Part shown: positions 1 to 64,000 of the stretch, one piece after another
Position numbering within the stretch: position 1 is the first letter of the stretch
Layout of the letters: each line of letters opens with the position of its first letter
Origin: Deltaproteobacteria bacterium
GTDB taxonomy: Bacteria > Myxococcota_A > UBA9160 > UBA4427
Length of the DNA: 64,000 nt
Direction: 5' to 3'
Assembly: GCA_019310975.1 (NCBI GenBank)
Contig: JAFDDH010000002.1
Coordinates: 33,569-97,568 of the forward strand
Notes under the pieces: generated by a model
The model's input: the letters and a program-made list of their open reading frames with translations, nothing else
The model's database searches: none
What the model was told of the DNA's origin: nothing
Translations under genes and position numbers: made by a program

Positions 1-457
1 AGTCGGGATCCTCGGAGTCGAGCATGCTGCGCTCGAGTCCCGCATGCACGAAGACATAGTCGGCCTCGCGGTACCAGAGGCGCAGACCGAGCAGGAAGTC
101 TCGGTGGTCCTTGGGGATCTCGAAGCTGTCACGATCCGGAATCGCGCGATCGAAGTATCCGTAGCTGTCGAGGGTGCGGTCCCCGCCATTCATCAGGAAG
201 GCGTCGCCACCGAAGTAGGCGCGGTCGCTCCAGCCCAGGAAGTCCAGGAACATCGACTCGTGATTGCCCAGGAGGAACGTGCACGGCCATTGCTTCTCGA
301 GACGGATGAGGCAATCCACCACACCGCGGGCGTCCGGCCCGCGGTCCACATAGTCGCCCAGGAAGACCAGGCGGTCGCCCTCTTCCAGGGGCAGCACGGC
401 GAGCAGCTCTTCCAGCTTCCCGCGCTCGCCGTGGATGTCGCCGATGGCGTAGAGCAT
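1..457 (-). CDS. Calcineurin-like metallophosphoesterase (PrpA/ApaH-like Ser/Thr phosphatase), 3' end beyond the window edge
   Basis: Absent from the ORF track because it runs off the edge. My reverse-strand translation from the ATG at 457-455 gives MLYAIGDIHGERGKLEELLAVLPLEEGDRLVFLGDYVDRGPDARGVV...FLLGNHESMF. These are the GDxHG, GDxxDRG and GNHE metallophosphoesterase motifs. Confidence 0.75.
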   Translation of the reverse strand, partial: MLYAIGDIHGERGKLEELLAVLPLEEGDRLVFLGDYVDRGPDARGVVDCLIRLEKQWPCTFLLGNHESMFLDFLGWSDRAYFGGDAFLMNGGDRTLDSYGYFDRAIPDRDSFEIPKDHRDFLLGLRLWYREADYVFVHAGLERSMLDSEDPD

Positions 458-560
458 TAGCCCGCGTTCTTGCCTCCGCGATTCGCATCGGTCGCCCGCG
501 GGCGGGGCTTTACGGACGCACCCAGTGCCCAGCTGGCGGGGCTCGGCTGCGCTCGTGCTC

Positions 561-1640
561 TCACGCTTCCGCTGACAGCGGAATCCGGATGCCGCGCCCG
601 GCACCGGCGCCGGCGCCACGAGCGGCCAGCTGACCGCAGGCCGCGTCGATGTCGCCACCGCGGTTGCGGCGCAGGGTGATGCGCAGTCCGCCAGCGTGGG
701 CCGCGGCCGCGAAGGCGTCGCACACGGCGCGCGAGGGCGGCTGGATGGGCGAATCGGCGTGTGGGTTCATCGGGATCAGGTTCAGCTTGGACGGAATCCC
801 GCGCAGCAGGCGCGGCAGGCGGCGCGCATCGTCCAGGGAGTCGTTGATGCCCTGCATCAGGGTGTACTCGAAGAAGACCGGGCGCTTGCGCGAGATGAGA
901 TCGTCGCTGCGCAATGCGCCCAGCAGCTCGTCCAGGGGATAGCGGCGATTCAGCGGCACGAGCTCGTCCCGCACGGCGTCCGTGGTCGCGTGCAGCGAGA
1001 TCGCCAGGTTCACCGGGCCCAGCTCGAGCAGAGGTCGGATCCGCGGTACGATGCCCGAGGTCGACACCGTGATGCGCCGCGGCGCCATGGCGAGGGTTTT
1101 CGGGTCTGTGAGGATGCGGATCGACTCGGCCACGGCAGGCCAGTTGAGCAGCGGCTCGCCCATTCCCATGTACACGATGTTGGTGAGCGTCTCTCCCTGG
1201 TCGAGTGCCTCACGGGCGCGCAGCACTTGGTCGATGATTTCGCCGGCCGACAGGTTGCGCGTGAATCCGAGCGCGCCCGTGGCACAGAACGAGCAGGCCA
1301 GCGGGCAGCCCACCTGAGTCGAGACGCAGAGGGTGTTGCGCCTCTCCTCGGGGATCAACACCGCCTCCACGGTCGCGCCGTCCGGCGCGCGCAGGACAAA
1401 TTTGCGCGTACCGTCCCTGGAGATCTGTACCCGCTCGGTCTCGAGGGCACGCACCGACCAGTTCGCTGCCAGCTCGTCGCGCAGTGTGGCGGGCAGATCC
1501 GTCATCTCGTGCAGATCCTCGACGCCGCGGCCGTAGATCCACGAGAGCACCTGATCGGCCCGCCACGCGGGCAGGCCGGCACGCCGGAAGCGGTCGCGCA
1601 GCACGGGGCGCGAATGACTCTTCAGATTGGGCTGGATCAT
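561..1640 (-). CDS. rlmN: 23S rRNA/tRNA adenine-C2 methyltransferase RlmN (radical SAM)
   Basis: ORF 561..1730. It has the radical-SAM cluster motif GCPLACSFCATG, then MGMGEPL, and the C-terminal GGDIDAACGQL typical of RlmN/Cfr. I prefer the internal ATG at 1640 (MIQPNLKSH...) so that the gene does not overlap trmB. Confidence 0.9.
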   Translation of the reverse strand: MIQPNLKSHSRPVLRDRFRRAGLPAWRADQVLSWIYGRGVEDLHEMTDLPATLRDELAANWSVRALETERVQISRDGTRKFVLRAPDGATVEAVLIPEERRNTLCVSTQVGCPLACSFCATGALGFTRNLSAGEIIDQVLRAREALDQGETLTNIVYMGMGEPLLNWPAVAESIRILTDPKTLAMAPRRITVSTSGIVPRIRPLLELGPVNLAISLHATTDAVRDELVPLNRRYPLDELLGALRSDDLISRKRPVFFEYTLMQGINDSLDDARRLPRLLRGIPSKLNLIPMNPHADSPIQPPSRAVCDAFAAAAHAGGLRITLRRNRGGDIDAACGQLAARGAGAGAGRGIRIPLSAEA

Positions 1641-1660
1641 GCGGTGCTCGGGGCGGGGTC

Positions 1661-2317
1661 TCAGCCCTCTTCGAGGGCCACGCGGCGACGATACGCGAAG
1701 AAATGTAGCGGCCGGCCGGCCTCGCGCCATTCGACCTCATAGCCCGTGTGCATGCGCCCGGGCACCTCGCACAGCCAGCGCTCGGGCGCGAAGGCGTTCT
1801 CGAGCAGCGGCTCGCTGGCGAGTACCGGGTCGATCTGCTCCGCGTAGGGGACATCATCGGTTGCGACGTGGAGTGTGCCGCCGGAGACGAGACAGAGCGC
1901 GGCGTCGCGTACGAAGTCCGGCTGAATCAGACGCCGTCCGGCGTGACGGTCCTTGGGCCAGGGATCCGAGAAATTGATCCAGATCTCGCGCAGCGAGTCC
2001 TTGCGGATCAGATCCTTCACCACCACCTGCCCACGCGCTTCGAAGAGGCGTACGTTGTCGAAGCCGGCGCGCGCAAGCTTGCGTGCCATCTTGAGTGTGC
2101 GCTTGAACGAGACTTCGACGCCGAGGAACGCCGTGCAGGGCTCCTTGGCGGCGAGATCGAGCAGAAATTCGCCGCGCCCGAAGCCGATTTCCAGCACCAT
2201 TTCGAAGGGCCGCTCGAGCTGTGGCGAAAAGAGCTCCGCCATCCCTTCCACCGCGGCCTCCACGGTCGTACGCCGCCAGTCCTCACCGGGTATCTCGTAC
2301 TTCAGTGATCGCGGCAT
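1661..2317 (-). CDS. trmB: tRNA (guanine46-N7)-methyltransferase TrmB
   Basis: This is the C-terminal 218 aa of ORF 1661..2767, starting at MPRSLKYEIPGEDW (ATG at 2317-2315). SAM-binding motif VLEIGFGRGEF, plus INFSDPWPK and a TGYEVEW tail typical of TrmB. The upstream part of the ORF is Arg/Ala-rich junk. Confidence 0.9.
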   Translation of the reverse strand: MPRSLKYEIPGEDWRRTTVEAAVEGMAELFSPQLERPFEMVLEIGFGRGEFLLDLAAKEPCTAFLGVEVSFKRTLKMARKLARAGFDNVRLFEARGQVVVKDLIRKDSLREIWINFSDPWPKDRHAGRRLIQPDFVRDAALCLVSGGTLHVATDDVPYAEQIDPVLASEPLLENAFAPERWLCEVPGRMHTGYEVEWREAGRPLHFFAYRRRVALEEG

Positions 2318-2345
2318 GGTGCTCCCAGGATGGAAATGACGTCCC

Positions 2346-3974
2346 TCAGCGCAGCATCCCGCGGCCGGCCTTCCACGAGCCCGTCGTACCGAAGAGCATC
2401 CCCGCCCACTCGGGGAGACGCGGCACCCTGGGCAGGAGAGCCAGCGTATAGCGTTCGTGCGGCTGCAGCCCGGCGCGTGTGGCGAGGTCGCGCAACGCCT
2501 CGAGCGGACCTCCGAGAGCGTCCACGAGCCCCAGCGCCTGGGCGCGGCGTCCGCTCCAGATGCGACCCTGGGCGATCTTTTCGACGTCCTCGCGGCTCTT
2601 CGAGCGGCCCTTGGCGACGCGATCGAGGAATGTGCCATAGATGGCCTGCATCTCGCGCCGCACAGCCGCGCGCTCATCGGAATTGAAGCCACGCGCCTCG
2701 GAGAGCATGCCGGCGCGCGCGCCCTGCTGAACACCCTCCTTCGAGATACCGAGCCGCTCGTACACACCCGCCAGGTTGATCTTGCCGCCGACGACGCCGA
2801 TCGAGCCGGTCACCGTGCCCGACTCTGCGAAGACCTGATCGGCTGCCGCCGCAATGTAGTAGCCACCCGACGCCACGACCTCGCCCATCGAAACCACCAC
2901 CGGCTTCTCGCGCCCAAGCTGCTCGACACGTCGGTGAATCAGATCCGAAGCCAGCGCGTCGCCCCCGCCGCTGTCGATGCGCAGTGCCACACCGCGCACT
3001 CGCGGATCCTCGCGTAGAGCGGCGAGCAATCCGCCCATGCCGCCCGAGGTGATACCGCGAAAGCCCTCTCCACTGCGCACGCCGCCCTCGGCCAAGAGGT
3101 AGACGAGCGCGGGCCGATCCCGGAAGATCGGCACGAAGCCGGGATCCATTACATGGGCCAAGAAGTAGTCGACGGCGGGGAGCAGGTGGACACGCCGCGG
3201 GCCGCGCGCGCCAGGCCGTGGCGCCCTTGCAAGGGGCTCGAGGCGCTTCTCGATCTCGTCGGCATACACGAGTGCGTCGACGAGTCCCGTCTCCACAGCG
3301 GCAGCCGCCGAGTAGGGACCGGTATCGATCAGATCTCGCACGGTCGACGGCTCCAGCGAGCGACCGAGCGCGATACCCGTGACGAGGTCTTCCCACACGT
3401 CGGCCTGCCAGCTCTCGACCTGCTCGCGCTCCTCGTCGGACATCGAGTCGCGTGTAAAGGTCTCGCCCGCGCTCTTGAACTTGCCCACGTGGACGACTTC
3501 GGGCTTGGCGCCGATGCGGTCCAATACGTCGCGCAGGTAGTAGCGCTCGGTGCGCAGGCCGACGAGGAAGAGGTTGCCGCTCTCTGGCATCCAGATGCGA
3601 TCGGCCGCCGTGGCAACGAGATAGGGGAAGGCCGCCATGCTCTCGGCGAAGACCGCCACGCGCTTTCCCTTCGCCCTCAACTCACCGAGTGCCCGGCGCA
3701 AGGAGAGCGCGTGCGAGAAGCGGCCGATATTGCCGCGCAGACGCAGGAGCACGCCATCCACGCGATGATCGTCCCCCGCGGCCTCGATGCAGCGCAGGGT
3801 GTCGAGCAGCCCCAGGGTCGACGGGCGCCCGAAGCCGATATGGCTGCGCTCCGCCAAATCACCTTCGATGTCGAGCACGATCCAATTGCCCGAATCCGCC
3901 GCAAACACGCGGCCCAACGCCACGCGACGCACCACGCGCGTCCCATTCGCGAAGGTCCTTCGCAGGGCGCCCAA
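2346..3974 (-). CDS. sppA: Signal peptide peptidase SppA (S49 family, two-domain type)
   Basis: 542 aa with two ClpP/crotonase-like S49 halves. The second half has VVSMGEVVASGGYYIAAAADQVFAE, the Ser nucleophile region. Its start lies 2 nt after the stop of the upstream vWA gene. Confidence 0.8.
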   Translation of the reverse strand: MGALRRTFANGTRVVRRVALGRVFAADSGNWIVLDIEGDLAERSHIGFGRPSTLGLLDTLRCIEAAGDDHRVDGVLLRLRGNIGRFSHALSLRRALGELRAKGKRVAVFAESMAAFPYLVATAADRIWMPESGNLFLVGLRTERYYLRDVLDRIGAKPEVVHVGKFKSAGETFTRDSMSDEEREQVESWQADVWEDLVTGIALGRSLEPSTVRDLIDTGPYSAAAAVETGLVDALVYADEIEKRLEPLARAPRPGARGPRRVHLLPAVDYFLAHVMDPGFVPIFRDRPALVYLLAEGGVRSGEGFRGITSGGMGGLLAALREDPRVRGVALRIDSGGGDALASDLIHRRVEQLGREKPVVVSMGEVVASGGYYIAAAADQVFAESGTVTGSIGVVGGKINLAGVYERLGISKEGVQQGARAGMLSEARGFNSDERAAVRREMQAIYGTFLDRVAKGRSKSREDVEKIAQGRIWSGRRAQALGLVDALGGPLEALRDLATRAGLQPHERYTLALLPRVPRLPEWAGMLFGTTGSWKAGRGMLR

Positions 3975-3976
3975 GC

Positions 3977-5590
3977 TCAGCTCCTGCGCAGCCTACGGTG
4001 GGAGATGTAATCCACCATGAGGAAGGAGGAAAGCTGGTGGGGCCGAGTGTAGAAGGCCCGGCCCCTGTTGATCTGCGTCATGCGCTCCACGAAGCCCATC
4101 AGCTCCGGAGCGTCGTCGAGCATGAAGGTGTTGATCGTGATGCCTTGCTGGGTGATGCGGCGCACCTGCTTGAGCGTCTCCGCAACGGCATGCGGAGAGA
4201 CGCCGCCCATGCCCATGGGCCATTCGACCCGCAGCTGCTTGTCCTCGAAGTAGGCAGTGGGCTGACCGTCGGTAATGACCAGGATCTGGGGCGTGGCGCT
4301 GCGGTGCCGCTGGATCACCCGTTCGGCCACCATCAGGCCCTCCTGCAGGTTCGTGAATGGATCCCCCATATCCCAACAGACCTCGGGCAGCTCGCGAATC
4401 GGCAGCTCGCGCGCGCGGGTCGAGAAGCCCACCACCGAGAAGTGGTCGCGCGGAAACTGCGTGCGAATCAGCTGATCCATCGCCAGCGCGACCCGCTTGG
4501 CGGCGGGGAAGCGATCCGCCCACGACATCGACCAGCTCATGTCGAGCAAGAGAACCGTCGTGGTCTGGGTGCTGAAGTCCATCTCCCGAACCTCGAAGTC
4601 GTCCACCGACAGATCGACTCGGCGTACGCTCTTGCCACCCTCGGCGGCGCGACGCTTCACACCGTTCATCACGGTCTTCACGATGTCGATGTTGAGTGGG
4701 TCACCGAACACCCACGGCCGCGTTTCGTCGGGGCGCGGCATCGCCACGCCATAGCTCGGCGTGTCGTGCTCGCCCGCCAGGCCCTTGCGCAGCACGTTGT
4801 AGACATCGGCCAGTGCTGAGGCGCCAATCTTGCGAATCGCCTTGGGCGTGAGCTCACCATCGCGCAGCAGGCCGGCGCGGGACATATTGGATTCGAGATC
4901 ACGCAGGAGTACGAAGGACTGGGCGGCCGGATCGCCGAGCATTTCGCGCAGCTGGTCGGGGCTGATGGACTCGAAGTTGCCTTCGGCGAGATCCTGTGCC
5001 ATCTGCGAGAGCGCCTCGACCTGCTCTCGGATCTGCTGTGCGGTCTCGTAGTCGGCCTCTTCCGGGCCGCGAAAGCGCTGGCCCTGCTGCTGCAAGAAGT
5101 CCTCGAGCGCGCGCATGCGCTCGAGTTCCTCAGCGAGCTCGTGGAAGTCCTGCTCGGCGTCCCCGTCCTCCCAGGTGTAATCATCGAATTGTGCGATCGC
5201 CTGGGAGACCTGCGTCGATTCGGCGTGGCGCCGGCTCATGAAGTCATTCATGCGGGCCGAATCCAGGCCGTGCTCTCCCTGCATGGCGCTCTGCTCGCGA
5301 TCCAGAATCTCGTCGAGGCGCTCGCGGATCTCGTTCATCGAGTTCTGCAGGTCGTAGCGCTGCTGCAGCTCGCGGATCTGGTCGCGCAGCTCCTTCAAGA
5401 GCTCGTCGATTCCCATCACGCGCATATCGAGGCCGCCGAGCTCGAAGCCGTACTGTCGCATCCACTCCAGTGCCTGGCGGGCATCGAGGCCCTCCATCAT
5501 CAGCTCGGAGAGTGAATCCAGCGCTCGATCGACATCGAGACTGAACTGCTCGAGACTGCCGTCCCACTGGCTGTAGCGGAATGTCTTCAT
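3977..5590 (-). CDS. von Willebrand factor A (vWA) domain protein with an intact MIDAS motif
   Basis: 537 aa. The N-terminal half is long, acidic and coiled-coil-like. The C-terminal vWA fold has LLLDMSWSMS (the DxSxS MIDAS motif) and later ILVITDGQPT. It overlaps the upstream AAA+ gene by 4 nt. Confidence 0.8.
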   Translation of the reverse strand: MKTFRYSQWDGSLEQFSLDVDRALDSLSELMMEGLDARQALEWMRQYGFELGGLDMRVMGIDELLKELRDQIRELQQRYDLQNSMNEIRERLDEILDREQSAMQGEHGLDSARMNDFMSRRHAESTQVSQAIAQFDDYTWEDGDAEQDFHELAEELERMRALEDFLQQQGQRFRGPEEADYETAQQIREQVEALSQMAQDLAEGNFESISPDQLREMLGDPAAQSFVLLRDLESNMSRAGLLRDGELTPKAIRKIGASALADVYNVLRKGLAGEHDTPSYGVAMPRPDETRPWVFGDPLNIDIVKTVMNGVKRRAAEGGKSVRRVDLSVDDFEVREMDFSTQTTTVLLLDMSWSMSWADRFPAAKRVALAMDQLIRTQFPRDHFSVVGFSTRARELPIRELPEVCWDMGDPFTNLQEGLMVAERVIQRHRSATPQILVITDGQPTAYFEDKQLRVEWPMGMGGVSPHAVAETLKQVRRITQQGITINTFMLDDAPELMGFVERMTQINRGRAFYTRPHQLSSFLMVDYISHRRLRRS

Positions 5591-6999
5591 GCTTTCTGAA
5601 AGCGCACGCGGCCCTCGGACTCGCTCTTGTTGAGCGCGTTGGAGAGATGCAGACCCTCGAGTATGAACTCGATCGCGGAAGCCAGTCGCGGCGGCGAGTC
5701 GCCACCCACGAGCGCGACAGCCGCCTCGCGCAGCCCGGTGATCTCGTCGAGGCCCTCGAGATACTCGACGGCCCGGAGATCAGCCGAAACTTCGACCTGC
5801 CAGCCGGCGTCGAAGGCCTCTACCGCAGAGGCGAGCGCCTCGACGCTCGTGCGCTCTTCGAAGACGCGGCGACAGGCTCGACGCACCAGGCCGTCGAGCA
5901 GATCTTCGTCCGTGGTGTCCGCGCCGGCGTACTCGAGCTCGATCTTGCCCGTGGTGGACGAAAGCAATGCCGCCAGGTCGCTCACGCGCGGAACGGCCTC
6001 GGCCTCGCCATTGCGTAGCGCGCGCCGAATGGCGTTCGCCAGCAGCGTCTCGTAGTTGGCGATGCTCATGCGTACAGAGACGCCCGAGGCCTGACTCACG
6101 TCGGGGCTGCTGCGCGCCTCGAAGGTCATCTCACCCACCACGTCCTCCATGAAGCCGGGCACGTGGAGAGCCACGCCGGGCACGTCGGGCAGCGTCACCT
6201 CCTGGCGTGTGATGGCGAGCTCGATGGCGCGGGTGGGGGGATAGTGGGTGCGGATCTGCGCCGCGTAGCGGTCCTTGAGCGGTGTAATGATGCGCCCGCG
6301 GCTCGTGTAGTCCTCGGGATTTGCGCTGGCCACCACCAGCACGTCCAACGGCAGGCGGACGTTGTAGCCCTTGATCTGGATGTCGCGCTCCTCCATCACG
6401 TTGAACAACCCGACCTGCACTTTTTCCGTCAAGTCGGGCAACTCATTGATGCAGAAGATGCCGCGATGGGCGCGCGGCAGGAGACCGAAGTGGATCGTGT
6501 ACTCGTCCGAGAGGTGGCGCCCTTCCGCCACCTTGATGGGATCGACGTCGCCGATCAGATCCGCGATCGAGACGTCGGGCGTGGCGAGCTTCTCGCTATA
6601 GCGACGCGCGCGGTGCAACCAGTCGATCTCGGTCTTTTCGCCCTGGCTCTCGACGATCTCGCGACCGAAAGCGGAAACCGGCTCCAGCGGGTCGTCGGGG
6701 ATCTCGCTACCGGCCACCACGGGTACCCACTCGTCGAGCAGATTGGTGAGCGAGCGGATCATGCGCGACTTCGCCTGTCCGCGCTCGCCGAGAAAGATCA
6801 GGTCGTGGCCGCAGAGGAGCGCATTCTCGACCGCTGGGACCACCGTCTCGTCGTAGCCGTGAATGCCCGGAAAGAGTTCCCGCCCGTCGCGCAGGTGCGC
6901 GAGCAGGTTGGCCAGGATCTCTTCGCGCAGGCTGCGGTGGACATAGCCCGACCGACGGAGCTCGCCGAGGGTGCGGGGGGTGGGTGGCGCGCTTTGCAT
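5587..6999 (-). CDS. AAA+ ATPase, ChlI/BchI (Mg-chelatase)-like or MoxR-like
   Basis: 470 aa. Walker A is LIFLGERGQAKS. The Walker B region is GIFCINELPDL followed by VQVGLFNVMEERDIQIKG, which resembles ChlI/BchI-family ATPases. It is translationally coupled to the vWA gene. Confidence 0.8.
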   Translation of the reverse strand: MQSAPPTPRTLGELRRSGYVHRSLREEILANLLAHLRDGRELFPGIHGYDETVVPAVENALLCGHDLIFLGERGQAKSRMIRSLTNLLDEWVPVVAGSEIPDDPLEPVSAFGREIVESQGEKTEIDWLHRARRYSEKLATPDVSIADLIGDVDPIKVAEGRHLSDEYTIHFGLLPRAHRGIFCINELPDLTEKVQVGLFNVMEERDIQIKGYNVRLPLDVLVVASANPEDYTSRGRIITPLKDRYAAQIRTHYPPTRAIELAITRQEVTLPDVPGVALHVPGFMEDVVGEMTFEARSSPDVSQASGVSVRMSIANYETLLANAIRRALRNGEAEAVPRVSDLAALLSSTTGKIELEYAGADTTDEDLLDGLVRRACRRVFEERTSVEALASAVEAFDAGWQVEVSADLRAVEYLEGLDEITGLREAAVALVGGDSPPRLASAIEFILEGLHLSNALNKSESEGRVRFQKA

Positions 7000-7024
7000 G
7001 GGGCCTCCGGGCGGCGAATCGCCC

Positions 7025-8215
7025 TCAGTCGGACGATCCGCTTTGCTGTCCTCCGTTCTTGCGGAGCGATTCGACGACGTGTCGGATCACCAGGAGCACC
7101 GAGCCCTCCAGCGTGATGTTGTCGACGATGGGGACGTCGTGGTGCTCGGCGAGCTCCAGCAGGTGCTCCTGGATCTTCATGATCTCGTCCATGCGCTTCA
7201 CATATCTGTCCGCTTCGCGCTGGCGCTGGCGCTCGGCGCGCGCAACGAAGTGGTTGCGAAATGCCTCCTCGTCGAGGCGGGCGACCAGCAGGAAGAACAC
7301 ATGGGCGTACTGCTGGTAGGGCTCGAGGTCGATCAACCCGGGCACCAGCGACACGCCGTCGAGCACGAGACTCGTATTCTCCTCGATCGCTCGATCGAGG
7401 ATGGCTCGAACACCCACCGATACGATCGAGGTCTGCGCCATGAAGCCCTCGACCACAGGGTCCTCTTCGCGCGTGTGCATGGCGATCCCGCGGTGCGCAT
7501 CGAACGAGGAGGCGTGCAGAGCAGGCATCAGCTCCTGTGAGAGGATGATGCGCATGACGTGGCGGATCGAGTCGGTGGAGAGCACACGGCTGATGCCCAG
7601 ACGCTGGGCCACCTCCAGTGCCAATGAAGTCTTGCCCACACCGCTGGTGCCTCCGAGGAGGATGATGACCGGTCTCTCGGGCTCCTGGAATTCGCGCCAC
7701 ACCAGGTAGCGTCCGGCGGTGCGGCGGCCAAAGCGCTCCAGCAGAGTCGCATGGGAGAGGTCGCGCAGCTGCGCACGCGTCACCTCCTGCCGGCCGCGCC
7801 GGATCAGCTCGAGCTCGATCTCGCGTGCGACGTCGAAGGCGTCATCCGGCTCCAGAGATGCCGCCAGCAGCGACTGCGAGAGCGTGCCCTTCGAAAAGGG
7901 CGTGCTGCGCCTGCCGCGCACGACGCTCAATCTGATCGGTGTCGGGATCGGGGGCTGGTGGTCGTAGTCCTCACCCACCAGGTCCTGCACGATCTTGGAG
8001 AGCTCGGAGCGCTGCAACCTGCGCCGCCCGCGGATCTGCTCGGCCACTGCATGTGCGGTCGCATAGGCATCCTCGAAGGAAACACCGCGCGCCATCAGCG
8101 AGTGGACCATGATGCCGCGCATATAGGGCCGCTCGATACCGCCGTCCTCGACTACGAGGACTCGCTTCGTGTCCTTCTTATGCGGTCCCTTCGGAGCATC
8201 TCGCTCATCCGGCAT
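7025..8215 (-). CDS. ATP-cone domain protein fused to a 2-phosphoglycerate-kinase-like P-loop kinase
   Basis: 396 aa. There are two N-terminal ATP-cone-like segments (VLVVEDGGIERPYMRGIMVHSL..., LSVVRGRRSTPFSKGTLSQSLL...). These are followed by the P-loop ILLGGTSGVGKTSLALEVAQRLGISRVLSTDSIR, typical of the 2-PGK family. Confidence 0.7.
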   Translation of the reverse strand: MPDERDAPKGPHKKDTKRVLVVEDGGIERPYMRGIMVHSLMARGVSFEDAYATAHAVAEQIRGRRRLQRSELSKIVQDLVGEDYDHQPPIPTPIRLSVVRGRRSTPFSKGTLSQSLLAASLEPDDAFDVAREIELELIRRGRQEVTRAQLRDLSHATLLERFGRRTAGRYLVWREFQEPERPVIILLGGTSGVGKTSLALEVAQRLGISRVLSTDSIRHVMRIILSQELMPALHASSFDAHRGIAMHTREEDPVVEGFMAQTSIVSVGVRAILDRAIEENTSLVLDGVSLVPGLIDLEPYQQYAHVFFLLVARLDEEAFRNHFVARAERQRQREADRYVKRMDEIMKIQEHLLELAEHHDVPIVDNITLEGSVLLVIRHVVESLRKNGGQQSGSSD

Positions 8216-8678
8216 GCAGCCACCTTAAGGCCTGATGGTTCGTTCGCGCCAGCGTGACAGGTCTGGGCCTGCAGAGCAGACTCCGCAGCGCGGCCCGGCG
8301 AAGCGTAGCTCGATCGCCACATCCGGACCGAGGCCTGCCCGTGGGACAGATTGTCCGACCCGACTGGCCAGACATTACCCGGAGGAATTTGGTTCGAAAC
8401 CCTCGAACGGCACAATTTGCCGGTTTTTTGGGTTGACTAAACCCGATTCAGGGCCTTAGCTCAATGTTGACGGGAAGATGGGTCACCTGGGATCACCGCC
8501 GAGACGGCGTTCTGCGCGGATTGCCAGGTGTGGACCAGGGGCCTTTGAGGAAATGGGCTGACCGTCCACCGCTGGGTCGGCACACCGGGCCACGTGGAGG
8601 CGGGTTGGTCCCTGCGCCGGATGACGACCGGGACGACTGGGCAGACACGCGGATCGAGTGGCATGGAGGACGAGCGAA

Positions 8679-9191
8679 ATGGGCTCGATGTCGACACAAG
8701 AGCAGATGCGCGCGGTCTCGGGACCCGCGACACAGGATCTCTACCGCACCAAGGAAGTCGTGCAGATCCTCTCCATCTCGAGGCGCCAGCTCCAGTATTG
8801 GTCCCAGACAGATCTCGTCGTGCCCTCAGTCAAGACCAACGGCGGGCACCATCGCTACACGTTCGAGGATCTCGTCGCCCTCAAGGCGACCAAACGGCTG
8901 ATCGACGCCGGGGTCTCGGTGCAACGCATTCGCAGTAGCATCCAGGCGCTGCGGCGCATGCTGCCGAAGGTGGCGAGACCGCTCTCGGAGCTGACGCTCG
9001 TGGCGACGGGCGATGTCGTGCTCGTCTTCCACGACGACACGGTCTTCGAGGCGGTGACCGGACAGGAGTGGGTCTTCGAGGTGGCCCAATTCGAGCGCGA
9101 GCTCGAGACCTGGCGCGGGCTGCGCACGGCCCGACCGGTGCGGCGAGCTGCGCCAGGTGAACGGACTTCGGCCGCCGTGCGACCGGCATAG
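8679..9191 (+). CDS. MerR-family HTH transcriptional regulator
   Basis: ORF 8658..9191. It contains LYRTKEVVQILSISRRQLQYWSQTDLVVPSVKTNGGHHRYTFEDLVALKATKRLIDAGVSVQRIR, a MerR-type winged HTH. I prefer the ATG at 8679, which lies 8 nt after GGAGGA (8665-8670). Confidence 0.75.
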   Translation: MGSMSTQEQMRAVSGPATQDLYRTKEVVQILSISRRQLQYWSQTDLVVPSVKTNGGHHRYTFEDLVALKATKRLIDAGVSVQRIRSSIQALRRMLPKVARPLSELTLVATGDVVLVFHDDTVFEAVTGQEWVFEVAQFERELETWRGLRTARPVRRAAPGERTSAAVRPA

Positions 9192-9212
9192 CGGGCATAG
9201 CGGGCATAGCGG
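9186..9212. repeat. 9-bp x3 perfect tandem repeat (GCATAGCGG)
   Basis: Read directly as gcatagcgg gcatagcgg gcatagcgg. The first unit contains the MerR stop codon (TAG, 9189-9191). Units 2 and 3 supply two further in-frame TAG codons. Confidence 0.9.
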
Positions 9213-9277
9213 GAGTCAGCCCAGGCGATCGCGCGGAGCCGAGCTGGCATGGGAGCGGAGCGGCAAGTGGCCACAGG

Positions 9278-9301
9278 GGCCAAGAGGCCAAGAGGCCAAG
9301 G
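9278..9301. repeat. 8-bp x3 tandem repeat (GGCCAAGA)
   Basis: Read directly as ggccaaga ggccaaga ggccaagg, in the MerR-ParA intergenic spacer. Confidence 0.85.
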
Positions 9302-9423
9302 CGGGAAGGCTCAGGGCAGTGGCAGACGACGGGCAGGAGGTGGCGAAAAAAGGTTCATGAGGCGGCGCCGCAGGGCGCACGCCTTGGCGTGGGTGGTCCA
9401 AGACCACCGAAGGGGGGAACGCC

Positions 9424-10506
9424 ATGCGAGTGATCAGCATCGTCAACCAGAAGGGGGGTTGTGGAAAGACAACCACCACGGTCAATCTCGCCGGTGCGCT
9501 CGCGCGAGACGGCGCGAGCGTGCTCGTGGTCGACATGGATCCCCAAGCCCACGCGACCCTTGCACTGGGTATCGATCCGGACGAACTCTCGGAGAATCTC
9601 TACGAGGTCCTGGCCGAGCCCGGTGGCACCGACCAGCTCTCTCGCATCCTCATCAACGTAGCGGAGCGAATCGATCTCGCGCCGTCGAGCATCGTGCTCT
9701 CTGCGCTGGAGCAGAAGCTGGCCGCTGAGCGGCACAACGCCCGGACCGAGCGCCTGGCCTCGGCGCTCGACGCGATGCCTACGCGCTACGACTTCGTCGT
9801 GATCGACTGTCCGCCTGCAGTCAGCCTGCTCACCTTCAATGCGCTCCGCGCTTCCAGTGAGGTGATCATCCCGCTCGAGACGAGCTTCTTCGCCATCGAT
9901 GGTGTGCAGAAGCTGCTCGAGACCATCGCGTTGCTGACGGATCGCATCGGACACGACCTGACGGTACGCGTGCTACCCACGCTCTACGATGGCCGCACCC
10001 GCTACGCACGGCAGACCCTGGGCGACATCCGCGAGCTCTTCAAGGATCTCTGCTTCGACTCGGTGATCCGCATGAACGTCAAGCTCCGCGAGGCCGCGAG
10101 ACACGGCAAGACCATCGATCGCTACGCCGCATCGGCCAACGGCGCTCTGGACTACGCGTCCGTCGCCATGGAGCTCGCCGCTAGCCCACCGGACTTCCGA
10201 CAGGCCGACGCGGCCGATGACACGCAATCGCCCGAACCGCTCGAGGTCGTGGTCCGCTTCCGCGATGAGGCGGCGGGGGACGTGCGCATCGCCGGCGATT
10301 TCAATGGCTGGGTACCCGACAAAGGCGTGCGCTCCAGCATCGAGGCGGAAGGGCCTGCGAGGGTGTGGACGAAGGTGTTGACGCTCTCGCCCGGCACCTA
10401 TCAATACCGATACATCGTGGACGGCGAGTGGCGGGTGGATCCCGAGAACCCAGAGTCCACGCCGGGTCCGATGGGCCAGCCCAACTCCGTCCTCCACGTG
10501 AGCTAG
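9424..10506 (+). CDS. ParA/Soj-family ATPase fused to a C-terminal CBM48 (AMPK-beta-type glycogen-binding) domain
   Basis: 360 aa. The N-terminus MRVISIVNQKGGCGKTTTTVNLAGALA has the deviant Walker A KGGxGKT. It continues through VVDMDPQ and DFVVIDCPP (Walker B). The C-terminal ~90 aa read VVVRFRDEAAGDVRIAGDFNGWVPDK...WTKVLTLSPGTYQYRYIVDGEWRVDPENP...NSVLHV, matching the AMPK1_CBM/CBM48 pattern. An AAGGGGGGA RBS precedes the ATG. Confidence 0.85.
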   Translation: MRVISIVNQKGGCGKTTTTVNLAGALARDGASVLVVDMDPQAHATLALGIDPDELSENLYEVLAEPGGTDQLSRILINVAERIDLAPSSIVLSALEQKLAAERHNARTERLASALDAMPTRYDFVVIDCPPAVSLLTFNALRASSEVIIPLETSFFAIDGVQKLLETIALLTDRIGHDLTVRVLPTLYDGRTRYARQTLGDIRELFKDLCFDSVIRMNVKLREAARHGKTIDRYAASANGALDYASVAMELAASPPDFRQADAADDTQSPEPLEVVVRFRDEAAGDVRIAGDFNGWVPDKGVRSSIEAEGPARVWTKVLTLSPGTYQYRYIVDGEWRVDPENPESTPGPMGQPNSVLHVS

Positions 10507-10516
10507 GATCTCGGCA

Positions 10517-11410
10517 TTGCCGCGCGATCTATCGGAAGTGCTGCACTACTTCATGCCCGAGCTGGGGCACGAGGAGGGCTCTCCGGCCATGCTGGGACCT
10601 GCTGCGCCCGCGCGCACAGAGGATGTCCGGCCCGGGCTTCCCAGAGAGAGCCCAATGCGCGTGCGCCCGACCTCCGGCCGCGCGACCCAGGAGGCGCGCC
10701 GCACGGCGCGCAAGAATCTCTCCTTGCTGCCGATCGTGACGATGCCGATCGGGGACGGCGACGTCGTGCGAGCGGCCTTCGCCTGGAATCTGGCCGTGGA
10801 GGTGGCGCGTCTGGGCGGCCGCGCGGTGCTGATCACGCCCGACCGAGATGATCCCTCACCGCTCTGGCCCGAGGCGGGCATCGGACCGCTCGGCGCGGAG
10901 CTGATGCCCGCCCCGGCACGCGACCTGACCTCCCTCTACCGCACCGCCGTCGACACAGCGGTCTCGCGTGCCGACGGCGCCACCGACGGCGGCTTGGTCC
11001 TCGTACACGTACCACCCGAGTGGCTGCACAATCCGGGGAGCGGCAGTCCCCTGCTGCGCTGGACGCTGCTCTTCACCACGTCGCACGCGCAGGATCTGAG
11101 AGAGACATACGCGATCGCGAAGCTCGTGCTGGGCTCGAATCCCCAGGCGCAGGTCGGTATTACGATCCACGGCGCGCGCGGGCGCGCCGAGGCGGAAGCT
11201 GCCTTTTCACGTCTCGCCCAAGCGGCGCAGAGATGTCTATCGCGCGACCTGCTGAGCTATGGGCTGCTGGTGGATGATCTCCACGTCTATCGGGCCATCG
11301 TCGCGCAGCGCCCGATTGGTCTCGAACACCCACAATCGCCCGCCGCGCGGGCTCTTCGCGACGTCGCCCAGATGCTCTTGGACGACGCGCGGAAGCACAC
11401 CCTTGCCTGA
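10517..11410 (+). CDS. MinD/ParA/FlhG-like protein with a degenerate Walker A (predicted pseudo-ATPase)
   Basis: 297 aa. The segment LLPIVTMPIGDGDVVRAAFAWNLAVEVARLGGRAVLITPD aligns by eye to the MinD pattern (IAVxSGKGGVGKTTxxxNLAxxLAxxGxxVLLIDAD), but GKGGVGKT is replaced by IGDGDVVR. It keeps a Walker-B-like LVLVHVPPE and a C-terminal MinD/FlhG-like LLSYGLLVDDLHVYRAIVAQRPIGLEHPQSPAARAL. Confidence 0.55.
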   Translation: MPRDLSEVLHYFMPELGHEEGSPAMLGPAAPARTEDVRPGLPRESPMRVRPTSGRATQEARRTARKNLSLLPIVTMPIGDGDVVRAAFAWNLAVEVARLGGRAVLITPDRDDPSPLWPEAGIGPLGAELMPAPARDLTSLYRTAVDTAVSRADGATDGGLVLVHVPPEWLHNPGSGSPLLRWTLLFTTSHAQDLRETYAIAKLVLGSNPQAQVGITIHGARGRAEAEAAFSRLAQAAQRCLSRDLLSYGLLVDDLHVYRAIVAQRPIGLEHPQSPAARALRDVAQMLLDDARKHTLA

Positions 11411-11987
11411 GCTCGGCGCCGGCCCGCCGCCGACCGACGAGGAACTTCGCCGCTGCGTGCTGCGCAGCCTGAAGCGGCCCGCAACTGGGCTTCGCGTGCT
11501 GGTCGAGGACGTACTGGGTCAGACGTCTCAGATCGACGCCGTGGCGGTCGACGAATACGGACACGTGGTGGCCATCCTGATCGAAACCGGCCGTGAGAAT
11601 GCAGCGCTGCTCACCCGCGGTCTGGCGGCGCGCGCCTGGCTCAGCGACCGAATCGGTGACTGGGCGAAGCTCGCGCCCGAGCTCAAGCTGCGCGAGGGCA
11701 CTCCCGTACGGGCGCTGATCCTCGCGCCGGACTTCGCATCCGAGACGCGCAGCGCCGCCGAAAGTCTGCCGCGCGGCCTGGTCGACTGCCTCGCCTATCG
11801 AACGGTCTGGCTCGGCGCGCAATATGAGGCCATGGTGGACATGCCCCGACCTTCCAGCCAAAGGGAGTCCACGCCCGCGCCGGCATCGTCTTTCGCCCGC
11901 GAGCTGCCGCGCTTCCGGAGCGGTCTGAGCGACACGGACCTCGGCCTGAGCCCGGTGGAGCGCAAGCACTTCGAGCCCGGCGACTGA
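11403..11987 (+). CDS. Hypothetical protein, NucS/DUF91-like PD-(D/E)xK fold (apparently degenerate)
   Basis: In the frame of ORF 11259..11987. I propose the TTG at 11403, which overlaps the upstream stop, because the ATG at 11259 would overlap the preceding gene by 150 nt. QIDAVAVDEYGHVVAILIETGRE ... VRALILAPDF resembles the restriction-endonuclease-like core, but without the Lys of ExK. The start site is uncertain. Confidence 0.4.
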   Translation: MPELGAGPPPTDEELRRCVLRSLKRPATGLRVLVEDVLGQTSQIDAVAVDEYGHVVAILIETGRENAALLTRGLAARAWLSDRIGDWAKLAPELKLREGTPVRALILAPDFASETRSAAESLPRGLVDCLAYRTVWLGAQYEAMVDMPRPSSQRESTPAPASSFARELPRFRSGLSDTDLGLSPVERKHFEPGD

Positions 11988-12086
11988 GCGCACCTTCGAG
12001 CCGCACGGCAAGGCCCGTATCGGACGCGAAGGCGATTGCTGGCGCGTCGAGGCACGCGCCGGACGCTTGCGGAGGCCTGCTACGCT

Positions 12087-12144
12087 CGTCGACCATGCAT
12101 CCCGCGTCGACCATGCATCCCGCGACGACCCTGCATCCCGCGAC
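12087..12144. repeat. 18-bp x3.3 tandem repeat (CGTCGACCATGCATCCCG)
   Basis: Units at 12087-12104 and 12105-12122 are identical. The unit at 12123-12140 has 3 changes, and a partial fourth unit follows. Units 1 and 2 each carry an in-frame ATG (12095, 12113), encoding MHPAST-MHPATT-LHPATA. Confidence 0.9.
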
Positions 12145-12811
12145 TGCCTTCAAGGGCGATCAGGGCCTCTCCCTGCAGCGAACCATGGAGACCGAATCGA
12201 CGATCCCCGGGGCTGCCAGCGCGTGTCGGCTGGAGTTCAGCTCGAGGGGCGACCGCGTCCCCACGCTTTTCGTCACGCCGCAGGGCAAGGGCCCGCATTC
12301 CACCGTGGTGATCGTCCACTCGGCCGGGTCCAGCAAGAGTGCACTGGAGCTCGACCTGGCCGGTTTCGTTGCGGCCGGCCACGCGACCCTCACCATCGAC
12401 CTCCCACTGCACGGTGAACGCAGCAGCTCCAAGCTGACCGAATGCCTGCTCGCCGCAATCCGCGGGGGTGCCAGAGACGCGAACACCACGAGCCTGCTGG
12501 CCCAGTTCGCACGACAGAGCGAGAGCGACGTCCGCTCTGCGCTCGACCTTGCCCTGACCCTGCCAGATCTCGACGCCGATCGCATCGGCCTCGCGGGCGT
12601 CGGTGTCGGGGCCCTATTTGCAGCACGCGTCGGCGCCGACGACCCCAGGCCCGTCGCGCTCGCGCTCGCCGGAATGCCCACAGCGGATCTACCGCAACCA
12701 CTCGACGCCTCGAGGCACGTGGACCGCATCGCCCCGCGGCCGCTCCTGCAGATCGAAACAGACGGGGACGAGATGAAGACGATGGCCGACTTCTTCGCCA
12801 CCTCGCTCTAG
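12095..12811 (+). CDS. Alpha/beta-hydrolase-fold (dienelactone-hydrolase-like) protein, nucleophile apparently absent
   Basis: 238 aa, with alternative starts at 12113 and 12185 (METESTIPG). The layout is typical of the fold: VVIVHSAGSSKS, then DLPLHGERS, then the nucleophile-elbow position reading RIGLAGVGVGALFA (GxGxG instead of GxSxG), then PLLQIETDGDE. Confidence 0.55.
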   Translation: MHPASTMHPATTLHPATAFKGDQGLSLQRTMETESTIPGAASACRLEFSSRGDRVPTLFVTPQGKGPHSTVVIVHSAGSSKSALELDLAGFVAAGHATLTIDLPLHGERSSSKLTECLLAAIRGGARDANTTSLLAQFARQSESDVRSALDLALTLPDLDADRIGLAGVGVGALFAARVGADDPRPVALALAGMPTADLPQPLDASRHVDRIAPRPLLQIETDGDEMKTMADFFATSL

Positions 12812-12845
12812 ACCTCGGGGCCCTCTGCACCCTTCAGACTTCGCC

Positions 12846-13790
12846 TCAACGCAGCTCCGCGTCCGGCGGCCCACGCAGAGCGAGCAGCGTCCCGGCCACG
12901 ACCAGCACCGGCACGATGGCCAGATTCACCACCGGGACCAGGCACGCCAGGAAGGCTGCCGACCCAAAGCCCAGCATGCGCGGCCAGTCCGATTGGATCC
13001 AGCGTCGCCGTTCCCTGAATGGCACCTGGCGCCGGTCGAGTACATAGCCACTGAATTCCAGGGGCAGAAAGACGATGGTGATACCAATCATGAGCGGACC
13101 CGTTACGAGATGCGCGCCCGGGATCACGAAGCCGCTCCCAATCAGCACGACCCATATGATGAGGAAGAAGACGGTGCGCTGCGCCTCGGAAGAGAGCGAT
13201 CGCCCGACATCACGCATCAGGCCGGCCAGCCCCGCGGACTCGGGCTCGATGACATTCCCGTGGAAGAGACGCTCGACCCGCCAGGACAACGCATCCAGAA
13301 AGGGGGCCGCCGCGAGATTCGCCAGCAGCAGCCCCAGGATCAGCGCAAGGGTGGCGCTGAGAGCGAAGACCAGCCAGCTGAGCAACCAGAAGAAGAGCTT
13401 TACCGGGCCGAGCCAGAGCCACTGATACCACGCATCCACCTCTGCGACTGGCCACACCTGCATCAGTCCCTGCGTGATGACGCCATAGAGCTCGGACGCG
13501 TACACGAAGACGAGCGTGAGCGCGATTCCCACCGCCAGGATCGAGAATCCGAGCGGAATCACAGCCAGGGCCCACAAGCTGCGCTCCCGGCACAGCCACC
13601 GGAAGCCCTCGAAGAGCAGCGCGAAGCCGGCCAGAGCGCCTTCGCCGCCGCTCCCGGCCGCGTGGCGGGGCTCCTGCAGCGAAGCTCTGGATCCCGTATC
13701 GACTCCGAAAGTCCGTTGGTCGTTCACACCCCGGCCTCCCTCTGCGTAGTTTCGCCGCCGCGTGCCGGTACTGGAAATGTGATACCTCAT
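12846..13790 (-). CDS. EI24/CysZ-like multi-pass membrane protein
   Basis: C-terminal 314 aa of ORF 12846..14108, starting at the ATG at 13790 (MRYHISS...). There are about six hydrophobic helices (LWALAVIPLGFSILAVGIALTLVFVY, LFFWLLSWLVFALSATLALILGLLLANLAAAPFLDALS, VFFLIIWVVLIGSGFVIPG...). The family call rests on overall resemblance only. Confidence 0.5.
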   Translation of the reverse strand: MRYHISSTGTRRRNYAEGGRGVNDQRTFGVDTGSRASLQEPRHAAGSGGEGALAGFALLFEGFRWLCRERSLWALAVIPLGFSILAVGIALTLVFVYASELYGVITQGLMQVWPVAEVDAWYQWLWLGPVKLFFWLLSWLVFALSATLALILGLLLANLAAAPFLDALSWRVERLFHGNVIEPESAGLAGLMRDVGRSLSSEAQRTVFFLIIWVVLIGSGFVIPGAHLVTGPLMIGITIVFLPLEFSGYVLDRRQVPFRERRRWIQSDWPRMLGFGSAAFLACLVPVVNLAIVPVLVVAGTLLALRGPPDAELR

Positions 13791-13875
13791 GCGAAGCGTT
13801 GGGAAAATGCAGTGGCCCGACTGCGGCCGCCGCAGATCCGCGCCAGGCACGGACCCGTACGCGAGGAGAAGAGCC

Positions 13876-14988
13876 ATGACCACGAGCCACACCCGCCTGC
13901 CCAAGCGAAACGCCGCCACGGCCTCGCTGCGAATACTGGCGCTCACGCTTGTCACCGTGGTCAGCACGGCCTGCGCCGGGGTCGGTGTCATCGAGAAGAA
14001 CGGGCGGAACGAGAGGAGCGAGAAGGTAGAGGCCGCGACCACGAGCCCGACGATTGCACACGTGGACGGACACAGGATCTCCGCCCAGGAGGTCGATGCG
14101 CGCATCAAGCAGGATCTCTTCGAAGAGGAGTTCGGCCGCGAGAATCAGGCGTCGGCACTCTACGATGCACGCAAGGCTGCGGCCGGCGCGCTCGTCGATG
14201 AATATCTGCTCGAGCGGGCCGCCGGGCTGCGGGGCGTGTCCCCCGAAGACTGGGTCGAAGAGCAGCTCGCCGCCCTGCCTCCCGTCAGTGACGAGGAGGT
14301 GGCTGCGTTCTTCGAGGAGCATCGCGAGCGGATCGGACAGGGCGTCGAGTATCAGGCGGCGAGCCAGCGCATCCGCACATTCCTCGAACACCAGCGCGTT
14401 GACCAGATCCAGGAGCAGCTGCGCGCCGAGGCTGAGGTGAGATTCGTGCTTCCGCGCCGCCGCTTCGAGGTGGCCGCAAGCGGTCCCTCGCTCGGACCCG
14501 ACGATGCGCCGATCACCATCGTCGAGTTCAGCGACTATCAGTGCCCCTTCTGTGCACGCGCCGAGCCCACTCTAAAGGAGCTTCTGGCTCGCTATCCGAC
14601 GCAGATCCGCATCTTCTACCGCCACCTGCCGCTGAGCTTCCATCCCCTGGCGCTCGGCGCCGCCAAGGCCGCCGTCTGTGCTGATGATCAGGATCACTTC
14701 TGGGCGTACCACGATCTTCTCTTCGTCAACCAGAAGAAGCTCGAGCGAGACGACCTGCTCGGCTACGCACGGGTACTCGACCTGGACGTGGCCCGATTCG
14801 ACGCCTGCGTGGACGACGAGGCCACGGCGCTGCGCGTCCAGGAGGACTTCGATGCGGCCCGCAGCCTCGGCGCGACGGGAACACCGGCGTTCTTCATCAA
14901 CGGCATCATGCTGACCGGCGCTCAGCCGGTCTCGGCATTCGAGTCCGTGATCGACGAGGAGCTGCTGCGCCTGCAACCGGGGTCGTGA
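13876..14988 (+). CDS. DsbA-family thiol:disulfide oxidoreductase, probable lipoprotein
   Basis: In ORF 13789..14988. The ATG at 13876 is preceded by AGGAGA. The signal peptide with lipobox reads LRILALTLVTVVSTAC. Thioredoxin active site FSDYQCPFCARAEP, with a cis-Pro region GATGTPAFFING. Confidence 0.8.
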   Translation: MTTSHTRLPKRNAATASLRILALTLVTVVSTACAGVGVIEKNGRNERSEKVEAATTSPTIAHVDGHRISAQEVDARIKQDLFEEEFGRENQASALYDARKAAAGALVDEYLLERAAGLRGVSPEDWVEEQLAALPPVSDEEVAAFFEEHRERIGQGVEYQAASQRIRTFLEHQRVDQIQEQLRAEAEVRFVLPRRRFEVAASGPSLGPDDAPITIVEFSDYQCPFCARAEPTLKELLARYPTQIRIFYRHLPLSFHPLALGAAKAAVCADDQDHFWAYHDLLFVNQKKLERDDLLGYARVLDLDVARFDACVDDEATALRVQEDFDAARSLGATGTPAFFINGIMLTGAQPVSAFESVIDEELLRLQPGS

Positions 14989-14989
14989 A

Positions 14990-16447
14990 TCAGTCCCCCA
15001 GCGCCTCCACACGCGCCAATATGCGATCGCGCTCGGCCTGCATCTTGGCCTCGGTATCGGCCTCGAGATTGAGGCGCAGCATCGGCTCGGTATTCGACGG
15101 GCGAAGGTTGAACCACCAGTCGTCGTAGCGGACCAGCAGGCCGTCGAGCTTGGAGACCTCGGGCGCGCCGGCATGCTCGCGCTCGATGGCCGCAAGCACC
15201 CGATTGGTGTCCCGGACACGGCGATTGATCTCGCCGCTCGCATGGTAGCGGCGCATGGGCTCGAGGATCTGAGAGACGGGCTTGCCCTCGGCGGCGACGA
15301 CGTCGAGCATCGCCACAAAGCTCGCGATCCCATCGTCCGCCACCAGTCGATCCGAGAAACGAAAATAGGTATGGCCACTGAGCTCGCCGGCGAATATCGC
15401 GTTGGACTCGCGCATCTGCGCCTTCACGAAGGAGTGACCAACGCGACACATCTCGGCGACACCTCCGGCCTTCTCGATCTCCTCGGCCACCGCCCGACTG
15501 GAGCGCAGGTCGTAGAGCACGACGCCACCGGGCGAGCGCTCTAGTTGGTGGCGCGCCATCACGCCCGTCATCAGATCCGATGCGATCGGGCGACCCCGTT
15601 CGTCGACGAAGACGGCGCGGTCCGCATCGCCATCGAAGGCCACGCCGAAGTCGGCTCCGACGCGGCGCACCGCTTCGCTCACGTCCTCGAGGTTCTCGAC
15701 CTTGAGCGGATCCGCCTCGTGATTCGGAAAGCTGCCATCGGGCTCGAAGTAGAGCCGCTCGACCTCGATGTCGAGCCGCTCGAGCAATGGCTCGAGGCCA
15801 ACGCTCGCCATGCCGTTCGCGCAATCGATGGCCACCCGCACCCGCGGTCGGCCCGCGCCCACCGAGAGCACGTGGTCGACGTAGCCGTCGCGCACGTCTA
15901 CCTGCACGACGCCGCCCGGCCGCCCGGCTGGCGGCTCGCCGGGGCAGGTCCGGCTGAGCGCTTCGATCTCCCGCAGACCACTGTTCTCGCCAATCGGGAT
16001 GGCGTTCTCGCGACAGATCTTGAATCCGTTGTACTCGGCGGGATTGTGCGATGCCGTGACCATGATGCCGCCACCCACGCCAAGATCTGCGACCGCGAAG
16101 TAGACCATCGGCGTCGCGACCAGGCCAAGATCGACCACTGTCACACCCTCGTCGGTGACGCCCCGTACGAGCGCGTTGCACAACGCTGGCGAGTGCCGGC
16201 GCGCGTCGCGGCCGACGGCGAGGCGCTCGGCCCCGATGAAGCGCGCCGTGGCGCGTCCGATCGCGTAGGCCAGGTCCTCGTCGAGCTGATCCGGATAAGT
16301 GCCGCGAATATCGTAGGCTTTGAAAACAGCCAACCGAACCCCCAGAATGACTCGCTGCGCGCGCGAAGAGACGCGCAGGGTGGGTGCAATCTCTTGTCGC
16401 ACCCCGTATGACTTGACCGCGCGGCGCGCCAGCGGCACCCTTAGCAC
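14990..16447 (-). CDS. Phosphomannomutase/phosphoglucomutase
   Basis: [11 protein letters not shown] near the N-terminus, phosphoserine loop [15 protein letters not shown], metal site FDGDADR, and sugar loop GELSGH. The true start may be the in-frame TTG at 16333 (giving [11 protein letters not shown]). Confidence 0.85.
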
Positions 16448-16494
16448 TTCATTCGGCTACGGCGAAGCATTATGGCGAGCGGAAGGAGTTCACG

Positions 16495-16710
16495 ATGTTC
16501 GGCCTAGGCGCCACCGAGCTGGCGATCATCCTGGCCATCGTCGTCGTCCTCTTCGGAGCCCGCAGGCTACCGGAGATCGGCGCCGGCGTCGGCAAGGCGA
16601 TCCGGAACTTCAAATCCGGCGTGTCGGGCGACGACGAGATCGACGTCACCCCCGAGAAGGACCAGGTCGCCGAGCAGGCTCCGAGTTCGGAAACCAAGCA
16701 CGAGCCCTGA
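16495..16710 (+). CDS. tatA: Twin-arginine translocase subunit TatA/E
   Basis: 71 aa: [42 protein letters not shown]... This is the canonical TatA transmembrane helix, FG hinge and amphipathic helix. Confidence 0.9.
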
Positions 16711-16723
16711 GGACCGCTCAGGG
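16705..16723. terminator. Shared stem-loop between convergent genes (CCCTGAG-gaccg-CTCAGGG)
   Basis: A 7-bp perfect stem with a 5-nt loop. It spans the tatA stop (16708-16710) and the stop of the convergent zinc-ribbon gene (16718-16720). There is no U tract. Confidence 0.3.
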
Positions 16724-18322
16724 GCCCCAGGTCAGCTCACTCGGCAGAGACGCGGGAGCCGCCGCGTCCGGAGCGGCACCCGGTGATGGCGCAGGTGCCT
16801 CCGTGGGCGCGGCGGGTGCATGGGGCGCGGCGGGTGCATGGGGCGCGGCGGGTGCAAGGGGCGCGGCGGGTGCAGTGGGCAAGCTCGGCGCTCCTCCCTG
16901 CATCTCCCGGGCCGGCCTCTCCAGGGCTGCGGGGGCCAGCGATGAATCGGCGGGCACGCCGAGATCGCCGACTATCGAGGGCTCCGGGATCGGTCGGTTC
17001 TCCCGGGCGATGCGGAGGGTCACGCGGGTGGCCTCGGCGGGAACGTCGCGAAAGATCGCCTGAAAGGGCGTACCGCGGCCCTGCTCGATGGTCCGGTTCG
17101 CGAGCGACCAGGCCGCGCGATCCTGAGCCATGCGCAGCACATCGGGCTCGGCCTCGCGCAGATCCGTTTCGCTGACGAGAACACCTGCCGGCTGTGCGTG
17201 GACGTCGACCGGTCGGCCGTCGTGACGAAGCAGCGCGACTTCGACGATGCCCACCGCGACAACGGGGCGTGCCTCGCGACTGCGAAGCTCGCCCACCACT
17301 GCGAGCAGCGTCTCGCCGCGCGACGTGTCGACCCACTGTCCGCGAACGTTCTCCGCTTGGAGCGGTCCGACCTCCAGGGTCTGGGGTGTGCTGACGAGGG
17401 ACTCGGCGATCCCCCAGAATCCGCTCACGAGAGCGAGACCCACGAGCGCGATCGTGGCCGCCCAGCCCGCACCCTGCCCGGCCCACGCAAGCCCGCGTGT
17501 CATGACGCTGGGTGCCGCAGCCTCGCCGTCGTAGTCGTCGTCCTCTTCGGCCTCCCAGGCCTCGGTCAACGCACCGATGCCATGGGTCGAATCACCGAGT
17601 GAGCCGCCCGGAGCGAGCTCGACCGAACCAATCGCGGCGCTCGCCTGGCCGCCGTCGAGTGAGCTCGTGGCAGCGGGAGCGGCGCTCGCATCGCCGAAGA
17701 AATCCCAGTTCTCGGGCTCGCCGAGGTCTTCGCTGCGCCCCTGCTCGGCATATTGCCCGGCGTTGGCCAGATTCGGCTGTGCGGGGTGGACGCTCGACTG
17801 CTCGTCATCGGCCGCTTCCTGGCTACCGGTGTCCAGATCGCTCGCCCGTGTCTGGTCGTCTTCCTCCATCAAGGAGGAAAAATCGTCGACGGAGCCGAAC
17901 GCGGACTCCTCGTCTTCTTCTTCCACAACCGGATCGTCCGGGTCGTTCTTTGCCTCTTCCTCGCCCTCGAGCGCCAGACCCGACGCGCCGTTCTGACTGA
18001 GCCCGCCGAAGGCGCCCTGCCCCTCGTCCTGACTCTCCTTGGCCTCGCTCGGATCGACGTTGAACTCCCAATCGTGCTCATCCTCGTCGCCCTGCACCTG
18101 CGCTCCGGGCGGCAGATCCTGCGTCATATCCGGCGGCCTCGTCCCACCCGACTGCGCGGCCTCACTCGCCACGGCGTCCACCGCGTCGGACGGGCTGGCC
18201 GATGGGTGCTGGAGGAAGAACGCCTCTTTGCAACGCGAGCAGCGCACACGGATGCCCTGATTGGGCACGCGGGCATCGTCGAGTTGGAAGCTGGTATCAC
18301 AGTTCGTGCAGGTGACGATCAA
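16718..18322 (-). CDS. MJ0042-type zinc-ribbon protein with acidic linker, one TM helix and a DUF3426-like C-terminal domain
   Basis: 534 aa. The N-terminus MIVTCTNCDTSFQLDDARVPNQGIRVRCSRCKEAFFLQ carries CxxC...CxxC. A long Asp/Glu-rich region follows, then the TM segment GWAATIALVGLALVSGFWGI. The C-terminus contains (PAAPHA)n-type repeats. Confidence 0.7.
   Translation of the reverse strand: MIVTCTNCDTSFQLDDARVPNQGIRVRCSRCKEAFFLQHPSASPSDAVDAVASEAAQSGGTRPPDMTQDLPPGAQVQGDEDEHDWEFNVDPSEAKESQDEGQGAFGGLSQNGASGLALEGEEEAKNDPDDPVVEEEDEESAFGSVDDFSSLMEEDDQTRASDLDTGSQEAADDEQSSVHPAQPNLANAGQYAEQGRSEDLGEPENWDFFGDASAAPAATSSLDGGQASAAIGSVELAPGGSLGDSTHGIGALTEAWEAEEDDDYDGEAAAPSVMTRGLAWAGQGAGWAATIALVGLALVSGFWGIAESLVSTPQTLEVGPLQAENVRGQWVDTSRGETLLAVVGELRSREARPVVAVGIVEVALLRHDGRPVDVHAQPAGVLVSETDLREAEPDVLRMAQDRAAWSLANRTIEQGRGTPFQAIFRDVPAEATRVTLRIARENRPIPEPSIVGDLGVPADSSLAPAALERPAREMQGGAPSLPTAPAAPLAPAAPHAPAAPHAPAAPTEAPAPSPGAAPDAAAPASLPSELTWGP
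16805..16880. repeat. 18-bp x4.2 tandem repeat (GGGCGCGGCGGGTGCATG)
   Basis: Units at 16805, 16823, 16841 and 16859. The first two are identical and the last two differ at 1-2 nt. On the minus strand they encode APAAPLAPAAPHAPAAPHAPAAP near the C-terminus of the zinc-ribbon protein. Confidence 0.9.
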
Positions 18323-18513
18323 GTCATCGACCTCATCGGTGCCGCATCCGAGTCACTCCCTTGTGCTAGGGTCGACGCTCGATCCACGACGGTCTAATCG
18401 GTGTTTCGGATGGGCCGACGCGGTGCTTGAGCCTCGAGGGTGCCGCCTGGCGAGGTGGGTGATACGGACCGCGCCCGTCGGCCACGAGGCCATCATCCGG
18501 TGTCTGTTCCGAT

Positions 18514-18609
18514 GCCGTTTCCCGTGTCCCTTCCCATGTCCCTTCCCGTGTCCCTTCCCATGTCCTTTCCCATGTCCTTTCCCATGTCCTTTCCCATGTC
18601 CTTTCCCAT
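18514..18609. repeat. 12-bp x8 tandem repeat (GTCCYTTCCCRT), pyrimidine-rich
   Basis: Read directly as gccgtttcccgt gtcccttcccat gtcccttcccgt gtcccttcccat, then (gtcctttcccat)x4. It ends at the ATG at 18608. In the ArsA frame it reads MPFPVSLPMSLPVSLPMSFPMSFPMSFPMSFPM. Confidence 0.95.
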
Positions 18610-19624
18610 GACAACGGAAATCGACCTCTCCCTCCTCAGTCGACGCATCATCATCGTGAGTGGCAAGGGGGGCACCGGAAAGACCACGGTCAGCACGGCG
18701 CTCGGGCTGGCTGCGGCCGCGCACGGCCGCCGCACGCTGATCGTCGAGGTGGGCCCGACCGAGCACGTCACCCCGCTGCTCGATCCCGGCGGCCCGGCCG
18801 CCGGATACGCCGGGCGCGAGCTGCGACCCGGGCTCCACGTCCTGCGGATCGATCCCTTCCTGGCCGTCTCCGAGTACATCGGACTCCAGCTTGGCAGTCG
18901 GGGTCCTGTCGACCTCGTGCTGCGCAACCGTGCCCTGCGGCAGCTGCTCGACGGCGCGCCGGGCTGGCGGGAGCTCATCACGCTGGGCAAGATCTGGTAC
19001 CTCGAGCAGAGCCTGTCTCCCTCCGGGGCCCCGCTCTTTGACCTGATCGTCGTGGACGCGCCCGCCACCGGACACGGTGTGAGCTTTCTGGATGTGCCGC
19101 GCGTCGTGCAGTCGGCGGTGCGAGCCGGCCCGCTGGCCCGAAACGCCGGGCTCGTCGAGCGGTTGGTGCGCGATCCCGACAAGACGCTGCTGCTCCCGGT
19201 CTGCCTGGCCGAGGATCTCCCGGCGCGCGAGACCGGTGAGCTGATCGAGCGGATGCGCGACCGGGTGGGCATTGCGGTGGACCGCGTGGTGATCAACGCA
19301 CTCCCGGCACGGCCACTGCCCGATGACTTGTCCGATATCGGTGAGCGGCTGGCGGAGCTGCCGCCGACGCTCGATCTCTGCGTCCTGCCCGAGCCGCCGG
19401 TGCTCACGGCCTGTGCGTCGTACCTCACCTCGCGCCACGCGCTGGCCGAGCACTACGTCGGCGTCGTCGCAGAGCTCACGGGTCTACCCCTCGTCGGGCT
19501 GCCCTTTGTGATGGGCGGCCTGCGGCAACCGGGCGCGCTGGATCGCATCAGCGAGGCGCTGCTCACTCAGCCGCAATCGCCCGACGAAGCCGAGCCAGCG
19601 GCGAACGATCGGGTACACCGATGA
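18608..19624 (+). CDS. ArsA/Get3-family ATPase (first of a pair)
   Basis: In ORF 18440..19624. From MTTEIDLSLLSRRIIIVSGKGGTGKTTVSTALG (deviant Walker A), through DLIVVDAPATGHGVSFL (the ArsA-type DxPPTGH-like switch). The start is ambiguous: six in-frame ATGs plus GTGs lie in or just upstream of the repeat, and the longest ORF begins at GTG 18440. Confidence 0.8.
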   Translation: MTTEIDLSLLSRRIIIVSGKGGTGKTTVSTALGLAAAAHGRRTLIVEVGPTEHVTPLLDPGGPAAGYAGRELRPGLHVLRIDPFLAVSEYIGLQLGSRGPVDLVLRNRALRQLLDGAPGWRELITLGKIWYLEQSLSPSGAPLFDLIVVDAPATGHGVSFLDVPRVVQSAVRAGPLARNAGLVERLVRDPDKTLLLPVCLAEDLPARETGELIERMRDRVGIAVDRVVINALPARPLPDDLSDIGERLAELPPTLDLCVLPEPPVLTACASYLTSRHALAEHYVGVVAELTGLPLVGLPFVMGGLRQPGALDRISEALLTQPQSPDEAEPAANDRVHR

Positions 19625-20868
19625 CGCGGGACGCGGCCTGGGATGCGCTGGTTGGGGATGCGCGCATCGTCGTGTGCGTGGGCACAGGGGGTGTCGGCAA
19701 GACGACTCTGGCCGCCTCAATCGCACTCGAGGCGGCACGGCGCGGCCAGCGTGCCCTCGTGCTCACGATCGACCCGGCGCGGCGGCTGGCTGATGCGCTG
19801 GGGATCGGCGAGCTCGGCAATCAGCCACGCGAGCTGCCGCCCGAGCTCCACAGACGCCTGGGTCTGCCCGACGGCGCGCACCTCTTCGCCGTGATGCTCG
19901 ACATGAAGCGCACCTTCGATGATCTCGTCGAGCGTCTCGCCGCGAGTGAAGAAGCGCGCCAACGCATCCTCGCCAATCCGATCTACCAGCAGCTCTCCGA
20001 CGCGCTGGCGGGCAGCGGCGAGTACGCGGCGATGGAGAAGGTCTACGAGCTGCTCGAGAGCCAGCGCTACGACCTGGTGGTGCTCGACACCCCGCCCTCT
20101 CAACACGCGCTGGACTTTCTCGATGCGCCGCGCAAGCTGCTCGAATTCATCGACAGCCGCGTCGTCAAGTTGCTCGTACACCCTGCCCTCTCGGCAGGCC
20201 GCTTCGGGTTTCGGCTCTTTCAAGGTGCGACCCAGCGCGCCCTGAAGCTGATCGAGCGGCTGTCGGGCATTGGCTTCCTCGAGGACATCTCCGAGTTCCT
20301 GCTGGCGTTCGAGGATATGTCAGCCGGCTTTCGCGACCGGGCCACCCGCGTGCAGTCCATGCTGCTGGGACCGGAGGCGCGTTTCGTGCTGGTCGCGGCA
20401 CCCTCGCCCGAGGCAGCACGCAACGCGGAACTCTTCCTGACGCGGCTCGAAGCCACGCGCGTCCCGATCTCCGGAATCGCGATCAACCGCACGCGGCTGT
20501 GGCCGGGAGGTGGCGCTCCCGCGCAGGGTCTGCGCTGCGACGATGCGACGATCTCCGAGGCGCTGGAGACCGACCTGGTGCGATTGGCCGAAGCACTCGA
20601 CCCCGATGCGCAGCCGCCGGTCGAGGGTCGGCATGCCGCACTTGCGGCGCTGGCCGTCGCGAGGCAGTACGCTGGTCTCGTGCAGCTGGATCGCGACAGC
20701 ACCTCGGGGCTTCGCGCCCGTGCCCGACGTCTCGGCGTGGCGGTGCGCGACGTCCCGGAGCTCGCGTGCGAGGTGCACGACCTCGACGGACTCTCGCTGG
20801 TCGCCGTGCATCTCTTCGGGTCGGACGCGCCGGACGAGAGATCGGCCCCCCACCGGCAGGAGGTGTAG
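19621..20868 (+). CDS. ArsA/Get3-family ATPase (second of a pair)
   Basis: 415 aa. RIVVCVGTGGVGKTTLAASIALEAARRGQRALVLTIDPARRLADALG, then DLVVLDTPPSQHALDFL. Its start overlaps the upstream stop as ATGA. Confidence 0.85.
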   Translation: MTRDAAWDALVGDARIVVCVGTGGVGKTTLAASIALEAARRGQRALVLTIDPARRLADALGIGELGNQPRELPPELHRRLGLPDGAHLFAVMLDMKRTFDDLVERLAASEEARQRILANPIYQQLSDALAGSGEYAAMEKVYELLESQRYDLVVLDTPPSQHALDFLDAPRKLLEFIDSRVVKLLVHPALSAGRFGFRLFQGATQRALKLIERLSGIGFLEDISEFLLAFEDMSAGFRDRATRVQSMLLGPEARFVLVAAPSPEAARNAELFLTRLEATRVPISGIAINRTRLWPGGGAPAQGLRCDDATISEALETDLVRLAEALDPDAQPPVEGRHAALAALAVARQYAGLVQLDRDSTSGLRARARRLGVAVRDVPELACEVHDLDGLSLVAVHLFGSDAPDERSAPHRQEV

Positions 20869-20871
20869 GGC

Positions 20872-21468
20872 GTGACGGCGCGACGAACCTCCGCTCGAGG
20901 TGCTGAGGCGAACCCTCCCCGATCCGTCGAGGAGGCATTGGCACACGCGACCGGCCACGCCCGCAACGCAGTCTCCGAGTCGCTGCTGGCGGCCCGGTCG
21001 CTGATCGACGCCCTATCGCTCGCGCTTTCCGGCCAGCCCGTGGACGCAAGTGTCAGCACCCACTCCGGCCCACACGCTGCGCTGGTGTCGCTCGCGCAGG
21101 CAATCGATCGGTTGGCCGAGCGCGCACGCGGGACCGATACCTCCCTGCCCAGATCCGTCGCCGAGGCGCTCATCGATGCGCTCGAGTCCGAGATCGGGCG
21201 CTGGGAGCAGCGCTCGACGAGTGACGCGGACGCCCGCGCCGTCCTGCGCGCCTTCCTGGGCTTGCGCGAGATCCTGTGGGAGCTCGGCGTGCGCCCATCC
21301 AACGGGGCGGATGACGAAACGATACAGGACGAGGATGACTCCGGGGAACCCACGGCCCACTCCGAGACGGATCGACGAATCGATGAACCGCGCCCACCAC
21401 GGCCGCACAAGCGGCGCGGAAAGCCCCCGAAGCGTCCTCGCGTGCAGCGCATCCAGGTGGATGGCTGA
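20872..21468 (+). CDS. Hypothetical protein with a helical N-terminal part and a basic C-terminal tail
   Basis: 198 aa. GTG start 9 nt after GGAGG (20858-20862) and 4 nt after the ArsA stop. Third-position GC bias is consistent with coding. The tail reads PRPPRPHKRRGKPPKRPRVQRIQVDG. I recognise no motif. Confidence 0.45.
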   Translation: MTARRTSARGAEANPPRSVEEALAHATGHARNAVSESLLAARSLIDALSLALSGQPVDASVSTHSGPHAALVSLAQAIDRLAERARGTDTSLPRSVAEALIDALESEIGRWEQRSTSDADARAVLRAFLGLREILWELGVRPSNGADDETIQDEDDSGEPTAHSETDRRIDEPRPPRPHKRRGKPPKRPRVQRIQVDG

Positions 21469-21525
21469 GCCCGAGTCCGGCCGGGCGGGCCTGTGCTAGC
21501 GTCCCTCAACTCAAGCGAGCCCCCG

Positions 21526-22143
21526 ATGGCCATCCTCATCAAGCGCTACGCGAATCGCAAGCTCTACAACACTGACACCAGCCGGTACATCACGCTCAAG
21601 GGCATCGCCGAGCTGTTGGATGGCGGTGATGAGGTGCGCGTAATCGACAACGAGACGGGCGAGGACATCACCTCGGTCGCCCTCTCTCAGATCCTCGTCG
21701 ACAGCAAACGCACCAACACATCCCCGCCCGACAACCTTCTCTCGCAGATCTTCGTCCGCGGCGGCGACGTGCTCTACGAGGCGCTTAAGCGTGGCGTGGA
21801 CGACGCGTCGGATAATATCGGCGAGTTCCAGGACCGCATGCGCCGAATGATGAAGGGCGAGGAGCGGGTCGGCGATCGTGGGGATGGCGAGTCGAACGAG
21901 CCGCGACATGGCCTCGGCGAGTGGCTCGAGAAGGCGTCACCGGATCTGGAGCACCTGGTGCAGCGTGCCGTAGAGCGTGTATTCCGAATGCTCGACCTGC
22001 CGCGCCGCACCGACGTCGAGACGCTGAACCGCAATCTCGAGCGTGTAGCCTCCGCGGTGGAAACCCTCGAGAAGGCCTTCGCAGAGCGCGAGTCGGAACG
22101 CGGTGAGCGCCGTGAGCGCGAAGAGGCGCATCCGCCCAGCTGA
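21526..22143 (+). CDS. PhaR-type PHA synthesis regulator N-domain fused to a phasin-like C-terminal segment
   Basis: In ORF 21493..22143. MAILIKRYANRKLYNTDTSRYITLKGIAELLDGGDEVRVIDNETGEDITSVALSQIL is the PHB/PHA accumulation regulator DNA-binding domain. The C-terminal LDLPRRTDVETLNRNLERVASAVETLEK resembles phasin / PHA-granule-associated proteins. Confidence 0.75.
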   Translation: MAILIKRYANRKLYNTDTSRYITLKGIAELLDGGDEVRVIDNETGEDITSVALSQILVDSKRTNTSPPDNLLSQIFVRGGDVLYEALKRGVDDASDNIGEFQDRMRRMMKGEERVGDRGDGESNEPRHGLGEWLEKASPDLEHLVQRAVERVFRMLDLPRRTDVETLNRNLERVASAVETLEKAFAERESERGERREREEAHPPS

Positions 22144-22313
22144 GCGGCTCTTGACCCCAGCGCGGGCGCCTCCGATTGCTTCTACACCGCTGGCGGCTCT
22201 GACATGAAGCCGGCCAGCCGAGCCGCCAGCGTGCTCTGGTAGACTCGGGCGCCCATCTCGCTGTCGCGCATGGAGGCCGGCATTCGTTCCCACAATCTGC
22301 AAGGAGACAGACC

Positions 22314-23111
22314 ATGTCCGTCGTGCTCGTCGAGAAGAACGGCCACATCCTCACCGTCACGCTGAACCGACCCGAGAAGAAGAACGCGGTGAATTCCGAG
22401 GTGATGTGTCGCCTCTTCGACGCCTGGAACCAGCTGGATGCAGACGACGAGCTGCGCGTCGCCATTCTCACCGGCAAGGGTGACACCTTCTGCGCAGGCA
22501 TGGACCTGTCTGAGATCCCCAAGCTCAGCTCCGGCAAGCCCGAGAACGAGTACATGGAGCGGGTCCTGAAGGAGCCTGCCGTGATCTACGGCGCCTGGCT
22601 CAAGACCTACCGTCCCACCAAGCCGGTCATCCTCGCAGCCGAGGGCTTCGCACGGGCGGGCGGCACCGAGATCCTACAGGGCACGGACATTCGGGTGGCC
22701 GGCGAGAGCGCCATGTTCGGCGTAACCGAGGTGCAGCGAGGCCTCTTCCCGATGGCCGGCTCCGCGGTGCGCCTGCGCCGCCAGATCGGCTACGCGGTGG
22801 CGGCCGAGATGTTGTTGGCCGGCGAGGACCTGCCGGCGCGGCGCGCCTACGAGCTCGGATTGATCAATCATGTCGTGCCGGATGGTCAAGCCGTCGCCAA
22901 GGCGCACGAGATCGCCGACCGCATCGCGTCCAACGGACCGCTCGCAGTGAAGGCCATCCTGGCGACACTGCGCGAGACCGAGACGCTGCCCGAGGAGGAT
23001 GCGTTCGCAATCGAGCAGCAGCACGGGATGAAAGTAATGACTTCGAAGGACGCGATCGAGGGCCCACGTGCCTTCCTCGAGAAGCGCAAGCCGAGCTTCA
23101 TCGGCGAGTAG
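22314..23111 (+). CDS. Enoyl-CoA hydratase/isomerase (crotonase) family protein
   Basis: 265 aa. ILTVTLNRPEKKNAV, oxyanion-hole GKGDTFCAGMDL, and GFARAGGTEILQGTDIRVA. Confidence 0.85.
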   Translation: MSVVLVEKNGHILTVTLNRPEKKNAVNSEVMCRLFDAWNQLDADDELRVAILTGKGDTFCAGMDLSEIPKLSSGKPENEYMERVLKEPAVIYGAWLKTYRPTKPVILAAEGFARAGGTEILQGTDIRVAGESAMFGVTEVQRGLFPMAGSAVRLRRQIGYAVAAEMLLAGEDLPARRAYELGLINHVVPDGQAVAKAHEIADRIASNGPLAVKAILATLRETETLPEEDAFAIEQQHGMKVMTSKDAIEGPRAFLEKRKPSFIGE

Positions 23112-23113
23112 GC

Positions 23114-24853
23114 GTGACGCCGTCGATGGATGCGGCCGTTCGACTTCGCATCGCCGCCGCGGCGACGGCGATCGTGCTGGCGACCCTGGGCGTCTACTGG
23201 CAGACCTGGGAGCACGCATTCACCGTCTTCGACGACCCGCTCTACGTAACCGGTAATAGCCGAGTACTGGGCGGACTCAGCTGGGAGAATATCCGCTGGG
23301 CGTTCGCCGCACCGGATGCGTTCCTCTGGCATCCGTTGACTTGGCTCAGCTATATGGCGAGCGCCGACGCGCACGGTGCCACCTCGGCCGGTCCGTGGGT
23401 CATGACGGATGTGTTGCTGCACGCTCTGGGCGCAGTGCTGCTGCTGATCGTACTGACGAGGATGACGGGCCGGGTGGCGCCCGCCGCCTTCGTGGCCGCC
23501 CTCTTCGCGCTGCATCCCCTGCAGAGCGAGCCGGTGGCCTGGGTGTCCGGTCGCAAGGACGTGCTGGCGGGGCTCTTCTGCATGCTCACGCTGCTCGCCT
23601 GGCTGGCCTGGGTGCGGCGTCCGCACGCTGCGCGCTACGCGGCCGTGCTCGCGGCCTTCGCCCTCTGCCTGAGTGCCAAATCCAGCCTCGTCGCCCTGCC
23701 AGTCGTGCTGCTGGCCCTCGACTTCTGGCCCCTCAAACGGCTCGAGGCGCGTGCGCAGCTCGCGCCGCGGATCGCCGAGAAGCTTCCGCTGCTGGCGCTC
23801 TCGCTGGCTTCGGTCGCCATCCAGCTCGCCTTCGTCGCTCGCAGCTGGAATGTGTGGATCGAGGACCCGCCACTGCCCGATCGCATCGCCGGGGCGGCGA
23901 TGGGCATCGTGGCCATGCTCGGTCGCATCGTCTGGCCCTTCGATCTGGCGATCGTACGACCGACTCCCGCGCAGATGGGCCTTGCCTTCTGGAGCCCCGT
24001 CGAACTCATACTCACTGGCGCCGGGCTGCTGGGGATCACGATCGCTGCGACCCTGTGCGCGAGGTGGAGCCGCCCTGTCCTGGTCGGCTGGATCTGGTTT
24101 CTCGCGCTGCTGCTTCCGATGAGCGGGCTGCTTCCAGCGGGCCTGCGCGTCATGCACGACCGCTATGGCTACGTACCCATGATCGGCATCGCCATCGCCG
24201 CCGCCCACGGAGCAGCCGAGCTCGCCGGCCGCCATCGCTCGAGGCGAGCGCTGCTCGGATCGCTGGGCGTGGCATTGATCGTCTGCTCGGCATGGCTCAC
24301 AACCCGCCAGGTCGCGGTCTGGCAGGACAGCCTCACCCTCTTCGATCACGCCCTGCGCGTGACCGAGCGAAACGCAATCGTCCACTACAGCCGCGGTGTG
24401 GCGCTCGCCGGCAGTGGCCAGATCGACCGCGCCATTGCGGACTTCCGCACCGCGCTCTCGATCTACCCCCGCCACCCCGATGCGAACACCTCGCTGGGCT
24501 GGCTCCTGGATCAACGGGGGCATCACGATCAGGCCCTGCCTCACCTCCGGTTGGCCGTGGAGGCACGGCCGGGCTGGATACTCGCCCTGACGAACCTCGC
24601 CAACGCCCTGATCGATGCGGGCGAGCGCGAAGAGGCGCTGATGTGGCTGGAGCGGGCCGTCGAGACCGAGCCCGGATCCCCGAACAGCTGCTACCGCCTC
24701 GGCAAGGCGCTCGAGCGCGCGGGCAGGATCGATGCGGCCGAGGCACAGTACCGCCAAGCCTTGCGAATCGATCCGCATCATCCACACGCGAAGCTCGCGC
24801 TCATGGCTGTCGAGCGTACTCGGCGCATCCAGGAGGAGACTTCCGAGCGCTGA
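23114..24853 (+). CDS. TMTC/DUF1736-like multi-pass membrane protein with C-terminal TPR repeats (putative GT-C glycosyltransferase)
   Basis: 579 aa with a GTG start. FTVFDDPLYVTGNSRV...LWHPLTWLSYM...LFALHPLQSEPVAWVSGRKDVLAGLF matches the bacterial TMTC/PMT_2-like N-domain. The C-terminus carries about five TPR units (YSRGVALAGSGQIDRAIADFRTALSIYPRHPDA...). Confidence 0.75.
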   Translation: MTPSMDAAVRLRIAAAATAIVLATLGVYWQTWEHAFTVFDDPLYVTGNSRVLGGLSWENIRWAFAAPDAFLWHPLTWLSYMASADAHGATSAGPWVMTDVLLHALGAVLLLIVLTRMTGRVAPAAFVAALFALHPLQSEPVAWVSGRKDVLAGLFCMLTLLAWLAWVRRPHAARYAAVLAAFALCLSAKSSLVALPVVLLALDFWPLKRLEARAQLAPRIAEKLPLLALSLASVAIQLAFVARSWNVWIEDPPLPDRIAGAAMGIVAMLGRIVWPFDLAIVRPTPAQMGLAFWSPVELILTGAGLLGITIAATLCARWSRPVLVGWIWFLALLLPMSGLLPAGLRVMHDRYGYVPMIGIAIAAAHGAAELAGRHRSRRALLGSLGVALIVCSAWLTTRQVAVWQDSLTLFDHALRVTERNAIVHYSRGVALAGSGQIDRAIADFRTALSIYPRHPDANTSLGWLLDQRGHHDQALPHLRLAVEARPGWILALTNLANALIDAGEREEALMWLERAVETEPGSPNSCYRLGKALERAGRIDAAEAQYRQALRIDPHHPHAKLALMAVERTRRIQEETSER

Positions 24854-24865
24854 TGCCGGCCTGCG

Positions 24866-27010
24866 TCAGGCCACCGCGCGCACATTCACCGGCACGGCGC
24901 TCTGCTGCGCGAGGCCCGTGACCGGGTCGAAGCGAACGTCATCCGGGATCAAGTGCTCGACGCAGGACCCGACCTCGCGTACATCGCCGGCGCCCGTTGG
25001 ATCGCCCCAGCCAAAGGCCAATGCGATGGTGCCCTCCGCGATCGAGTCGCTCGTCTCGACGATCGCCTCGACCTGGCCGAATCCGCTCTCCACCAACACC
25101 CGATCGCCGTCGGCGAGACCGCGTTCGACCATTGCGTCCGGGTGCATCAGGCAGGGATTGTAGGGCCGCTTGCCGCGCAGCGAGGGCAGGTTCTGGCCCT
25201 GCGTGCAGTAGACCTCCTTCATCCGATAGGTGATCAGGCGGAAGTCGAACTTCTCGCCCTCCGCGTACCCCCCGCCGACCAGCACCGGCTCGGCCCGCAC
25301 CTCGCGCAGCTCGGCGATCACCTCGGCGTGGCCCGCGGCCATCTTCCCGTCGGGATGGCCGATCATATTCGGCAGCATGCCGCCGGCCGTGAGGCTGTCG
25401 CCGAAAGCGCGACCACTGGCGTGCCCGCGCAGCTCGTCGATCGGGAAGCGCGCGTGCGGGTGCAGCGCGTCGATCATCTCATCGGCGCTGGGCTTCGTCT
25501 GCATCGAGATGCCCGGAATCGGGAGCTCCACACCCAGACGCTGGGCCAGCCCCCAGAAGATCTCGTACTCCTCGAGTACGCCGGGCGGTGGGTCAACCAG
25601 CGGTGGTGTGTGCTGGCCGAAGGGAAAGGGGAAGTTTCCATCCATCATTCGCGTGACGTCGGTGCGCTCGAAGGGATGCTTGGCCGCCATCACGTAGTCG
25701 GCGTGCCTCGCTGTCGCGGACACGAAGAGATCGTTCACCACCAGCAGGTCGAGGTCCTGCAGCGCACGCTGTGTGGACGCCGCATCGGGGAAGACCAGAG
25801 CGGGATTGCCGCCATTTACGATCAGAGCACGGATCTTCCCCTCGCCTGGGGTCAAGATTTCGTCGGTGAGAGTATTGGTCGGCATCTCGTTGTAGAAGCC
25901 GACCAGACTGAATGTTCCCCGGATTCCGCGGATGCGGGAGGACTCCCCAGTGAAATGCATGCTGCGGCCAGGCCCGATGCCCTCGGGCACGTCGACGCCG
26001 AGCACACCCCGGTTGCGCACCATGCCACCCTCTCGGTCATAGCGACCGCAGAGTGCGTTGAGGGTCATCACGAGCTGCGTATTGAGGTTCTGATGACGCG
26101 CCATATGCAGGCCGGTTCCGCTCTGCGCCGCACCGGTGCGCGCGTTGGCGAATAGGCGCGCCGCTGCAATGATGTTCTGCTTCGGCACGCCAGCACGCCG
26201 CTCGACATAGTCGAGGTCGAAATCTGCCACCGCCTCGCCGAGTGCGGCCACGCCACTCACGCACTCTTCCACGTAGTCGCCATCGTAGAGCGACTCCTCG
26301 ATGATGATCTTGACGAGCGCAGCCAGCAGTGCCGCATCCTCACCGGGCTTCACCTGCAAGTGGATATCTGCTCGCCGCGCCACATCGGTCTTGCGCGGAT
26401 CCACCACGATCAGCTTGAGTCCGCGCCTCTGCGCATCCCCTAGCCGCTTGGCGGGGCTCGACTGCGGCATCGACATGAAGTGGGAGCCCAGCGGATTGCT
26501 GGCTACGAACATCGCGACTTCTGCGTTGTCGATATCGAATTGATTGACTGGCACGGGCGAGCCGAAGAGCCGGTCCATGGCCAGAAACATGGCGGGCGAG
26601 TCGATCGTCATCGACGTATACATGCCCTTGGAGCCGATGGCGTCCAGCCACTTTCTCACGAACCAGGGACCACCCGCCGAGGTGCGGTGCCCACCGCAGC
26701 CGACGTAGACGGCGACGGAGTCGGGCCCGTGCTCGTCGATGATCTTTCGGAGTCGCAGAGCGATCTCGTCGAGGGCCTGCTCGGAGTCCACCTCGACGAA
26801 GCCGGCATCCGTGCGCCGCAGGGGCGCGAGCAGGCGCTCCGGATGATGGATACGCTCCTGCTCGGCACGCCCCTTCTGGCACGTATAGCCCTTGCTGACA
26901 GCGTTCTCGGGATCGCCGCGTACCGCCAGTACGCGCCCGTCCTCGACATCGACCTCGACACCACAGAAGACGTGGCAGAAGCGGCAGAACGATTTGTGGG
27001 TCTCGATCAT
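24866..27010 (-). CDS. Molybdopterin (bis-MGD) oxidoreductase catalytic subunit
   Basis: In ORF 24866..27109; I prefer the ATG at 27010 (MIETHKSFCRFCHVFCGVEVDV...). It has an N-terminal CxxCxxxC...C [4Fe-4S] motif, a molybdopterin-binding body and a C-terminal MopB_CT-like beta-barrel (GDRVLVESGFGQVEAIVETSD). The substrate cannot be assigned from sequence alone. Confidence 0.8.
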   Translation of the reverse strand: MIETHKSFCRFCHVFCGVEVDVEDGRVLAVRGDPENAVSKGYTCQKGRAEQERIHHPERLLAPLRRTDAGFVEVDSEQALDEIALRLRKIIDEHGPDSVAVYVGCGGHRTSAGGPWFVRKWLDAIGSKGMYTSMTIDSPAMFLAMDRLFGSPVPVNQFDIDNAEVAMFVASNPLGSHFMSMPQSSPAKRLGDAQRRGLKLIVVDPRKTDVARRADIHLQVKPGEDAALLAALVKIIIEESLYDGDYVEECVSGVAALGEAVADFDLDYVERRAGVPKQNIIAAARLFANARTGAAQSGTGLHMARHQNLNTQLVMTLNALCGRYDREGGMVRNRGVLGVDVPEGIGPGRSMHFTGESSRIRGIRGTFSLVGFYNEMPTNTLTDEILTPGEGKIRALIVNGGNPALVFPDAASTQRALQDLDLLVVNDLFVSATARHADYVMAAKHPFERTDVTRMMDGNFPFPFGQHTPPLVDPPPGVLEEYEIFWGLAQRLGVELPIPGISMQTKPSADEMIDALHPHARFPIDELRGHASGRAFGDSLTAGGMLPNMIGHPDGKMAAGHAEVIAELREVRAEPVLVGGGYAEGEKFDFRLITYRMKEVYCTQGQNLPSLRGKRPYNPCLMHPDAMVERGLADGDRVLVESGFGQVEAIVETSDSIAEGTIALAFGWGDPTGAGDVREVGSCVEHLIPDDVRFDPVTGLAQQSAVPVNVRAVA

Positions 27011-27163
27011 GCGGGCTCCCCAAACCGCCCCGCAGCGGGGCGTACAACCGGAAAGGATATCGGTTTTGGCCCTTCCGCGGGCGTGCACGAGAGCGTCCGA
27101 CGCATTCACGGCGATATCGATCGGACATTCTCCACGACCGATCGGACACGTAGGTGCGCACCG

Positions 27164-27799
27164 CTACGTCTCCCCGCGCTCCTTGCTCGACAGCCGCTGC
27201 TCCATCACGCGCTCGACCGTATCGACGATTGCGACGGTACGCGGATCGAGCTCGATGTTGACGCGATCGCCGGGTTGCTTGTCGCCGAGATTCGTCAGCC
27301 GCAGTGTCTCCGGGATGAGGTGCAGAGCGAAGCTTCCGGCGGAGTCGACCTCCCCGACCGTCAGGCTCGATCCATCCACCGCGATGAAGCCCTTGGGCAG
27401 GATGTAGTTCATCCACTCCGCGGCCACGGAGATTATGAGATTGCAGATAGGACCGTTGCGCTGCACATCGCTCACACGTCCGGTACCGATCACATGACCC
27501 GCCACGTCGTGGCCACCGATCTCGTCGCCGACCTGTACGCTTCGCTCGACGGCGACCCTGGAGCCCACCTCGAGCTCGGCCAGCGTCGTCAGGTCGAGCG
27601 TTGCCTGGATGGCGTCGAATGAAACCCTGTGGCCCGATACGGCGACCACTGTCTGACATACGCCATCGATCGACACGCTGGCGCCCGGAACGAGGCCCAG
27701 GACCAGATCATCGTCGAGCTCGACCTCGTAGGCGAGGAGACCCGGGCGTCGGTCCACGCCAACGACCTTGAACGTGCCCCGCGTGATTCCGGTGAACAT
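27164..27799 (-). CDS. ribE: Riboflavin synthase (alpha chain)
   Basis: In ORF 27164..27847. MFTGITRGTFKV..., GASVSIDGVCQTV..., and a duplicated lumazine-binding barrel (GFIAVDGSSLTV). The ATG at 27799 is preceded by GGAGG. Confidence 0.85.
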   Translation of the reverse strand: MFTGITRGTFKVVGVDRRPGLLAYEVELDDDLVLGLVPGASVSIDGVCQTVVAVSGHRVSFDAIQATLDLTTLAELEVGSRVAVERSVQVGDEIGGHDVAGHVIGTGRVSDVQRNGPICNLIISVAAEWMNYILPKGFIAVDGSSLTVGEVDSAGSFALHLIPETLRLTNLGDKQPGDRVNIELDPRTVAIVDTVERVMEQRLSSKERGET

Positions 27800-27891
27800 G
27801 GCGCCTCCGAGAATGAAACCAATAGCGGCGTGCTGGGGCCGGCGCATCCCCGCGCCGCGTGAGGGCCCATCGCGTCTTGTATGCTGCGCTC

Positions 27892-28707
27892 ATGCCCATT
27901 CTATCCCCTGAATCGCTGCGCGAGCGTCTCTCTTGCGCCCCCCGCGAGCCCATCGCACACCTGCCGACACCGCTGCAGCCGATGCCCCGCCTGTCCAAGG
28001 CACTGGGCGGCCCGGAGCTGTGGATCAAGCGCGATGACTGCACCGGCCTCGCCACCGGCGGAAACAAGGCGCGCAAACTCGAGTTCCTGCTGGGCGAGGC
28101 ACGTGCGGAGGGTGCCGACACACACAGCTACGTGATCCCCCCCGGAGGCTCGAGCGCGACGGGCGCACTCGGCTACGTGAACTGCGCGATCGAGATCTTC
28201 GAGCAGCTCGCAGCCGAGGGCCATGAATCCGCGACGCTCGTGCACGCTACTGCGAGTACCGGAACACAGGCGGGGCTCATCGTGGGCCTGTCGGCCCTGG
28301 GCGCAGACATCGATGTAAGCGGCATCAATACGTATGCGAAGGACGGCGCCGCCCAGGAGTCGGACCTGCGTCGGCACTGCCACGAGACTGCAGTGCGCCT
28401 CGACATCGAATGTCCGCACGACGAGCGGATCCAAATCGACCACCGCCATCTTGGCGACGACTACGGACTCCCCACGCCCGGCATGTTCGAAGCCCTCGAG
28501 ATGACTGCGCAGAGCGAGGGTCTGCTGCTCGATCCCGTCTACTCGGGAAAGGCAATGGCGGGAATGATCGCGGCCATTCGCAGTGGCGAACTCGATACGA
28601 CCCGGCCCACGATCTTCCTGCACACGGGTGGAAGCGCTGGGCTCTTCGCGTACCGAGATGCGATATCGGCCCGTATGGCGAAGACGGAATCAGCCCCAGA
28701 TCGATGA
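27892..28707 (+). CDS. D-cysteine desulfhydrase/ACC deaminase-family PLP protein carrying a large in-frame internal deletion (possible relic)
   Basis: In ORF 27859..28707. It has LWIKRDDCTGLATGGNKARKLEFLLGEARAEGADT, the PLP-Lys region. This is followed directly by HSYVIPPGGSSATGALGYV. In E. coli DcyD these two blocks are separated by ~80 aa. The C-terminus LLLDPVYSGKAMAG...FLHTGG is intact. Confidence 0.65.
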   Translation: MPILSPESLRERLSCAPREPIAHLPTPLQPMPRLSKALGGPELWIKRDDCTGLATGGNKARKLEFLLGEARAEGADTHSYVIPPGGSSATGALGYVNCAIEIFEQLAAEGHESATLVHATASTGTQAGLIVGLSALGADIDVSGINTYAKDGAAQESDLRRHCHETAVRLDIECPHDERIQIDHRHLGDDYGLPTPGMFEALEMTAQSEGLLLDPVYSGKAMAGMIAAIRSGELDTTRPTIFLHTGGSAGLFAYRDAISARMAKTESAPDR

Positions 28708-29715
28708 GCGTCTGTCCAGTCCCACCTCGACCAGGGCCTGGATGCGCTCACGCAGCTCCGCAGTGCACTGCGAGATCTCGAGCTCCTCGTCGTCGGCGTC
28801 CTCCGGCAGAGGCAGCTCGACGGGCTCGCCGAAAACGACGACCCACTTCGTCGGCAACGGCAGGAAGCCCAAGGGCCCCAGCAGGGGAAAGGTCGGCGTG
28901 ACCGGGATGAAGGGCAGCCCCAGCAAGCGAGCCGGCAGGTACGATTTGAAGAGAACCGGATGCGCCTCCTCGGCGCCGACAATGCCCACGGGCACGAGTG
29001 GCACGCCGTTCTCGATAGCGGCGCGCACCACCCCTCCGCGGCCGAAGCGCTTCAGTCGATAGCGCTCCGCGAAGCTCTTGGCGGCTCCCTTGACGCCCTC
29101 CGGAAAGGCCACCACGCTGCGGCCCGTGCGCAGCAGCCGATCGGCATTCTCGCGACATGCACGCACACCGCCGTAGCGGGCCAGGAAGGGCTGCACGAAG
29201 GGCAGCGTGATCAGCCAGTCCGCCACCATGAAGCGCGGACGCCCGGCTTCGGGCAGCAGACGCTGGACGACGTGTGAGAGCATCGCCCCGTCGTAGGGCA
29301 GCAGGCCGGAGCGGTTGGCGACGAATAGGCATGGCGATCGCGTGGGCAGATTTTTCGTCCCGACCACATCGACCCGCCAGTAGCGCTCGAGCAGGAAGTC
29401 CAGCAGCGGAGCGGCGCGCGACATCGCCTGTCGGTCGAGACCGAATTCGTCGGTCTCGATGCTGCGCTCCGACATGCCCAGGGTCGAAACGCGTTCGCGC
29501 AGCTCGTCGAAGAGTGCGAAGAGATCAATGCCCTCGTCCTCTCGACGCGGAGCCTTGGGGTCCGGCAATCGCGCCCGGACCTCGCGTCTCAGATCCTCGA
29601 GAGCCAGACGCAGCGCCTCCAAGCGCTCGTCGTCGAGCACGTCCTCATCGTGGGCCGGGTCGTGGACAGGCAGCTTCACGACGTTGTCCTCACGACCGCC
29701 CTGTCCATCACTCAT
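28690..29715 (-). CDS. Lysophospholipid/1-acylglycerol-3-phosphate acyltransferase family protein (PlsC-like)
   Basis: 341 aa. The acyltransferase core reads CLFVANRSGLLPYDGAML ... VVAFPEGVKG ... GVPLVPVGIVG. The position normally holding the catalytic His reads Arg (CGC). Its 3' end overlaps the convergent DcyD-like gene by 18 nt. Confidence 0.7.
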   Translation of the reverse strand: MSDGQGGREDNVVKLPVHDPAHDEDVLDDERLEALRLALEDLRREVRARLPDPKAPRREDEGIDLFALFDELRERVSTLGMSERSIETDEFGLDRQAMSRAAPLLDFLLERYWRVDVVGTKNLPTRSPCLFVANRSGLLPYDGAMLSHVVQRLLPEAGRPRFMVADWLITLPFVQPFLARYGGVRACRENADRLLRTGRSVVAFPEGVKGAAKSFAERYRLKRFGRGGVVRAAIENGVPLVPVGIVGAEEAHPVLFKSYLPARLLGLPFIPVTPTFPLLGPLGFLPLPTKWVVVFGEPVELPLPEDADDEELEISQCTAELRERIQALVEVGLDRRSSIWG

Positions 29716-29751
29716 ACGCGCTCCCCCACACCGTCCCCTCGCGTGAGCGCC

Positions 29752-30720
29752 TCATTGGTAACGCTGCAGCCTGCGCGAGGAGACGAAGGAGATCCAGGCC
29801 TCGCGAGTGCTGTAGTCCGGCGCGCCAAACTCCGCCCAGCCGCGCTCCCCATCCGCTACCCAGAGATAGCGCAGGTAGTCGAAGAAGCCGGCCGGCGGGT
29901 CCCCCGTCTGCCCCTGCGCAGGGTAGCTGCTGACGCGATAGAGGAGCGGCGCGGGCAATGTGGCGCGGCGCTTGCCCGCCAGCGCTATCAGGGTGGAGAG
30001 CGGGAGCACACCGCGACCGACGATATTGAATATCCCCGGATGCGCTTCGCAGATCGCGTCCTCGTAGACACTCAGTAGATCGCTCTCGTGTATGAACTGC
30101 ATGAGCGGGTCGTAACCGAGCACTGTGGGGATGACGGGCCGCTCGAAGAAGCGCACGACGTGGTCTCTATAGGTGGGGCCCATCACCCAGCAGCTGCGCA
30201 GGACGGTGACCTCGGTATCGCGATGGCGTGGCACCCAGTCGACGAGCAAATCCTCTACCTCCACGCGGTTCATCACGCAATGCGCCTCGGCGTGACCGCG
30301 CAGGCGGTGCGACTCCGTCAGGAAGTTCGGATTGTCGGAGCGCGGCCCGTAGAGCATCGTGCTCGAAGCGACGACCAGACGCCGAAGCTTCGCGGCCGCG
30401 CAGGCATTCATGACGTGCAGGCTACCGATCGTCTCGAGCTCGTGGTCGTATTCGAGGTCCGGCGTCGGTGAGTGTCGATAGGCGAGGTGGATGAGTGCCT
30501 CAACACCCTCATCCGCGAGCACTTGCGCCAGCTCGCCGTCCGCTGTGGGGTCGGTCAGGTCGACACGGTGGAAGTTCAGCCGGCCCGCGAGCCGCAGCGG
30601 GCGATGCAGGTCGATCCCGATCAGACGCGGCGCGCGGGGCCGCTCGAGCAGACGCTCAGCCAGCCGCATGCCGAAGTGCGAGTCGAGCCCCGTGATTGCG
30701 ATACAGGACGGCGCCGTCAC
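29752..30720 (-). CDS. NAD-dependent epimerase/dehydratase (extended SDR) family protein
   Basis: In ORF 29752..30882. The Rossmann start is CIAITGLDSHFGMRLAERLL, an atypical TGxxSxxG. It continues with ALIHLAY and the extended-SDR body. I prefer the GTG at 30720 (MTAPSCIAITG), because the ATG at 30882 would overlap the divergent HDAC start. The start is uncertain. Confidence 0.6.
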   Translation of the reverse strand: MTAPSCIAITGLDSHFGMRLAERLLERPRAPRLIGIDLHRPLRLAGRLNFHRVDLTDPTADGELAQVLADEGVEALIHLAYRHSPTPDLEYDHELETIGSLHVMNACAAAKLRRLVVASSTMLYGPRSDNPNFLTESHRLRGHAEAHCVMNRVEVEDLLVDWVPRHRDTEVTVLRSCWVMGPTYRDHVVRFFERPVIPTVLGYDPLMQFIHESDLLSVYEDAICEAHPGIFNIVGRGVLPLSTLIALAGKRRATLPAPLLYRVSSYPAQGQTGDPPAGFFDYLRYLWVADGERGWAEFGAPDYSTREAWISFVSSRRLQRYQ

Positions 30721-30862
30721 ATCCCCCCTCTCCCCACACTCGTCCCCGCACTCATCATACTCATCCTCGCCCTCCTGCTCCGCCACCCACGCGCACCCTG
30801 GGCCGACACCGGTGTGCGACGGCGGTCGCCGAGACGCATCGGCTCCGATAGGCTGGAAGGCG

Positions 30863-31921
30863 ATGACGGTCCGCGAGCGCATCCACGTGGTGGAGGATAT
30901 CCGCTTTCAGGATCATCGGTCCCCCGCTGGCCATCCGGAGCGACCGGAGAGACTGAGAGCCGTCTCCCGCGCGATCGCACGGGACGAAGGTCGCATCGCG
31001 CGGATCGCGCCCCGAATGGCCGATCCAGTCGAAATCTTGCGTGTGCACGATCGCGACCACCTCGCACACGTCGAGCGGGCGGCGGCCCGCGCCCCGATTC
31101 ACCTCGACCCCGATACCTACCTCTCCGAGGCGAGCTTCGCGGTGGCCAGCCTGGCGGCCGGCAGCACGGTCGAGGCCGCGCGTCGTGTCGCGCGTGGCGA
31201 GGCGCGTAGCGCCCTCGCCGCCGTGCGCCCGCCCGGACACCACGCCGAGGCGGATCGAGCCATGGGCTTCTGCATCTTCAACAATGTGGCGATCGCGGCG
31301 CGTGCGCTGCAGCAGGACGAGGGCCTGGCCAAGATCCTGATCCTCGATTGGGACGTACACCATGGCAACGGCACGCAACATAGCTTCGCGGCCGATCCCT
31401 CCATCCTCTACGTCTCGACCCATCAATTCCCCCACTACCCCGGCACGGGGAACTTCGCTGAAGTCGGCACCGGCAAAGGCGAGGGGGCGACTGTGAACAT
31501 ACCGATGCCGGCGGGTTGCGGTGATAGCGAGTACCTCGGCGCGTTGCAGCGCATCCTGGCTCCCATCGCATGTCGCTTCGCACCCGAGCTTATCCTGGTG
31601 TCGTGTGGATTCGATGCACATCGGGACGATCCGCTGGCTTCGATGGAAATCGGTCGCAACGGCTATCTTGCAATGACACGATTGCTGCGCGAACTGGCCG
31701 AAGAGTTGTGCGGCGGACGGATCGTCTTCGTACTCGAAGGCGGGTACGCGGAGTCTGGCTTGATCGACGGAACGACGGCACTGCTCGAAGCCATGCTCGA
31801 GGAGACGCCGCCGGCGCCGGATCGACTGATCCAAGCCCCATCCGGCAGCACGCTTCACATGCTCGTCGATCGCGTGGCGGCCGCGCAATCGGCCCACCAT
31901 CCCGAAATCGGCACACCCTAA
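30863..31921 (+). CDS. Histone deacetylase-family (AcuC/AphA-like) deacetylase
   Basis: In ORF 30491..31921; the ATG at 30863 follows GGAAGG. HPERPERL, RPPGHHAE, ILDWDVHHGNGTQ and EGGY are the class I/II HDAC metal and catalytic motifs. Confidence 0.85.
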   Translation: MTVRERIHVVEDIRFQDHRSPAGHPERPERLRAVSRAIARDEGRIARIAPRMADPVEILRVHDRDHLAHVERAAARAPIHLDPDTYLSEASFAVASLAAGSTVEAARRVARGEARSALAAVRPPGHHAEADRAMGFCIFNNVAIAARALQQDEGLAKILILDWDVHHGNGTQHSFAADPSILYVSTHQFPHYPGTGNFAEVGTGKGEGATVNIPMPAGCGDSEYLGALQRILAPIACRFAPELILVSCGFDAHRDDPLASMEIGRNGYLAMTRLLRELAEELCGGRIVFVLEGGYAESGLIDGTTALLEAMLEETPPAPDRLIQAPSGSTLHMLVDRVAAAQSAHHPEIGTP

Positions 31922-32152
31922 GCGATCCGCGATTGCACCCCGATCGATCGTGGGAAGCCGTCCCACCGATGGTTCTGCGTGCGTGCAAATGCATCAAAAC
32001 ATGCAGGGCTTTGATCGATCCTGAACTCTCGATCGCACAGCTTGCGTCCCATGCAACGCGAACGCTGTTTCATACCCAGTGCGTCGACCCCGGCGCCACG
32101 TCACGAGTGCGCAATTCAAGAAAAGAAAATCTGTCACAGAACGAATTTTTGG

Positions 32153-32181
32153 TTCCCAACTTGGAGGAAGTGGGATATAAG
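32153..32181 (+). promoter_or_regulatory. Candidate sigma70-type promoter of the dcw cluster (TTCCCA-N17-TATAAG)
   Basis: -35-like TTCCCA at 32153-32158, a 17-nt spacer, and -10-like TATAAG at 32176-32181. It sits in an AT-richer stretch ~105 nt upstream of mraZ. This is a pattern match only. Confidence 0.35.
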
Positions 32182-32217
32182 GACAGCACGGTGGGATGAG
32201 GTGGGGCACGGTGGGGG
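32170..32217 (+). promoter_or_regulatory. Putative MraZ operator: four GTGGG direct repeats in helical phase
   Basis: GTGGGA at 32170, GTGGGA at 32191, GTGGGG at 32201 and GTGGGG at 32211. The last three are spaced exactly 10 bp apart, and the first lies 21 bp upstream. All sit 70-115 nt upstream of the mraZ ATG. MraZ proteins are known to bind phased (G)TGGG repeats in their own promoter. Confidence 0.55.
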
Positions 32218-32286
32218 AACCGAGAGTCGAGCGCCCATCCACCATCACTGGCGAGCCGGCCGCGAGAACGGAGCTGATGATAGGCG

Positions 32287-32739
32287 ATGTTTCGGGGCAG
32301 GTTCGAGCACACGATCGATCAGAAGGGTCGCCTCAGTATTCCCTCGGGGTTCAGGATGGAACTTGAGCGTCGTAGTGAAAAAGATCCGATTTTGACCAGT
32401 CAGGGCGACCATCTGGCGCTCTACCCCGCCGATGTGTGGTTCGAGAAAGAGCGCGACCTGCTCGAGCTCTCGGATCTGCAGCCGGACGTCCAGGACTTCC
32501 AGCGCTACGTCGTCGCCGATGCCTGCGACGCGCCGATCGACAAGCAGGGCCGCGTGCTCGTGCCCGCCACCCTGCGCAAGGACGGAGACCTCGGCAGCAA
32601 GGTGATCATTGCCGGCGTTCTGAACAAGATCGAGATCTGGGATCCAGAGCGCTTCGAGTTCAAGAAGAAGCTGACCCTCATGCGAATCGATGAAATCCAG
32701 AAATCCGTGGCCGAACATCGCAGACCGCGAGGAGATTGA
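32287..32739 (+). CDS. mraZ: Transcriptional regulator MraZ
   Basis: 150 aa. MFRGRFEHTIDQKGRLSIPSGFR... and a second SpoVT/AbrB-like half (IDKQGRVLVPATLR). Confidence 0.95.
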   Translation: MFRGRFEHTIDQKGRLSIPSGFRMELERRSEKDPILTSQGDHLALYPADVWFEKERDLLELSDLQPDVQDFQRYVVADACDAPIDKQGRVLVPATLRKDGDLGSKVIIAGVLNKIEIWDPERFEFKKKLTLMRIDEIQKSVAEHRRPRGD

Positions 32740-32929
32740 GCGTTTTTTTGGGGGGAGCTGGAGGATGTCCTCCAGCGGAGAGGTTGGGGTGTCCTCGGAA
32801 CATCGATAAAGACGGCGGCGTGGTTACTGGGGGGTACACGCCGACGTCCAGGTGCTCTGAGGCACCCCAACCACTCCCCAGCCCCCGCCTGCCCTGACAC
32901 GGGGCGAGTCCGGGAGGCGCCCCGCTCTC

Positions 32930-33889
32930 GTGAGCAACCAATTCCACCACCAACCCGTCCTCCTCACCGAAAGTATCGAGCAACTGGATCTATCGGCGGG
33001 CGATGTCGTTGTGGATGGAACGCTCGGGGGCGGCGGGCATGCTGCAGCAATCCTGGAGTGCATTGCGCCCGATGGCGTGCTGGTCGGCCTCGACGTCGAC
33101 GCCGAGGCTCTTGCGGCGGCCCATGAACGGCTCCAGCCCTTTGGTGAGCGAGCCCAGCTGGTGCATGCATCCTTTCGGCGCCTGGATCACGTGATTCGCT
33201 CGCTGGGTCTCGCCAGTGTCGATGCCGTGCTCCTCGACCTCGGCGTTTCGTCGCATCAGCTCGACGTCTCGGGGCGCGGCTTCCGCTTTGCCGAGATGAG
33301 CCGCGACGAAACGCCGCTGGACATGCGGATGGACACGACACGCGGAAGGACAGCGGCCGAGCTGCTCCGCCACGCGTCCGAAGAGGAGCTACAGGGCTTC
33401 TTCCAGCGATACGGCGAGCTGCCCGGCAGCAGGCGCCTCGCGCGGGCCATCGCGGCGGAGCGAGAGCGGGAGCCGTTGCGTACCGCTGCGGATCTGTTGC
33501 GCGTAATCGACTCGGCGCGCATCGGCCGCGGTCGACGTCACAACCCGGCGACCCTCGTTTTCCAGGCCCTGCGCATCGCGGTGAACGACGAGCTCGGCGC
33601 GCTCGAGGACGGCCTTGACGCGGCGGTCGAGGTATTGCGGCCCGGCGGGCGGCTGGTGGTCATCGCGTACCACTCGCTCGAGGACCGCATCGTCAAGCAC
33701 CGATTCCGAGCCGAGGCGAAGGGCTGCATCTGCCCACCCGCGCAGCCGGTCTGCACCTGCGGCCGGAAACCGCGACTGCGCGTCGACACGCGACGGCCGA
33801 TCCGGCCCAGTGAGGAAGAGGTCGGAGCCAACCCTCGCTCGCGGTCGGCGCTGCTGCGCGCTGCCGAGCGCATCGCGGAGGCGATCTGA
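32930..33889 (+). CDS. rsmH: 16S rRNA (cytosine1402-N4)-methyltransferase RsmH
   Basis: 319 aa with a GTG start. HQPVLLTE, DGTLGGGGH, LLDLGVSSHQLD, and LVVIAYHSLEDRIVK. Confidence 0.9.
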   Translation: MSNQFHHQPVLLTESIEQLDLSAGDVVVDGTLGGGGHAAAILECIAPDGVLVGLDVDAEALAAAHERLQPFGERAQLVHASFRRLDHVIRSLGLASVDAVLLDLGVSSHQLDVSGRGFRFAEMSRDETPLDMRMDTTRGRTAAELLRHASEEELQGFFQRYGELPGSRRLARAIAAEREREPLRTAADLLRVIDSARIGRGRRHNPATLVFQALRIAVNDELGALEDGLDAAVEVLRPGGRLVVIAYHSLEDRIVKHRFRAEAKGCICPPAQPVCTCGRKPRLRVDTRRPIRPSEEEVGANPRSRSALLRAAERIAEAI

Positions 33890-34407
33890 TGGCACGGCGT
33901 TCGCAGCCGCGCCTACGCGGCCGAATGGCACACCTGCTCGGTCTGGCCGAGGAATCCCCGAAGCGTCGCGGCCGGGGCCGCGGCAAGGCAGGGCGGAAGA
34001 GCCAGCGAAATCAACCAAGCGGTCTCAGCCTCGGCATCATCGGCATCGACGTCGGTCACACCCGCGTACGGCTCTCGGTGCAGCGGCTGCTGCTCGTGCT
34101 GGCCCTGACACTGCTGGTGGCACTCGGCGTTGCCTCATTGCGCATCGAGATGATCCGCCTCCGCTATGCGCTCGCCGAAACCAGCCTGGAGGAGGAGCGC
34201 CTGCTCGAGGAGCAGCGCAGTCTTACCGCCGAAAAGCTGCGCCTCCGCGATCCCGTCCACCTTGCCGGCCGTGCGCGCGAGCTGGGCTTCGTGCGGCCGG
34301 AGCGCCTGATCGACCTGCCCGCTGTGGCGCTGGGCCCGGACCAACGAGCTAGGACTGTGCTCGCATCGGTCGGTGCCGAGACACCGGCTTCGCTGGGCCG
34401 ACCATGA
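33889..34407 (+). CDS. ftsL: Cell division protein FtsL (with a long basic N-terminal tail)
   Basis: 172 aa. Called by position between rsmH and ftsI. It has a single TM helix (LLLVLALTLLVALGVASL) followed by a coiled coil (EEERLLEEQRSLTAEKLRL) and RELGFVRPE. The start overlaps the rsmH stop (TGATG). Confidence 0.7.
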   Translation: MARRSQPRLRGRMAHLLGLAEESPKRRGRGRGKAGRKSQRNQPSGLSLGIIGIDVGHTRVRLSVQRLLLVLALTLLVALGVASLRIEMIRLRYALAETSLEEERLLEEQRSLTAEKLRLRDPVHLAGRARELGFVRPERLIDLPAVALGPDQRARTVLASVGAETPASLGRP

Positions 34408-36554
34408 GATCGCAGGCGCTCCGCTCGGCGGCCGTCCGCGCGCGTGCGCTACGCCTCGTATTCATTCTCGCCTTCATGGTGCTGGCGAGCCGAGCGGGCT
34501 ATCTCGCCGTTGGCCAGCCACGCGCCGCCGATCGGGGTGGCAAGCAAACCGAAACCGAGATCACACTTCGCGGCGCGCGCGGCCTGATCCTCGATCGCAG
34601 CGGGCGCGAGCTCGCGATCAGCGTCGACGCGCCCTCCGTCTTCGTCTTTCCACGATTGCTCGAGAATCGTCAGCGCGCTATAGCGGACCTCGCACGCGCA
34701 CTGGGCGTATCGCGGCGCGAGTTGGAAGAGCGCATCGGATCGCGCACGCGCTTCACCTACCTGGCGCGCTGGCTCGAGGACGATCGTGCGCAGGCCGTCG
34801 AAGCGCTCGGGCTGCCCGGCGTCGGCGTCGAGCGCGAGGCACGCCGCACCTACCCGGCCGGCGGGATGGCGGCCCAGCTCGTGGGCTTCGCGGACATCGA
34901 CGGCAAGGGCGTGCGTGGCATCGAGCAGATGTACGACGAGTGGCTGCGTGGATCGGTGCGCAAGCTGCCGCTGAAACGGGATGCCCGCGGCGTCCTGCTC
35001 TCGAGCCACGCCTTCGATTCACGCGAGAACGCGGGCGGCGATATCATGCTCAGCCTGCACGCAGGCCTACAGGCGCAGGCCGAGGCCGCGCTGGCCGAGG
35101 CCGTGACCTCCACGAAGGCCAAGGGCGGCGTGGTGATCGCAGTGGATCCTCGCAACGGCGACATCCTCTCTCTGGCCGAGGCCCCCGGCTTCGACCCGAA
35201 CGACTTCCGCCACACCCCCTACGCGCAGACGCGCAGCCGCGCATTCATGGATGCGCTTGAGCCCGGCTCGACGATGAAGGCCTTCCTGGTGGCCGCCGCA
35301 CTCGAGAACGGCGTCATTTCCGTAACCACTGCCTTCGACACGGGCGAGGGCTGGATTCGTGTGCCCGGCAGGACGATCCGCGATCACCACCCCTACGGCG
35401 TGATCAATGCGGCCGGCGTATTGCGCTACTCAAGCAACATCGGCGCCGTGCTCATCGCCGGCGAGCTCGGACCCGAGCGCCACCATGCGGCTCTAGGCGG
35501 CTTCGGCTTCGGCCACGCGACACGCAGCGGCTTCCCGACCGAGTCGGCCGGACTATTGCGAGACTGGCCGGACTGGAAGGGTATCGACCACGCCACCGTC
35601 GCATTCGGTCAGGGCATGAACGTCACGCCGATTCAGCTCGCGATGGCGACGGCGGCGCTGGCAAACGGTGGACTGCGCATGCAGCCCAGGCTCGTCCTGG
35701 CGCGACGCCGCCCGATGAGCGGGTGGGAGGATGTCAAGCCCGTCGGGGTCGGTCAGGCCGTCAGTCCTGCCGTGGCGGCGCACACACTCTCCATGCTCGA
35801 GACCGTCGTCAGCGGCGAGGGCACCGGCCGTCGGGCCGCCCTGGCCGGAGTCCGCGTTGCGGGTAAGACCGGCACCGCGCAGATATTCGACACCGAGACC
35901 GGGCACTACTCGCAGACTCGCTACACCGCCTGGTTCCTCGGAATCGCGCCGGCCGACGATCCGCGCATCGCAATCGTGGTCGCCCTGCACGAGCCGCAGG
36001 GCCCGAGCCACACGGGCGGGGGCACGGCGGCACCTCTCTTCGCTCGCGTCGCCGCCGATCAGCTCGCCCGCCATGGAATCACGACAGAACCGGAACCGAT
36101 CGCGGCCAATCCCAATCCAAGATGGAAGGTGGCCATGAAAGAGAGAGAGGAGCAGAGAAGGAGCATCGCCGCGGGGCCCTCTGCGCCGGGAGCAGCCGAG
36201 GCCGCCCGCGCGCTCACCATCGCTTCTGGACCGACTCCGGAATCGCGGGCACCCGCCGCCGATCGCATCCCCGTTCCCTCGCCGGCGGCGGGCGCCCGCA
36301 AAGCCATCCCACACGTCTCGACCTCGCCTCCCGCGACGATCGAAGCCGGGCGGGGCAGCGTCTTCGTGCCCGACTTCCATGGCGAAAGCCTCACTTCGGC
36401 CAAGGAAATCGCGGCCGGTGCGTCACTGGAGCTGCAGGTCAGCGGCCTGGCGAGGGGCCGAGTGGTCCGCCAAAGCCCGATCGCCGGTACCATCGTCGAT
36501 GGAAAGCAGCGCACTGTGGTCCTCCGTTTCTCGACCGAGCGAGAGGAGGGATAG
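34404..36554 (+). CDS. ftsI: Penicillin-binding protein 3 (FtsI) with a C-terminal PASTA domain
   Basis: 716 aa. Transpeptidase motifs: PGSTMK (SxxK), SSN, and KTGT. The C-terminal ~60 aa read VFVPDFHGESLTSAKEIAAGASLELQVSGLARGRVVRQSPIAGTIVDGKQRTVVLRFS, a PASTA pattern. Confidence 0.9.
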   Translation: MRSQALRSAAVRARALRLVFILAFMVLASRAGYLAVGQPRAADRGGKQTETEITLRGARGLILDRSGRELAISVDAPSVFVFPRLLENRQRAIADLARALGVSRRELEERIGSRTRFTYLARWLEDDRAQAVEALGLPGVGVEREARRTYPAGGMAAQLVGFADIDGKGVRGIEQMYDEWLRGSVRKLPLKRDARGVLLSSHAFDSRENAGGDIMLSLHAGLQAQAEAALAEAVTSTKAKGGVVIAVDPRNGDILSLAEAPGFDPNDFRHTPYAQTRSRAFMDALEPGSTMKAFLVAAALENGVISVTTAFDTGEGWIRVPGRTIRDHHPYGVINAAGVLRYSSNIGAVLIAGELGPERHHAALGGFGFGHATRSGFPTESAGLLRDWPDWKGIDHATVAFGQGMNVTPIQLAMATAALANGGLRMQPRLVLARRRPMSGWEDVKPVGVGQAVSPAVAAHTLSMLETVVSGEGTGRRAALAGVRVAGKTGTAQIFDTETGHYSQTRYTAWFLGIAPADDPRIAIVVALHEPQGPSHTGGGTAAPLFARVAADQLARHGITTEPEPIAANPNPRWKVAMKEREEQRRSIAAGPSAPGAAEAARALTIASGPTPESRAPAADRIPVPSPAAGARKAIPHVSTSPPATIEAGRGSVFVPDFHGESLTSAKEIAAGASLELQVSGLARGRVVRQSPIAGTIVDGKQRTVVLRFSTEREEG

Positions 36555-38120
36555 ATGCGCCTCTCTTCACTCCTCGCAGCCCTGCCGAAGCACCTCGCCC
36601 CGACCGCCTGGGTGCGCGAGGATGCCAGCATCGACCCGGTGATCCGGGGCATTTCGTACGACTCTCGGAGGGTCGCGCCCGGCGACCTCTTCGTCGCCCT
36701 CTCGGGCAGCGTGAGCGATGGACACGACTACGTGGCGCGCGCCATCGAGCTCGGCGCTGTGGCCGTCATGCTCGAACACGCGGTCGACACTCACGTCCTG
36801 GCCGGCCGGCCGGCGGTCGTCGTGCCGAAGAGCCGGCGCGCGCTCGCGCCCATCTCGATTCGTTTCTTCGGGGAGCCCTCGAGCAAGCTGCGCCTCATCG
36901 GCATTACGGGCACGAACGGCAAGACGAGCACCACCTACCTCGTCGAATCGATCCTCTCGTCGGCGAATGTGCGCACCGGCCTGATCGGCACCGTGGAGAT
37001 ACGCTACGCGAGCGAGCGCATCCCCGCGGTCAACACGACGCCGGAAAGCCTCGATCTGCAGCGTACCCTGCGCTCGATGTGCACACAGAACATCGAGGCG
37101 GTGGTAATGGAGGTGTCGTCCCACGGCCTCGAGCTCGGCCGCGTGAGCGGCTGCCGCTTTCGCGTCGGTGCCTTCACGAACCTCACGCAGGATCACCTGG
37201 ACTTTCACGGCGACATGGAATCGTACCTCGGCTCCAAGGCCCTGCTTTTCCGCGAATGCATGGTGCCCGGAGGCCACGCGGTCGTAAACGTGGATGACCC
37301 GGCGGCGGACAAGATCATCGCGGCGGCCGAGGAAGGCCGCTGCGAGGTGATCCGGTGCTCACGCGACGCCGACACCCCGGCCGACGTGAAGCTCGTGGAC
37401 GCGGTCATCTCACTCTCGGGTACGCGCGCGTCGCTCGAGCTGCCCACGGGTCGGATCGAGCTGGATGTACCGCTGCTCGGCGACTTCAATCTCGAGAACC
37501 TGGTGGTGGCGTGCGCATCCGCGTACGCGCTGGGCGTTGGGCCCGAAGCCATCGCAGCGGGCGTCGCGGCCTGCCGGCAGGTGCCCGGCCGCATGGAGGT
37601 GGTGCGCGGCGCTGGCTCAGGCGCCCCCACTGTGATCGTCGACTACGCGCACACACCCGACGCCGTCGACAAGCTGCTGCGCGCCGTGCGCCAGCTATCC
37701 GAGGCCCGACTGATCGCTGTCTTCGGCTGTGGGGGCGACCGCGATCGGAGCAAGCGTCCTCTCATGGCTGAGGCAATTGCGCGCCACAGCGACATCGCAA
37801 TCGCGACCAGCGACAACCCACGCACCGAGGACCCGGATCGAATCCTCGCAGACGTCGAGGAGGGCCTGAAGAACATGCGGCGCACCACACCCGACGCGCT
37901 CGGCGCGGGGAAGGGCTCTTATACGGTGATGCGCGATCGGCGCGAAGCGATCCGTACGGCCATCGCTCTGGCGCGTCCCGGCGACAGCGTCGTGATTGCC
38001 GGCAAGGGGCACGAGGACTACCAGATCATCGGCCGCGACAAGCTGCCCTTCGATGACCGTATAGAGGCGCGCAAGGCGTTGGCTGAGCGGCAAGCCCCCG
38101 TGCAGGGGAGTGAGACATGA
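36555..38120 (+). CDS. murE: UDP-N-acetylmuramoyl-L-alanyl-D-glutamate--2,6-diaminopimelate ligase
   Basis: 521 aa. ITGTNGKTST, and the DNPR motif (TSDNPRTEDP) that indicates meso-DAP specificity. Confidence 0.95.
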   Translation: MRLSSLLAALPKHLAPTAWVREDASIDPVIRGISYDSRRVAPGDLFVALSGSVSDGHDYVARAIELGAVAVMLEHAVDTHVLAGRPAVVVPKSRRALAPISIRFFGEPSSKLRLIGITGTNGKTSTTYLVESILSSANVRTGLIGTVEIRYASERIPAVNTTPESLDLQRTLRSMCTQNIEAVVMEVSSHGLELGRVSGCRFRVGAFTNLTQDHLDFHGDMESYLGSKALLFRECMVPGGHAVVNVDDPAADKIIAAAEEGRCEVIRCSRDADTPADVKLVDAVISLSGTRASLELPTGRIELDVPLLGDFNLENLVVACASAYALGVGPEAIAAGVAACRQVPGRMEVVRGAGSGAPTVIVDYAHTPDAVDKLLRAVRQLSEARLIAVFGCGGDRDRSKRPLMAEAIARHSDIAIATSDNPRTEDPDRILADVEEGLKNMRRTTPDALGAGKGSYTVMRDRREAIRTAIALARPGDSVVIAGKGHEDYQIIGRDKLPFDDRIEARKALAERQAPVQGSET

Positions 38121-39520
38121 CCGTCCCCTTCACGCTGAAGGACGTCGTGACGTGGACGGGCGGCCAGGCCCTCGGCAGGGCACCGGCCGGCGCATTCACC
38201 GGCGCCGGAATCGACACCCGCACCATCCAGGCCGGCGATCTCTTCGTCGCCATCCGCGGCGAGCATCACGATGCCCACGGCTTCCTCGACCAGGCTGTCG
38301 CGGCGGGTGCGACGGGCCTCGTCGTGGCGCGCGACTGGCTGCGTGCCAATCCGCGAAGCCAGGACGTCCCGATGGTCGCGGTCGAGGACACCACCCTGGC
38401 CCTCGGTTCGCTGGCGGCCGGTCATCGCGCCCAGTTCGCCGGGCCGGTGGTCGCGGTCACGGGTAGCAATGGCAAGACGACCACAAAGGAAATGATCCAC
38501 TCGATCCTGGTGGTGCGCGCACCTTGCCTCAAGAATCACGGAAATCTCAACAACGAATTCGGCCTGCCGCTTACCTTGCTCTCCCGCGAGCGCGAGCACC
38601 AGGCCGCGGTGGTCGAGCTCGGTATGAACCACCGTGGTGAGATCGCTCGACTCACGGCGATCGCGCAGCCCGACGTCGGCGTCATCACCAATGTCGGCAC
38701 GGCGCATATCGAGCACCTGGGCAGCCGCGAGAATATCGCCCTCGAAAAGGGCGATCTCACGGCCGGGCTCTCGGCCGAGGGCGTCGCCGTGCTCAATCAC
38801 GACGACCCGCTGGTCAGACAACAGTCGGAGCGCACCCCGGCGCGTGTGATGACATACGGTCGCGAATCCGCCGCCGACGTCTTTGCCCGGGGTGTGCGCT
38901 TCGAAGAGGGCGGGTTCTATGCCTTCGAGCTGATCACGCCGGAGGCCAGCATCGCGGTGCGCGCCGCAGGGCTGGCGGAGACCACCGTCATCAATGCGCT
39001 GGCGGCGTCGGCCGCGGCGCTGGCGACGGGTCTCGAACTCGACGAGGTCGCCTGCGGCCTCGCGGCCTTCGGCGGCGTCTCCGGCCGTATGGCCTGTACG
39101 CAGCTCGCCAGCGGCGCCCGCATCATCGACGACACCTACAACGCCAATCCTCAATCGATGCGAAATGCCCTGGAGAGCTTGGCGCGCCTCAAGGGCAAGG
39201 GCCGCGGCATCGCGGTGCTGGGCGATATGGGCGAGCTCGGGGAAGCCGCGAGCGAGGCACACCTCGCGACGGGAAGGCTGGCTGCGGAGCTCGGTACAGA
39301 CTTTCTCTTTGCCCTTGGCGAGCGAGCGAAGGGCTTCGCGGCCGGCGCGAGCGAGGCCGGCATGGACGGCGAAAACATCGTGGTCGGTGACAGTCATGAG
39401 GCAGTAGGACGGCACATCATGGAGATGCTCGAGTCCGAGGACTGGGTCCTGGTGAAGGGTTCGCGGGCCATGAAGATGGAGCAGGTGATCGACATGCTCA
39501 TCGGCAAGGAGAACGATTGA
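38117..39520 (+). CDS. murF: UDP-N-acetylmuramoyl-tripeptide--D-alanyl-D-alanine ligase
   Basis: 467 aa. [21 protein letters not shown], and its position in the dcw order. ATGA overlap with murE. Confidence 0.9.
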
Positions 39521-40593
39521 TGCTCTATCACCTTCTCTATCCTTTGGCCGAACAATTCGGCGGATTCAACGTCGTCCGCTACATCACATTCCGCACGGCA
39601 GCAGCCACTCTCACCGCCCTCTTCATCTCCTTCATGGTCGGCCCCTGGCTGATCCGCAAGCTCGCTGCCCTGCGCGTCGGGCAGCCGATCCGCGAGGACG
39701 GCCCCGACCACCAGGCCAAGGCCGGCACACCCACCATGGGCGGCCTGCTGATCCTGATGGCGCTCTGTGTATCGGTGCTGCTCTGGGCCGACCTGACGAA
39801 CCACTTCGTGTGGATTCTGCTGGGCTTGACCGTGGGATACGGCATCCTCGGATTCATCGACGACTACAAGAAGGTGACCCAGAACGACAGCACTGGGATC
39901 TCGGCGCGGGTCAAGCTCTTCTGGCAGACGCTGCTAGCGCTCGGGGTGGCCGTCGCCATCTACACGAGCCCGGCCTTCGATCAGGAATTGGCCTTCCCCT
40001 TCTTCAAGAACTTCACACCCAATATCGGCTGGCTCTACATCCCCCTGGCGACGTTCATCATCGTGGCCTTCAGCAATGGTGTGAACCTGACGGATGGACT
40101 CGATGGGCTGGCGATCGGCCCGGTGATGATTGCGGCAGCCACGTTCATCCTGCTCTCCTACGCGGCGGGGCATGTCAATATCGCCGATTACCTCGCAATC
40201 AAATACGTGCCGGGTGCGGGCCAGCTGGCGATCTTCTGCGGCGCGTTGGTGGGTGGCGGACTCGGCTTCCTCTGGTTCAACGCATCACCCGCGGATCTCT
40301 TCATGGGCGACGTCGGTGCGCTCGCCCTCGGCGGCGCGCTGGGCACGATCTCGGTGCTGATCCGCCAGGAGATCCTGCTCGCCGTCGTCGGTGGCATCTT
40401 CGTCGTCGAGGCCGCCTCGGTGGTCATCCAGGTGGCCTCGTTCAAGCTCACGGGCAAGCGCGTCTTCCTGATGGCGCCAGTCCACCACCACTTCGAGAAG
40501 CTCGGCTGGGCGGAGCAGAAGATCGTGGTTCGCTTCTGGATCGTCTCGATCATCCTCGCGCTCGTCGCACTCTCGTCGCTGAAGCTGCGCTGA
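39517..40593 (+). CDS. mraY: Phospho-N-acetylmuramoyl-pentapeptide transferase
   Basis: 358 aa. [22 protein letters not shown], and PVHHHFE. Confidence 0.95.
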
Positions 40594-40602
40594 AGGGAAG
40601 GT

Positions 40603-41958
40603 ATGGATCTCTCGGGTAAAAGCGTGCTCGTCCTCGGCCTCGGCATTTCGGGGCGGAGCTCGGCACGGTTTTGCGCAGCTCGCGGCGCGCGAGTGGTGGC
40701 GGCGGACGAACGTCCGCTGGCTGAGCTGGCCGAGCCCGGCGATCTGACCGCGCTCGCGCGCGAGGTCGAGGTGCGAGCGGGCCAGGCCTTCCCCGATCCC
40801 GCCCTCTTCGACGTGCTGGTGCCGAGCCCCGGGATCCCACCGGAGCGCTACGCAGGAAGGGCGCGCACAGTGTGGGGTGACATCGAGCTCACGGGCCGCT
40901 GCCTCCAGGTGCCGGTGATCGCGGTGACGGGCACCAACGGCAAGAGCACGACGGTGATGTTGATCGAGGCCATGCTCCTTGCGGCCGGGCTGCGCGCAAA
41001 GGCGGCCGGCAACGTCGGCACGCCGGCGCTCTCGCTCGTGGGTGAGCCCCTGGATGTCGCGGTGCTGGAGGTTTCGTCATTCCAGCTCGAGAGCACGGAT
41101 GCCTTCCAGCCGCGCATTGCCGTGGTGCTGAACATCTCGCCCGATCACCTCGATCGACACGGCCACCTCGACGACTACGCGGCGGTCAAGCGCCGGCTCG
41201 TGGAGCGACAACGTGCAGGCGACGCCGCGGTGCTCTGCTTCGACGATCCGCGAGTGCGCGACTTCGCATCGGCGGCTGGCGGCGAGGTCGTGCCGATGAG
41301 CACCCGAAAGCCCCTGGTCGACAGCGGCACCAAGCGCGCGGCCTGGCTGGATGCGGGCGCCGCCGTTCTGCGGGACGGCACACAATCGCTCAGGCTCTCA
41401 TTGGACTCGCTGCGGCTCCCGGGACGGCACAACCTCGAGAACGTACTCGCAGCACTCACGGCGGTCTGGCTGCTGGGGGTGGACCCCGAGCGCGCCCTCG
41501 ACGCGCTCACGGACTTTCGCGACCTGCCCCACCGCTCCGAACGCGTGGCCGAGATCGCCGGCGTGCGCTTCGTCAACGATTCGAAGGCCACGAATCCCGG
41601 CGCTGCGCTGCGCGCCATCGAGAGCGCGGCGGGACCGGTGATCTGGATCGCCGGCGGTCGCGACAAGGGGCTCTCGTACGAAGCGCTGGCCGAGATGGCG
41701 AGCACGCGAGTGCGCCATGCGCTTCTCATCGGCGAGGCGGCACCGCTGATCGAGCAGGCCCTGCACGGACGTGTGCCCTGCGAGCAGCTCGAGAGTCTCG
41801 ACGCTGCCGTCGAGACCGCAGCTCTGCGCGCGCAGCCCGGCGACGTCGTCCTGCTCGCGCCAGCCTGCGCAAGCTTCGATCAATTCCAGAACTTCGAGGC
41901 GCGCGGTGAATGCTTCCGCGATGCGGTTGCGCGACTCGACGTCGGGGCGTCGGCATGA
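40603..41958 (+). CDS. murD: UDP-N-acetylmuramoylalanine--D-glutamate ligase
   Basis: 451 aa. VLGLGISGRS, VTGTNGKSTT, and NDSKATN. Confidence 0.9.
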   Translation: MDLSGKSVLVLGLGISGRSSARFCAARGARVVAADERPLAELAEPGDLTALAREVEVRAGQAFPDPALFDVLVPSPGIPPERYAGRARTVWGDIELTGRCLQVPVIAVTGTNGKSTTVMLIEAMLLAAGLRAKAAGNVGTPALSLVGEPLDVAVLEVSSFQLESTDAFQPRIAVVLNISPDHLDRHGHLDDYAAVKRRLVERQRAGDAAVLCFDDPRVRDFASAAGGEVVPMSTRKPLVDSGTKRAAWLDAGAAVLRDGTQSLRLSLDSLRLPGRHNLENVLAALTAVWLLGVDPERALDALTDFRDLPHRSERVAEIAGVRFVNDSKATNPGAALRAIESAAGPVIWIAGGRDKGLSYEALAEMASTRVRHALLIGEAAPLIEQALHGRVPCEQLESLDAAVETAALRAQPGDVVLLAPACASFDQFQNFEARGECFRDAVARLDVGASA

Positions 41959-43175
41959 GCGCAAGCCGCAAGGCAGCTGCCCGACGCGGGCGCAGCACGC
42001 GCAGGAAGCGCGATACGCGAAATGGGCGTCCCGAGCGGCGTGACACGAGAGCGGTCGCGGGCTCGGACTGGCCGCCGGGCCTCGACGGCGGCGTGGCCTT
42101 CGCAGCGCTCCTGCTCTGCTCCTTCGGCGTCGTGATGAGCTATAGCAGTACCGCGACCCTGGCCCTCGACCAGCGCATCCCACCGCTCTTCTTGCACCAC
42201 GTGGGTGCGCTGGTGATGGGGCTCGCCGCTGGCGCGATCGCTTGGTCGATGCCCACGACCGCGTTGCGACAGCTCGCGCTTCCCTTCTGGACGCTCTCCA
42301 CCGCGCTCCTCTTCGCCACTCAGCTATTCGGCGTGGAGGTGAACGGTGCGACGCGTTGGCTGGCCGTGCCCGGTATCGACCTGCGTTTCCAGCCCGCCGA
42401 GCTCGCGAAGCTCGCGACCGCACTGGCCGTCGCAGCGGTCGTGGCGCGCCGCGATGGGCATGCGGAGCTCTCTGCCCGGCGCGCTCTCGTTGCTGGCGCG
42501 CTGGCGCTTCCGCCCATCGCGCTGCTGGTACGACAGCCCGATCTCGGCAACGCCGTGTTGCTGGCCTGTCTGGTCGCCCTACTCCTCTTCGTAGCCGGCA
42601 CGAAGCTCGCGCGGCTGGTCGCGCCGGGAGTGATCGCCTTCCTCGGCGTCGCTTACTACATATCGAACCACGAGTACGCGTGGCGACGCCTCGTTGGCTT
42701 TCTCGATCCCTGGGCGACCTCCTCCGATGAGGGCTTCCAGCTCGTGCAGTCCTTCGTGGCCTTCGGCCGCGGCGGGCTCTTCGGCGTGGGGCTCGGCAGC
42801 GGCCAGCAGAAGCTCGCGTATCTGCCCGAGGCGCACACCGACTTCATCCTGGCGCTGGTGGCCGAGGAGCTCGGGCTGATCGGCGTGCTGGCCGTGCTCG
42901 GCGGCTTCGCGGCACTGCTCGTGGCCGGGACCCGCATTGCGACGCGCGCCAACGACCGCTTTGCGCTTCTGGTGGGCTTCGGCATGACGACGCTGCTCAC
43001 CGTGCCCGCAGTGGTGAATGCCTCGGTGGTGATGGGGCTCCTGCCTACCAAGGGCCTCACGCTGCCCTTCCTCTCCTACGGACGGACGTCGCTGGTCGTG
43101 TCGTGCATCGCACTGGGCATCCTGCTCGGTGTGGCGCGCGGCAACTCCGAGGCGGGGGTGCCGCGATGGCGCTGA
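41955..43175 (+). CDS. ftsW: Peptidoglycan glycosyltransferase FtsW (SEDS family)
   Basis: In ORF 41910..43175. The ATG at 41955 overlaps the murD stop (ATGA). SEDS motifs QPAELAKLA, LPEAHTDFI, and GLLPTKGLTLPFLSYG. Confidence 0.9.
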   Translation: MSASRKAAARRGRSTRRKRDTRNGRPERRDTRAVAGSDWPPGLDGGVAFAALLLCSFGVVMSYSSTATLALDQRIPPLFLHHVGALVMGLAAGAIAWSMPTTALRQLALPFWTLSTALLFATQLFGVEVNGATRWLAVPGIDLRFQPAELAKLATALAVAAVVARRDGHAELSARRALVAGALALPPIALLVRQPDLGNAVLLACLVALLLFVAGTKLARLVAPGVIAFLGVAYYISNHEYAWRRLVGFLDPWATSSDEGFQLVQSFVAFGRGGLFGVGLGSGQQKLAYLPEAHTDFILALVAEELGLIGVLAVLGGFAALLVAGTRIATRANDRFALLVGFGMTTLLTVPAVVNASVVMGLLPTKGLTLPFLSYGRTSLVVSCIALGILLGVARGNSEAGVPRWR

Positions 43176-44257
43176 GCTTCGTGATTGCAGGCGGAGGTAC
43201 GGGCGGGCACGTGACACCCGCGCTCGCGCTCGGTGAGGAGATCACATCGCGCGGACACCAGGCGCGCTTCATCGGCTCCGAGCAGGGGCTCGAAGCCGAG
43301 CTCCTGCCGGCCGCAGGCTTCGAGCTCGTCACGCTGCGAAGTCAGCAGGTAATGGGGCGTAGCTTGCTCGGTCGGGCAATCGGCGTGCTGGGCATCCTGC
43401 GTCAAGTCAGCGCGGCACGCAACGCGCTCGAGCAGTACGCGGCCGACATCGTCGTGTCCGTCGGCGGCTTCGCCGCGATGCCCACCGCCATCGCGGCCGT
43501 GCTCTCACGCACGCCGCTCGTTCTGGTCGAGCCGAACGCGATTCCCGGACGGGTCAACCGGCTTACGGCGCACTTCGCAAAGCAGGTCTTCGTGGGATTC
43601 GCGGCTGCGGCGGGCCATCTCGGAGGCGGCGAGAAAGTCACGCATATCGGCATTCCACTGCGCCGCGCGCTGGTGGATGCGTTTGCGACCGCGCCGGCCC
43701 GCAAGGCGCCAGCGCTCCCGCTCCGACTCTTCGTATTCGGGGGCAGCCAGGGCGCACGGCAGATCAACGAGGCGATGATGGAGCTGGCGCCGCGCCTGGC
43801 GAGCCGGCCGCTGCGCGTCTTCCACCAGACGGGCGAGGCGGATCGCGAACGGGTCGTCCGGGCCTACGCAGAGGCAGGCCTCGAGGCCGAGGTCGTCGCC
43901 TTCGAGCACGAGATGCCGCGCCGCTATCGTGAGTCGGACCTTGCCCTGTGTCGCGCCGGTGCGCTGACCGTCGCCGAGCTGGCGATGGCAGGCCTGCCGT
44001 CGATCCTGATCCCCTACCCCTTCGCGGCCGACGACCACCAGGCGGCCAATGCCGACGCCCTGGCGTTGGCGGGTGCCGCGCACAGGCTCTCTTCGCGGCC
44101 GCTGGACCTGGACGAGCTCGAGAGCGAGATCACGCGCCTGATCGAGCAGCCCGACGCACTCGCTCCGATGAGCGAGGCCGCCGCTGCGCTCGCGCGCCCG
44201 GATGCAGCGCGTGACATCGTCGAGGCTTGCCTTGCGCTGCTCGGAGAAGCGCGATGA
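43166..44257 (+). CDS. murG: UDP-N-acetylglucosamine--N-acetylmuramyl-(pentapeptide) pyrophosphoryl-undecaprenol GlcNAc transferase
   Basis: In ORF 43103..44257. MALSFVIAGGGTGGHVTPALALGEE, and AGALTVAELAMAGLPSILIPYPFAADDHQ. Confidence 0.9.
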   Translation: MALSFVIAGGGTGGHVTPALALGEEITSRGHQARFIGSEQGLEAELLPAAGFELVTLRSQQVMGRSLLGRAIGVLGILRQVSAARNALEQYAADIVVSVGGFAAMPTAIAAVLSRTPLVLVEPNAIPGRVNRLTAHFAKQVFVGFAAAAGHLGGGEKVTHIGIPLRRALVDAFATAPARKAPALPLRLFVFGGSQGARQINEAMMELAPRLASRPLRVFHQTGEADRERVVRAYAEAGLEAEVVAFEHEMPRRYRESDLALCRAGALTVAELAMAGLPSILIPYPFAADDHQAANADALALAGAAHRLSSRPLDLDELESEITRLIEQPDALAPMSEAAAALARPDAARDIVEACLALLGEAR

Positions 44258-45645
44258 ATCGAAAGATCCATCGCATCCACTTCGTCGGCATCGGTGGCGC
44301 CGGAATGTGCGGCATCGCGGAGCTCTTGCACAACCAGGGCTATCAGATTACCGGCTCCGACCTCGGGGAAGGCAAGAACGTGGCTCGACTGCGCTCACTC
44401 GGCGTGGAGGTGGACGTAGGGCACGATCGCAGCCATGTCGGCAACGCGCAGGTGGTCGTCGCTTCTTCGGCGATTCACGCCGACAACGCCGAGCTGGTCG
44501 AAGCCCGCGCGCGCAAGATTCCGGTGATCGCGCGCGCCGAGATGCTGGCCGAAATCATGCGCCTCAAGGAAGGCGTCGCGGTCGGCGGCAGCCACGGCAA
44601 GACCACCACGACCTGGCTGATCGCCCACGTGCTCGACGCGGCTGGCCTCGACCCGACTGCGGTGATCGGCGGGCGCATCCTCGGCAGCGGCGGAGAGCAG
44701 GGCAGCGCTCGCCTCGGACAAGGCAACCTGCTCATCGCCGAGGCAGACGAGAGCGATGGCTCCTTCCTGATGCTCTCGCCCGTGATCACCGTGATCACGA
44801 ATATCGACCCCGAGCACCTCGATCACTACGGCAGCTTCGAAGCCGTACAGGAGGCATTCGTCCACTTTGCCAACTCGGTGCCCTTCTGGGGGCTGAACGT
44901 GGTCTGCCTCGACCACCCCGGCGTACAGTCGATCCTTCCGCGACTGCGGCGTCGTTACGTCACGTACGGCTTTTCACCGCAGGCGGATCTCTCGGCGAGC
45001 GACTTCGCGGTGGAGGGTGCGGGCAGCCGCTTCCGCCTGCAGTCCGGCGACAAGGTACTCGGCGAGGTGCGTTTGCCACTGCCCGGGCGCCACAACGTCG
45101 CCAACGCGCTGGCCTGCATCGCCGTGGCACTCGAGCAGGGCGTCTCCTTCGAACGGATCGTGGCGGCCCTGGCGGACTTCGGCGGCATCGAGCGGCGCTT
45201 CGAGGCCAAGGGCGAAGCGGCCGGCGTGCGCGTCGTGGATGACTACGCCCACCATCCCGCCGAGCTGCGCGCCACTCTCGCCGCCGCGCGCGGCGTGCAC
45301 GGCGGGCGCATCGTCGCGGTCTTCCAGCCCCACCGCTACACGCGCACCCGCGATTGCTTCGACGACTTCGCCACCGCCTTCCACGACAGCGACGCGCTGC
45401 TCGTGTGCGACATCTTCGCGGCGGGTGACGACCCGATCCCCGGCGTGAACGGGCGTGCGCTGGCTGACGCGATCGCGGCTCACGGCCACCGCAACGTGCG
45501 CTTCGTCGCGTCCCTCGACGAGATTGCCGACGTGCTGCCCAAGGAGCTCACCGAGGGCGACCTCGTGCTGACGCTCGGCGCAGGCGACGTCTCGCGCCTC
45601 GGACCGCTGCTGCTCGAGCGGCTTTCCGGAGGTACGCTGCGATGA
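44254..45645 (+). CDS. murC: UDP-N-acetylmuramate--L-alanine ligase
   Basis: In ORF 44227..45645. MNRKIHRIHFVGIGGAGMCGIAELL, and GSHGKTTTT. ATGA overlap with murG. Confidence 0.9.
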   Translation: MNRKIHRIHFVGIGGAGMCGIAELLHNQGYQITGSDLGEGKNVARLRSLGVEVDVGHDRSHVGNAQVVVASSAIHADNAELVEARARKIPVIARAEMLAEIMRLKEGVAVGGSHGKTTTTWLIAHVLDAAGLDPTAVIGGRILGSGGEQGSARLGQGNLLIAEADESDGSFLMLSPVITVITNIDPEHLDHYGSFEAVQEAFVHFANSVPFWGLNVVCLDHPGVQSILPRLRRRYVTYGFSPQADLSASDFAVEGAGSRFRLQSGDKVLGEVRLPLPGRHNVANALACIAVALEQGVSFERIVAALADFGGIERRFEAKGEAAGVRVVDDYAHHPAELRATLAAARGVHGGRIVAVFQPHRYTRTRDCFDDFATAFHDSDALLVCDIFAAGDDPIPGVNGRALADAIAAHGHRNVRFVASLDEIADVLPKELTEGDLVLTLGAGDVSRLGPLLLERLSGGTLR

Positions 45646-46559
45646 TCGCGGCCGAAGCCCGCGCCGCGCTCGAGCAGGCCCTGGGCGAGGGCGTGCTCTT
45701 CGACGTGCCGATGTCGCGCCACACCTCGCTGCGCATTGGCGGTCCTGCGGACGCCCTGGCGACTCCGGCTGATCGCGCCGAGCTGATCGCGCTGCTGCGC
45801 ATCTGCCACCAGCACAGATTGGCCCGCACGCTGCTGGGATCCGGCTTCAACATATTGGTACGCGACGCTGGGCTCGACGGCGTGGTGATCTCGCAGAAGA
45901 AGCTGCGGCGCCTCGAGGAGAGGAGCGGTCCCGCGGTCTTCGCCGAGGCCGGCGTCTCCCACGCCGGCGTGACTCGCTTCTGCCAGCAGCACGGCTTCTC
46001 GGGCATGGAGTTCGCCGCCGGGATTCCGGGCACCGTGGGCGGCTGGATCGCGATGAACGCCGGTATCGGGGTGCGCGAGCAGAAGGATGTGGTGGTATCG
46101 ATCGAGATTGCGACCGCGAACGGCGGCGAGGAGCGCACGCTCGCGGGCGAGCAGCTCGACTTCCGTTATCGCGAGCTGGTGGGTCTACCCGAAGGTGCAC
46201 TCGTTCTCTCGGCCCTCTTCGCCGTGAGCCCGTCCACGCCGGACGCCGTGAAGGCTGAGATCGACCGACTGCTCGGCCAGCGAAGCGCAACTCAACCCCT
46301 CGACGTGCCGTCCTGCGGCTCGGTCTTCCGAAATCCCGAGGGCGACTTTGCGGGTCGCCTGATCGAGGCCGCCGGCCTGCGCGGGGAGAGGATCGGCGCG
46401 GCCCAGATCTCGACGCAGCACGCCAATTTCATCACCAATCTCGGCGGCGCAACCGCGGCCGATGTGCTGGCGCTGATCGAGCGCGCGCGCGAGCGGGTGC
46501 TCGAGCGGAGCGGAATCGAATTGGCCACGGAGGTGAAAATCATGGGGAGAGCGACTTGA
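45642..46559 (+). CDS. murB: UDP-N-acetylenolpyruvoylglucosamine reductase
   Basis: 305 aa. FAD-binding LRIGGPAD, LLGSGFNILV, and SCGSVFRNP. Confidence 0.9.
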   Translation: MIAAEARAALEQALGEGVLFDVPMSRHTSLRIGGPADALATPADRAELIALLRICHQHRLARTLLGSGFNILVRDAGLDGVVISQKKLRRLEERSGPAVFAEAGVSHAGVTRFCQQHGFSGMEFAAGIPGTVGGWIAMNAGIGVREQKDVVVSIEIATANGGEERTLAGEQLDFRYRELVGLPEGALVLSALFAVSPSTPDAVKAEIDRLLGQRSATQPLDVPSCGSVFRNPEGDFAGRLIEAAGLRGERIGAAQISTQHANFITNLGGATAADVLALIERARERVLERSGIELATEVKIMGRAT

Positions 46560-47533
46560 TCGGCCGGCGCGGACGTGGACGCGGGAACTCGCGCTACGAG
46601 GTGGCCAACCGGCGCCGAGGCGAGCGTGCGCGGGAGCACCTGACGCGCCAGCGCCAGCGCGACCTGCGCAGGCGCAAGATCACCGAGCGCGAGCGCGAGC
46701 GGGCACGCAGCGGCCGCAGCGAGCCCACCCTCGGTCCTCGCCTCAAGCACGCCGGGCTCTTCATCCTCTCGCTCGCCGCGGGTTTGCTGCTCGCCAGCCC
46801 GATCCAGCAGACCCTGACGAGCTGGACGGGCGGCGGACTCTCGCGGCTGGAGTCCATCGCGATCCAGGGCAATGATCACCTCAGCTTCGAGCATGTGGCC
46901 CTCGCGACGGGCGTCTCACCCGGTAGCGTGCTGTCCGATGTCGTGCCAGCCGAGGTCGAAGCTCGGCTCCGCGCCGACCCTTGGATCCGCGAGGCACAAG
47001 TCGTTCGGCTTCCACCCTCGACCCTGCTCGTGCGCGTTTTAGAGCGCCGCGCGCGCGCCGTGCTCGTGGGCGAAGAGGACCTGCGGCTCGTCGACGACTC
47101 CGGCAACCCCTTTGCCACGGCATCGGCCGAGCAAGCCGCCGGTCTGCCACGCATCGTGGGGGGGCGGGACCTGCCCAGCCACACGGTGCACGCGTTGCTG
47201 ATCACGGGGCTGGACCTCGTCGAGCGCATGCACGCCATCGGCGTGCTGGTGCTCTCACCCGAGGGCCGACTGGATCTGCATCTGCCAAGTGGCAGCGAGC
47301 CAGAGGGCTGGCGTGTGCACGCCCCCGACCGCGACACGTGGGTGGTGCTGGGACACGAGGATCCAATCGAACGCTTCGAGCGCCTCGTCGAGCTCCTCGA
47401 GAACGAGGAGGTCGCGCGCTCGATCGAGGGCGGCAGGCGACGCATCGATCTGCGCTTCACGGGACAGGCCGTCCTGAGCAGTGAGGCACACCGGGAGAGG
47501 CAGCGAATCGACCAAGAAGACAGGATCTCCTGA
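46556..47533 (+). CDS. ftsQ: Cell division protein FtsQ (POTRA domain) with an Arg-rich N-terminal tail
   Basis: 325 aa. The TTG start overlaps the murB stop. TM helix GLFILSLAAGLLLA. POTRA-like LESIAIQGNDHLSFEHVALATGVSPGS...LRADPWIREAQVVRLPPSTLLVRV. Confidence 0.75.
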   Translation: MIGRRGRGRGNSRYEVANRRRGERAREHLTRQRQRDLRRRKITERERERARSGRSEPTLGPRLKHAGLFILSLAAGLLLASPIQQTLTSWTGGGLSRLESIAIQGNDHLSFEHVALATGVSPGSVLSDVVPAEVEARLRADPWIREAQVVRLPPSTLLVRVLERRARAVLVGEEDLRLVDDSGNPFATASAEQAAGLPRIVGGRDLPSHTVHALLITGLDLVERMHAIGVLVLSPEGRLDLHLPSGSEPEGWRVHAPDRDTWVVLGHEDPIERFERLVELLENEEVARSIEGGRRRIDLRFTGQAVLSSEAHRERQRIDQEDRIS

Positions 47534-47675
47534 CATGCCCGCCGGGCACGGCGTCGGCGTGCAGGGATGGACCCGCTCCGGGGGGGAGCGGGCTGAAAGC
47601 GGCGGCCTCGCGCGGATGCGCGGCGCCGTCCAGTCCGGGCTGGCCGAGGATTCGGCGGCCCATTGGGGGGAAGAA

Positions 47676-48914
47676 ATGTCACGCAGGGAAGAGCTGATCG
47701 TGGGTCTGGACATCGGAACGACCAAGATCTGTGCGGTCGTGGCCGAACGCAGCGCGAATGGCGTCGACGTGGTGGGGATCGGGACCCATCCGTCACGCGG
47801 TCTGCGCAAAGGGGTGGTGGTCGACATCGACGCCACCGTCGACTCCATCAAGCGTTCCGTCGAAGAGGCGGAGCTGATGGCCGACTGCGAGATCACGTCG
47901 GTGTACGCCGGCATCGCGGGCGGACACATCCGCGCCTTCAACTCGCATGGTGTGGTGGCCGTGAAGGATCGCGAGGTGCGCGAGGGGGACGTCAAGCGGG
48001 TGATCGACGCCGCCAAGGCGGTCGCAATCCCGATGGACCGCGAGGTCATCCACGTGATCCCGCAGGAGTTCATCATCGACGACCAGGACGGCATCCGCGA
48101 GCCACTGGGCATGAGCGGCGTGCGGCTCGAAGCCAAGATCCACATCGTTACGGCCGCCGTCACCAGCGCCCAGAACATCGTCAAATGCTGCAACAAGGCC
48201 GGGCTGAATGTGATCGATATCGTGCTCGAGCCACTGGCCTCCGCCCAGGCGGTATTGGCCAACGACGAGCGCGAGCTCGGCGTGTGCATGGTGGACATCG
48301 GGGGCGGCACCACGGACATCGCGGTCTTCGCGGAAGGCTCCATCAAGGAGACCGCGGTGCTCGGGCTCGGCGGCTACCACCTCAGCAACGACATTGCGGT
48401 GGGGCTGCGTACGCCCTTCGACGAGGCCGAGCGGATCAAGAAGAAATTCGGTGTGGCCTCCGCCCGCTATCTACCGGGTGACGACGTGATCACCGTCCCG
48501 AGTGTGGGCGGACGTCGGCCCAGGGAGGTTTCGCGCAAGATCCTGTGCGAGATCATCGAGCCGCGCGTGGAGGAGATCCTCTCGCTCGCCCAGCAGGAGA
48601 TCACGCGATCGGGGCTGCAGGACTCGATCCCCTCCGGCGTGGTGCTGACCGGCGGCGCCTCGGCGCTGAGCGGGCTGACCGAGCTGGCGGAGGAGATATT
48701 CGAAACACCGGTTCGCCAGGGAGTGCCGTCGCATATCGGCGGTCTGCAGGACGTCGTTCGCAGCCCGATGTACGCCACGGGCGTCGGGCTGGTGCTCTTC
48801 GGAAACTCGCAGCAACGGGCCCACAACACGAGCCGCTTCCGAATCCGCGACGAGTCCATATTTGGGCGTGTCAAGCAGCGGATGCGGGACTGGTTCTACT
48901 CCGAGTTCGCTTGA
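47676..48914 (+). CDS. ftsA: Cell division protein FtsA
   Basis: In ORF 47481..48914. The ATG at 47676 gives MSRREELIVGLDIGTTKICAVVAE. Also VDIGGGTTDIAVF and a C-terminal amphipathic helix RMRDWFYSEF. Confidence 0.9.
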   Translation: MSRREELIVGLDIGTTKICAVVAERSANGVDVVGIGTHPSRGLRKGVVVDIDATVDSIKRSVEEAELMADCEITSVYAGIAGGHIRAFNSHGVVAVKDREVREGDVKRVIDAAKAVAIPMDREVIHVIPQEFIIDDQDGIREPLGMSGVRLEAKIHIVTAAVTSAQNIVKCCNKAGLNVIDIVLEPLASAQAVLANDERELGVCMVDIGGGTTDIAVFAEGSIKETAVLGLGGYHLSNDIAVGLRTPFDEAERIKKKFGVASARYLPGDDVITVPSVGGRRPREVSRKILCEIIEPRVEEILSLAQQEITRSGLQDSIPSGVVLTGGASALSGLTELAEEIFETPVRQGVPSHIGGLQDVVRSPMYATGVGLVLFGNSQQRAHNTSRFRIRDESIFGRVKQRMRDWFYSEFA

Positions 48915-49053
48915 TTGCGGCGGGTCGGATCGAGAAACCACTGAAGTGGCGGTCGGTTTTTGTCCACGAGACGAAACGATCACGACAAAAACAACCGCAT
49001 TCTGTTACATTCGGCGCGCCTGAAGAGGGTCGCGCCTATTGGGGGGTGAGAGT

Positions 49054-50565
49054 ATGACCAAGCGCAAGGGTCAAGGTCGGGGTCAAAGTCAAGGTCGGGG
49101 TCAAGGTCGAAGTCGGGAGACGGGCACTGGCGGCAGTGGTGGTGGTGACAGCCGCCGCAGCAGCGGCGCAGCGGACGCCCCGGCCGGTCTGAAGACCGAG
49201 TCCATCGACCTGCTGGAAATCGGGCCGGAGGACGACGGAGACCTCTTCGAGTTGGAGGGATCGTCGCACCAGAAGGCCACCATCAAGGTCGTCGGTGTGG
49301 GGGGGGGCGGCGGCAACGCCCTCAATACGATGATCGATTCGGCCCTCGGCGGTGTCGAGTTCATCGCAGCCAACACCGACGCGCAGGCGCTCAAGCACAA
49401 CTTTGCGCCCGTGAAGGTGCAGCTCGGTGCCGAGGTCACACGCGGCCTCGGCTGCGGAGCCAATCCGGACCGCGGCCGTGCCTCGGCGCTCGAGGCGCGC
49501 GATCGATTGCGCGAGATCCTCGAGGGCTCCGACATGGTCTTCGTCACCGCCGGCATGGGCGGCGGCACCGGGACCGGTGCGGCGCCGATCGTGGCCGAGG
49601 TGGCGCGCGAGATCGGGGCGCTGACCGTCGGCGTGGTGACCAAGCCCTTCCCCTTCGAGGGACGGGTACGGACCAAGCACAGCGAGCGCGGCATCGATCA
49701 GCTGCACGGGGTGGTGGATACCCTGATCACCATCCCCAACCAGCGCCTGCTGGCATTGGCGGGAAAGCAGACGTCCATCCAGGACGCCTTCAAGCTGGCG
49801 GACGATGTCTTGCTGAATGCGGTGCGGGGCATCTCGGATCTCATCACGATTCACGGTCTGATCAACCTCGACTTCGCGGATGTGCGAACCGTGATGAACG
49901 AGGCGGGCGTGGCGTTGATGGGAACGGGCGCCGGCCACGGCGACACGCGGGCCGTGGACGCCGCACGCGCAGCCATCTCCAGCCCGCTGCTGGAGGATCT
50001 CTCCATCGACGGCGCCCGGGGCGTGCTGATCAACATCACGGGCGGCCCCGACATGACGCTCTTCGAGGTGAACGAAGCCTCGATGCTCGTCCAGGAGGCG
50101 GCGCACGAGGACGCCAACATCATCTTCGGTGCCGTGATCGACGAGGAGGTACCGGAGGGCGAGCTGCGCGTGACGGTGATCGCCACCGGGCTCGACGATG
50201 GCCGTGCGCGCCGCGACATCCCCACGGAGACGCGCGACCAGGCGCCTGGCCACTCGTTCGGCGCCCAGCAGCTCGAGATCGAGAACATCACACCGAGCAT
50301 GACGAGGAGCCCGGCCGCGCAGCAGATCCCGGTCACCCAGGGCGCTCCGGCGCCGCCCGAGGTCGGCCAAAGGGCACCCGTCCAGCAGGCCGCACCGCTC
50401 GAGGCCGCTGGACCGCGGGGCGACGACGGGGGACGCGCGGGCCAGGGCTTCGAGTCCCCGTTCGAGGACGAGTACGACACTCCGGCATTCATCCGGCGGC
50501 GCTCTGAAGAGGGCGAGGACGAGGATCGAGAGACGCCTGCATTCCTGAGACGCGCACAGGACTGA
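49054..50565 (+). CDS. ftsZ: Cell division GTPase FtsZ (with N-terminal extension and duplicated C-terminal peptide)
   Basis: In ORF 49039..50565. The ATG at 49054 follows [25 protein letters not shown], the tubulin signature [12 protein letters not shown], and NLDFADV. Confidence 0.95.
49069..49116. repeat. Hexanucleotide-periodic repeat (GGTCAA/GGTCGG x8) inside the ftsZ 5' end
   Basis: Read directly as ggtcaa ggtcgg ggtcaa agtcaa ggtcgg ggtcaa ggtcga agtcgg. It encodes [16 protein letters not shown]. Confidence 0.85.
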
Positions 50566-50604
50566 CTCCGAGCCCACCCGGGTCTTGCGCCGGGCAGCCA
50601 ACAG

Positions 50605-50635
50605 ACGGGCGGGGTGGCCGAGCCACTCCGCCCGT
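50605..50635 (+). terminator. Stem-loop downstream of ftsZ (ACGGGCGG...CCGCCCGT)
   Basis: An 8-bp GC-rich perfect stem (50605-50612 / 50628-50635) with a 15-nt loop, 40 nt after the ftsZ stop. There is no clear U tract. Confidence 0.35.
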
Positions 50636-50714
50636 TCTGCAACCGGCGTCGACTTCGCTATCCAATGGGGCCCCTGGCCGCTTCCGGCCGACCCCGCCAC
50701 GCGAGAGTCGACGC

Positions 50715-51530
50715 ATGCCCGAGCCCGAGCCGATCATCGTCCTGGAACGCCGGGACGACGTGGTCACCCTGACCTTCAACGACCCCGATCGCCGCAACGC
50801 GATGACGGCCGCGATGGGCAGAGCCTTCGCCGAACGGATCAGCGGCCTGGCTGGCGACCGCTCGCTGCGCGCCCTGATCCTGACCGGGCAGGGCCGGGCC
50901 TTCTCGGCGGGCGGCGACCTGGGCATGATCCAGGAGCGGGCCGACGAGGCGCATGCGCGACCGGGACTCGCCCGGCGCGGCGTGCGCGACTTCATGCGTG
51001 CCTTCTACGAGCTCTTCCTGAGCGTGCGGGAGCTGCCCTGCCCCACCCTGGCCGCCATCAACGGCCACGCCATTGGGGCGGGCCTCTGCGTCGCCCTGGG
51101 CTGCGATATCCGCTACGTGGCGGAGGACGCGCGCCTGGGCCTCAACTTCACGAAGCTGGGCCTGCACCCCGGCATGGGGGCCACCTGGACACTGCCCCGG
51201 CTGGTGGGCCCCGAACGGGCCGCCGAGCTTCTCTACACGAGCCGGCTGGTCCACGGTGCCGAGGCCGCGCGCATGGGCCTGGCCAGCCGCGCCCTACGAG
51301 CTGCCGATGTATTGCCGGCCGCCGTGGAGACGGCCGCCGAGATCGCCGCTTGCGCGCCGATCGCCGTGCGTGGACTGAAGCGAGCACTGGCGCGCAGCGA
51401 GGGCGCCTCGCTCGAGGATCAGCTCAGCTTCGAGGCCAGCGAGCAGTCGGTCTGCTTCGAGAGCGACGATGTCCAGGAGGGCATCACGGCAGCCCGCGAG
51501 CGTCGGGAGCCGATCTTCCACGGCCAGTGA
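50715..51530 (+). CDS. Enoyl-CoA hydratase/isomerase (crotonase) family protein
   Basis: 271 aa. VVTLTFNDPDRRNAM, GQGRAFSAGGDL, and INGHAIGAGLCVALGCDIRY. Confidence 0.85.
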   Translation: MPEPEPIIVLERRDDVVTLTFNDPDRRNAMTAAMGRAFAERISGLAGDRSLRALILTGQGRAFSAGGDLGMIQERADEAHARPGLARRGVRDFMRAFYELFLSVRELPCPTLAAINGHAIGAGLCVALGCDIRYVAEDARLGLNFTKLGLHPGMGATWTLPRLVGPERAAELLYTSRLVHGAEAARMGLASRALRAADVLPAAVETAAEIAACAPIAVRGLKRALARSEGASLEDQLSFEASEQSVCFESDDVQEGITAARERREPIFHGQ

Positions 51531-51724
51531 GAGGTGTCGAGGGTCCGCGGTGTGACGCTGGACACAGCCCGCGTGGCCCGAGTGACGAATCGTTCGTCAT
51601 CGACCGGTCCAGCCAGCCGAAGCCGGAACAATTTGACCCGGTGTGCGCTCAGAGACTAAAGTGCGCGCGCAATCGTTCGAATAGATTCAGCAGGAACAAC
51701 ACGGTCGAGACTCGGGGGGCGAGA

Positions 51725-51811
51725 GTGAGCAAGGCGTTTCGGAGCAACCATTTCTGGCTGACCATCGCCTATGTGGGCACCATCCTTTTGATCGCTCGCG
51801 CCTACGCCTGA
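51725..51811 (+). CDS. Candidate 28-aa small hydrophobic protein (speculative)
   Basis: The GTG at 51725 is preceded by GGGGGGCGAGA, the same purine-rich pattern that precedes the ftsZ start. It encodes MSKAFRSNHFWLTIAYVGTILLIARAYA, which has one predicted TM helix. It lies in an otherwise unassigned ~500-bp gap. I have no homology evidence. Confidence 0.25.
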   Translation: MSKAFRSNHFWLTIAYVGTILLIARAYA

Positions 51812-52028
51812 CCGCTGCATCGGCCGGTCTCAACCCGGCCCACTGGCTCCCGCCACGCGCTGGCGATCCCCGCGTCCCCGTAGCCTGCGGAGCGCCCTGA
51901 TCCCTCGGGGCATCAACCCCGAGCGACCCGGCACAACTTCAGATTTCGGGTGGCCGCCCGGCGGATGCGCGGCAGCCAGGCCCGGCGCTCCGGGGCTAGA
52001 CCATCTGGAGTGACCGGCTCGATAGGGT

Positions 52029-52472
52029 CTAGGGCAATGCCTCGACGAGAGCCTGGATCTCGCCGGCGTTGAAGAAGTAGGAGATCTCGAGCTTGGCGGT
52101 CTCCGGTGCATCGGAGCCGTGCACGGCGTTGCGCTCGATGTCGGTCCCGAAGTCGCCGCGCAGGGTTCCGGCCGGCGCCTCGTTGGAGTTGGTCGGCCCC
52201 ATCAGGTCGCGCCAGCGCTGGATGGCCTCTTCGCCCTCGAGGACCATCGCGATCACCGGCCCGGAGGTCATGAACTTGACCAGGTCGCCAAAGAAGGGCC
52301 GCTCCTTGTGAACCGCGTAGAAGCCCTGGGCCAACCGGTCATCGAGCTGCAGGCGCTTGATCGCGAGCAGCTCCAGACCCGACTCCTCGATGCGGGCAAT
52401 GATCTGACCGGCGACCTGCTTTGCGACGGCGTCGGGCTTGATGATGGCAAAGGTCCGCTGCGATTCCGGCAT
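52029..52472 (-). CDS. ndk: Nucleoside-diphosphate kinase
   Basis: C-terminal 147 aa of ORF 52029..52640. [16 protein letters not shown]..., [10 protein letters not shown], and NAVHGSD (active-site His). Confidence 0.95.
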
Positions 52473-52647
52473 GCCGGGGCTCTCCTCGATTGGATGCGCA
52501 GGTTCCGACTTCCTGGGAGTGCGCTCGTTTGAAGGGATCGGCGCCACGCGGGCAGCCGCGCCGGTCCGGGCGCCAGACGGGGCGCCCGGGGATTCCGCGG
52601 CCGGGAACGTAGCGGATCGCGCCGAGCCCGCAGCGCACACGAGCCGG

Positions 52648-53628
52648 CTACCCGATGCGAAGCAGGATCTTCCCGAAGTGCGTACTGGCCTTCATGATCC
52701 GGTGGGCTTCCGGCGCCTCGGCGAGGGGCAGCACGCGATCGACCACGGGCCGAATCGTCCCGGAGTCGAGGTCATTGCCAAAGCGCTGGATCAGGGAGTG
52801 GGCGAGGCGCGCCTTGTCGTCCTCGGAGCGCGATCGCAGCGTCGAGCCGATGATCTGCAGTCGCCGAGTCAGAAGTGCCCCCAGATTCAGCTCCGCCTTG
52901 GCACCCCCCATCAGACCGATCAGTACGAGGCGTCCTTCCGGCGCCAGGCTCTTCAGGTTGGAGTCGAGATAGGGCGCGCCAATCGAGTCCAACACCACGT
53001 CGACCCCGCGGCCGCCGGTCGCATCCTGCACGGCACGTACGAAGTCGCCGTCGTTGTAGTTCACCGCCACGTCGGCGCCGAGATCGAGGCAGCGCTTGCA
53101 CTTCTCCTCGCTGCCGGCCGTGACCAGGACGTGCGCACCCGCCGCACGGGCGAGCTGGATCGAGGCGGTGCCGATGCCGCTGCCCCCACCATGCACGAGC
53201 AGCCATCCAGCTGCGGGCAGATCGGCCAACGAGAATACGTTGAGGTACACGGTCAGCAGGACCTCGGGCAGGGCAGCCGCCTGGCTGAGATCGACGCCCT
53301 TGGGCACGCGCATCACGCTACCCGCATGCACGACGACCTCCGCCGCGTAGCCGCCACCGGCCAGCAACGCCATCGCACGGTCGCCCACCTGCCAGCCCCG
53401 GACCGCATCGCCCACCTCGATCACCTCACCCGAGCACTCGAGTCCGAGGATTTCCGAGGCGCCGGGTGGCGGGGGATAGAAGCCCTGTCGCTGCAGCAGG
53501 TCGGCCCGATTCACACCGCAGGCGGCCACCCGCAGTCGTACGTCGGTCGAACGCAGGGTGGGCGCGGGGGTCTCGCCGACGTACATCACGTTCTCGTCAC
53601 CCGGCGCGTCGATCAGGATTGCTTGCAT
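52648..53628 (-). CDS. NAD(P)H:quinone oxidoreductase (MDR superfamily, PIG3/Qor-like)
   Basis: 326 aa. [43 protein letters not shown], and a C-terminal HFGKILL. Confidence 0.85.
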
Positions 53629-53641
53629 GAGCCCAAGGGTA

Positions 53642-54820
53642 CTATTTCAGATCCTGACGCGTGTATTCCAGCAGGCCGCGGGCAATGATCAGGCGCTGGA
53701 TCTCACCCGTACCCTCGTAGATGTCGGTGATCCTGCTATCCCGAGCCCACTTCTCGAGCAGGTGCTCGCGCGAGATCCCCATGGCTCCGAGGATCTCGAT
53801 GCAGCCCTGCGTGATGGCCCGGACCGAGCCACCTGCATGCGCCTTGCAGACCGACGATTCCATGTTGTTGGGCTTGCCCTCGCCGGCCAGCCAGCAGCAC
53901 TGCAGCGTGGTCCACTTCGAGGCATCGTAGATGGCCTCGAGGCGGATGAACTTCTCCGCCGCCGCTGTCTGCGTGCCGGGACCGGCCTTGTAGTCGATCT
54001 CGATGCCAGCCGACTCGAGCTGCTCGCGGGTGAAGTCGAGGGCCGCCTCGGCCAGGCCGAGCCCCATGGCCGCCGTCATCGGCCGCGTCATATTGAAGGT
54101 CTTCATGACCCCACGAAAGCCGCCCGAGTTCTTCTTCGGAATCGACTCGTCGCCGCCCAGCAGATTGCTGCGCGGGATGCGGCAGTCGCTGAACACGTAG
54201 GCGGCGGTGTCGTCTGCCCGGATGCCCAGCTTCTTCTCCTTGTGCGACACGTCGAAGCCCGGCGTGCCCTTCTCGACCAGGAAGGACTTGATCCCCGCGC
54301 GCCCCGCCGACTTGTCGAGAGTGGCCCAGAGCACCACGGCGTCGGCGCGGATGCCGGTCGTCACGAAGATCTTCTCCCCGTTGATCACCCACTCGCCGGT
54401 CTCCTCGTCGAGCACCGCGGTGGTGGAGACGCGCGATGGGTCCGAGCCGCAGCCCGGCTCGGTGATCGCCATCGAAAGGCAGAGACCGCCCCACTTCGCC
54501 TGCTGCTCGGGCGTACCTGCGGCGCTGAGCGCAGCGTTGCCCAGGCCACCGCCTTCGCGGCGCAGGCGGATCGAATAGTCGCCCCAATAGGTGCCGATGG
54601 ACTGCAGCGCCAGCATCACCGGTCGCGAGGTGTCCTCGGGGCCCGACTGGGGCAAGGGTCCGGCATTCTTGATGAACTCCTCCGCCTCGGGAAGCACCTC
54701 CGGCGGCATCTCGTGCTCGTTCTCGTCGTAGTAGCGCGCGTAGGTTCGCGCGATCAGCGCCGCCTCGCGGGTGCGCGCCAGTGCGGCCTGGTCGTTCTCG
54801 GTCAGGGTGAAGTCGATCAT
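53642..54820 (-). CDS. Acyl-CoA dehydrogenase
   Basis: 392 aa. ITEPGCGSD, and the C-terminal DIYEGTGEIQRLIIAR, which holds the catalytic Glu in YEGT. Confidence 0.9.
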   Translation of the reverse strand: MIDFTLTENDQAALARTREAALIARTYARYYDENEHEMPPEVLPEAEEFIKNAGPLPQSGPEDTSRPVMLALQSIGTYWGDYSIRLRREGGGLGNAALSAAGTPEQQAKWGGLCLSMAITEPGCGSDPSRVSTTAVLDEETGEWVINGEKIFVTTGIRADAVVLWATLDKSAGRAGIKSFLVEKGTPGFDVSHKEKKLGIRADDTAAYVFSDCRIPRSNLLGGDESIPKKNSGGFRGVMKTFNMTRPMTAAMGLGLAEAALDFTREQLESAGIEIDYKAGPGTQTAAAEKFIRLEAIYDASKWTTLQCCWLAGEGKPNNMESSVCKAHAGGSVRAITQGCIEILGAMGISREHLLEKWARDSRITDIYEGTGEIQRLIIARGLLEYTRQDLK

Positions 54821-54880
54821 TCTCTCGTTTCCTCGATCTCGCCTCGGCGAGTGGAAGGGTGGAAGCGGATCCGGGCGACG

Positions 54881-55975
54881 CTAGAGCGCCACTGTGCCCT
54901 CGAGCACGCTCAGTGTGCGCGCGTTTCGGAACCACATCTCGACGGGGTGCTCACGAATGAAGCCGTGGCCGCCGAGCACTTGAATGCCATTGTCGGCGAT
55001 CCACATCGACTTCTCGTTGACGTAGGTGCGCACGAAACGGGCCGCCCTGGTCGCGTCATGGCCGCGCTCGAGATGGCTGGCGGCCTGCCAGACCAGGTTG
55101 CGCATGGCCTCACATTCGATGTGCATCTCGGCCAGTCGGAACGCGATCGACTGCTTCTTGGCGATTTCCTCATCGAAGGCCACACGATCCTTGCTGTAGG
55201 GGATGCAGTATTCGAGCACCGCACGCGAGAGGCCCACGAGCGCCGCGCCGAGCGCCGCGCGACCATTGTTCACGAGGCACACCACGTCACAGCCGGCATC
55301 ACCACCAAGCCGATCCTCGGGCCCGACCTCGACGCGCTCGAGCTCGATGCTCACCGTGGTGAGCCCACGCAGGCCCATATTCAGCTCCGGCTCCGAGATC
55401 GAGAGGCCCTCCGCGTCACGGGCCACGAAGAAGGCGTCGACCCTGTCCTCGCTGCGCGCGAAGACCAGGAAGTGGCTCGCGCGATCGCCCATCACCACGA
55501 AGGACTTGGCGCCCGAGATCACGAAGCCCTGGCCCTTGGGCTCGGCCACGGTGCGCGGCCGCAACGGCTCGGCTACGGGACCGGGTTCCAGCAGCGCCAG
55601 CGCGGCAGTGTGGAACCGCTCCGTGCAGAAGAGCGGCAGGTACTTCTGCTTCTGCGCATCGCTGCCGTGGTCGAGTACGGCGTTCACGAAGGGGTTCGGC
55701 GCGAGGGCGGCCAATGCCAGCGTGGCGTCCCCATACGCGAGCTCCTCGAGCAGGATCGCATTGGTAATCGGCGAGCGCAGCTCTCCGCCACCACCGTACT
55801 CGGCGGGGATCTGTGTGTTCGTGAGTCCCAGCTCCCAGATCGTCTGCAAGAAGTCATCGGGGATCGCCGACGCCTCGTCGCACTGGCGGCCAATCGGCCG
55901 CATGGCCTCGGCCGCAAACTCGCACAGGGTGTCGCGCACGATCTCCTGCTCTTCCGTCATTCCGAACGAAATCAT
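54881..55975 (-). CDS. Acyl-CoA dehydrogenase family protein (shorter paralogue)
   Basis: 364 aa. The layout is ACAD-like (LLEPGPVAEP in place of the usual xTEPxxGSD). It ends ...RTLSVLEGTVAL, immediately after the EGT motif. Confidence 0.85.
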   Translation of the reverse strand: MISFGMTEEQEIVRDTLCEFAAEAMRPIGRQCDEASAIPDDFLQTIWELGLTNTQIPAEYGGGGELRSPITNAILLEELAYGDATLALAALAPNPFVNAVLDHGSDAQKQKYLPLFCTERFHTAALALLEPGPVAEPLRPRTVAEPKGQGFVISGAKSFVVMGDRASHFLVFARSEDRVDAFFVARDAEGLSISEPELNMGLRGLTTVSIELERVEVGPEDRLGGDAGCDVVCLVNNGRAALGAALVGLSRAVLEYCIPYSKDRVAFDEEIAKKQSIAFRLAEMHIECEAMRNLVWQAASHLERGHDATRAARFVRTYVNEKSMWIADNGIQVLGGHGFIREHPVEMWFRNARTLSVLEGTVAL

Positions 55976-56007
55976 TGTCCTACCTCCCCTTGCGGATCTC
56001 CGGAGCG

Positions 56008-56778
56008 CTACTCCCGACCCGGGTCGTTGTCGTCGTCTTGCGAACGCGCGCCGGACGGTTTGCCGGCGCGTGAGGGCTGATGGAAGTACTCATCCATTGC
56101 GTGATGGGCGCCATCCTTGGTCATCAGGCCACGCTTCACGGCGTCGCGCGCGTCCACGCTGCCGAGCGCCACGCCGCACCAGACGCGGGCATCCGCCGTA
56201 TACCGGACGTCGGCGTGGTCGGCGAAGTCGGGCCGGATTTCGCACTGGCCCCGATGGATGGCCACGGTCCAGACGCCGCCGCCCTCGCCCGTCAGGCGGA
56301 TCTCGAAGGTCACATCGGTGTCGCGGGCACGCTCGTCACGCAGCAGGAAGGGAAGCGACTCCATGATCGACTGCGGCGATGTCGAGTCGAAGCGGCTGAC
56401 GTCGATGTCGAGGTCACTGATGCCTGTATGCACCCACCAGCGCGCGATCGAGGAGATGATGGGCTCGAGCGAACGCCCGCGCTCGGTGGCGACATAGAGC
56501 GATCGACTGCCCTCGGCGACGGTGGTCACGAAGCCATCGGAGACCAGCTGGCGCAGCCGACCCGAGAGCACGCGCGGCGCGATGCCCGTGCGTACGCGGA
56601 GCTCCTGGAATCCCCTCGGGCCTACCAATAGCTGCCGCACGAGAACCAGCGTCCACCGATCTCCGATCACCTCCAGGGCTCGGGCGACGGGATCGAAGAT
56701 CTGGCCCGGGCTGGGGATGAAGGCTCGGCGGGGCGTCGAGGCCGGCCTCGCCGCGGATGTGGAGTCGAGACTGCTCAC
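56008..56778 (-). CDS. HxlR-type winged-helix regulator fused to an SCP2 (sterol-carrier-like) domain
   Basis: 256 aa with a GTG start. ALEVIGDRWTLVLVRQLLVGPRGFQELRVRTGIAPRVLSGRLRQLVSDGFV is an HxlR HTH. The C-terminal half (FEIRLTGEGGGVWTVAIHRGQCEI...ARDAVKRGLMTKDG) looks SCP2-like. Confidence 0.8.
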   Translation of the reverse strand: MSSLDSTSAARPASTPRRAFIPSPGQIFDPVARALEVIGDRWTLVLVRQLLVGPRGFQELRVRTGIAPRVLSGRLRQLVSDGFVTTVAEGSRSLYVATERGRSLEPIISSIARWWVHTGISDLDIDVSRFDSTSPQSIMESLPFLLRDERARDTDVTFEIRLTGEGGGVWTVAIHRGQCEIRPDFADHADVRYTADARVWCGVALGSVDARDAVKRGLMTKDGAHHAMDEYFHQPSRAGKPSGARSQDDDNDPGRE

Positions 56779-56784
56779 TACATG

Positions 56785-56801
56785 AGTATCTATTGGATAC
56801 T
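56785..56801. promoter_or_regulatory. Palindrome AGTATC-TATTG-GATACT adjacent to the HxlR-type gene start (candidate operator)
   Basis: Perfect 6-bp inverted-repeat arms separated by 5 bp, 7 nt upstream of the GTG at 56778. It lies within an AT-rich island. Confidence 0.35.
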
Positions 56802-57048
56802 GATTGAAGTGTCAATAAGGATAAAATTGCAGACACACTCCGATATCGAATATTTAGTTTTGTATTTCAAGTACTTACGAATAGATCAAGTGTCTTCAAC
56901 AGACTGCGAAAAGCAATCTTGAACTGACTGGATTGCCGAATGCGGGTTCACAGGTCACAATCGAGAGAAGTCATGCCCCTTTGGGGGCAGATCAGGCGGA
57001 CTCCGCCGGGACCGCTGCTCGCCAGCGCCCCGTCCGGATCTGCGGCCG

Positions 57049-57497
57049 GAGGTGGATGGAAGATCGCCGGCGGACGAGCAGCGTCCGCGGGAGGAAAGTC
57101 CGGGCTCCACAGGACAGGGAAGTCGGTAACACCGACCCGGGGCAACCCGAGGGAAAGCGCAACAGAAATCACACCGCCGAGGATTCACGGCGGGGGCTCG
57201 CAAGAACCCTCGCGCGTGTGGCGGGCGCAGGTCGCCCGCCCGGTAAGGTTGAAATCGTGGGGTAAGAGCCCACGCGCGACAGCCGGGCGACCGGCGGCGA
57301 GGCAAGCCCTTCCCGGAGCAAGCTTGAATAGGGGCACTTTTGAGGACGGTCCGTCCGATCGCGAGGTCTCACGGCTTCGCACAGTGCCCGGGTGAGAGCG
57401 CTCGAGCAGCGTGGCAACGCGTTGCCTAGATGAATGATCTTCGCCGGCACCGGGGCAACCCGGAGTCGGAACAGGACCCGGCTTACAGTCCACGCTA
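57049..57497 (+). ncRNA. rnpB: RNase P RNA, bacterial type A
   Basis: The universally conserved P4 region GGGAGGAAAGTCCGGGCTCC is at 57089-57108. The window also contains GGTAAGGTTGAAA, GTAAGAGCCCAC, GGAGCAAGC, GCCTAGATGAATGATCTTC, and the 3' P4 strand ACAGGACCCGGCTTAC at 57471-57486. The 5' GAAGAT pairs with the 3' ATCTTC (P2), and GTGGAT pairs with GTCCAC (P1). The ends are good to about +/-10 nt. Confidence 0.85.
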
Positions 57498-57602
57498 AGG
57501 GGCGCAGCCCCCACGCCGTCCAGGGAAGAAGCCAAGGCCACGCCCCGGACGCTCCGACCGATCGCCTGCCCCCGGACGCACACAGCAGGGCCCGTCCGGC
57601 GA

Positions 57603-58670
57603 TCAGGCCAGCTCGCCGACATTTCGCCGCAGGCAACGCAGCCTCGCGCGACGCTCGGGCCCGTAGCCCTGCCACTTGGCCTGGGGCAGCAGCGCGGGCG
57701 GGACGAGCTCGAAGCCGTGGCGCTCGAAGAACTGCACGACCCGTTCCGACGTCGTGCACGCAAAAACGAAGCCGTAGCCCGCATCCGCCGCCGTCTCGAG
57801 CGCAAAGCGCAGCAGGTGAGTGCCGACGCCCTCCCCCACGAAGCGGGTGAGTGTGTAGAGCCCGGCGATCTCGCCCGCCCGCTCTTTGGGATACGGGATC
57901 AGCGAGCCGATGCCGGCCAAGTAGCGACCCTCGATGAAGACACCGAACGCGCATTCGAGCAGCCCCTCGAGCTCGCCCTCCTCGCGTGGCGCCAGGTAGC
58001 CCTCCTCAACGCCCCTCGAGACGAGATGCGCGGCCGCATCGAAATCGTCGAGAGCCAGCGGGCGCACCTCCGCGTAGCGCTCGCGCGTAAAGAGAGTGCC
58101 CGAGCCCGCGTAGGTAAAGAGCTCGTCCTCCAACCCGTCGAGGCTGCAGAGGCTGACAGAGGGCAGCCCACCGGCGAGCATCTCGCGAATCTCGCCCAGC
58201 AGCCGCGTGTCCAGGCTGGCTCCCGGCTCGGCCAGCATGCGGTCGAGGTCGGCCACGTCGACCACCGAGATTCGCTCGCCACCCGGTCCTCGGAGCGCGC
58301 CCCGCTCGTCGATCCACACCAGCTTGGCGAGCCGGAGGCGCTGCACGCTCTCGCGGCAGGCGGCCGCGAAGCGCGCCGGGTCGAGCTCGAGCCCCACGCG
58401 TTGCCCGGCCCGCTGCGCGCGCCACAGGCGCGCCACCCAGTCGCTCTCGCCTGCGTAGATGACGTGAACAGGCCCCAACGCCATCAGGGTCGAGCGGGCC
58501 GCTGCGAGCAGCAGCGTCCGTGTCCCGTTGGCGGTCAGCTCGTCCAGAACGCTGCCCAGCCGGCCACGGCCCGGGTCGCTGGATGCGGGCAGGGCCACGG
58601 CGAGGCTCCGACCGCGGAACTCCGCCAGATAGAAGCTCTTCTCGGTAAACGTCCAGCCGGGGTCCGACAT
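57603..58670 (-). CDS. ArgA-like amino-acid N-acetyltransferase (reduced kinase-like domain + GNAT)
   Basis: C-terminal 355 aa of ORF 57603..59156, from the ATG at 58670 (MSDPGWTFTEKSFYLAEFRGRSL...). The central SGTLFTRE resembles ArgA. The C-terminal GNAT fold reads IAGLYTLTRFVGEGVGTHLLRFALETA...FFERHGF. Confidence 0.65.
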   Translation of the reverse strand: MSDPGWTFTEKSFYLAEFRGRSLAVALPASSDPGRGRLGSVLDELTANGTRTLLLAAARSTLMALGPVHVIYAGESDWVARLWRAQRAGQRVGLELDPARFAAACRESVQRLRLAKLVWIDERGALRGPGGERISVVDVADLDRMLAEPGASLDTRLLGEIREMLAGGLPSVSLCSLDGLEDELFTYAGSGTLFTRERYAEVRPLALDDFDAAAHLVSRGVEEGYLAPREEGELEGLLECAFGVFIEGRYLAGIGSLIPYPKERAGEIAGLYTLTRFVGEGVGTHLLRFALETAADAGYGFVFACTTSERVVQFFERHGFELVPPALLPQAKWQGYGPERRARLRCLRRNVGELA

Positions 58671-58773
58671 GTCGGGAGTGTCGCGCATCCGAGCGCGGCT
58701 GCACTGCTCCCCGCAGCCTCGGCCGCCGGGTCGTTTGGCCGCGGCCGCATTGAACCGGTATCGTGCGCCGCCG

Positions 58774-60549
58774 ATGGACTGGCCGATGTGGTTCACGCTA
58801 GCCGTGGTCTTGATCGCCCTTGGCCTGATGGTCTGGGAGGTCGCCGCACCTGATCTCGTCATGATGGCGGCGCTCGTCAGCCTCGGCGTCACGGGCATCT
58901 TGACGCCGCGCGAGACCTTCAGCGGCTTCGCCAATCCGGCCGTTGCGATGGTGGGTGTGCTCTTCATTTTCTCGGCCGCACTGCGCGAGACCGGGGCCCT
59001 GGACATGACGCTGGGGCGCTTTCTCGCGCGCTCGCACGATGTGGTCGGCGGCACTGCGCGCATCAGCGCGCCGGTCACATTGCTCTCGGGCTTCCTCAAC
59101 AACGCTCCGATCGTGGCCATGATGACGCCATCGGTAATCGACTGGGCCCGCCGCAACCGGCTCTCGCCGAGCCGCTTTCTGATCCCGCTGAGCTACGCCT
59201 CGATCCTGGGCAGCACCCTCACGCTGATCGGCACCAGCAACAACCTCATCGTCGCCGGTATGGTGGACGACGCGGCAATGCCACCAATGAACTTCTTCGA
59301 GCTGCTGCCGGTGGGTCTACCGATCGCCCTGATCGGACTGATCTACCTGATCGTCGTGGCGCCGCGCCTGCTGCCCGATCGGGTGGACCCCGGGGACGCC
59401 CTCGGTGAACGGCGCCGCGAGTACGTCACGACGATGGTGGTCCGGCCGGACTGCCCGTTGGTCGGGCAGAGCGTCGAACACGCCGGGTTGCGCCATCTGC
59501 CGGGGCTCTTCCTCGTCGAGATCGATCGGCGCGGGCGCGTCATCACACCGGTGCGCCCCGACGAGGCCATCGAATCGGACGATCGACTGGTCTTCGCAGG
59601 CGTCGTGGCCACCATCGTCGACCTGCAACGGATCCGCGGTCTGGTGCCGCTCAGCGAGGAGGAGGCGGGTGAGGGCGATGTCGAGCGCCATCGCCATCCG
59701 CTCGTAGAGGCAGTGGTTTCGACCTCGTCACCACTGGTCGGCCGCAGTATTCGCGATTCGGACTTCCGATCCGCCCACGATGCAGCCGTGATTGCCGTGC
59801 ACCGCAACGCCGAGCGCGTGCCCGGCAAGATCGGCGAGATCGTCCTGCAGCCGGGCGACACGCTGCTGATGCAGACGGCGCCGGGCTTCATGCGCCGCAA
59901 TCGCAACAGCCCTGACTTCTACCTGGCCAGCGAGCTGCCCGATAGCGAAAAGCCGCGCTTCGACCGTGCCTGGGTCGCGCTGGCCGTGCTCTTCGGCATG
60001 GTGGCGGTGGTCAGTACGCGGCTCCTGCCGATCACGATGGCCGGCTTCGTGGCCGTGGGCATATTGCTGGCCACGCGCTGCATCTCCGCCAACAAGGCGC
60101 GTCAGAGCGTCGTGTGGTCGGTCCTGATCGTGATTGCCAGCGGGCTCGGCATCGCAGGGGCGATGGAAAAGACCGGTGCAGCGGCCACGGTCGCGCAGGG
60201 ATTGGCCTCGCTCTTCGGCGAACTCGGTCCACACGGTGCCCTGATCCTGATCTACGCCACCTGCATGCTGCTGGCCGAGCTGCTCCACCACAGCGCGGCC
60301 GTCTCGATCATGTTCCCCGTCGCGGTGGCCATGGCCGCTCAGGTGGGCGCTGACCCGCGCGCCTTCGTGATCGCCGTGGCGATCGGCTGCACGTGCTGCT
60401 TCTCGAATCCGGTCGCCTACCAGACCCACTTGATCGTCTACGGCGCCGGCGGGTACCGGTTCAGCGACTTCGTTCGCATAGGTCTGCCCCTGAATGCGAT
60501 CTGTGCGCTCGTAGCGATGATCGCAATTCCGCGGATCTGGGGCTTTTAG
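58774..60549 (+). CDS. SLC13/DASS-family anion permease with two central TrkA-C (RCK_C) domains
   Basis: In ORF 58669..60549, from the ATG at 58774 (MDWPMWFTLAVVLIALGLMVWE). Transporter motifs FLNNAPIVAMMTP and CTCCFSNPVAYQTHLIVYG. Two RCK_C-like inserts: GQSVEHAGLR...VFAGV and GRSIRDSDFR...LLMQ. Confidence 0.85.
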   Translation: MDWPMWFTLAVVLIALGLMVWEVAAPDLVMMAALVSLGVTGILTPRETFSGFANPAVAMVGVLFIFSAALRETGALDMTLGRFLARSHDVVGGTARISAPVTLLSGFLNNAPIVAMMTPSVIDWARRNRLSPSRFLIPLSYASILGSTLTLIGTSNNLIVAGMVDDAAMPPMNFFELLPVGLPIALIGLIYLIVVAPRLLPDRVDPGDALGERRREYVTTMVVRPDCPLVGQSVEHAGLRHLPGLFLVEIDRRGRVITPVRPDEAIESDDRLVFAGVVATIVDLQRIRGLVPLSEEEAGEGDVERHRHPLVEAVVSTSSPLVGRSIRDSDFRSAHDAAVIAVHRNAERVPGKIGEIVLQPGDTLLMQTAPGFMRRNRNSPDFYLASELPDSEKPRFDRAWVALAVLFGMVAVVSTRLLPITMAGFVAVGILLATRCISANKARQSVVWSVLIVIASGLGIAGAMEKTGAAATVAQGLASLFGELGPHGALILIYATCMLLAELLHHSAAVSIMFPVAVAMAAQVGADPRAFVIAVAIGCTCCFSNPVAYQTHLIVYGAGGYRFSDFVRIGLPLNAICALVAMIAIPRIWGF

Positions 60550-61350
60550 CTGGAACCACGGCGGGCGATCGAGCATCTCACTCCCAGGATCGCAGGCCCC
60601 CAGGGCTCGGACTCGGCATCGACGGGCATCCCCATGGGGCGGAGCCTTGTCGTCCGTACGTCCGTACGTACGATAGGTGTCAGTTGGCCAGCCACGAGCC
60701 CGACCCGGGCCGGAGGACGAGCCAGCCTAGAACGATAGGATGGGGTGAATTCACAACGAAATACTTGGGATTCCACGATGGTCGGCCGATATCGCCCTCT
60801 GGTACCGGTGGCGCGCAGTGGGGGCGAGCCATGGGAGCCATGGGATAGGAGGCTTGACACGAGACGGCAATTGCGTGGGTGGGGCACCCCGATCAGTCGG
60901 GGGCATGCCCCCGCGGCCAACACTTCGCGGTGCCGTGAGCCGCTTGAAATGCGGAAAAAGGGCTGGCCAAATGCGCAAAAAAACTCCAATATGCCGGCCA
61001 TCTGCCAACCCCCCCGCTCGATCATCCAGAACAACGGCCGTCCCGGCACGCGCCCATCGGAGCGGCCTTAATCGGCGACTGCGGCGAGCGTTCGGTCGCC
61101 CGGACGTTCGGCGGCCACTTCGGCGGAGCGGAAGAGTCAGACCGACGCCGCCCGGAGCTGGGAGGGCCGATGATCACCGTCGCGGGTTGGAGCGTTGGAG
61201 CGAAACAGACAAGAGAAGAGACAGGCGAGAAGGTTCCGATGGGCATCGAGCTTCAACTCGTGCCCGTGATAGTGAGTTCTTGAAACCGGCCCCCCCCGGG
61301 CGGTATCCGATGAAGTACGGAAGTGCACCGAGGGACCGAGAGGTGAGTCA

Positions 61351-62736
61351 GTGACAGTCGAGAATCAGAAGGCCGCGGCCACAGAAGCCGCACCCAGCCG
61401 CCCGACAATGGGTGCCACGCCCGTGGTCGCCGCAGAGGAGCTCGATCCCGGTCGCGAGCGACGACCGCTCGAATCGTACTTCCAGGAGATCGGGGGCACC
61501 CGCACGCTCAAGCGCGAGGAGGAGGTCTACCTCGCCAAGGATCTCGAGTCGGCGACAGCGGATCTGCGCCACGCACTCTACGCCATCCCCAGCTCGGCAC
61601 GGCACGTCGTCGACCGCTGGGACGCGCTGCGCGCGCTCTCCCACACCGGCGCCAAGCTGTCCGAGTCGGCCGGTGACGAGGAGACGGGTGAGATCGCGGC
61701 TCGCGTGGAGCGCGCCGTCAAGCGGCTGCGCACACTGCTCGAGGATCGCGTCAAGAAGTTCGACAAGGTCGGTGACGATTACACCCTGGCGCTCGAGAAG
61801 CTGGACGTCAGGATCAGCAAGGAGATGCAGGGCGCACAGCTCTCGTTGGCCGTGCTCGTGGAGCTGCGTGATCGGTCGCTGCTCTACGCCGGCGAAATGA
61901 GGCGCACCCGCAAGCGCACCAAGCGACTGGCCGAGCTCGAGCGCGAAGGCGGTGTCGGCAAGAAGCGCATGATCGAACTGGTCAACGCCGTCGAGGACGC
62001 GCACGAGGAGATGACCTCGGTCAAGAACCGCTTCATCGAGCACAACCTCAAGCTCGTCGTCGCCATCGCGAAGGACTACCGCAACCTCGGTCTCTCGTTC
62101 CCCGATCTGATCCAGGAGGGCAACTTGGGCCTGATTCGCGCTGTGGAGAAGTTCGACCACCGGCGCGGCTTCAAGTTCTCGACCTATGCGGTCTGGTGGA
62201 TCCGCCAGGCCCTCGTACGCGCGATTCAGAATCACTCGCGGACGATCCGCCTGCCCTCTCACGTACACGACCGGCTGCAGCGCAGCCAGCGCGTGCGCGC
62301 TGAGCTGACGGGCAAGCTCGGACGCGAGCCCACGCCGGCCGAGCTGGCACCGGCGCTTGGAACGGACACCGACGCACTCGAGGCCCTCGACCGGCTCTCG
62401 CGCGAGGCCATCTCGCTCGAGTCCAATGTAGCCGGGACCGAGAAGCGGCTCGAGGACTTCGTACCGGACCAGGGCGCTGAGCAGCCTGACGGCGGCATCG
62501 ACGACGATCGCATGCGAACGGGCGTGGGTACACTGATCGGGACGCTGACTCCGCGCGAGCAGCTGATCCTGCGGCTCCGCTATGGGCTGGCCGGCGAAGA
62601 GGAGCACACCCTCGAGCAGATCGGCCAATCGCTCGGCCTGTCGAGGGAGCGCGTCCGCCAGCTCGAGGCCAGGGCGCTGAAGAAGCTGCGCGAGACGCAG
62701 CCGGCGCAGCGACTCCACCCGATCCTGGAGCCCTGA
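61351..62736 (+). CDS. RNA polymerase sigma-70 factor, RpoD/SigA family (group 1 or 2)
   Basis: 461 aa. The GTG start follows GAGAGGTGAG. Region 1.2 is [24 protein letters not shown]. Region 2 is [56 protein letters not shown]. Region 4 is [28 protein letters not shown]. No acidic region 1.1 is evident. Confidence 0.85.
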
Positions 62737-62767
62737 CCCGAGCGAAGTCGCGGCCAAGTGAATCGAA

Positions 62768-62804
62768 GAAGCCCCCGCCGAGCGCAGAGCAGAGCGGGGG
62801 CTTC
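62768..62804 (+). terminator. Strong stem-loop after the sigma-factor gene (GAAGCCCCCGC...GCGGGGGCTTC)
   Basis: An 11-bp perfect GC-rich stem with a 15-nt loop, 32 nt after the stop codon. It is followed by GTGCATCC, so there is no U tract. Confidence 0.5.
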
Positions 62805-62933
62805 GTGCATCCGGGGCCCGACTCGAGCAGCGCGCGGGCCTCGGCTGGAGGTCAAATTGGACAGCGTGCAGGGTCAGAAGGGAAGCCTTTAGACTACGCG
62901 GCAACGCGTCCGCAACCAGCGAGGAGTCCACCC

Positions 62934-64000
62934 ATGGCATCCGACGTCCCCGAGGCCCCGAACATCTTCGACCCCGGAGTGGCCGCGTGCCCACAGGCCG
63001 CCTACCGAACGATGGTCGACGAATGCCCGGTGAGCCTCATGCCGCTGACCGGCGGCCCGATCATCTCGCGCTACGAAGACGTGATGTTCGCGCTGCGCCA
63101 TCCCAAGATCTTCTCCTCGGCGATGGAGGCACAGATGGGCCTCGGCACCGATCGCCCGATGATCCCGCAGCAGATCGACCCACCGGCCCAGACGAAGTAT
63201 CGCAAGCTCCTGGACCCGCGCTTCTCGGCCAGCCGTATGCTCGAGCTCGAGCCCTCCATCCGGGCCTCGGCCAGGAAGATGATCGAAGTCTTCGCGGACC
63301 GCGGTGAATGCGACTACTCGAAGGAGTTCGCGATCCCCTTTCCCTGCGAGGCCTTCCTGCACCTCTTCGGGCTGCCGCTCGAAGATCTCTCACTCTTCCT
63401 CGAGATGAAGGACGGCATCATCCGGCCGCAGACCGTGGCCGAGGACCCGACGGACCTCGAAGCCGTCGCGAACGTCCGCGCGGCTTCGGGCAAGCGGATC
63501 TACGCGTATTTCGAGGACCTGATCGAGAAGCGTCGCCGCGACCCGCGCGACGACCTGATGAGCTTCTTGCTCGAGGCCGAGATCGATGGCGAGAAGCTCA
63601 GTCAGAATGAGGTGCTCGACATCTCCTTCCTGCAGCTGCTGGCCGGTCTGGACACTGTGACCGCGACACTCGGTTGCAGCTTCGCCTACCTGGCCACCAA
63701 CCCGGAGCAGCAACTCCGGCTCAGGGAGGATGCGAGCCGCATCAAGGGCGCCATCGAAGAGCTGCTGCGCTGGGAGACGCCAGTCGTCGGCGTTCCGCGC
63801 TTGATCAAGCAGGACATCGAAATCGGCGGTGCCAGCCTCGAGGCCGGCCAGATGGTGATACTCCTGCTCGGCGCCGCCAATATCGACCCACGTGAGTTCG
63901 ACGCGGCCGAAGTCGTCGACTTCGAGCGCGAGCGCAATCGCCAGATCGCCTTTGGCGGTGGCAACCACCGCTGCCTCGGCAGCCACCTGGCGCGCATGGA
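62934..64000 (+). CDS. Cytochrome P450, 3' end beyond the window
   Basis: Absent from the ORF track because it runs off the edge. My translation from the ATG at 62934 (GAGGAG RBS at 62921-62926) gives MASDVPEAPNIFDPGVAACPQAAYRTM... It includes the I-helix LLAGLDTVT, the EELLRWETP (ExxR) motif and the heme loop FGGGNHRCLGSHLAR. Confidence 0.9.
   Translation, partial: MASDVPEAPNIFDPGVAACPQAAYRTMVDECPVSLMPLTGGPIISRYEDVMFALRHPKIFSSAMEAQMGLGTDRPMIPQQIDPPAQTKYRKLLDPRFSASRMLELEPSIRASARKMIEVFADRGECDYSKEFAIPFPCEAFLHLFGLPLEDLSLFLEMKDGIIRPQTVAEDPTDLEAVANVRAASGKRIYAYFEDLIEKRRRDPRDDLMSFLLEAEIDGEKLSQNEVLDISFLQLLAGLDTVTATLGCSFAYLATNPEQQLRLREDASRIKGAIEELLRWETPVVGVPRLIKQDIEIGGASLEAGQMVILLLGAANIDPREFDAAEVVDFERERNRQIAFGGGNHRCLGSHLARM

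Follow-up and report, generated by a model that had tools for sequence, protein, structure and literature searches.

The question raised by this locus is whether three consecutive genes on the minus strand, coding for a kinase, an AAA+ ATPase, and a vWA/MIDAS protein, form one machine or whether one of them is a neighbor of the other two. In the window (the whole 64-kb stretch of DNA analyzed), the genes lie as an earlier sequence-only reading had placed them: a 2PGK-like P-loop kinase (7025..8215, minus strand, 396 aa), a spacer of 25 nt (7000..7024), an AAA+ ATPase assigned to the Rv0958 family (5587..6999, minus strand, 470 aa), and, overlapping it by 4 nt, a vWA/MIDAS protein assigned to the Rv0959 family (3977..5590, minus strand, 537 aa), with SppA starting 2 nt further on. 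That reading saw a translationally coupled triad, a stoichiometric complex with the kinase as obligatory third partner. The functional unit is probably the two-gene AAA+/vWA module instead, and not the triad.

The junctions already differ. Between the AAA+ and vWA genes, stop and start overlap as ATGA; between the kinase and AAA+ genes, the sequence reads TGA, then the 25 nt with a Shine–Dalgarno GGAGG, and then ATG. Translational coupling of the overlap type is present only in the AAA+/vWA pair, and the proposed coupling holds there and not at the kinase/AAA+ junction, a spacer with its own Shine–Dalgarno. The kinase ATG is itself preceded, at 5 nt, by AAGGTG. After the TGA of the vWA gene and 2 nt comes the TTG start of SppA (peptidase S49, two-domain 67K type; 2346..3974, minus strand, 542 aa), a downstream operon neighbor that about 10 loci of the clade described below lack after the pair. 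Two co-directional housekeeping neighbors follow, TrmB (tRNA m7G46 methyltransferase family; 1661..2317, minus strand) and RlmN (radical SAM rRNA/tRNA methyltransferase; 561..1640, minus strand), and then the 5′ part of a calcineurin-like phosphoesterase gene (Metallophos; 2..457, minus strand) truncated by the window start. On a contig 99.75% identical to the window, the Metallophos gene and a small Imm_superinfect-like gene lie 3′ of rlmN, and eight co-directional genes are called; the seven-gene operon proposed earlier keeps sppA, trmB, rlmN, and the phosphoesterase gene, with its count raised to eight. The divergent intergenic region (8216..8678) separates the kinase gene from a gene for a MerR-family regulator (8679..9191, plus strand), whose place upstream of the kinase is conserved across most of this clade. 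This region presumably holds both promoters (a sigma-70 consensus scan of it gave no match), and the MerR-family protein may regulate the operon. The composition of the locus has no marked anomaly.

The kinase had been described as two ATP-cones joined to a kinase of the 2-phosphoglycerate kinase type, and this architecture is recovered, with one of the cones degenerate. The Pfam ATP-cone covers residues 102–178 (33.7 bits vs. a cutoff of 25.8) and the P-loop comes after it. The N-terminal segment 17–95 has no Pfam match; it is taken as a degenerate second ATP-cone because the homologous segment passes the ATP-cone threshold in distant relatives. The kinase domain (about 180–390) has the Walker A GGTSGVGKTS, and the protein scores 320 bits with the NCBIfam 2-phosphoglycerate kinase model PRK04220, slightly under the cutoff of 343. 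The archaeal 2-phosphoglycerate kinase of the cyclic 2,3-diphosphoglycerate pathway likewise combines an ATP-cone with a P-loop kinase, but the window kinase remains under the equivalog cutoff, has the extra degenerate N-terminal cone and a Ser for a His, and lacks an ApgM, phosphate-gene, or cDPG-synthetase context. Relatives of the archaeal enzyme are the mevalonate-3-phosphate 5-kinase of Thermoplasma and LPA1 of plants. Among 28 family-conserved positions, 27 are kept, and the sole change is Ser289, where the (E/D)G(V/I)H motif has His. All 45 kinases adjacent to the pair have S, N, A, or T there, whereas the otherwise invariant His is kept in 78/80 non-adjacent kinases. Such a clade-wide loss is consistent with a shift in kinase function, perhaps linked to the pair.

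For the ATPase, the ChlI/BchI-like call is borne out, ChlI being the nearest solved structure (E 2e-9). The best Foldseek matches of the predicted structure (pLDDT 82) are ChlI/BchI, LonB, MCM, MoxR/RavA, and NorQ, and the Pfam matches are all weak (Mg_chelatase, MCM, AAA_5, and Sigma54). The Walker A reads G71-E-R-G-Q-A-K77-S and the Walker B has an invariant N185-E186 (NELPDL), with Asn in place of Asp; sensor-1 is N227, further motifs are R244 and SGVSxR310, and the C-terminal helical domain terminates in a conserved EFxLEGLHL. Identity across phyla is 49%–58%, with Walker A, the NE Walker B, sensor-1, Arg, and sensor-2 invariant. ATP hydrolysis is plausible despite the Walker B Asn.

In the vWA protein, the conserved RYSxWDG motif lies in the N-terminal part; a helical domain rich in acidic residues follows, and a disordered linker joins it to the vWA domain at the C terminus (about 340–537; Pfam VWA_2 at 345–443). 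The long acidic coiled-coil region of the earlier description appears as an acidic helical region (residues 60–240, 43 D+E vs. 18 K+R, pI 4.3), and the MIDAS is intact as described, with D350, S352, S354 (D-x-S-x-S), T413, and D441; all aligned partners (about 18 from other phyla) have the DxSxS…T…D residues. An identical protein carries the precomputed Pfam domains Mb0984_helical, Rv0959_3rd, and VWA_2. Foldseek matches of the predicted structure are NorD of the NorQD complex, Rea1-MIDAS, and generic vWA domains.

By sequence, the two proteins belong to the Rv0958/Rv0959 family known from Mycobacterium tuberculosis. In 80 GTDB species-level loci retrieved via the AAA+ protein, the vWA gene lies downstream on the same strand in 73, across about 10 phyla, frequently with an overlap. 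Candidates from word-index searches numbered at least 8000 with the AAA+ protein as query, 3134 with the vWA protein, and 1225 with the kinase. The vWA protein of the window can be aligned from end to end with that of Tsukamurella (31% identity, E 3e-45), and the AAA+ orthologues are about 49% identical. As in the window, the two genes of Rv0958-Rv0959 and orthologues overlap or nearly so, and the homology of the vWA proteins extends to the RY..W/Y.G N-terminal motif, to the helical domain, and to the MIDAS. Among the actinobacterial orthologues, the vWA protein has a greater length (about 660–700 aa vs. 537 aa), and the pairs have different neighbors and no upstream 2PGK-like gene. In Tsukamurella, the pair is about 3 kb (four genes) downstream from purN-purH on the same strand. 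In M. tuberculosis, Rv0958-Rv0959 likewise come after purN (Rv0956) and purH (Rv0957). Rv0958 is annotated "possible magnesium chelatase" and Rv0959 as a conserved hypothetical protein; the PGAP labels are "sigma 54-interacting transcriptional regulator" (AAA+) and "VWA domain-containing protein" (vWA). One published pull-down found no DNA association. The literature on Rv0958, Rv0959, and MSMEG_5512 holds annotation-level mentions and no work on function.

The distribution of the kinase is different. It adjoins the pair in 48/80 loci, all from one Myxococcota clade, and there it is always upstream, co-oriented, and closely spaced, down to 45% kinase identity. Outside this clade, the kinase was not found near the pair in other Myxococcota, Binatia, Chloroflexota, Bacillota, Thermodesulfobacteriota, Acidobacteriota, Gemmatimonadota, Ignavibacteria, Planctomycetota, or Actinomycetota. 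From the kinase side, 0/80 distant two-cone 2PGK-like loci have an AAA+ or vWA homologue. The conserved partner of those distant kinases is apgM, for an ApgM-type phosphoglycerate mutase (TIGR00306, 334 bits vs. a cutoff of 320), fused to the kinase in two loci (L142 and L162), and pst, phoU, pitA, and ppk2 genes are nearby. Since adjacency is limited to one clade and no distant kinase-side locus has the pair, the kinase is a lineage-specific operon neighbor and not an obligatory third subunit; the claimed synteny of the three genes is true of one Myxococcota clade and fails beyond it.

The triad could still be real within the clade, with the His-less 2PGK-like protein recruited as nucleotide-sensing partner of the AAA+/vWA machine; the kinase could gate the machine via its ATP-cones, or phosphorylate a ligand or client. 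The constant co-orientation and position, the short spacer with its own Shine–Dalgarno, the loss of the His with the other 27 positions intact, and the loss of the ApgM and phosphate-gene context at pair-adjacent kinases speak for it, and ternary MoxR–vWA conflict systems are a precedent for a third component (Kaur et al. 2020, PMC7159879), although the third gene here, a homologue of small-molecule kinases, is not conserved together with the pair. But the correlation counts as one event because it has a single evolutionary origin, and synteny in the clade spans the whole block of about 12 kb, with the upstream hyp-ParA-MerR and downstream trmB-rlmN genes conserved as well as the kinase. In addition, 20/48 clade loci have an M48 peptidase gene between the kinase gene and the ATPase gene, every other lineage has the pair without the kinase, and no fusion of the kinase to AAA+ or vWA occurs among the sampled homologues. 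A triad is, on balance, rather unlikely. A role in anti-phage defense or conflict, as in the ternary MoxR–vWA systems, can hardly be credited: such systems are abundant in Myxococcota (PMC7159879) and the bpMoxR Pfam model weakly matches 13/17 AAA+ members, but PADLOC models match only at noise level, effector domains and a marked composition anomaly are absent, and the pair is very highly conserved across phyla with housekeeping neighbors (aroA-cmk-rpsA…mutS; purN-purH nearby).

The two-gene module itself can be compared with known AAA+/vWA systems. Like BchI/ChlI–BchD/ChlD and CobS–CobT, it has a pre-sensor-1/helix-2-insert AAA+ protein and a partner in which an acidic region accompanies a vWA/MIDAS domain at the C terminus, as in the C-terminal half of BchD or CobT. 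It might be a class I metal chelatase motor (I/D- or CobS/CobT-like) that inserts cobalt, for instance, together with a large CobN/BchH-type subunit from another locus; a B12-resistance screen, in which a transposon had inserted 49 bp upstream from the orthologue in M. marinum (PMC11237697), points the same way. Both proteins match TIGR02442 (putative cobaltochelatase), but at 29–37 bits against equivalog cutoffs of 467–780. The AAA-like N-terminal half of BchD is missing from the vWA protein, the Walker B is NE instead of DE, and neither the window (no ORF of at least 1000 aa) nor related loci (a conserved large neighbor in 0/82 inspected) encode an H/CobN subunit; the pair also sits among housekeeping genes in phyla without known phototrophs. 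This makes a chelatase very improbable.

A proteolysis or stress module akin to PrkA/YeaG–YhbH/YeaH (with SpoVR/YcgB; stress, sporulation), delivering or unfolding substrates for M48 or SppA, is quite improbable too. There, an AAA+ gene likewise precedes a vWA-like MIDAS gene, and the hhalign similarities, if remote, are the best obtained: Against E. coli YeaG, the AAA+ profile reaches 89% probability across 224 columns (26% for RavA); the vWA profile aligns to YeaH (E 6e-4) and not to ViaA. AAA_PrkA matches 10/17 AAA+ members (best E 4e-7), the vWA protein matches TIGR02877 (yhbH) with E 0.0025, and the AAA+ fold also resembles LonB. Next to the pair, M48 genes occur in Myxococcota, Gemmatimonadota, and Dehalococcoidia, and even a locus without the kinase (L036) has SppA after the pair. 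However, all scores are under the family thresholds and not above those to ChlI, MoxR, NtrC, and MCM, the PrkA kinase-like C-terminal domain and a SpoVR gene are absent, the M48 genes are of different subfamilies (BepA-like and HtpX), and most loci have no protease nearby. NorQ–NorD, CbbQ–CbbO, RavA–ViaA, and CoxD–CoxE follow the same logic, an ATPase gene and then a vWA/MIDAS adaptor gene; the window AAA+, though, is under the AAA_3 threshold, similarity to RavA and ViaA does not stand out from that to other AAA+ families, and the window pair has no adjacent client or effector gene. The earlier view that the locus fits no characterized pathway is upheld for the pair, which qualifies neither as a genuine Mg/Co-chelatase nor as a standard MoxR pair.

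The AAA+/vWA module is most likely a MIDAS-dependent, ATP-driven remodeling machine. The sequence data show the structure of the genes, their family, their distribution, and the conservation of their motifs; the mechanism is drawn by analogy with BchI–BchD, CobS–CobT, NorQ–NorD, CbbQ–CbbO, and RavA–ViaA, because no adjacent client or third conserved gene was found around the pair in the loci inspected. The ATPase would assemble into a ring on which the vWA protein docks, its MIDAS metal site holding an acidic residue of the client protein, and ATP hydrolysis would remodel the client or mature its metal center. The client would be encoded away from the pair. In this organism, the 2PGK-like kinase is presumably co-transcribed with the pair as a lineage-specific neighbor; elsewhere, its family works alongside phosphoglycerate mutase of the ApgM type and genes of phosphate homeostasis.

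The span from 2346 to 8215 is filled by four long ORFs on the minus strand: a gene for a kinase resembling 2-phosphoglycerate kinase (2PGK) at 7025–8215(−), of 396 aa; an AAA+ ATPase gene at 5587–6999(−), of 470 aa; a gene for a vWA/MIDAS protein at 3977–5590(−), of 537 aa; and an SppA gene at 2346–3974(−), of 542 aa, assigned by domain searches. Between the stop codon of the kinase gene and the ATG of the AAA+ gene there are 25 nt, with a GGAGG inside; the AAA+ and vWA genes share an ATGA (a 4-nt overlap), and SppA starts with TTG 2 nt past the vWA stop. ORFs, junctions and domain searches thus confirm the arrangement and domain content of the three genes as the sequence-only reading had described them. 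In the gene calls of a public contig that is 99.75% identical, eight co-directional genes follow each other with gaps of 25, −4, 2, 28, 20, 103, and 5 nt, in the order kinase, AAA+, vWA, SppA, TrmB, RlmN, a calcineurin-like phosphoesterase (whose gene is truncated at the beginning of the window), and a small protein resembling Imm_superinfect. A scan for terminators found hairpins no more often than in shuffled sequence and, with the genes co-directional and closely set, a single operon of eight genes is plausible. In the divergent promoter region, we observed no convincing inverted repeat of the HspR/HAIR operator type. Upstream, and kept throughout the clade (the Myxococcota lineage with the kinase beside the AAA+/vWA pair), is a ParA/MinD-like ATPase with a C-terminal fusion to a glycogen-binding AMPK1_CBM domain, at 9424–10506(+). 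The 297-aa protein beside it, at 10517–11410, has no Pfam match.

The AAA+ protein gives weak Pfam matches to Mg_chelatase, MCM, AAA_5, Sigma54_activat, and AAA_3. Its best solved relative by sequence is ChlI (E 2e-9), and ChlI is again best by fold (12–20% identity), alongside LonB, MCM, MoxR/RavA, and NorQ. Across phyla, the identity is 49–58%, and in the 17 sequences compared, which span about ten phyla, the following are invariant: the Walker A GxRGQxK[ST], the Walker B NELPDL, the sensor-1 Asn, the Arg of PLKDR, and SGVSxR. The Walker B of this family has N–E and not D–E (residues 185–186), without exception in the same sequences, which is unusual. The gene is labeled “sigma 54-interacting transcriptional regulator” by RefSeq/PGAP and “magnesium chelatase subunit I” by JGI (window 5587–6999; pair loci L081:7992–9392 and L082:7953–9365). 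Both names are probably over-annotations from weak AAA+ domain matches, since neither a DNA-binding nor a receiver domain is present in the protein and its scores lie far under the chelatase cutoffs. There are some variants: in the homolog P0019 (631 aa), the AAA+ protein is duplicated internally; in a Planctomycetaceae MAG (L066:5707–10741), a Ser/Thr protein kinase (1192 aa) that carries Ig-like domains comes after the AAA+ gene, in place of the vWA gene; and in another Planctomycetaceae locus (L073), a 630-aa protein without Pfam match occupies the vWA position.

The N-terminal half of the vWA protein is helical and acidic (residues 60–240 have a pI of 4.3); a disordered linker connects it to the C-terminal vWA domain, in which the MIDAS is intact. 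Its N-terminal 300 residues form an all-helical acidic domain with no AAA match. Precomputed Pfam assignments on the 100% identical protein P0241 give PF27532, PF27098, and PF13519, i.e., the architecture Mb0984_helical, Rv0959_3rd, VWA. With Foldseek, NorD (of the NorQD complex) and the MIDAS domain of Rea1 are among the best vWA matches. The MIDAS residues are kept across phyla, together with an N-terminal RYSxWDG motif. In Acidobacteriota, Gemmatimonadota, and Ignavibacteria (loci L068, L069, L075, L076, L077, and L080), the vWA partner is shorter (about 370–430 aa), its MIDAS is of the DCSHSMILYGEDRF type, and its N-terminal region differs; the sequences suggest two subfamilies of the Rv0959-like protein.

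A scan for the AAA+ protein, with one genome per GTDB species, returned 80 loci. Synteny was scored by tblastn with the window proteins because a gene caller based on length and GC content is noisy in high-GC DNA (antisense ORFs). The vWA gene lies downstream from the AAA+ gene, on the same strand, in 73 of the 80 loci, and the matches of the two genes often directly adjoin or have a coordinate in common. The lineages represented include Myxococcota, Binatia, Chloroflexota, Bacillota, Thermodesulfobacteriota, Acidobacteriota, Gemmatimonadota, and Ignavibacteria, among others. Annotated replicons of Thermomicrobium and of the actinomycetes Tsukamurella, Nocardia, and Nonomuraea also contain the pair. 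In Tsukamurella, it is located ∼3 kb downstream from purN–purH; the AAA+ protein is 49% identical to that of the window and the vWA protein aligns over its full length (E 3e-45). In Mycobacterium tuberculosis, Rv0958–Rv0959 come after purN–purH (Rv0956–Rv0957). For the link to the M. tuberculosis genes, PMC7092591 and PMC11237697 were used as well. The pair belongs, with homology measured against the Tsukamurella pair, to the catalogued and uncharacterized Rv0958/Rv0959 family; papers mentioning Rv0958, Rv0959, or MSMEG_5512 contain no functional characterization. The proposal of a real and uncharacterized AAA+/vWA machine holds. Among the loci examined, we did not observe a third gene that travels with the pair across phyla. 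In five Binatia and “Deltaproteobacteria” MAG loci (L050, L057, L061, L062, and L065), the pair is flanked by aroA-cmk-rpsA-HU-HIT on one side and mutS-amiC on the other. In Thermomicrobium roseum, the gene directly upstream of the pair (L081:7057–7965) encodes a P-loop protein of 302 aa with the annotation “type II secretion system protein E”; considered as a possible homolog of the 2PGK-like kinase, this protein shows no homology to it and has no Pfam match.

In the kinase, an ATP-cone (residues 102–178) precedes a P-loop kinase domain in the Pfam assignments. The segment 17–95 has no Pfam match, and it is a degenerate second ATP-cone, since the aligned segment in distant homologs passes the ATP-cone threshold. 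Against the archaeal 2PGK equivalog PRK04220, the protein scores 320 bits (cutoff 343) and, against PRK12337, 310 bits (cutoff 603), so that it counts among the 2PGK family as a divergent protein, below both equivalog cutoffs. It shares with the archaeal 2PGK of cDPG synthesis the ATP-cone and the 2PGK-type P-loop kinase domain, but differs at an invariant His, which is Ser in the window. Of the 80 loci, 48 have the kinase gene upstream of the pair; they all come from a single Myxococcota clade, with AAA+ proteins at least 62% identical to that of the window. In Myxococcota of the Polyangiales type, and in all other phyla, there is no kinase within 6 kb of the pair. Those same 48 loci keep the upstream hypothetical–ParA-like–MerR genes and the downstream TrmB–RlmN genes, so the link between kinase and pair is no better kept than the links to obviously unrelated housekeeping genes. 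Fusions of the Rosetta-stone type, joining the kinase with the AAA+ or the vWA protein, were sought and none was found.

In 20 of the 48 clade loci, the gene of a BepA-like M48 peptidase is inserted between the kinase and the ATPase. M48 metallopeptidase genes recur beside AAA+(/vWA) genes in three phyla (L040:5082–5939 and 19 other clade loci; L054:7509–8378; L074:5833–7257; L077:10878–11945). In Myxococcota, the BepA-like gene is between the kinase and AAA+ genes; in Dehalococcoidia, the place of the vWA gene, directly after the AAA+ gene, is taken by an HtpX gene; in Gemmatimonadota, the M48 gene is close by on the opposite strand. The recurrence may be due to chance, since the subfamilies differ.

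On the kinase side, the search of representative sequences was exhaustive and gave about 1000 kinase-like clusters at E ≤ 1e-10. A metagenome scan led by the consensus of distant two-cone members gave 80 further loci (29–54% identity), none of which contains an AAA+ or vWA homolog. The neighborhoods thus bear out one half of the interpretation in the sequence-only reading, the AAA+/vWA machine with its two genes co-occurring, and do not support the other half, the kinase as an obligatory third partner: it adjoins the pair in a single clade and is found elsewhere with other genes. As judged from synteny, the conserved unit is the pair and not the triad. In the distant loci of at least 5 kb, the gene of an ApgM-type cofactor-independent phosphoglycerate mutase (TIGR00306, 334 bits for a cutoff of 320) directly follows the kinase gene in 18 of 48. 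Examples of a two-ATP-cone 2PGK-like gene followed by the ApgM-type gene are L084:1016–3522, L142:6863–9394, L097:2680–4836, L088:4914–6872, and L110:2437–4462. Two loci, L142 and L162 (843 aa), encode kinase and mutase as one fused protein, and the lengths of several further representatives (795–841 aa) make a fusion probable there too. The neighbors of these clusters are pstSCAB-like, phoU, pitA/PhoU_div, ppk2, and terC genes. Neither the ApgM-type gene nor any of these neighbors was observed in the window. In plants, the 2PGK-like homolog LPA1 affects the storage of phytate phosphorus. The gene associations hint at a bacterial 3PG→2PG→2,3-BPG (or similar) pathway tied to phosphate homeostasis and so far unstudied.

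Outside the window's clade, the 2PGK-like family has 28 positions with a conservation of at least 90%, and the kinases of the clade keep 27 of them. The one that they replace is the (E/D)G(V/I)H-motif His, directly past the Walker-B-like strand; in the window it is Ser289 (codon 7349–7351). At that position, all 45 pair-adjacent kinase genes that can be scored have S, N, A, or T, and the His is retained by 78 of the 80 genes not adjacent to a pair; L159, one of the exceptions, is a short contig and belongs to the same clade as the window. The change of genomic context and the change of the His, a probable active-site residue, arose together, which fits a neofunctionalization possibly tied to the pair. 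The correlation between His and adjacency amounts to one event in evolution and deserves little weight. It is rather unlikely that, in this one uncultured Myxococcota clade, a His-less kinase that had lost its ApgM and phosphate-gene context was recruited as a third component, gated by nucleotides through its ATP-cones, of the ancient Rv0958/Rv0959 AAA+-MIDAS machine. If so, the system would be ternary, with a small-molecule kinase or its product controlling an ATP-driven remodeling complex.

In its architecture, the pair resembles both the I/D motors of chelatases and the MoxR–vWA chaperones, but by sequence it would belong to neither. That it could be the ATPase motor of a class I chelatase, with CobN or BchH encoded elsewhere, is disfavored: compared as an I subunit, the pair scores 29 bits with TIGR02030 (cutoff 467) and 33 bits with TIGR02442 (cutoff 779), far under the equivalog cutoffs; the vWA protein, with its all-helical acidic domain, lacks the N-terminal AAA+ module of the D-subunit type; and the 64-kb window contains no ORF of at least 1000 aa (BchH/CobN are about 1100–1300 aa), with no conserved large neighbor in related loci either. 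As in MoxR pairs, an adjacent vWA partner with an intact MIDAS is present. The MoxR-family models, however, stay under threshold (AAA_3, 23.4 vs. 27; bpMoxR, 16 vs. 27), with only the generic AAA_5 passing (29.6 vs. 22), and hhalign aligns the AAA+ protein to RavA over 28 columns with 26% probability. A client or a matured operon of the MoxR type was not found near the pair, where no third gene is conserved across phyla.

A role in proteolysis or stress like that of PrkA/YeaG–YeaH is a lead. The hhalign comparisons give remote matches to YeaG (89% probability) and YeaH (E 6e-4, with just 29% probability) and no match to RavA or ViaA, and the recurrent M48 and SppA neighbors would fit, although the M48 genes belong to different subfamilies. 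An exclusive kinship was suggested by hhalign and abandoned after a Pfam scan of 17 members, in which AAA_PrkA is no stronger than Mg_chelatase, AAA_5, Sigma54, or MCM; likewise, the similarity to PrkA does not exceed that to ChlI, MoxR, NtrC, or MCM. Unlike PrkA, the AAA+ protein of the window scores 11 bits with AAA_PrkA (threshold 25) and ends at 470 aa without the PrkA C-terminal domain; the yhbH model TIGR02877 gives 17 bits (cutoff 468), and there is no SpoVR gene in the loci. An anti-phage defense system is very unlikely, with only P-loop-level noise in PADLOC (E 2e-4 or worse) and a context of housekeeping genes.

In the best-supported reading, the pair would act in the manner of other AAA+/vWA-MIDAS machines. 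Its ATPase and MIDAS motifs are conserved without exception. The AAA+ protein would form a ring ATPase, on which the vWA protein would dock as an adaptor, its MIDAS binding an acidic residue of a protein client, and ATP hydrolysis would drive the remodeling, or the maturation of a metal center, of that client. Since the pair has no constant companion gene, its client probably belongs among the widespread housekeeping proteins or complexes.

With orthologs about 50% identical between Myxococcota and Actinomycetota, and present also in M. tuberculosis, the pair is among the more strongly conserved bacterial gene pairs without an assigned function. It is routinely misnamed “magnesium chelatase” or “sigma-54-interacting regulator”, names that are artefacts of weak AAA+ domain matches, and the result argues against spreading the chelatase, σ54, and 2PGK annotations. 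A pair rather than a triad points to tractable models, for example, MSMEG_5512 of M. smegmatis with the vWA gene downstream, the orthologs of Rv0958 and Rv0959. The clade-specific kinase variant may merit a biochemical look and, beyond that clade, the bacterial 2PGK-like genes that neighbor apgM or are fused to it, with pst, phoU, and ppk2 close by, suggest an unexplored bacterial phosphoglycerate/phosphate pathway.

Follow-up and report, generated by a model that had tools for sequence, protein, structure and literature searches.

A four-gene set joining a BagAB-type ATPase pair to a helical protein and a PhaR-family protein in an uncultured Myxococcota lineage

Results

Gene organization of the locus

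Within the 64-kb stretch of DNA that we analysed (hereafter, the window), four co-directional genes occupy positions 18608-22143 of the + strand. They encode a bagA-like ATPase (18608-19624, 338 aa), a bagB-like ATPase (19621-20868, 415 aa), a 198-aa protein that we call P198 (20872-21468) and a PhaR-family protein (21526-22143, 205 aa). The third-position GC content (GC3) of the four open reading frames is high, at 0.79-0.83. The set described in the original prediction is therefore real, with all four reading frames present on the + strand. The two ArsA-family ATPase genes overlap by ATGA, and this spacing of -4 nt recurs in about 61 of 68 relatives. The GTG start of P198 at 20872 lies 3 nt past the bagB TAG (20866-20868) and has its own GGAGG (20859-20863) 8 nt upstream; among relatives, the median bagB-P198 spacing is -4 nt. 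These junctions show that translation couples bagA, bagB and P198 into a single unit. The spacer from P198 to the PhaR-like gene has a median length of 72 nt among relatives.

An extended -10-like box, TGTGCTAGGGT, lies upstream of bagA (18362-18372, + strand), and a second, TGTGCTAGCGT, lies in the spacer between P198 and the PhaR-like gene (21492-21502, + strand). Both match TGTGCTAGNGT, which has no other match in the window. When a matrix built from the box sites was run over 1.0 Mb of related loci, it gave 76 matches of at least 14 bits, all on the coding strand; 65 of these stand upstream of bagA or the PhaR-like gene, and 5 more occupy these positions in loci whose gene calls are incomplete. 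The box is also found upstream of a dsbA-like gene in 6 loci, and it may be merely a strong promoter type. In several relatives (L058, L062, L069) the hexamer of the PhaR-like box ends 6-9 nt before the ATG, a distance that fits the promoter of a transcript with a short leader or none. For the PhaR-like gene, ATG 21526 is a more likely start than GTG 21493, since 73 of 73 relatives align from MAILIKRYANRKLYNT and the GTG sits within the conserved box itself. Collectively, these data show that the PhaR-family gene has its own promoter-like box and that the same box precedes bagA.

Between the upstream box and bagA lies a two-box DNA motif, GTTTCGG-N16-CTTGAG (18403-18431, + strand), which is conserved upstream of bagA in 44 relatives with a spacing of invariably 16 nt and occurs once in the window against 0.05 occurrences expected. 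The region yielded no consensus RNA structure and no Rfam match, and the motif was not found upstream of the PhaR-like gene. A 12-bp tandem repeat (TTCCCATGTCCT, 8.7 copies, score 152, 90% matches; 18507-18610, + strand) abuts the bagA start and encodes (MSFP)n in frame. The bagA frame is open from 18440, and the repeat provides in-frame ATGs. The start at 18608 is consistent with relatives, if not certain; their alignments begin no earlier than residue 1-9 of the 338-aa form, and they thus lack the repeat. In a contig with 99.7% identity (L001), the repeat copy number is identical.

The two ATPases resemble BagA and BagB

Both ATPases carry the Pfam ArsA_ATPase domain (78 and 80 bits; gathering score 24.3). 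The suggestion that they form a pair of the Rv3679/Rv3680 (BagAB) kind held up, since 6bs3_A and 6bs3_B are the best-matching solved structures and, among NCBIfam models, BagA and BagB fit best. For the first ATPase, the E value is 3e-26 to 6bs3_A (Rv3679) and 7e-11 to Rv3680, and for the second it is 4e-67 to 6bs3_B (Rv3680) and 9e-7 to Rv3679; each is thus closest to its corresponding Mycobacterium tuberculosis subunit. As in M. tuberculosis, the genes are adjacent, translationally coupled and ordered bagA then bagB, an order also found in actinobacteria and in 65 of 68 relatives. In the NCBIfam pair NF053622/NF053621, the BagA model scores 121 bits, below its equivalog cut-off of 400, and the BagB model 333.5 bits over its full length, below 521. 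BagB is about 45% identical to its actinobacterial counterparts, and BagA 28-35%.

The sequence motifs of the two subunits are complementary. The BagA-like protein has an intact deviant Walker A motif, GKGGTGKT, but a Gly replaces the catalytic Asp of the (S/T)TDPA motif (LIVEVGPTEHV aligned to LLVSTDPASNV of ArsA), at a position where Rv3679 has Glu. Conversely, the Walker A motif of the BagB-like protein, GTGGVGKT, lacks the signature lysine, and the Asp of its TIDPARR is kept. The same Walker A asymmetry characterizes the known pair, with GKGGTGK in BagA and G(A/T)GGVGK in BagB. In a mirror-tree (distance-matrix) comparison, which served as a control, BagA and BagB co-varied with a partial r of 0.51 (p 0.006) once phylogenetic signal had been removed.

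The pair shares its fold family, P-loop and switch motifs (TIDPARRLADALG in the window BagB) with Get3/TRC40, and BagAB, like Get3, may depend on partner proteins. Get3 itself forms a homodimer that has a CxxC zinc site and a groove rich in methionine, whereas neither window ATPase contains a CxxC, and their scores against the subfamily model TIGR00345 are 73.2 and 76.8 bits for a cut-off of 135. Relatives of Get1, Get2, Get4 or Get5 are not known from bacteria.

P198 is a conserved protein with a predicted helical bundle

AlphaFold2 confidently predicts a four-helix bundle for P198 (helices at residues 19-53, 67-86, 94-115 and 119-137, pLDDT about 90), followed by a disordered, mostly basic tail (pLDDT below 66) that ends in a conserved RVQRxxVxG. 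In the window, this tail reads ...RPHKRRGKPPKRPRVQRIQVDG, and its C-terminal motif is RVQRIQVDG. The basic character originally remarked on is common but not universal, the tail being net positive in 35 of 43 relatives. Relatives share 21 invariant columns, and codons vary synonymously across the C-terminal motif. As judged from its sequence and model, P198 is a folded, conserved protein.

All 541 homologues of P198 are named 'hypothetical', some of them pre-annotated as PF27253, and among 1.84 billion cluster representatives the protein is represented by only 260 clusters, with no relatives detected beyond those. Scans of P198 with Pfam and NCBIfam gave no match, nor did a PDB fold search (E below 5). 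Of 44 members of the P198 family scanned, none matched a phasin family at E up to 1, and there was no likeness to solved phasin structures. P198 has no hydrophobic C-terminal anchor and is therefore not a tail-anchored client. In the mirror-tree analysis, its correlation with BagA and BagB was only 0.17-0.21 (p 0.07-0.13), and that with the PhaR-like protein was 0.16.

The PhaR-family protein has an N-terminal PHB_acc_N domain

The last protein of the set consists of a PHB_acc_N domain, a long helix, a disordered linker and a C-terminal coiled coil. In the window protein, PHB_acc_N reaches 85.6 bits (gathering score 25), and 36 of 36 relatives have the domain; AlphaFold2 gives residues 1-62 a pLDDT above 89. 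The original prediction had this domain joined to a phasin-like helix. Its first half stands, while the match of the coiled coil to Phasin PF05597 stays sub-threshold, at about 20.7-20.9 bits against a gathering score of 28.8, and covers profile positions 75-125 only. Sub-threshold matches recur in relatives (PF05597 in 34 of 36, BMFP in 26 of 36), giving the coiled coil a phasin/UbiK-like appearance, and it bears a conserved ERVF..LDLPRRSD.E.LN. The protein differs from PhaR in having no PHB_acc domain (PF05233; 0 of 36 relatives) and in scoring 69.4 bits against the PhaR equivalog TIGR01848, under its cut-off of 109.45.

The four-gene set is fixed in one lineage

The synteny of the set was expected to break down in other genomes if the original prediction was wrong; instead, the four genes are adjacent in 55 of 57 testable genome loci and, within the same lineage, in all metagenome loci that could be tested. 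About 100 species-level MAGs, all from one uncultured Myxococcota lineage that is probably the class UBA9160, keep this gene order almost without exception. Across the genome loci, bagB directly precedes P198 in 72 of 73, bagA is in place in 65 of 68, and the PhaR-like gene directly follows P198 in 69 of 69. Metagenome loci of the same lineage that were chosen through bagB have P198 in 17 of 17 and the PhaR-like gene in 15 of 15.

Outside the lineage, neither P198 nor a PhaR-like gene was found beside bagAB in 40 testable metagenome bagB loci, which carry no taxonomy, or in 2 actinobacterial genomes. Actinobacterial bagAB are two-gene units flanked by RidA/MBL genes and whiB/ponA, with no third or PhaR-like gene. 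In one locus of another lineage (L101), bagAB is followed 30 nt downstream by a co-directional third gene; however, this gene is not related to P198 but encodes an ArsA/Get3-type ATPase with an alpha-crystallin-like C-terminus, and the contig has no PhaR-like gene after it. These results show that one uncultured Myxococcota lineage has fixed the four-gene set, which the bagAB loci examined elsewhere lack. The link to PhaR is not a general property of BagAB-type pairs: the pair is known from mycobacteria, and P198 and the PhaR-like protein are its lineage-specific partners here.

In L031, bagAB is missing, and the leader with its two-box motif, P198 and the PhaR-like gene remain; in L015 and L023, bagA is not adjacent. 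The association of P198 with the PhaR-like gene is therefore no looser than that with the ATPases.

Discussion

We give about an even chance (roughly 0.5) to the locus being a lineage-specific elaboration of BagAB, composed of an ATPase heterodimer, P198 as a third component and a PhaR-like regulator. BagA and BagB would pair as a nucleotide-sandwich heterodimer in which just one ATP site is competent, because BagA keeps the cross-interface lysine without the Asp and BagB keeps the Asp without the lysine; their co-variation supports the pairing indirectly. P198, presumably a dedicated component produced in step with the ATPases, could dock on this heterodimer through its bundle or through the flexible tail ending in RVQRxxVxG, and might act as an adaptor, regulator or client, by analogy with Get4/5, Get1/2 and ArsD on Get3 and ArsA. 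The PhaR-like protein would be a DNA-binding regulator made from a matching promoter, and it probably controls the operon or is co-expressed with it. As a default role, the system may handle hydrophobic or stress-damaged proteins, as suggested by Get3-type holdases and by the stress phenotypes of mycobacterial bagAB mutants.

The strongest competing explanation, though still an unlikely one, is that only bagA, bagB and P198 belong together and that the PhaR-like gene encodes an unrelated regulator in a rarely rearranged region. Surrounding genes on both sides keep their order in the lineage, so adjacency alone is weak evidence of shared function, and the PhaR-like gene could owe its place beside the unit to inheritance, not to function. 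Five upstream genes keep their order in most loci, the dsbA-like, PMM, tatA and zinc-ribbon neighbours are about as well conserved (34-48 of 50 loci), and a 2-Mb relative contig shows no change of order between the ParA-CBM gene and the dcw cluster. The PhaR-like gene also has its own -10-like box behind the 72-nt median spacer, and a dsbA-like control co-varies with BagA, BagB and P198 as strongly as these do among themselves. However, the enoyl-CoA hydratase and TPR protein genes just downstream are conserved in 1 of 50 loci, against 69 of 69 for the PhaR-like gene, so that rearrangement does occur at this border. That the same 11-nt box stands ahead of both units, and that the PhaR-like gene stays with P198 once bagAB is lost, likewise speak against a purely inherited neighbourhood.

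The original prediction had also raised a link to PHA granules, which fared poorly; a storage-granule role of the locus is speculation. In its fullest form, which we rate as improbable, P198 and the PhaR-like protein would be an inclusion-surface protein and its repressor, comparable to PhaP and PhaR, and BagAB would use ATP, as a chaperone or targeting factor, to bring P198 or other amphipathic proteins to PHA or lipid inclusions. The position of a gene for a helical protein of about 190 aa immediately 5' of a PhaR-family gene, on the same strand, recalls the phaP-phaR gene pairs of Paracoccus and Rhodobacter, where a small helical protein gene and a phaR gene are arranged alike. The persistence of the P198-PhaR pair without bagAB and the recurrent, if sub-threshold, resemblance of the PhaR-like C-terminal helix to the end of the PF05597 profile, which recalls the PhaF/PhaI phasins, point the same way. 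On the other hand, no PHA synthase, ketothiolase or reductase gene was found among the scanned genes of the window, neither the sequence nor the fold of P198 is recognisably that of a phasin, and the sharp conservation of its charged motifs points to a specific protein contact more than to a generic amphipathic coat. The absence of PHB_acc, the sub-cut-off PhaR score and the lack of such neighbours at bagAB elsewhere further count against it.

It is very unlikely that the pair works as a ParA-type positioning system, with the nucleoid as track, basic-tailed P198 as adaptor and the PhaR-like protein linking cargo to DNA. Partners of ParA-like ATPases do have basic disordered regions and DNA-binding domains, which the tail of P198 and the domain encoded next door call to mind, and BagA has the deviant Walker A lysine. 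Nevertheless, both ATPases fall in the Get3/ArsA/BagAB branch (ParA/MinD models reach just 23-35 bits), a heterodimer in which one site has degenerated does not resemble positioning ATPases, and cargo genes are absent nearby.

The Pfam scans covered about 35 of roughly 44 window genes, leaving out the dcw genes at 38117-48914, and, as stated originally, no genes for ArsB/ACR3, ArsC, ArsR or ArsD were found among them; there were also none in the gene tables and downstream reading frames read in related loci. An arsenite-pump ATPase split into two genes, already doubted in the original prediction, has a negligible likelihood: the Pfam domain and the two-halves logic of ArsA, a fused pseudo-dimer of about 580 aa, are shared, but the halves are separate genes here, score 40.3 and 46.7 bits against the ArsA equivalog TIGR04291 (cut-off 650), and match BagA and BagB best.

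Organization of the locus and assignment of gene starts

The region from 18608 to 22143 is taken up by four ORFs, all on the plus strand, in a high-GC window (~67% GC). The original prediction of a four-gene locus was confirmed at the sequence level, with two start-site corrections. Genes of 99.7% identity are present on JGI contig Ga0366820_1051195 and among NCBI MAG proteins tagged JRH17 and JRG92, from uncultured 'Deltaproteobacteria/Myxococcota'. The first two ORFs, which encode a pair of ATPases and are designated here bagA- and bagB-like, share an ATGA overlap. The third encodes a 198-aa protein (P198) and starts with the GTG at 20872, 3 nt past the bagB TAG and with a GGAGG 8 nt upstream; a short spacer separates it from the PhaR-like ORF. 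Since every relative of the PhaR-like protein aligns starting at MAILIKRYANRKLYNT and the GTG at 21493 falls within a conserved promoter-like box, the start of this gene is almost certainly the ATG at 21526 and not that GTG, as judged from the alignments. In L001, the near-identical JGI contig, ~66 nt of the PhaR-like linker (window 21728-21793) are missing at 3523-3524, either by strain-level deletion or by assembly error, and the gene call is broken into 73-aa and 101-aa products.

The bagA start is ambiguous. A 12-bp tandem repeat (TTCCCATGTCCT, 8.7 copies, 18507-18610), situated directly before or within the start, provides an in-frame ATG per unit and encodes (MSFP)n. Relatives do not carry the repeat and back the start at 18608; the repeat has the same copy number in the 99.7%-identical contig, where the JGI gene call counts it as part of the BagA protein. 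Divergent from bagA lies a gene for a 534-aa protein (16718-18322, minus strand), an arrangement held in 48 of 50 relatives. This protein carries an MJ0042-type zinc ribbon at its N-terminus and a conserved C-terminal part, along with a long, acidic disordered stretch and a single predicted membrane helix.

The paired ATPases resemble mycobacterial BagAB

Both ATPases contain the Pfam ArsA_ATPase domain. Among NCBIfam models, the first scored best with 'ATPase BagA' (121 bits) and the second with 'ATPase BagB' (333 bits over the full length), and the nearest solved structures were Rv3679 (6bs3_A, E 3e-26) and Rv3680 (6bs3_B, E 4e-67), respectively. The mycobacterial Rv3679-Rv3680 pair had thus been correctly named as the counterpart (for background on mycobacterial BagAB, see PMC10597346). 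Both proteins scored 40-47 bits against the ArsA equivalog (cut-off 650) and 73-77 bits against the Get3/ArsA subfamily model (cut-off 135). By these comparisons the two proteins are of BagAB type and not ArsA; since the BagA and BagB scores too lie under the equivalog cut-offs, they count as distant orthologues and not as members of the families as NCBI defines them. Pfam scans of ~35 of the ~44 window genes revealed no ars genes, which together with the low ArsA scores upholds the earlier rejection of an arsenite pump.

In dimeric ATPases of the Get3/ArsA kind, the signature lysine extends into the site of the partner subunit. BagA has a deviant Walker A motif in which this lysine is retained (GKGGTGKT), and carries Gly at the catalytic-Asp position of the ArsA/Get3 (S/T)TDPA motif (LIVEVGPTEHV aligned to LLVSTDPASNV). 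BagB retains TIDPARR, and its Walker A motif, GTGGVGKT, is without the signature lysine; both patterns are kept across relatives. These complementary losses would leave a single competent composite site, that of BagB, and suggest that BagAB is a heterodimer with this one working ATP site.

P198 defines a compact family with a predicted helical-bundle fold

No match for P198 was found in Pfam or NCBIfam, and a screen of 44 relatives for weak Pfam similarity gave no recurrent match. A large protein collection contains 541 homologues, all described as 'hypothetical' and a few pre-annotated as PF27253. When the P198 profile was compared exhaustively with 1.84 billion cluster representatives, only 260 clusters were recovered, 237 of them at E < 1e-10 and all 110-270 aa long, so that the family is compact and sharp-edged.

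The alignment comprises an N-terminal helix (SVEEAL..HAR.A.AE), a highly conserved core (ALD.EI.RWE.RS..D.DARAVLRAFLGLREILWELG.R) and, at its end, a variable linker followed by a conserved extreme C-terminus, RVQR-x-x-V-x-G; P198 also includes the helix ARAVLRAFLGLREILWELG. Synonymous codons of the C-terminal motif vary between genomes, which places its conservation at the protein level. AlphaFold2 modelled P198 as a confident four-helix bundle (pLDDT ~90) with a disordered tail, and Foldseek detected no match for this fold in the PDB. The basic tail attributed to the protein by the original prediction proved usual but not universal: the linker, 15-76 residues long, is net positive in 35 of 43 relatives. 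With its charged C-terminus, P198 is not tail-anchored.

The four genes are linked within one uncultured lineage

The P198 alignment was scanned against one genome per species, and 80 genome loci were kept for neighbour counts. P198 was found in 97 species, all of them uncultured Myxococcota or 'Deltaproteobacteria' MAGs, a few of these evidently mislabelled. Because the isolates UBA9160 and UBA4427 are among them, the lineage is probably the Myxococcota_A class UBA9160, for which the name Vahlivitia was given in a 2026 preprint. Among testable genome loci, bagB lies directly upstream of P198 in 72/73, bagA upstream of bagB in 65/68 and the PhaR-like gene directly downstream of P198 in 69/69; all four genes occur together in 55/57. 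The spacing is -4 nt between bagA and bagB at ~61 of 68 loci, with a median of -4 nt between bagB and P198 and of +72 nt between P198 and the PhaR-like gene. The comparison was also run in reverse: metagenome loci of the same lineage that had been selected via bagB and had room downstream carried P198 in 17/17 cases and the PhaR-like gene in 15/15. The linkage of the four genes is therefore conserved, as had been proposed.

Several neighbours are conserved almost as well, namely a dsbA-like gene (+), PMM (-), tatA (+) and a gene for a zinc-ribbon membrane protein (-), each in 34-48 of 50 loci, and the window order from the gene for a ParA protein with a carbohydrate-binding module (ParA-CBM) to the dcw cluster is preserved on the 2-Mb contig ERZ25039549. 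Adjacency alone is therefore weak evidence. Beyond adjacency, start/stop overlaps tie P198 to bagB, and the genes directly 3' of the PhaR-like gene are conserved in 1/50 loci, which indicates a real border of the block after this gene. One locus (L031) cleanly lacks bagAB while keeping P198, its PhaR-like neighbour and the leader of bagA, and at two others (L015 and L023) bagA is non-adjacent. P198 is thus linked to the PhaR-like gene at least as closely as to the ATPases.

Co-variation was assessed by pairwise comparison of protein distance matrices, controlled for PMM and then for PMM plus the dsbA-like protein. With the PMM control only, all four proteins seemed correlated, with partial r of 0.46-0.59 in the comparisons of P198 with BagA, BagB and the PhaR-like protein, but a dsbA-like control gave the same result, and these correlations are therefore residual phylogeny. 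When both controls were applied, only the BagA-BagB positive control survived (r 0.51, p 0.006), and P198 versus BagA or BagB was not significant (r 0.17-0.21).

The same bagB-based metagenome scan recovered 62 further, more distant loci of 37-48% identity. In the 40 of these with at least 600 nt downstream, neither P198 nor the PhaR-like gene was matched; what follows bagB differs between loci and mostly lies on the opposite strand, examples being whiB, a mechanosensitive-channel-like gene and a gene for a class A penicillin-binding protein. Tsukamurella and Nonomuraea have the mycobacterial bagAB arrangement, without P198 or a PhaR-like gene. At one of these distant loci, L101, the gene 30 nt 3' of bagB (2221-3405, plus strand) encodes a third ATPase of the Get3/ArsA type, whose C-terminal domain is alpha-crystallin-like. 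The third genes attached to bagAB may vary by lineage. The extension of bagAB by P198 and a PhaR-like gene is specific to one clade, which narrows the idea that a PhaR link is a general feature of such ATPase pairs to a peculiarity of one uncultured group. A literature search for a PhaR-ArsA link retrieved no relevant report.

The PhaR-like protein and conserved upstream DNA

Residues 1-62 of the PhaR-like protein form a near-invariant PHB_acc_N domain (85 bits), present in 36/36 relatives and modelled with pLDDT > 89. Canonical PhaR has a PHB_acc domain, whereas the window protein is without it, and it scores 69 bits with the PhaR equivalog (cut-off 109). In 34/36 relatives the conserved C-terminal helix (ERVF..LDLPRRSD.E.LN.NL.RV) aligns with the end of the phasin profile PF05597, and in 26/36 with the BMFP coiled coil, but every one of these matches is below threshold. 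By its domain content, the fourth protein belongs to the PhaR family and is predicted to bind DNA and to contain a coiled coil; it is not demonstrably PhaR.

A scan of 18200-22400 for consensus promoters and terminators gave no matches. An 11-nt box, TGTGCTAG(C/G)GT, has the form of an extended -10 element (TGnTAnnnT) and occurs twice in the window, upstream of bagA (18362) and of the PhaR-like gene (21492). When 1.0 Mb of related loci was searched with a matrix for the box, 76 hits were obtained, all on the coding strand; this specificity is somewhat circular since the matrix was trained on the same sites. Sixty-five hits lie upstream of bagA or the PhaR-like gene, 5 in the same places with incomplete gene calls, and 6 upstream of a dsbA-like gene (box near its start at L009 1258, L020 1660, L030 1314, L062 1921, L063 1561 and L073 1119); the window has no box match at the dsbA-like start. 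Judged from this distribution, three units of the conserved block may have one promoter type in common. In several relatives 6-9 nt separate the end of the box hexamer from the PhaR-like ATG, a distance compatible with a leaderless transcript and thus with a true promoter.

A second motif, GTTTCGG-N16-CTTGAG (18403-18431), lies between the box and bagA, at the same position and with invariant spacing in 44 relatives; it was not found upstream of the PhaR-like gene. A structured RNA leader upstream of bagA was considered and rejected, as Rfam gave no match and 21 sequences yielded no consensus structure. The fixed 16-nt gap speaks for a DNA site rather than a structured RNA, and the motif is probably a protein-binding DNA site or an alternative promoter.

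Interpretation of the locus and its relation to storage inclusions

In the best-supported reading, BagAB would act as a heterodimer with one functional ATP site, P198 would be a clade-specific third component produced in step with the ATPases, and a PhaR-family regulator would adjoin the operon under a matching promoter. P198, co-translated with the pair, is a concrete candidate partner for this ATPase family, and the PhaR-family regulator with the two conserved upstream DNA motifs offers a route to the inducing signal of the system.

P198 and the PhaR-like gene could instead be seen as a phaP-phaR-like arrangement serving storage inclusions, which we regard as unlikely: the gene order has that form, but no finding ties the locus to PHA. 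Among the ~35 of ~44 window genes scanned with Pfam, none was recognized as encoding a PHA synthase, a thiolase or a reductase. Also unlikely is a reading in which BagAB, P198 and the PhaR-like protein make up a Get3-like system for delivery to, or positioning at, the surface of hydrophobic storage inclusions (PHA or neutral lipid), with P198 as a coat or adaptor handled by the ATPases and the PhaR-like protein as a repressor that senses the inclusion and also connects it with DNA. Were this true, P198 would be the first defined client of any bacterial BagAB-type ATPase.

Other features of the window

The ParA-CBM gene (9424-10506, plus strand) encodes a ParA/MinD-type ATPase (AAA_31, CbiA, MipZ) joined at its C-terminus to a glycogen-binding AMPK1_CBM module, and is followed by an ORF of ~290 aa without a Pfam match (10517-11410, plus strand). 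The ATPase may serve to position glycogen granules. Related MAGs also carry the two genes (L031, 472-1581 and 1705-2550), and in L084 the CBM was called as a separate ORF (1-342). A cluster of cell-division and cell-wall (dcw) genes comprising mraW, ftsI with a PASTA domain, and murE through ftsZ (32930-50565, plus strand) lies ~11 kb downstream of the bagAB locus, and is nearby in L084 too. A class A bacterial RNase P RNA is encoded at 57052-57497 on the plus strand (229 bits).
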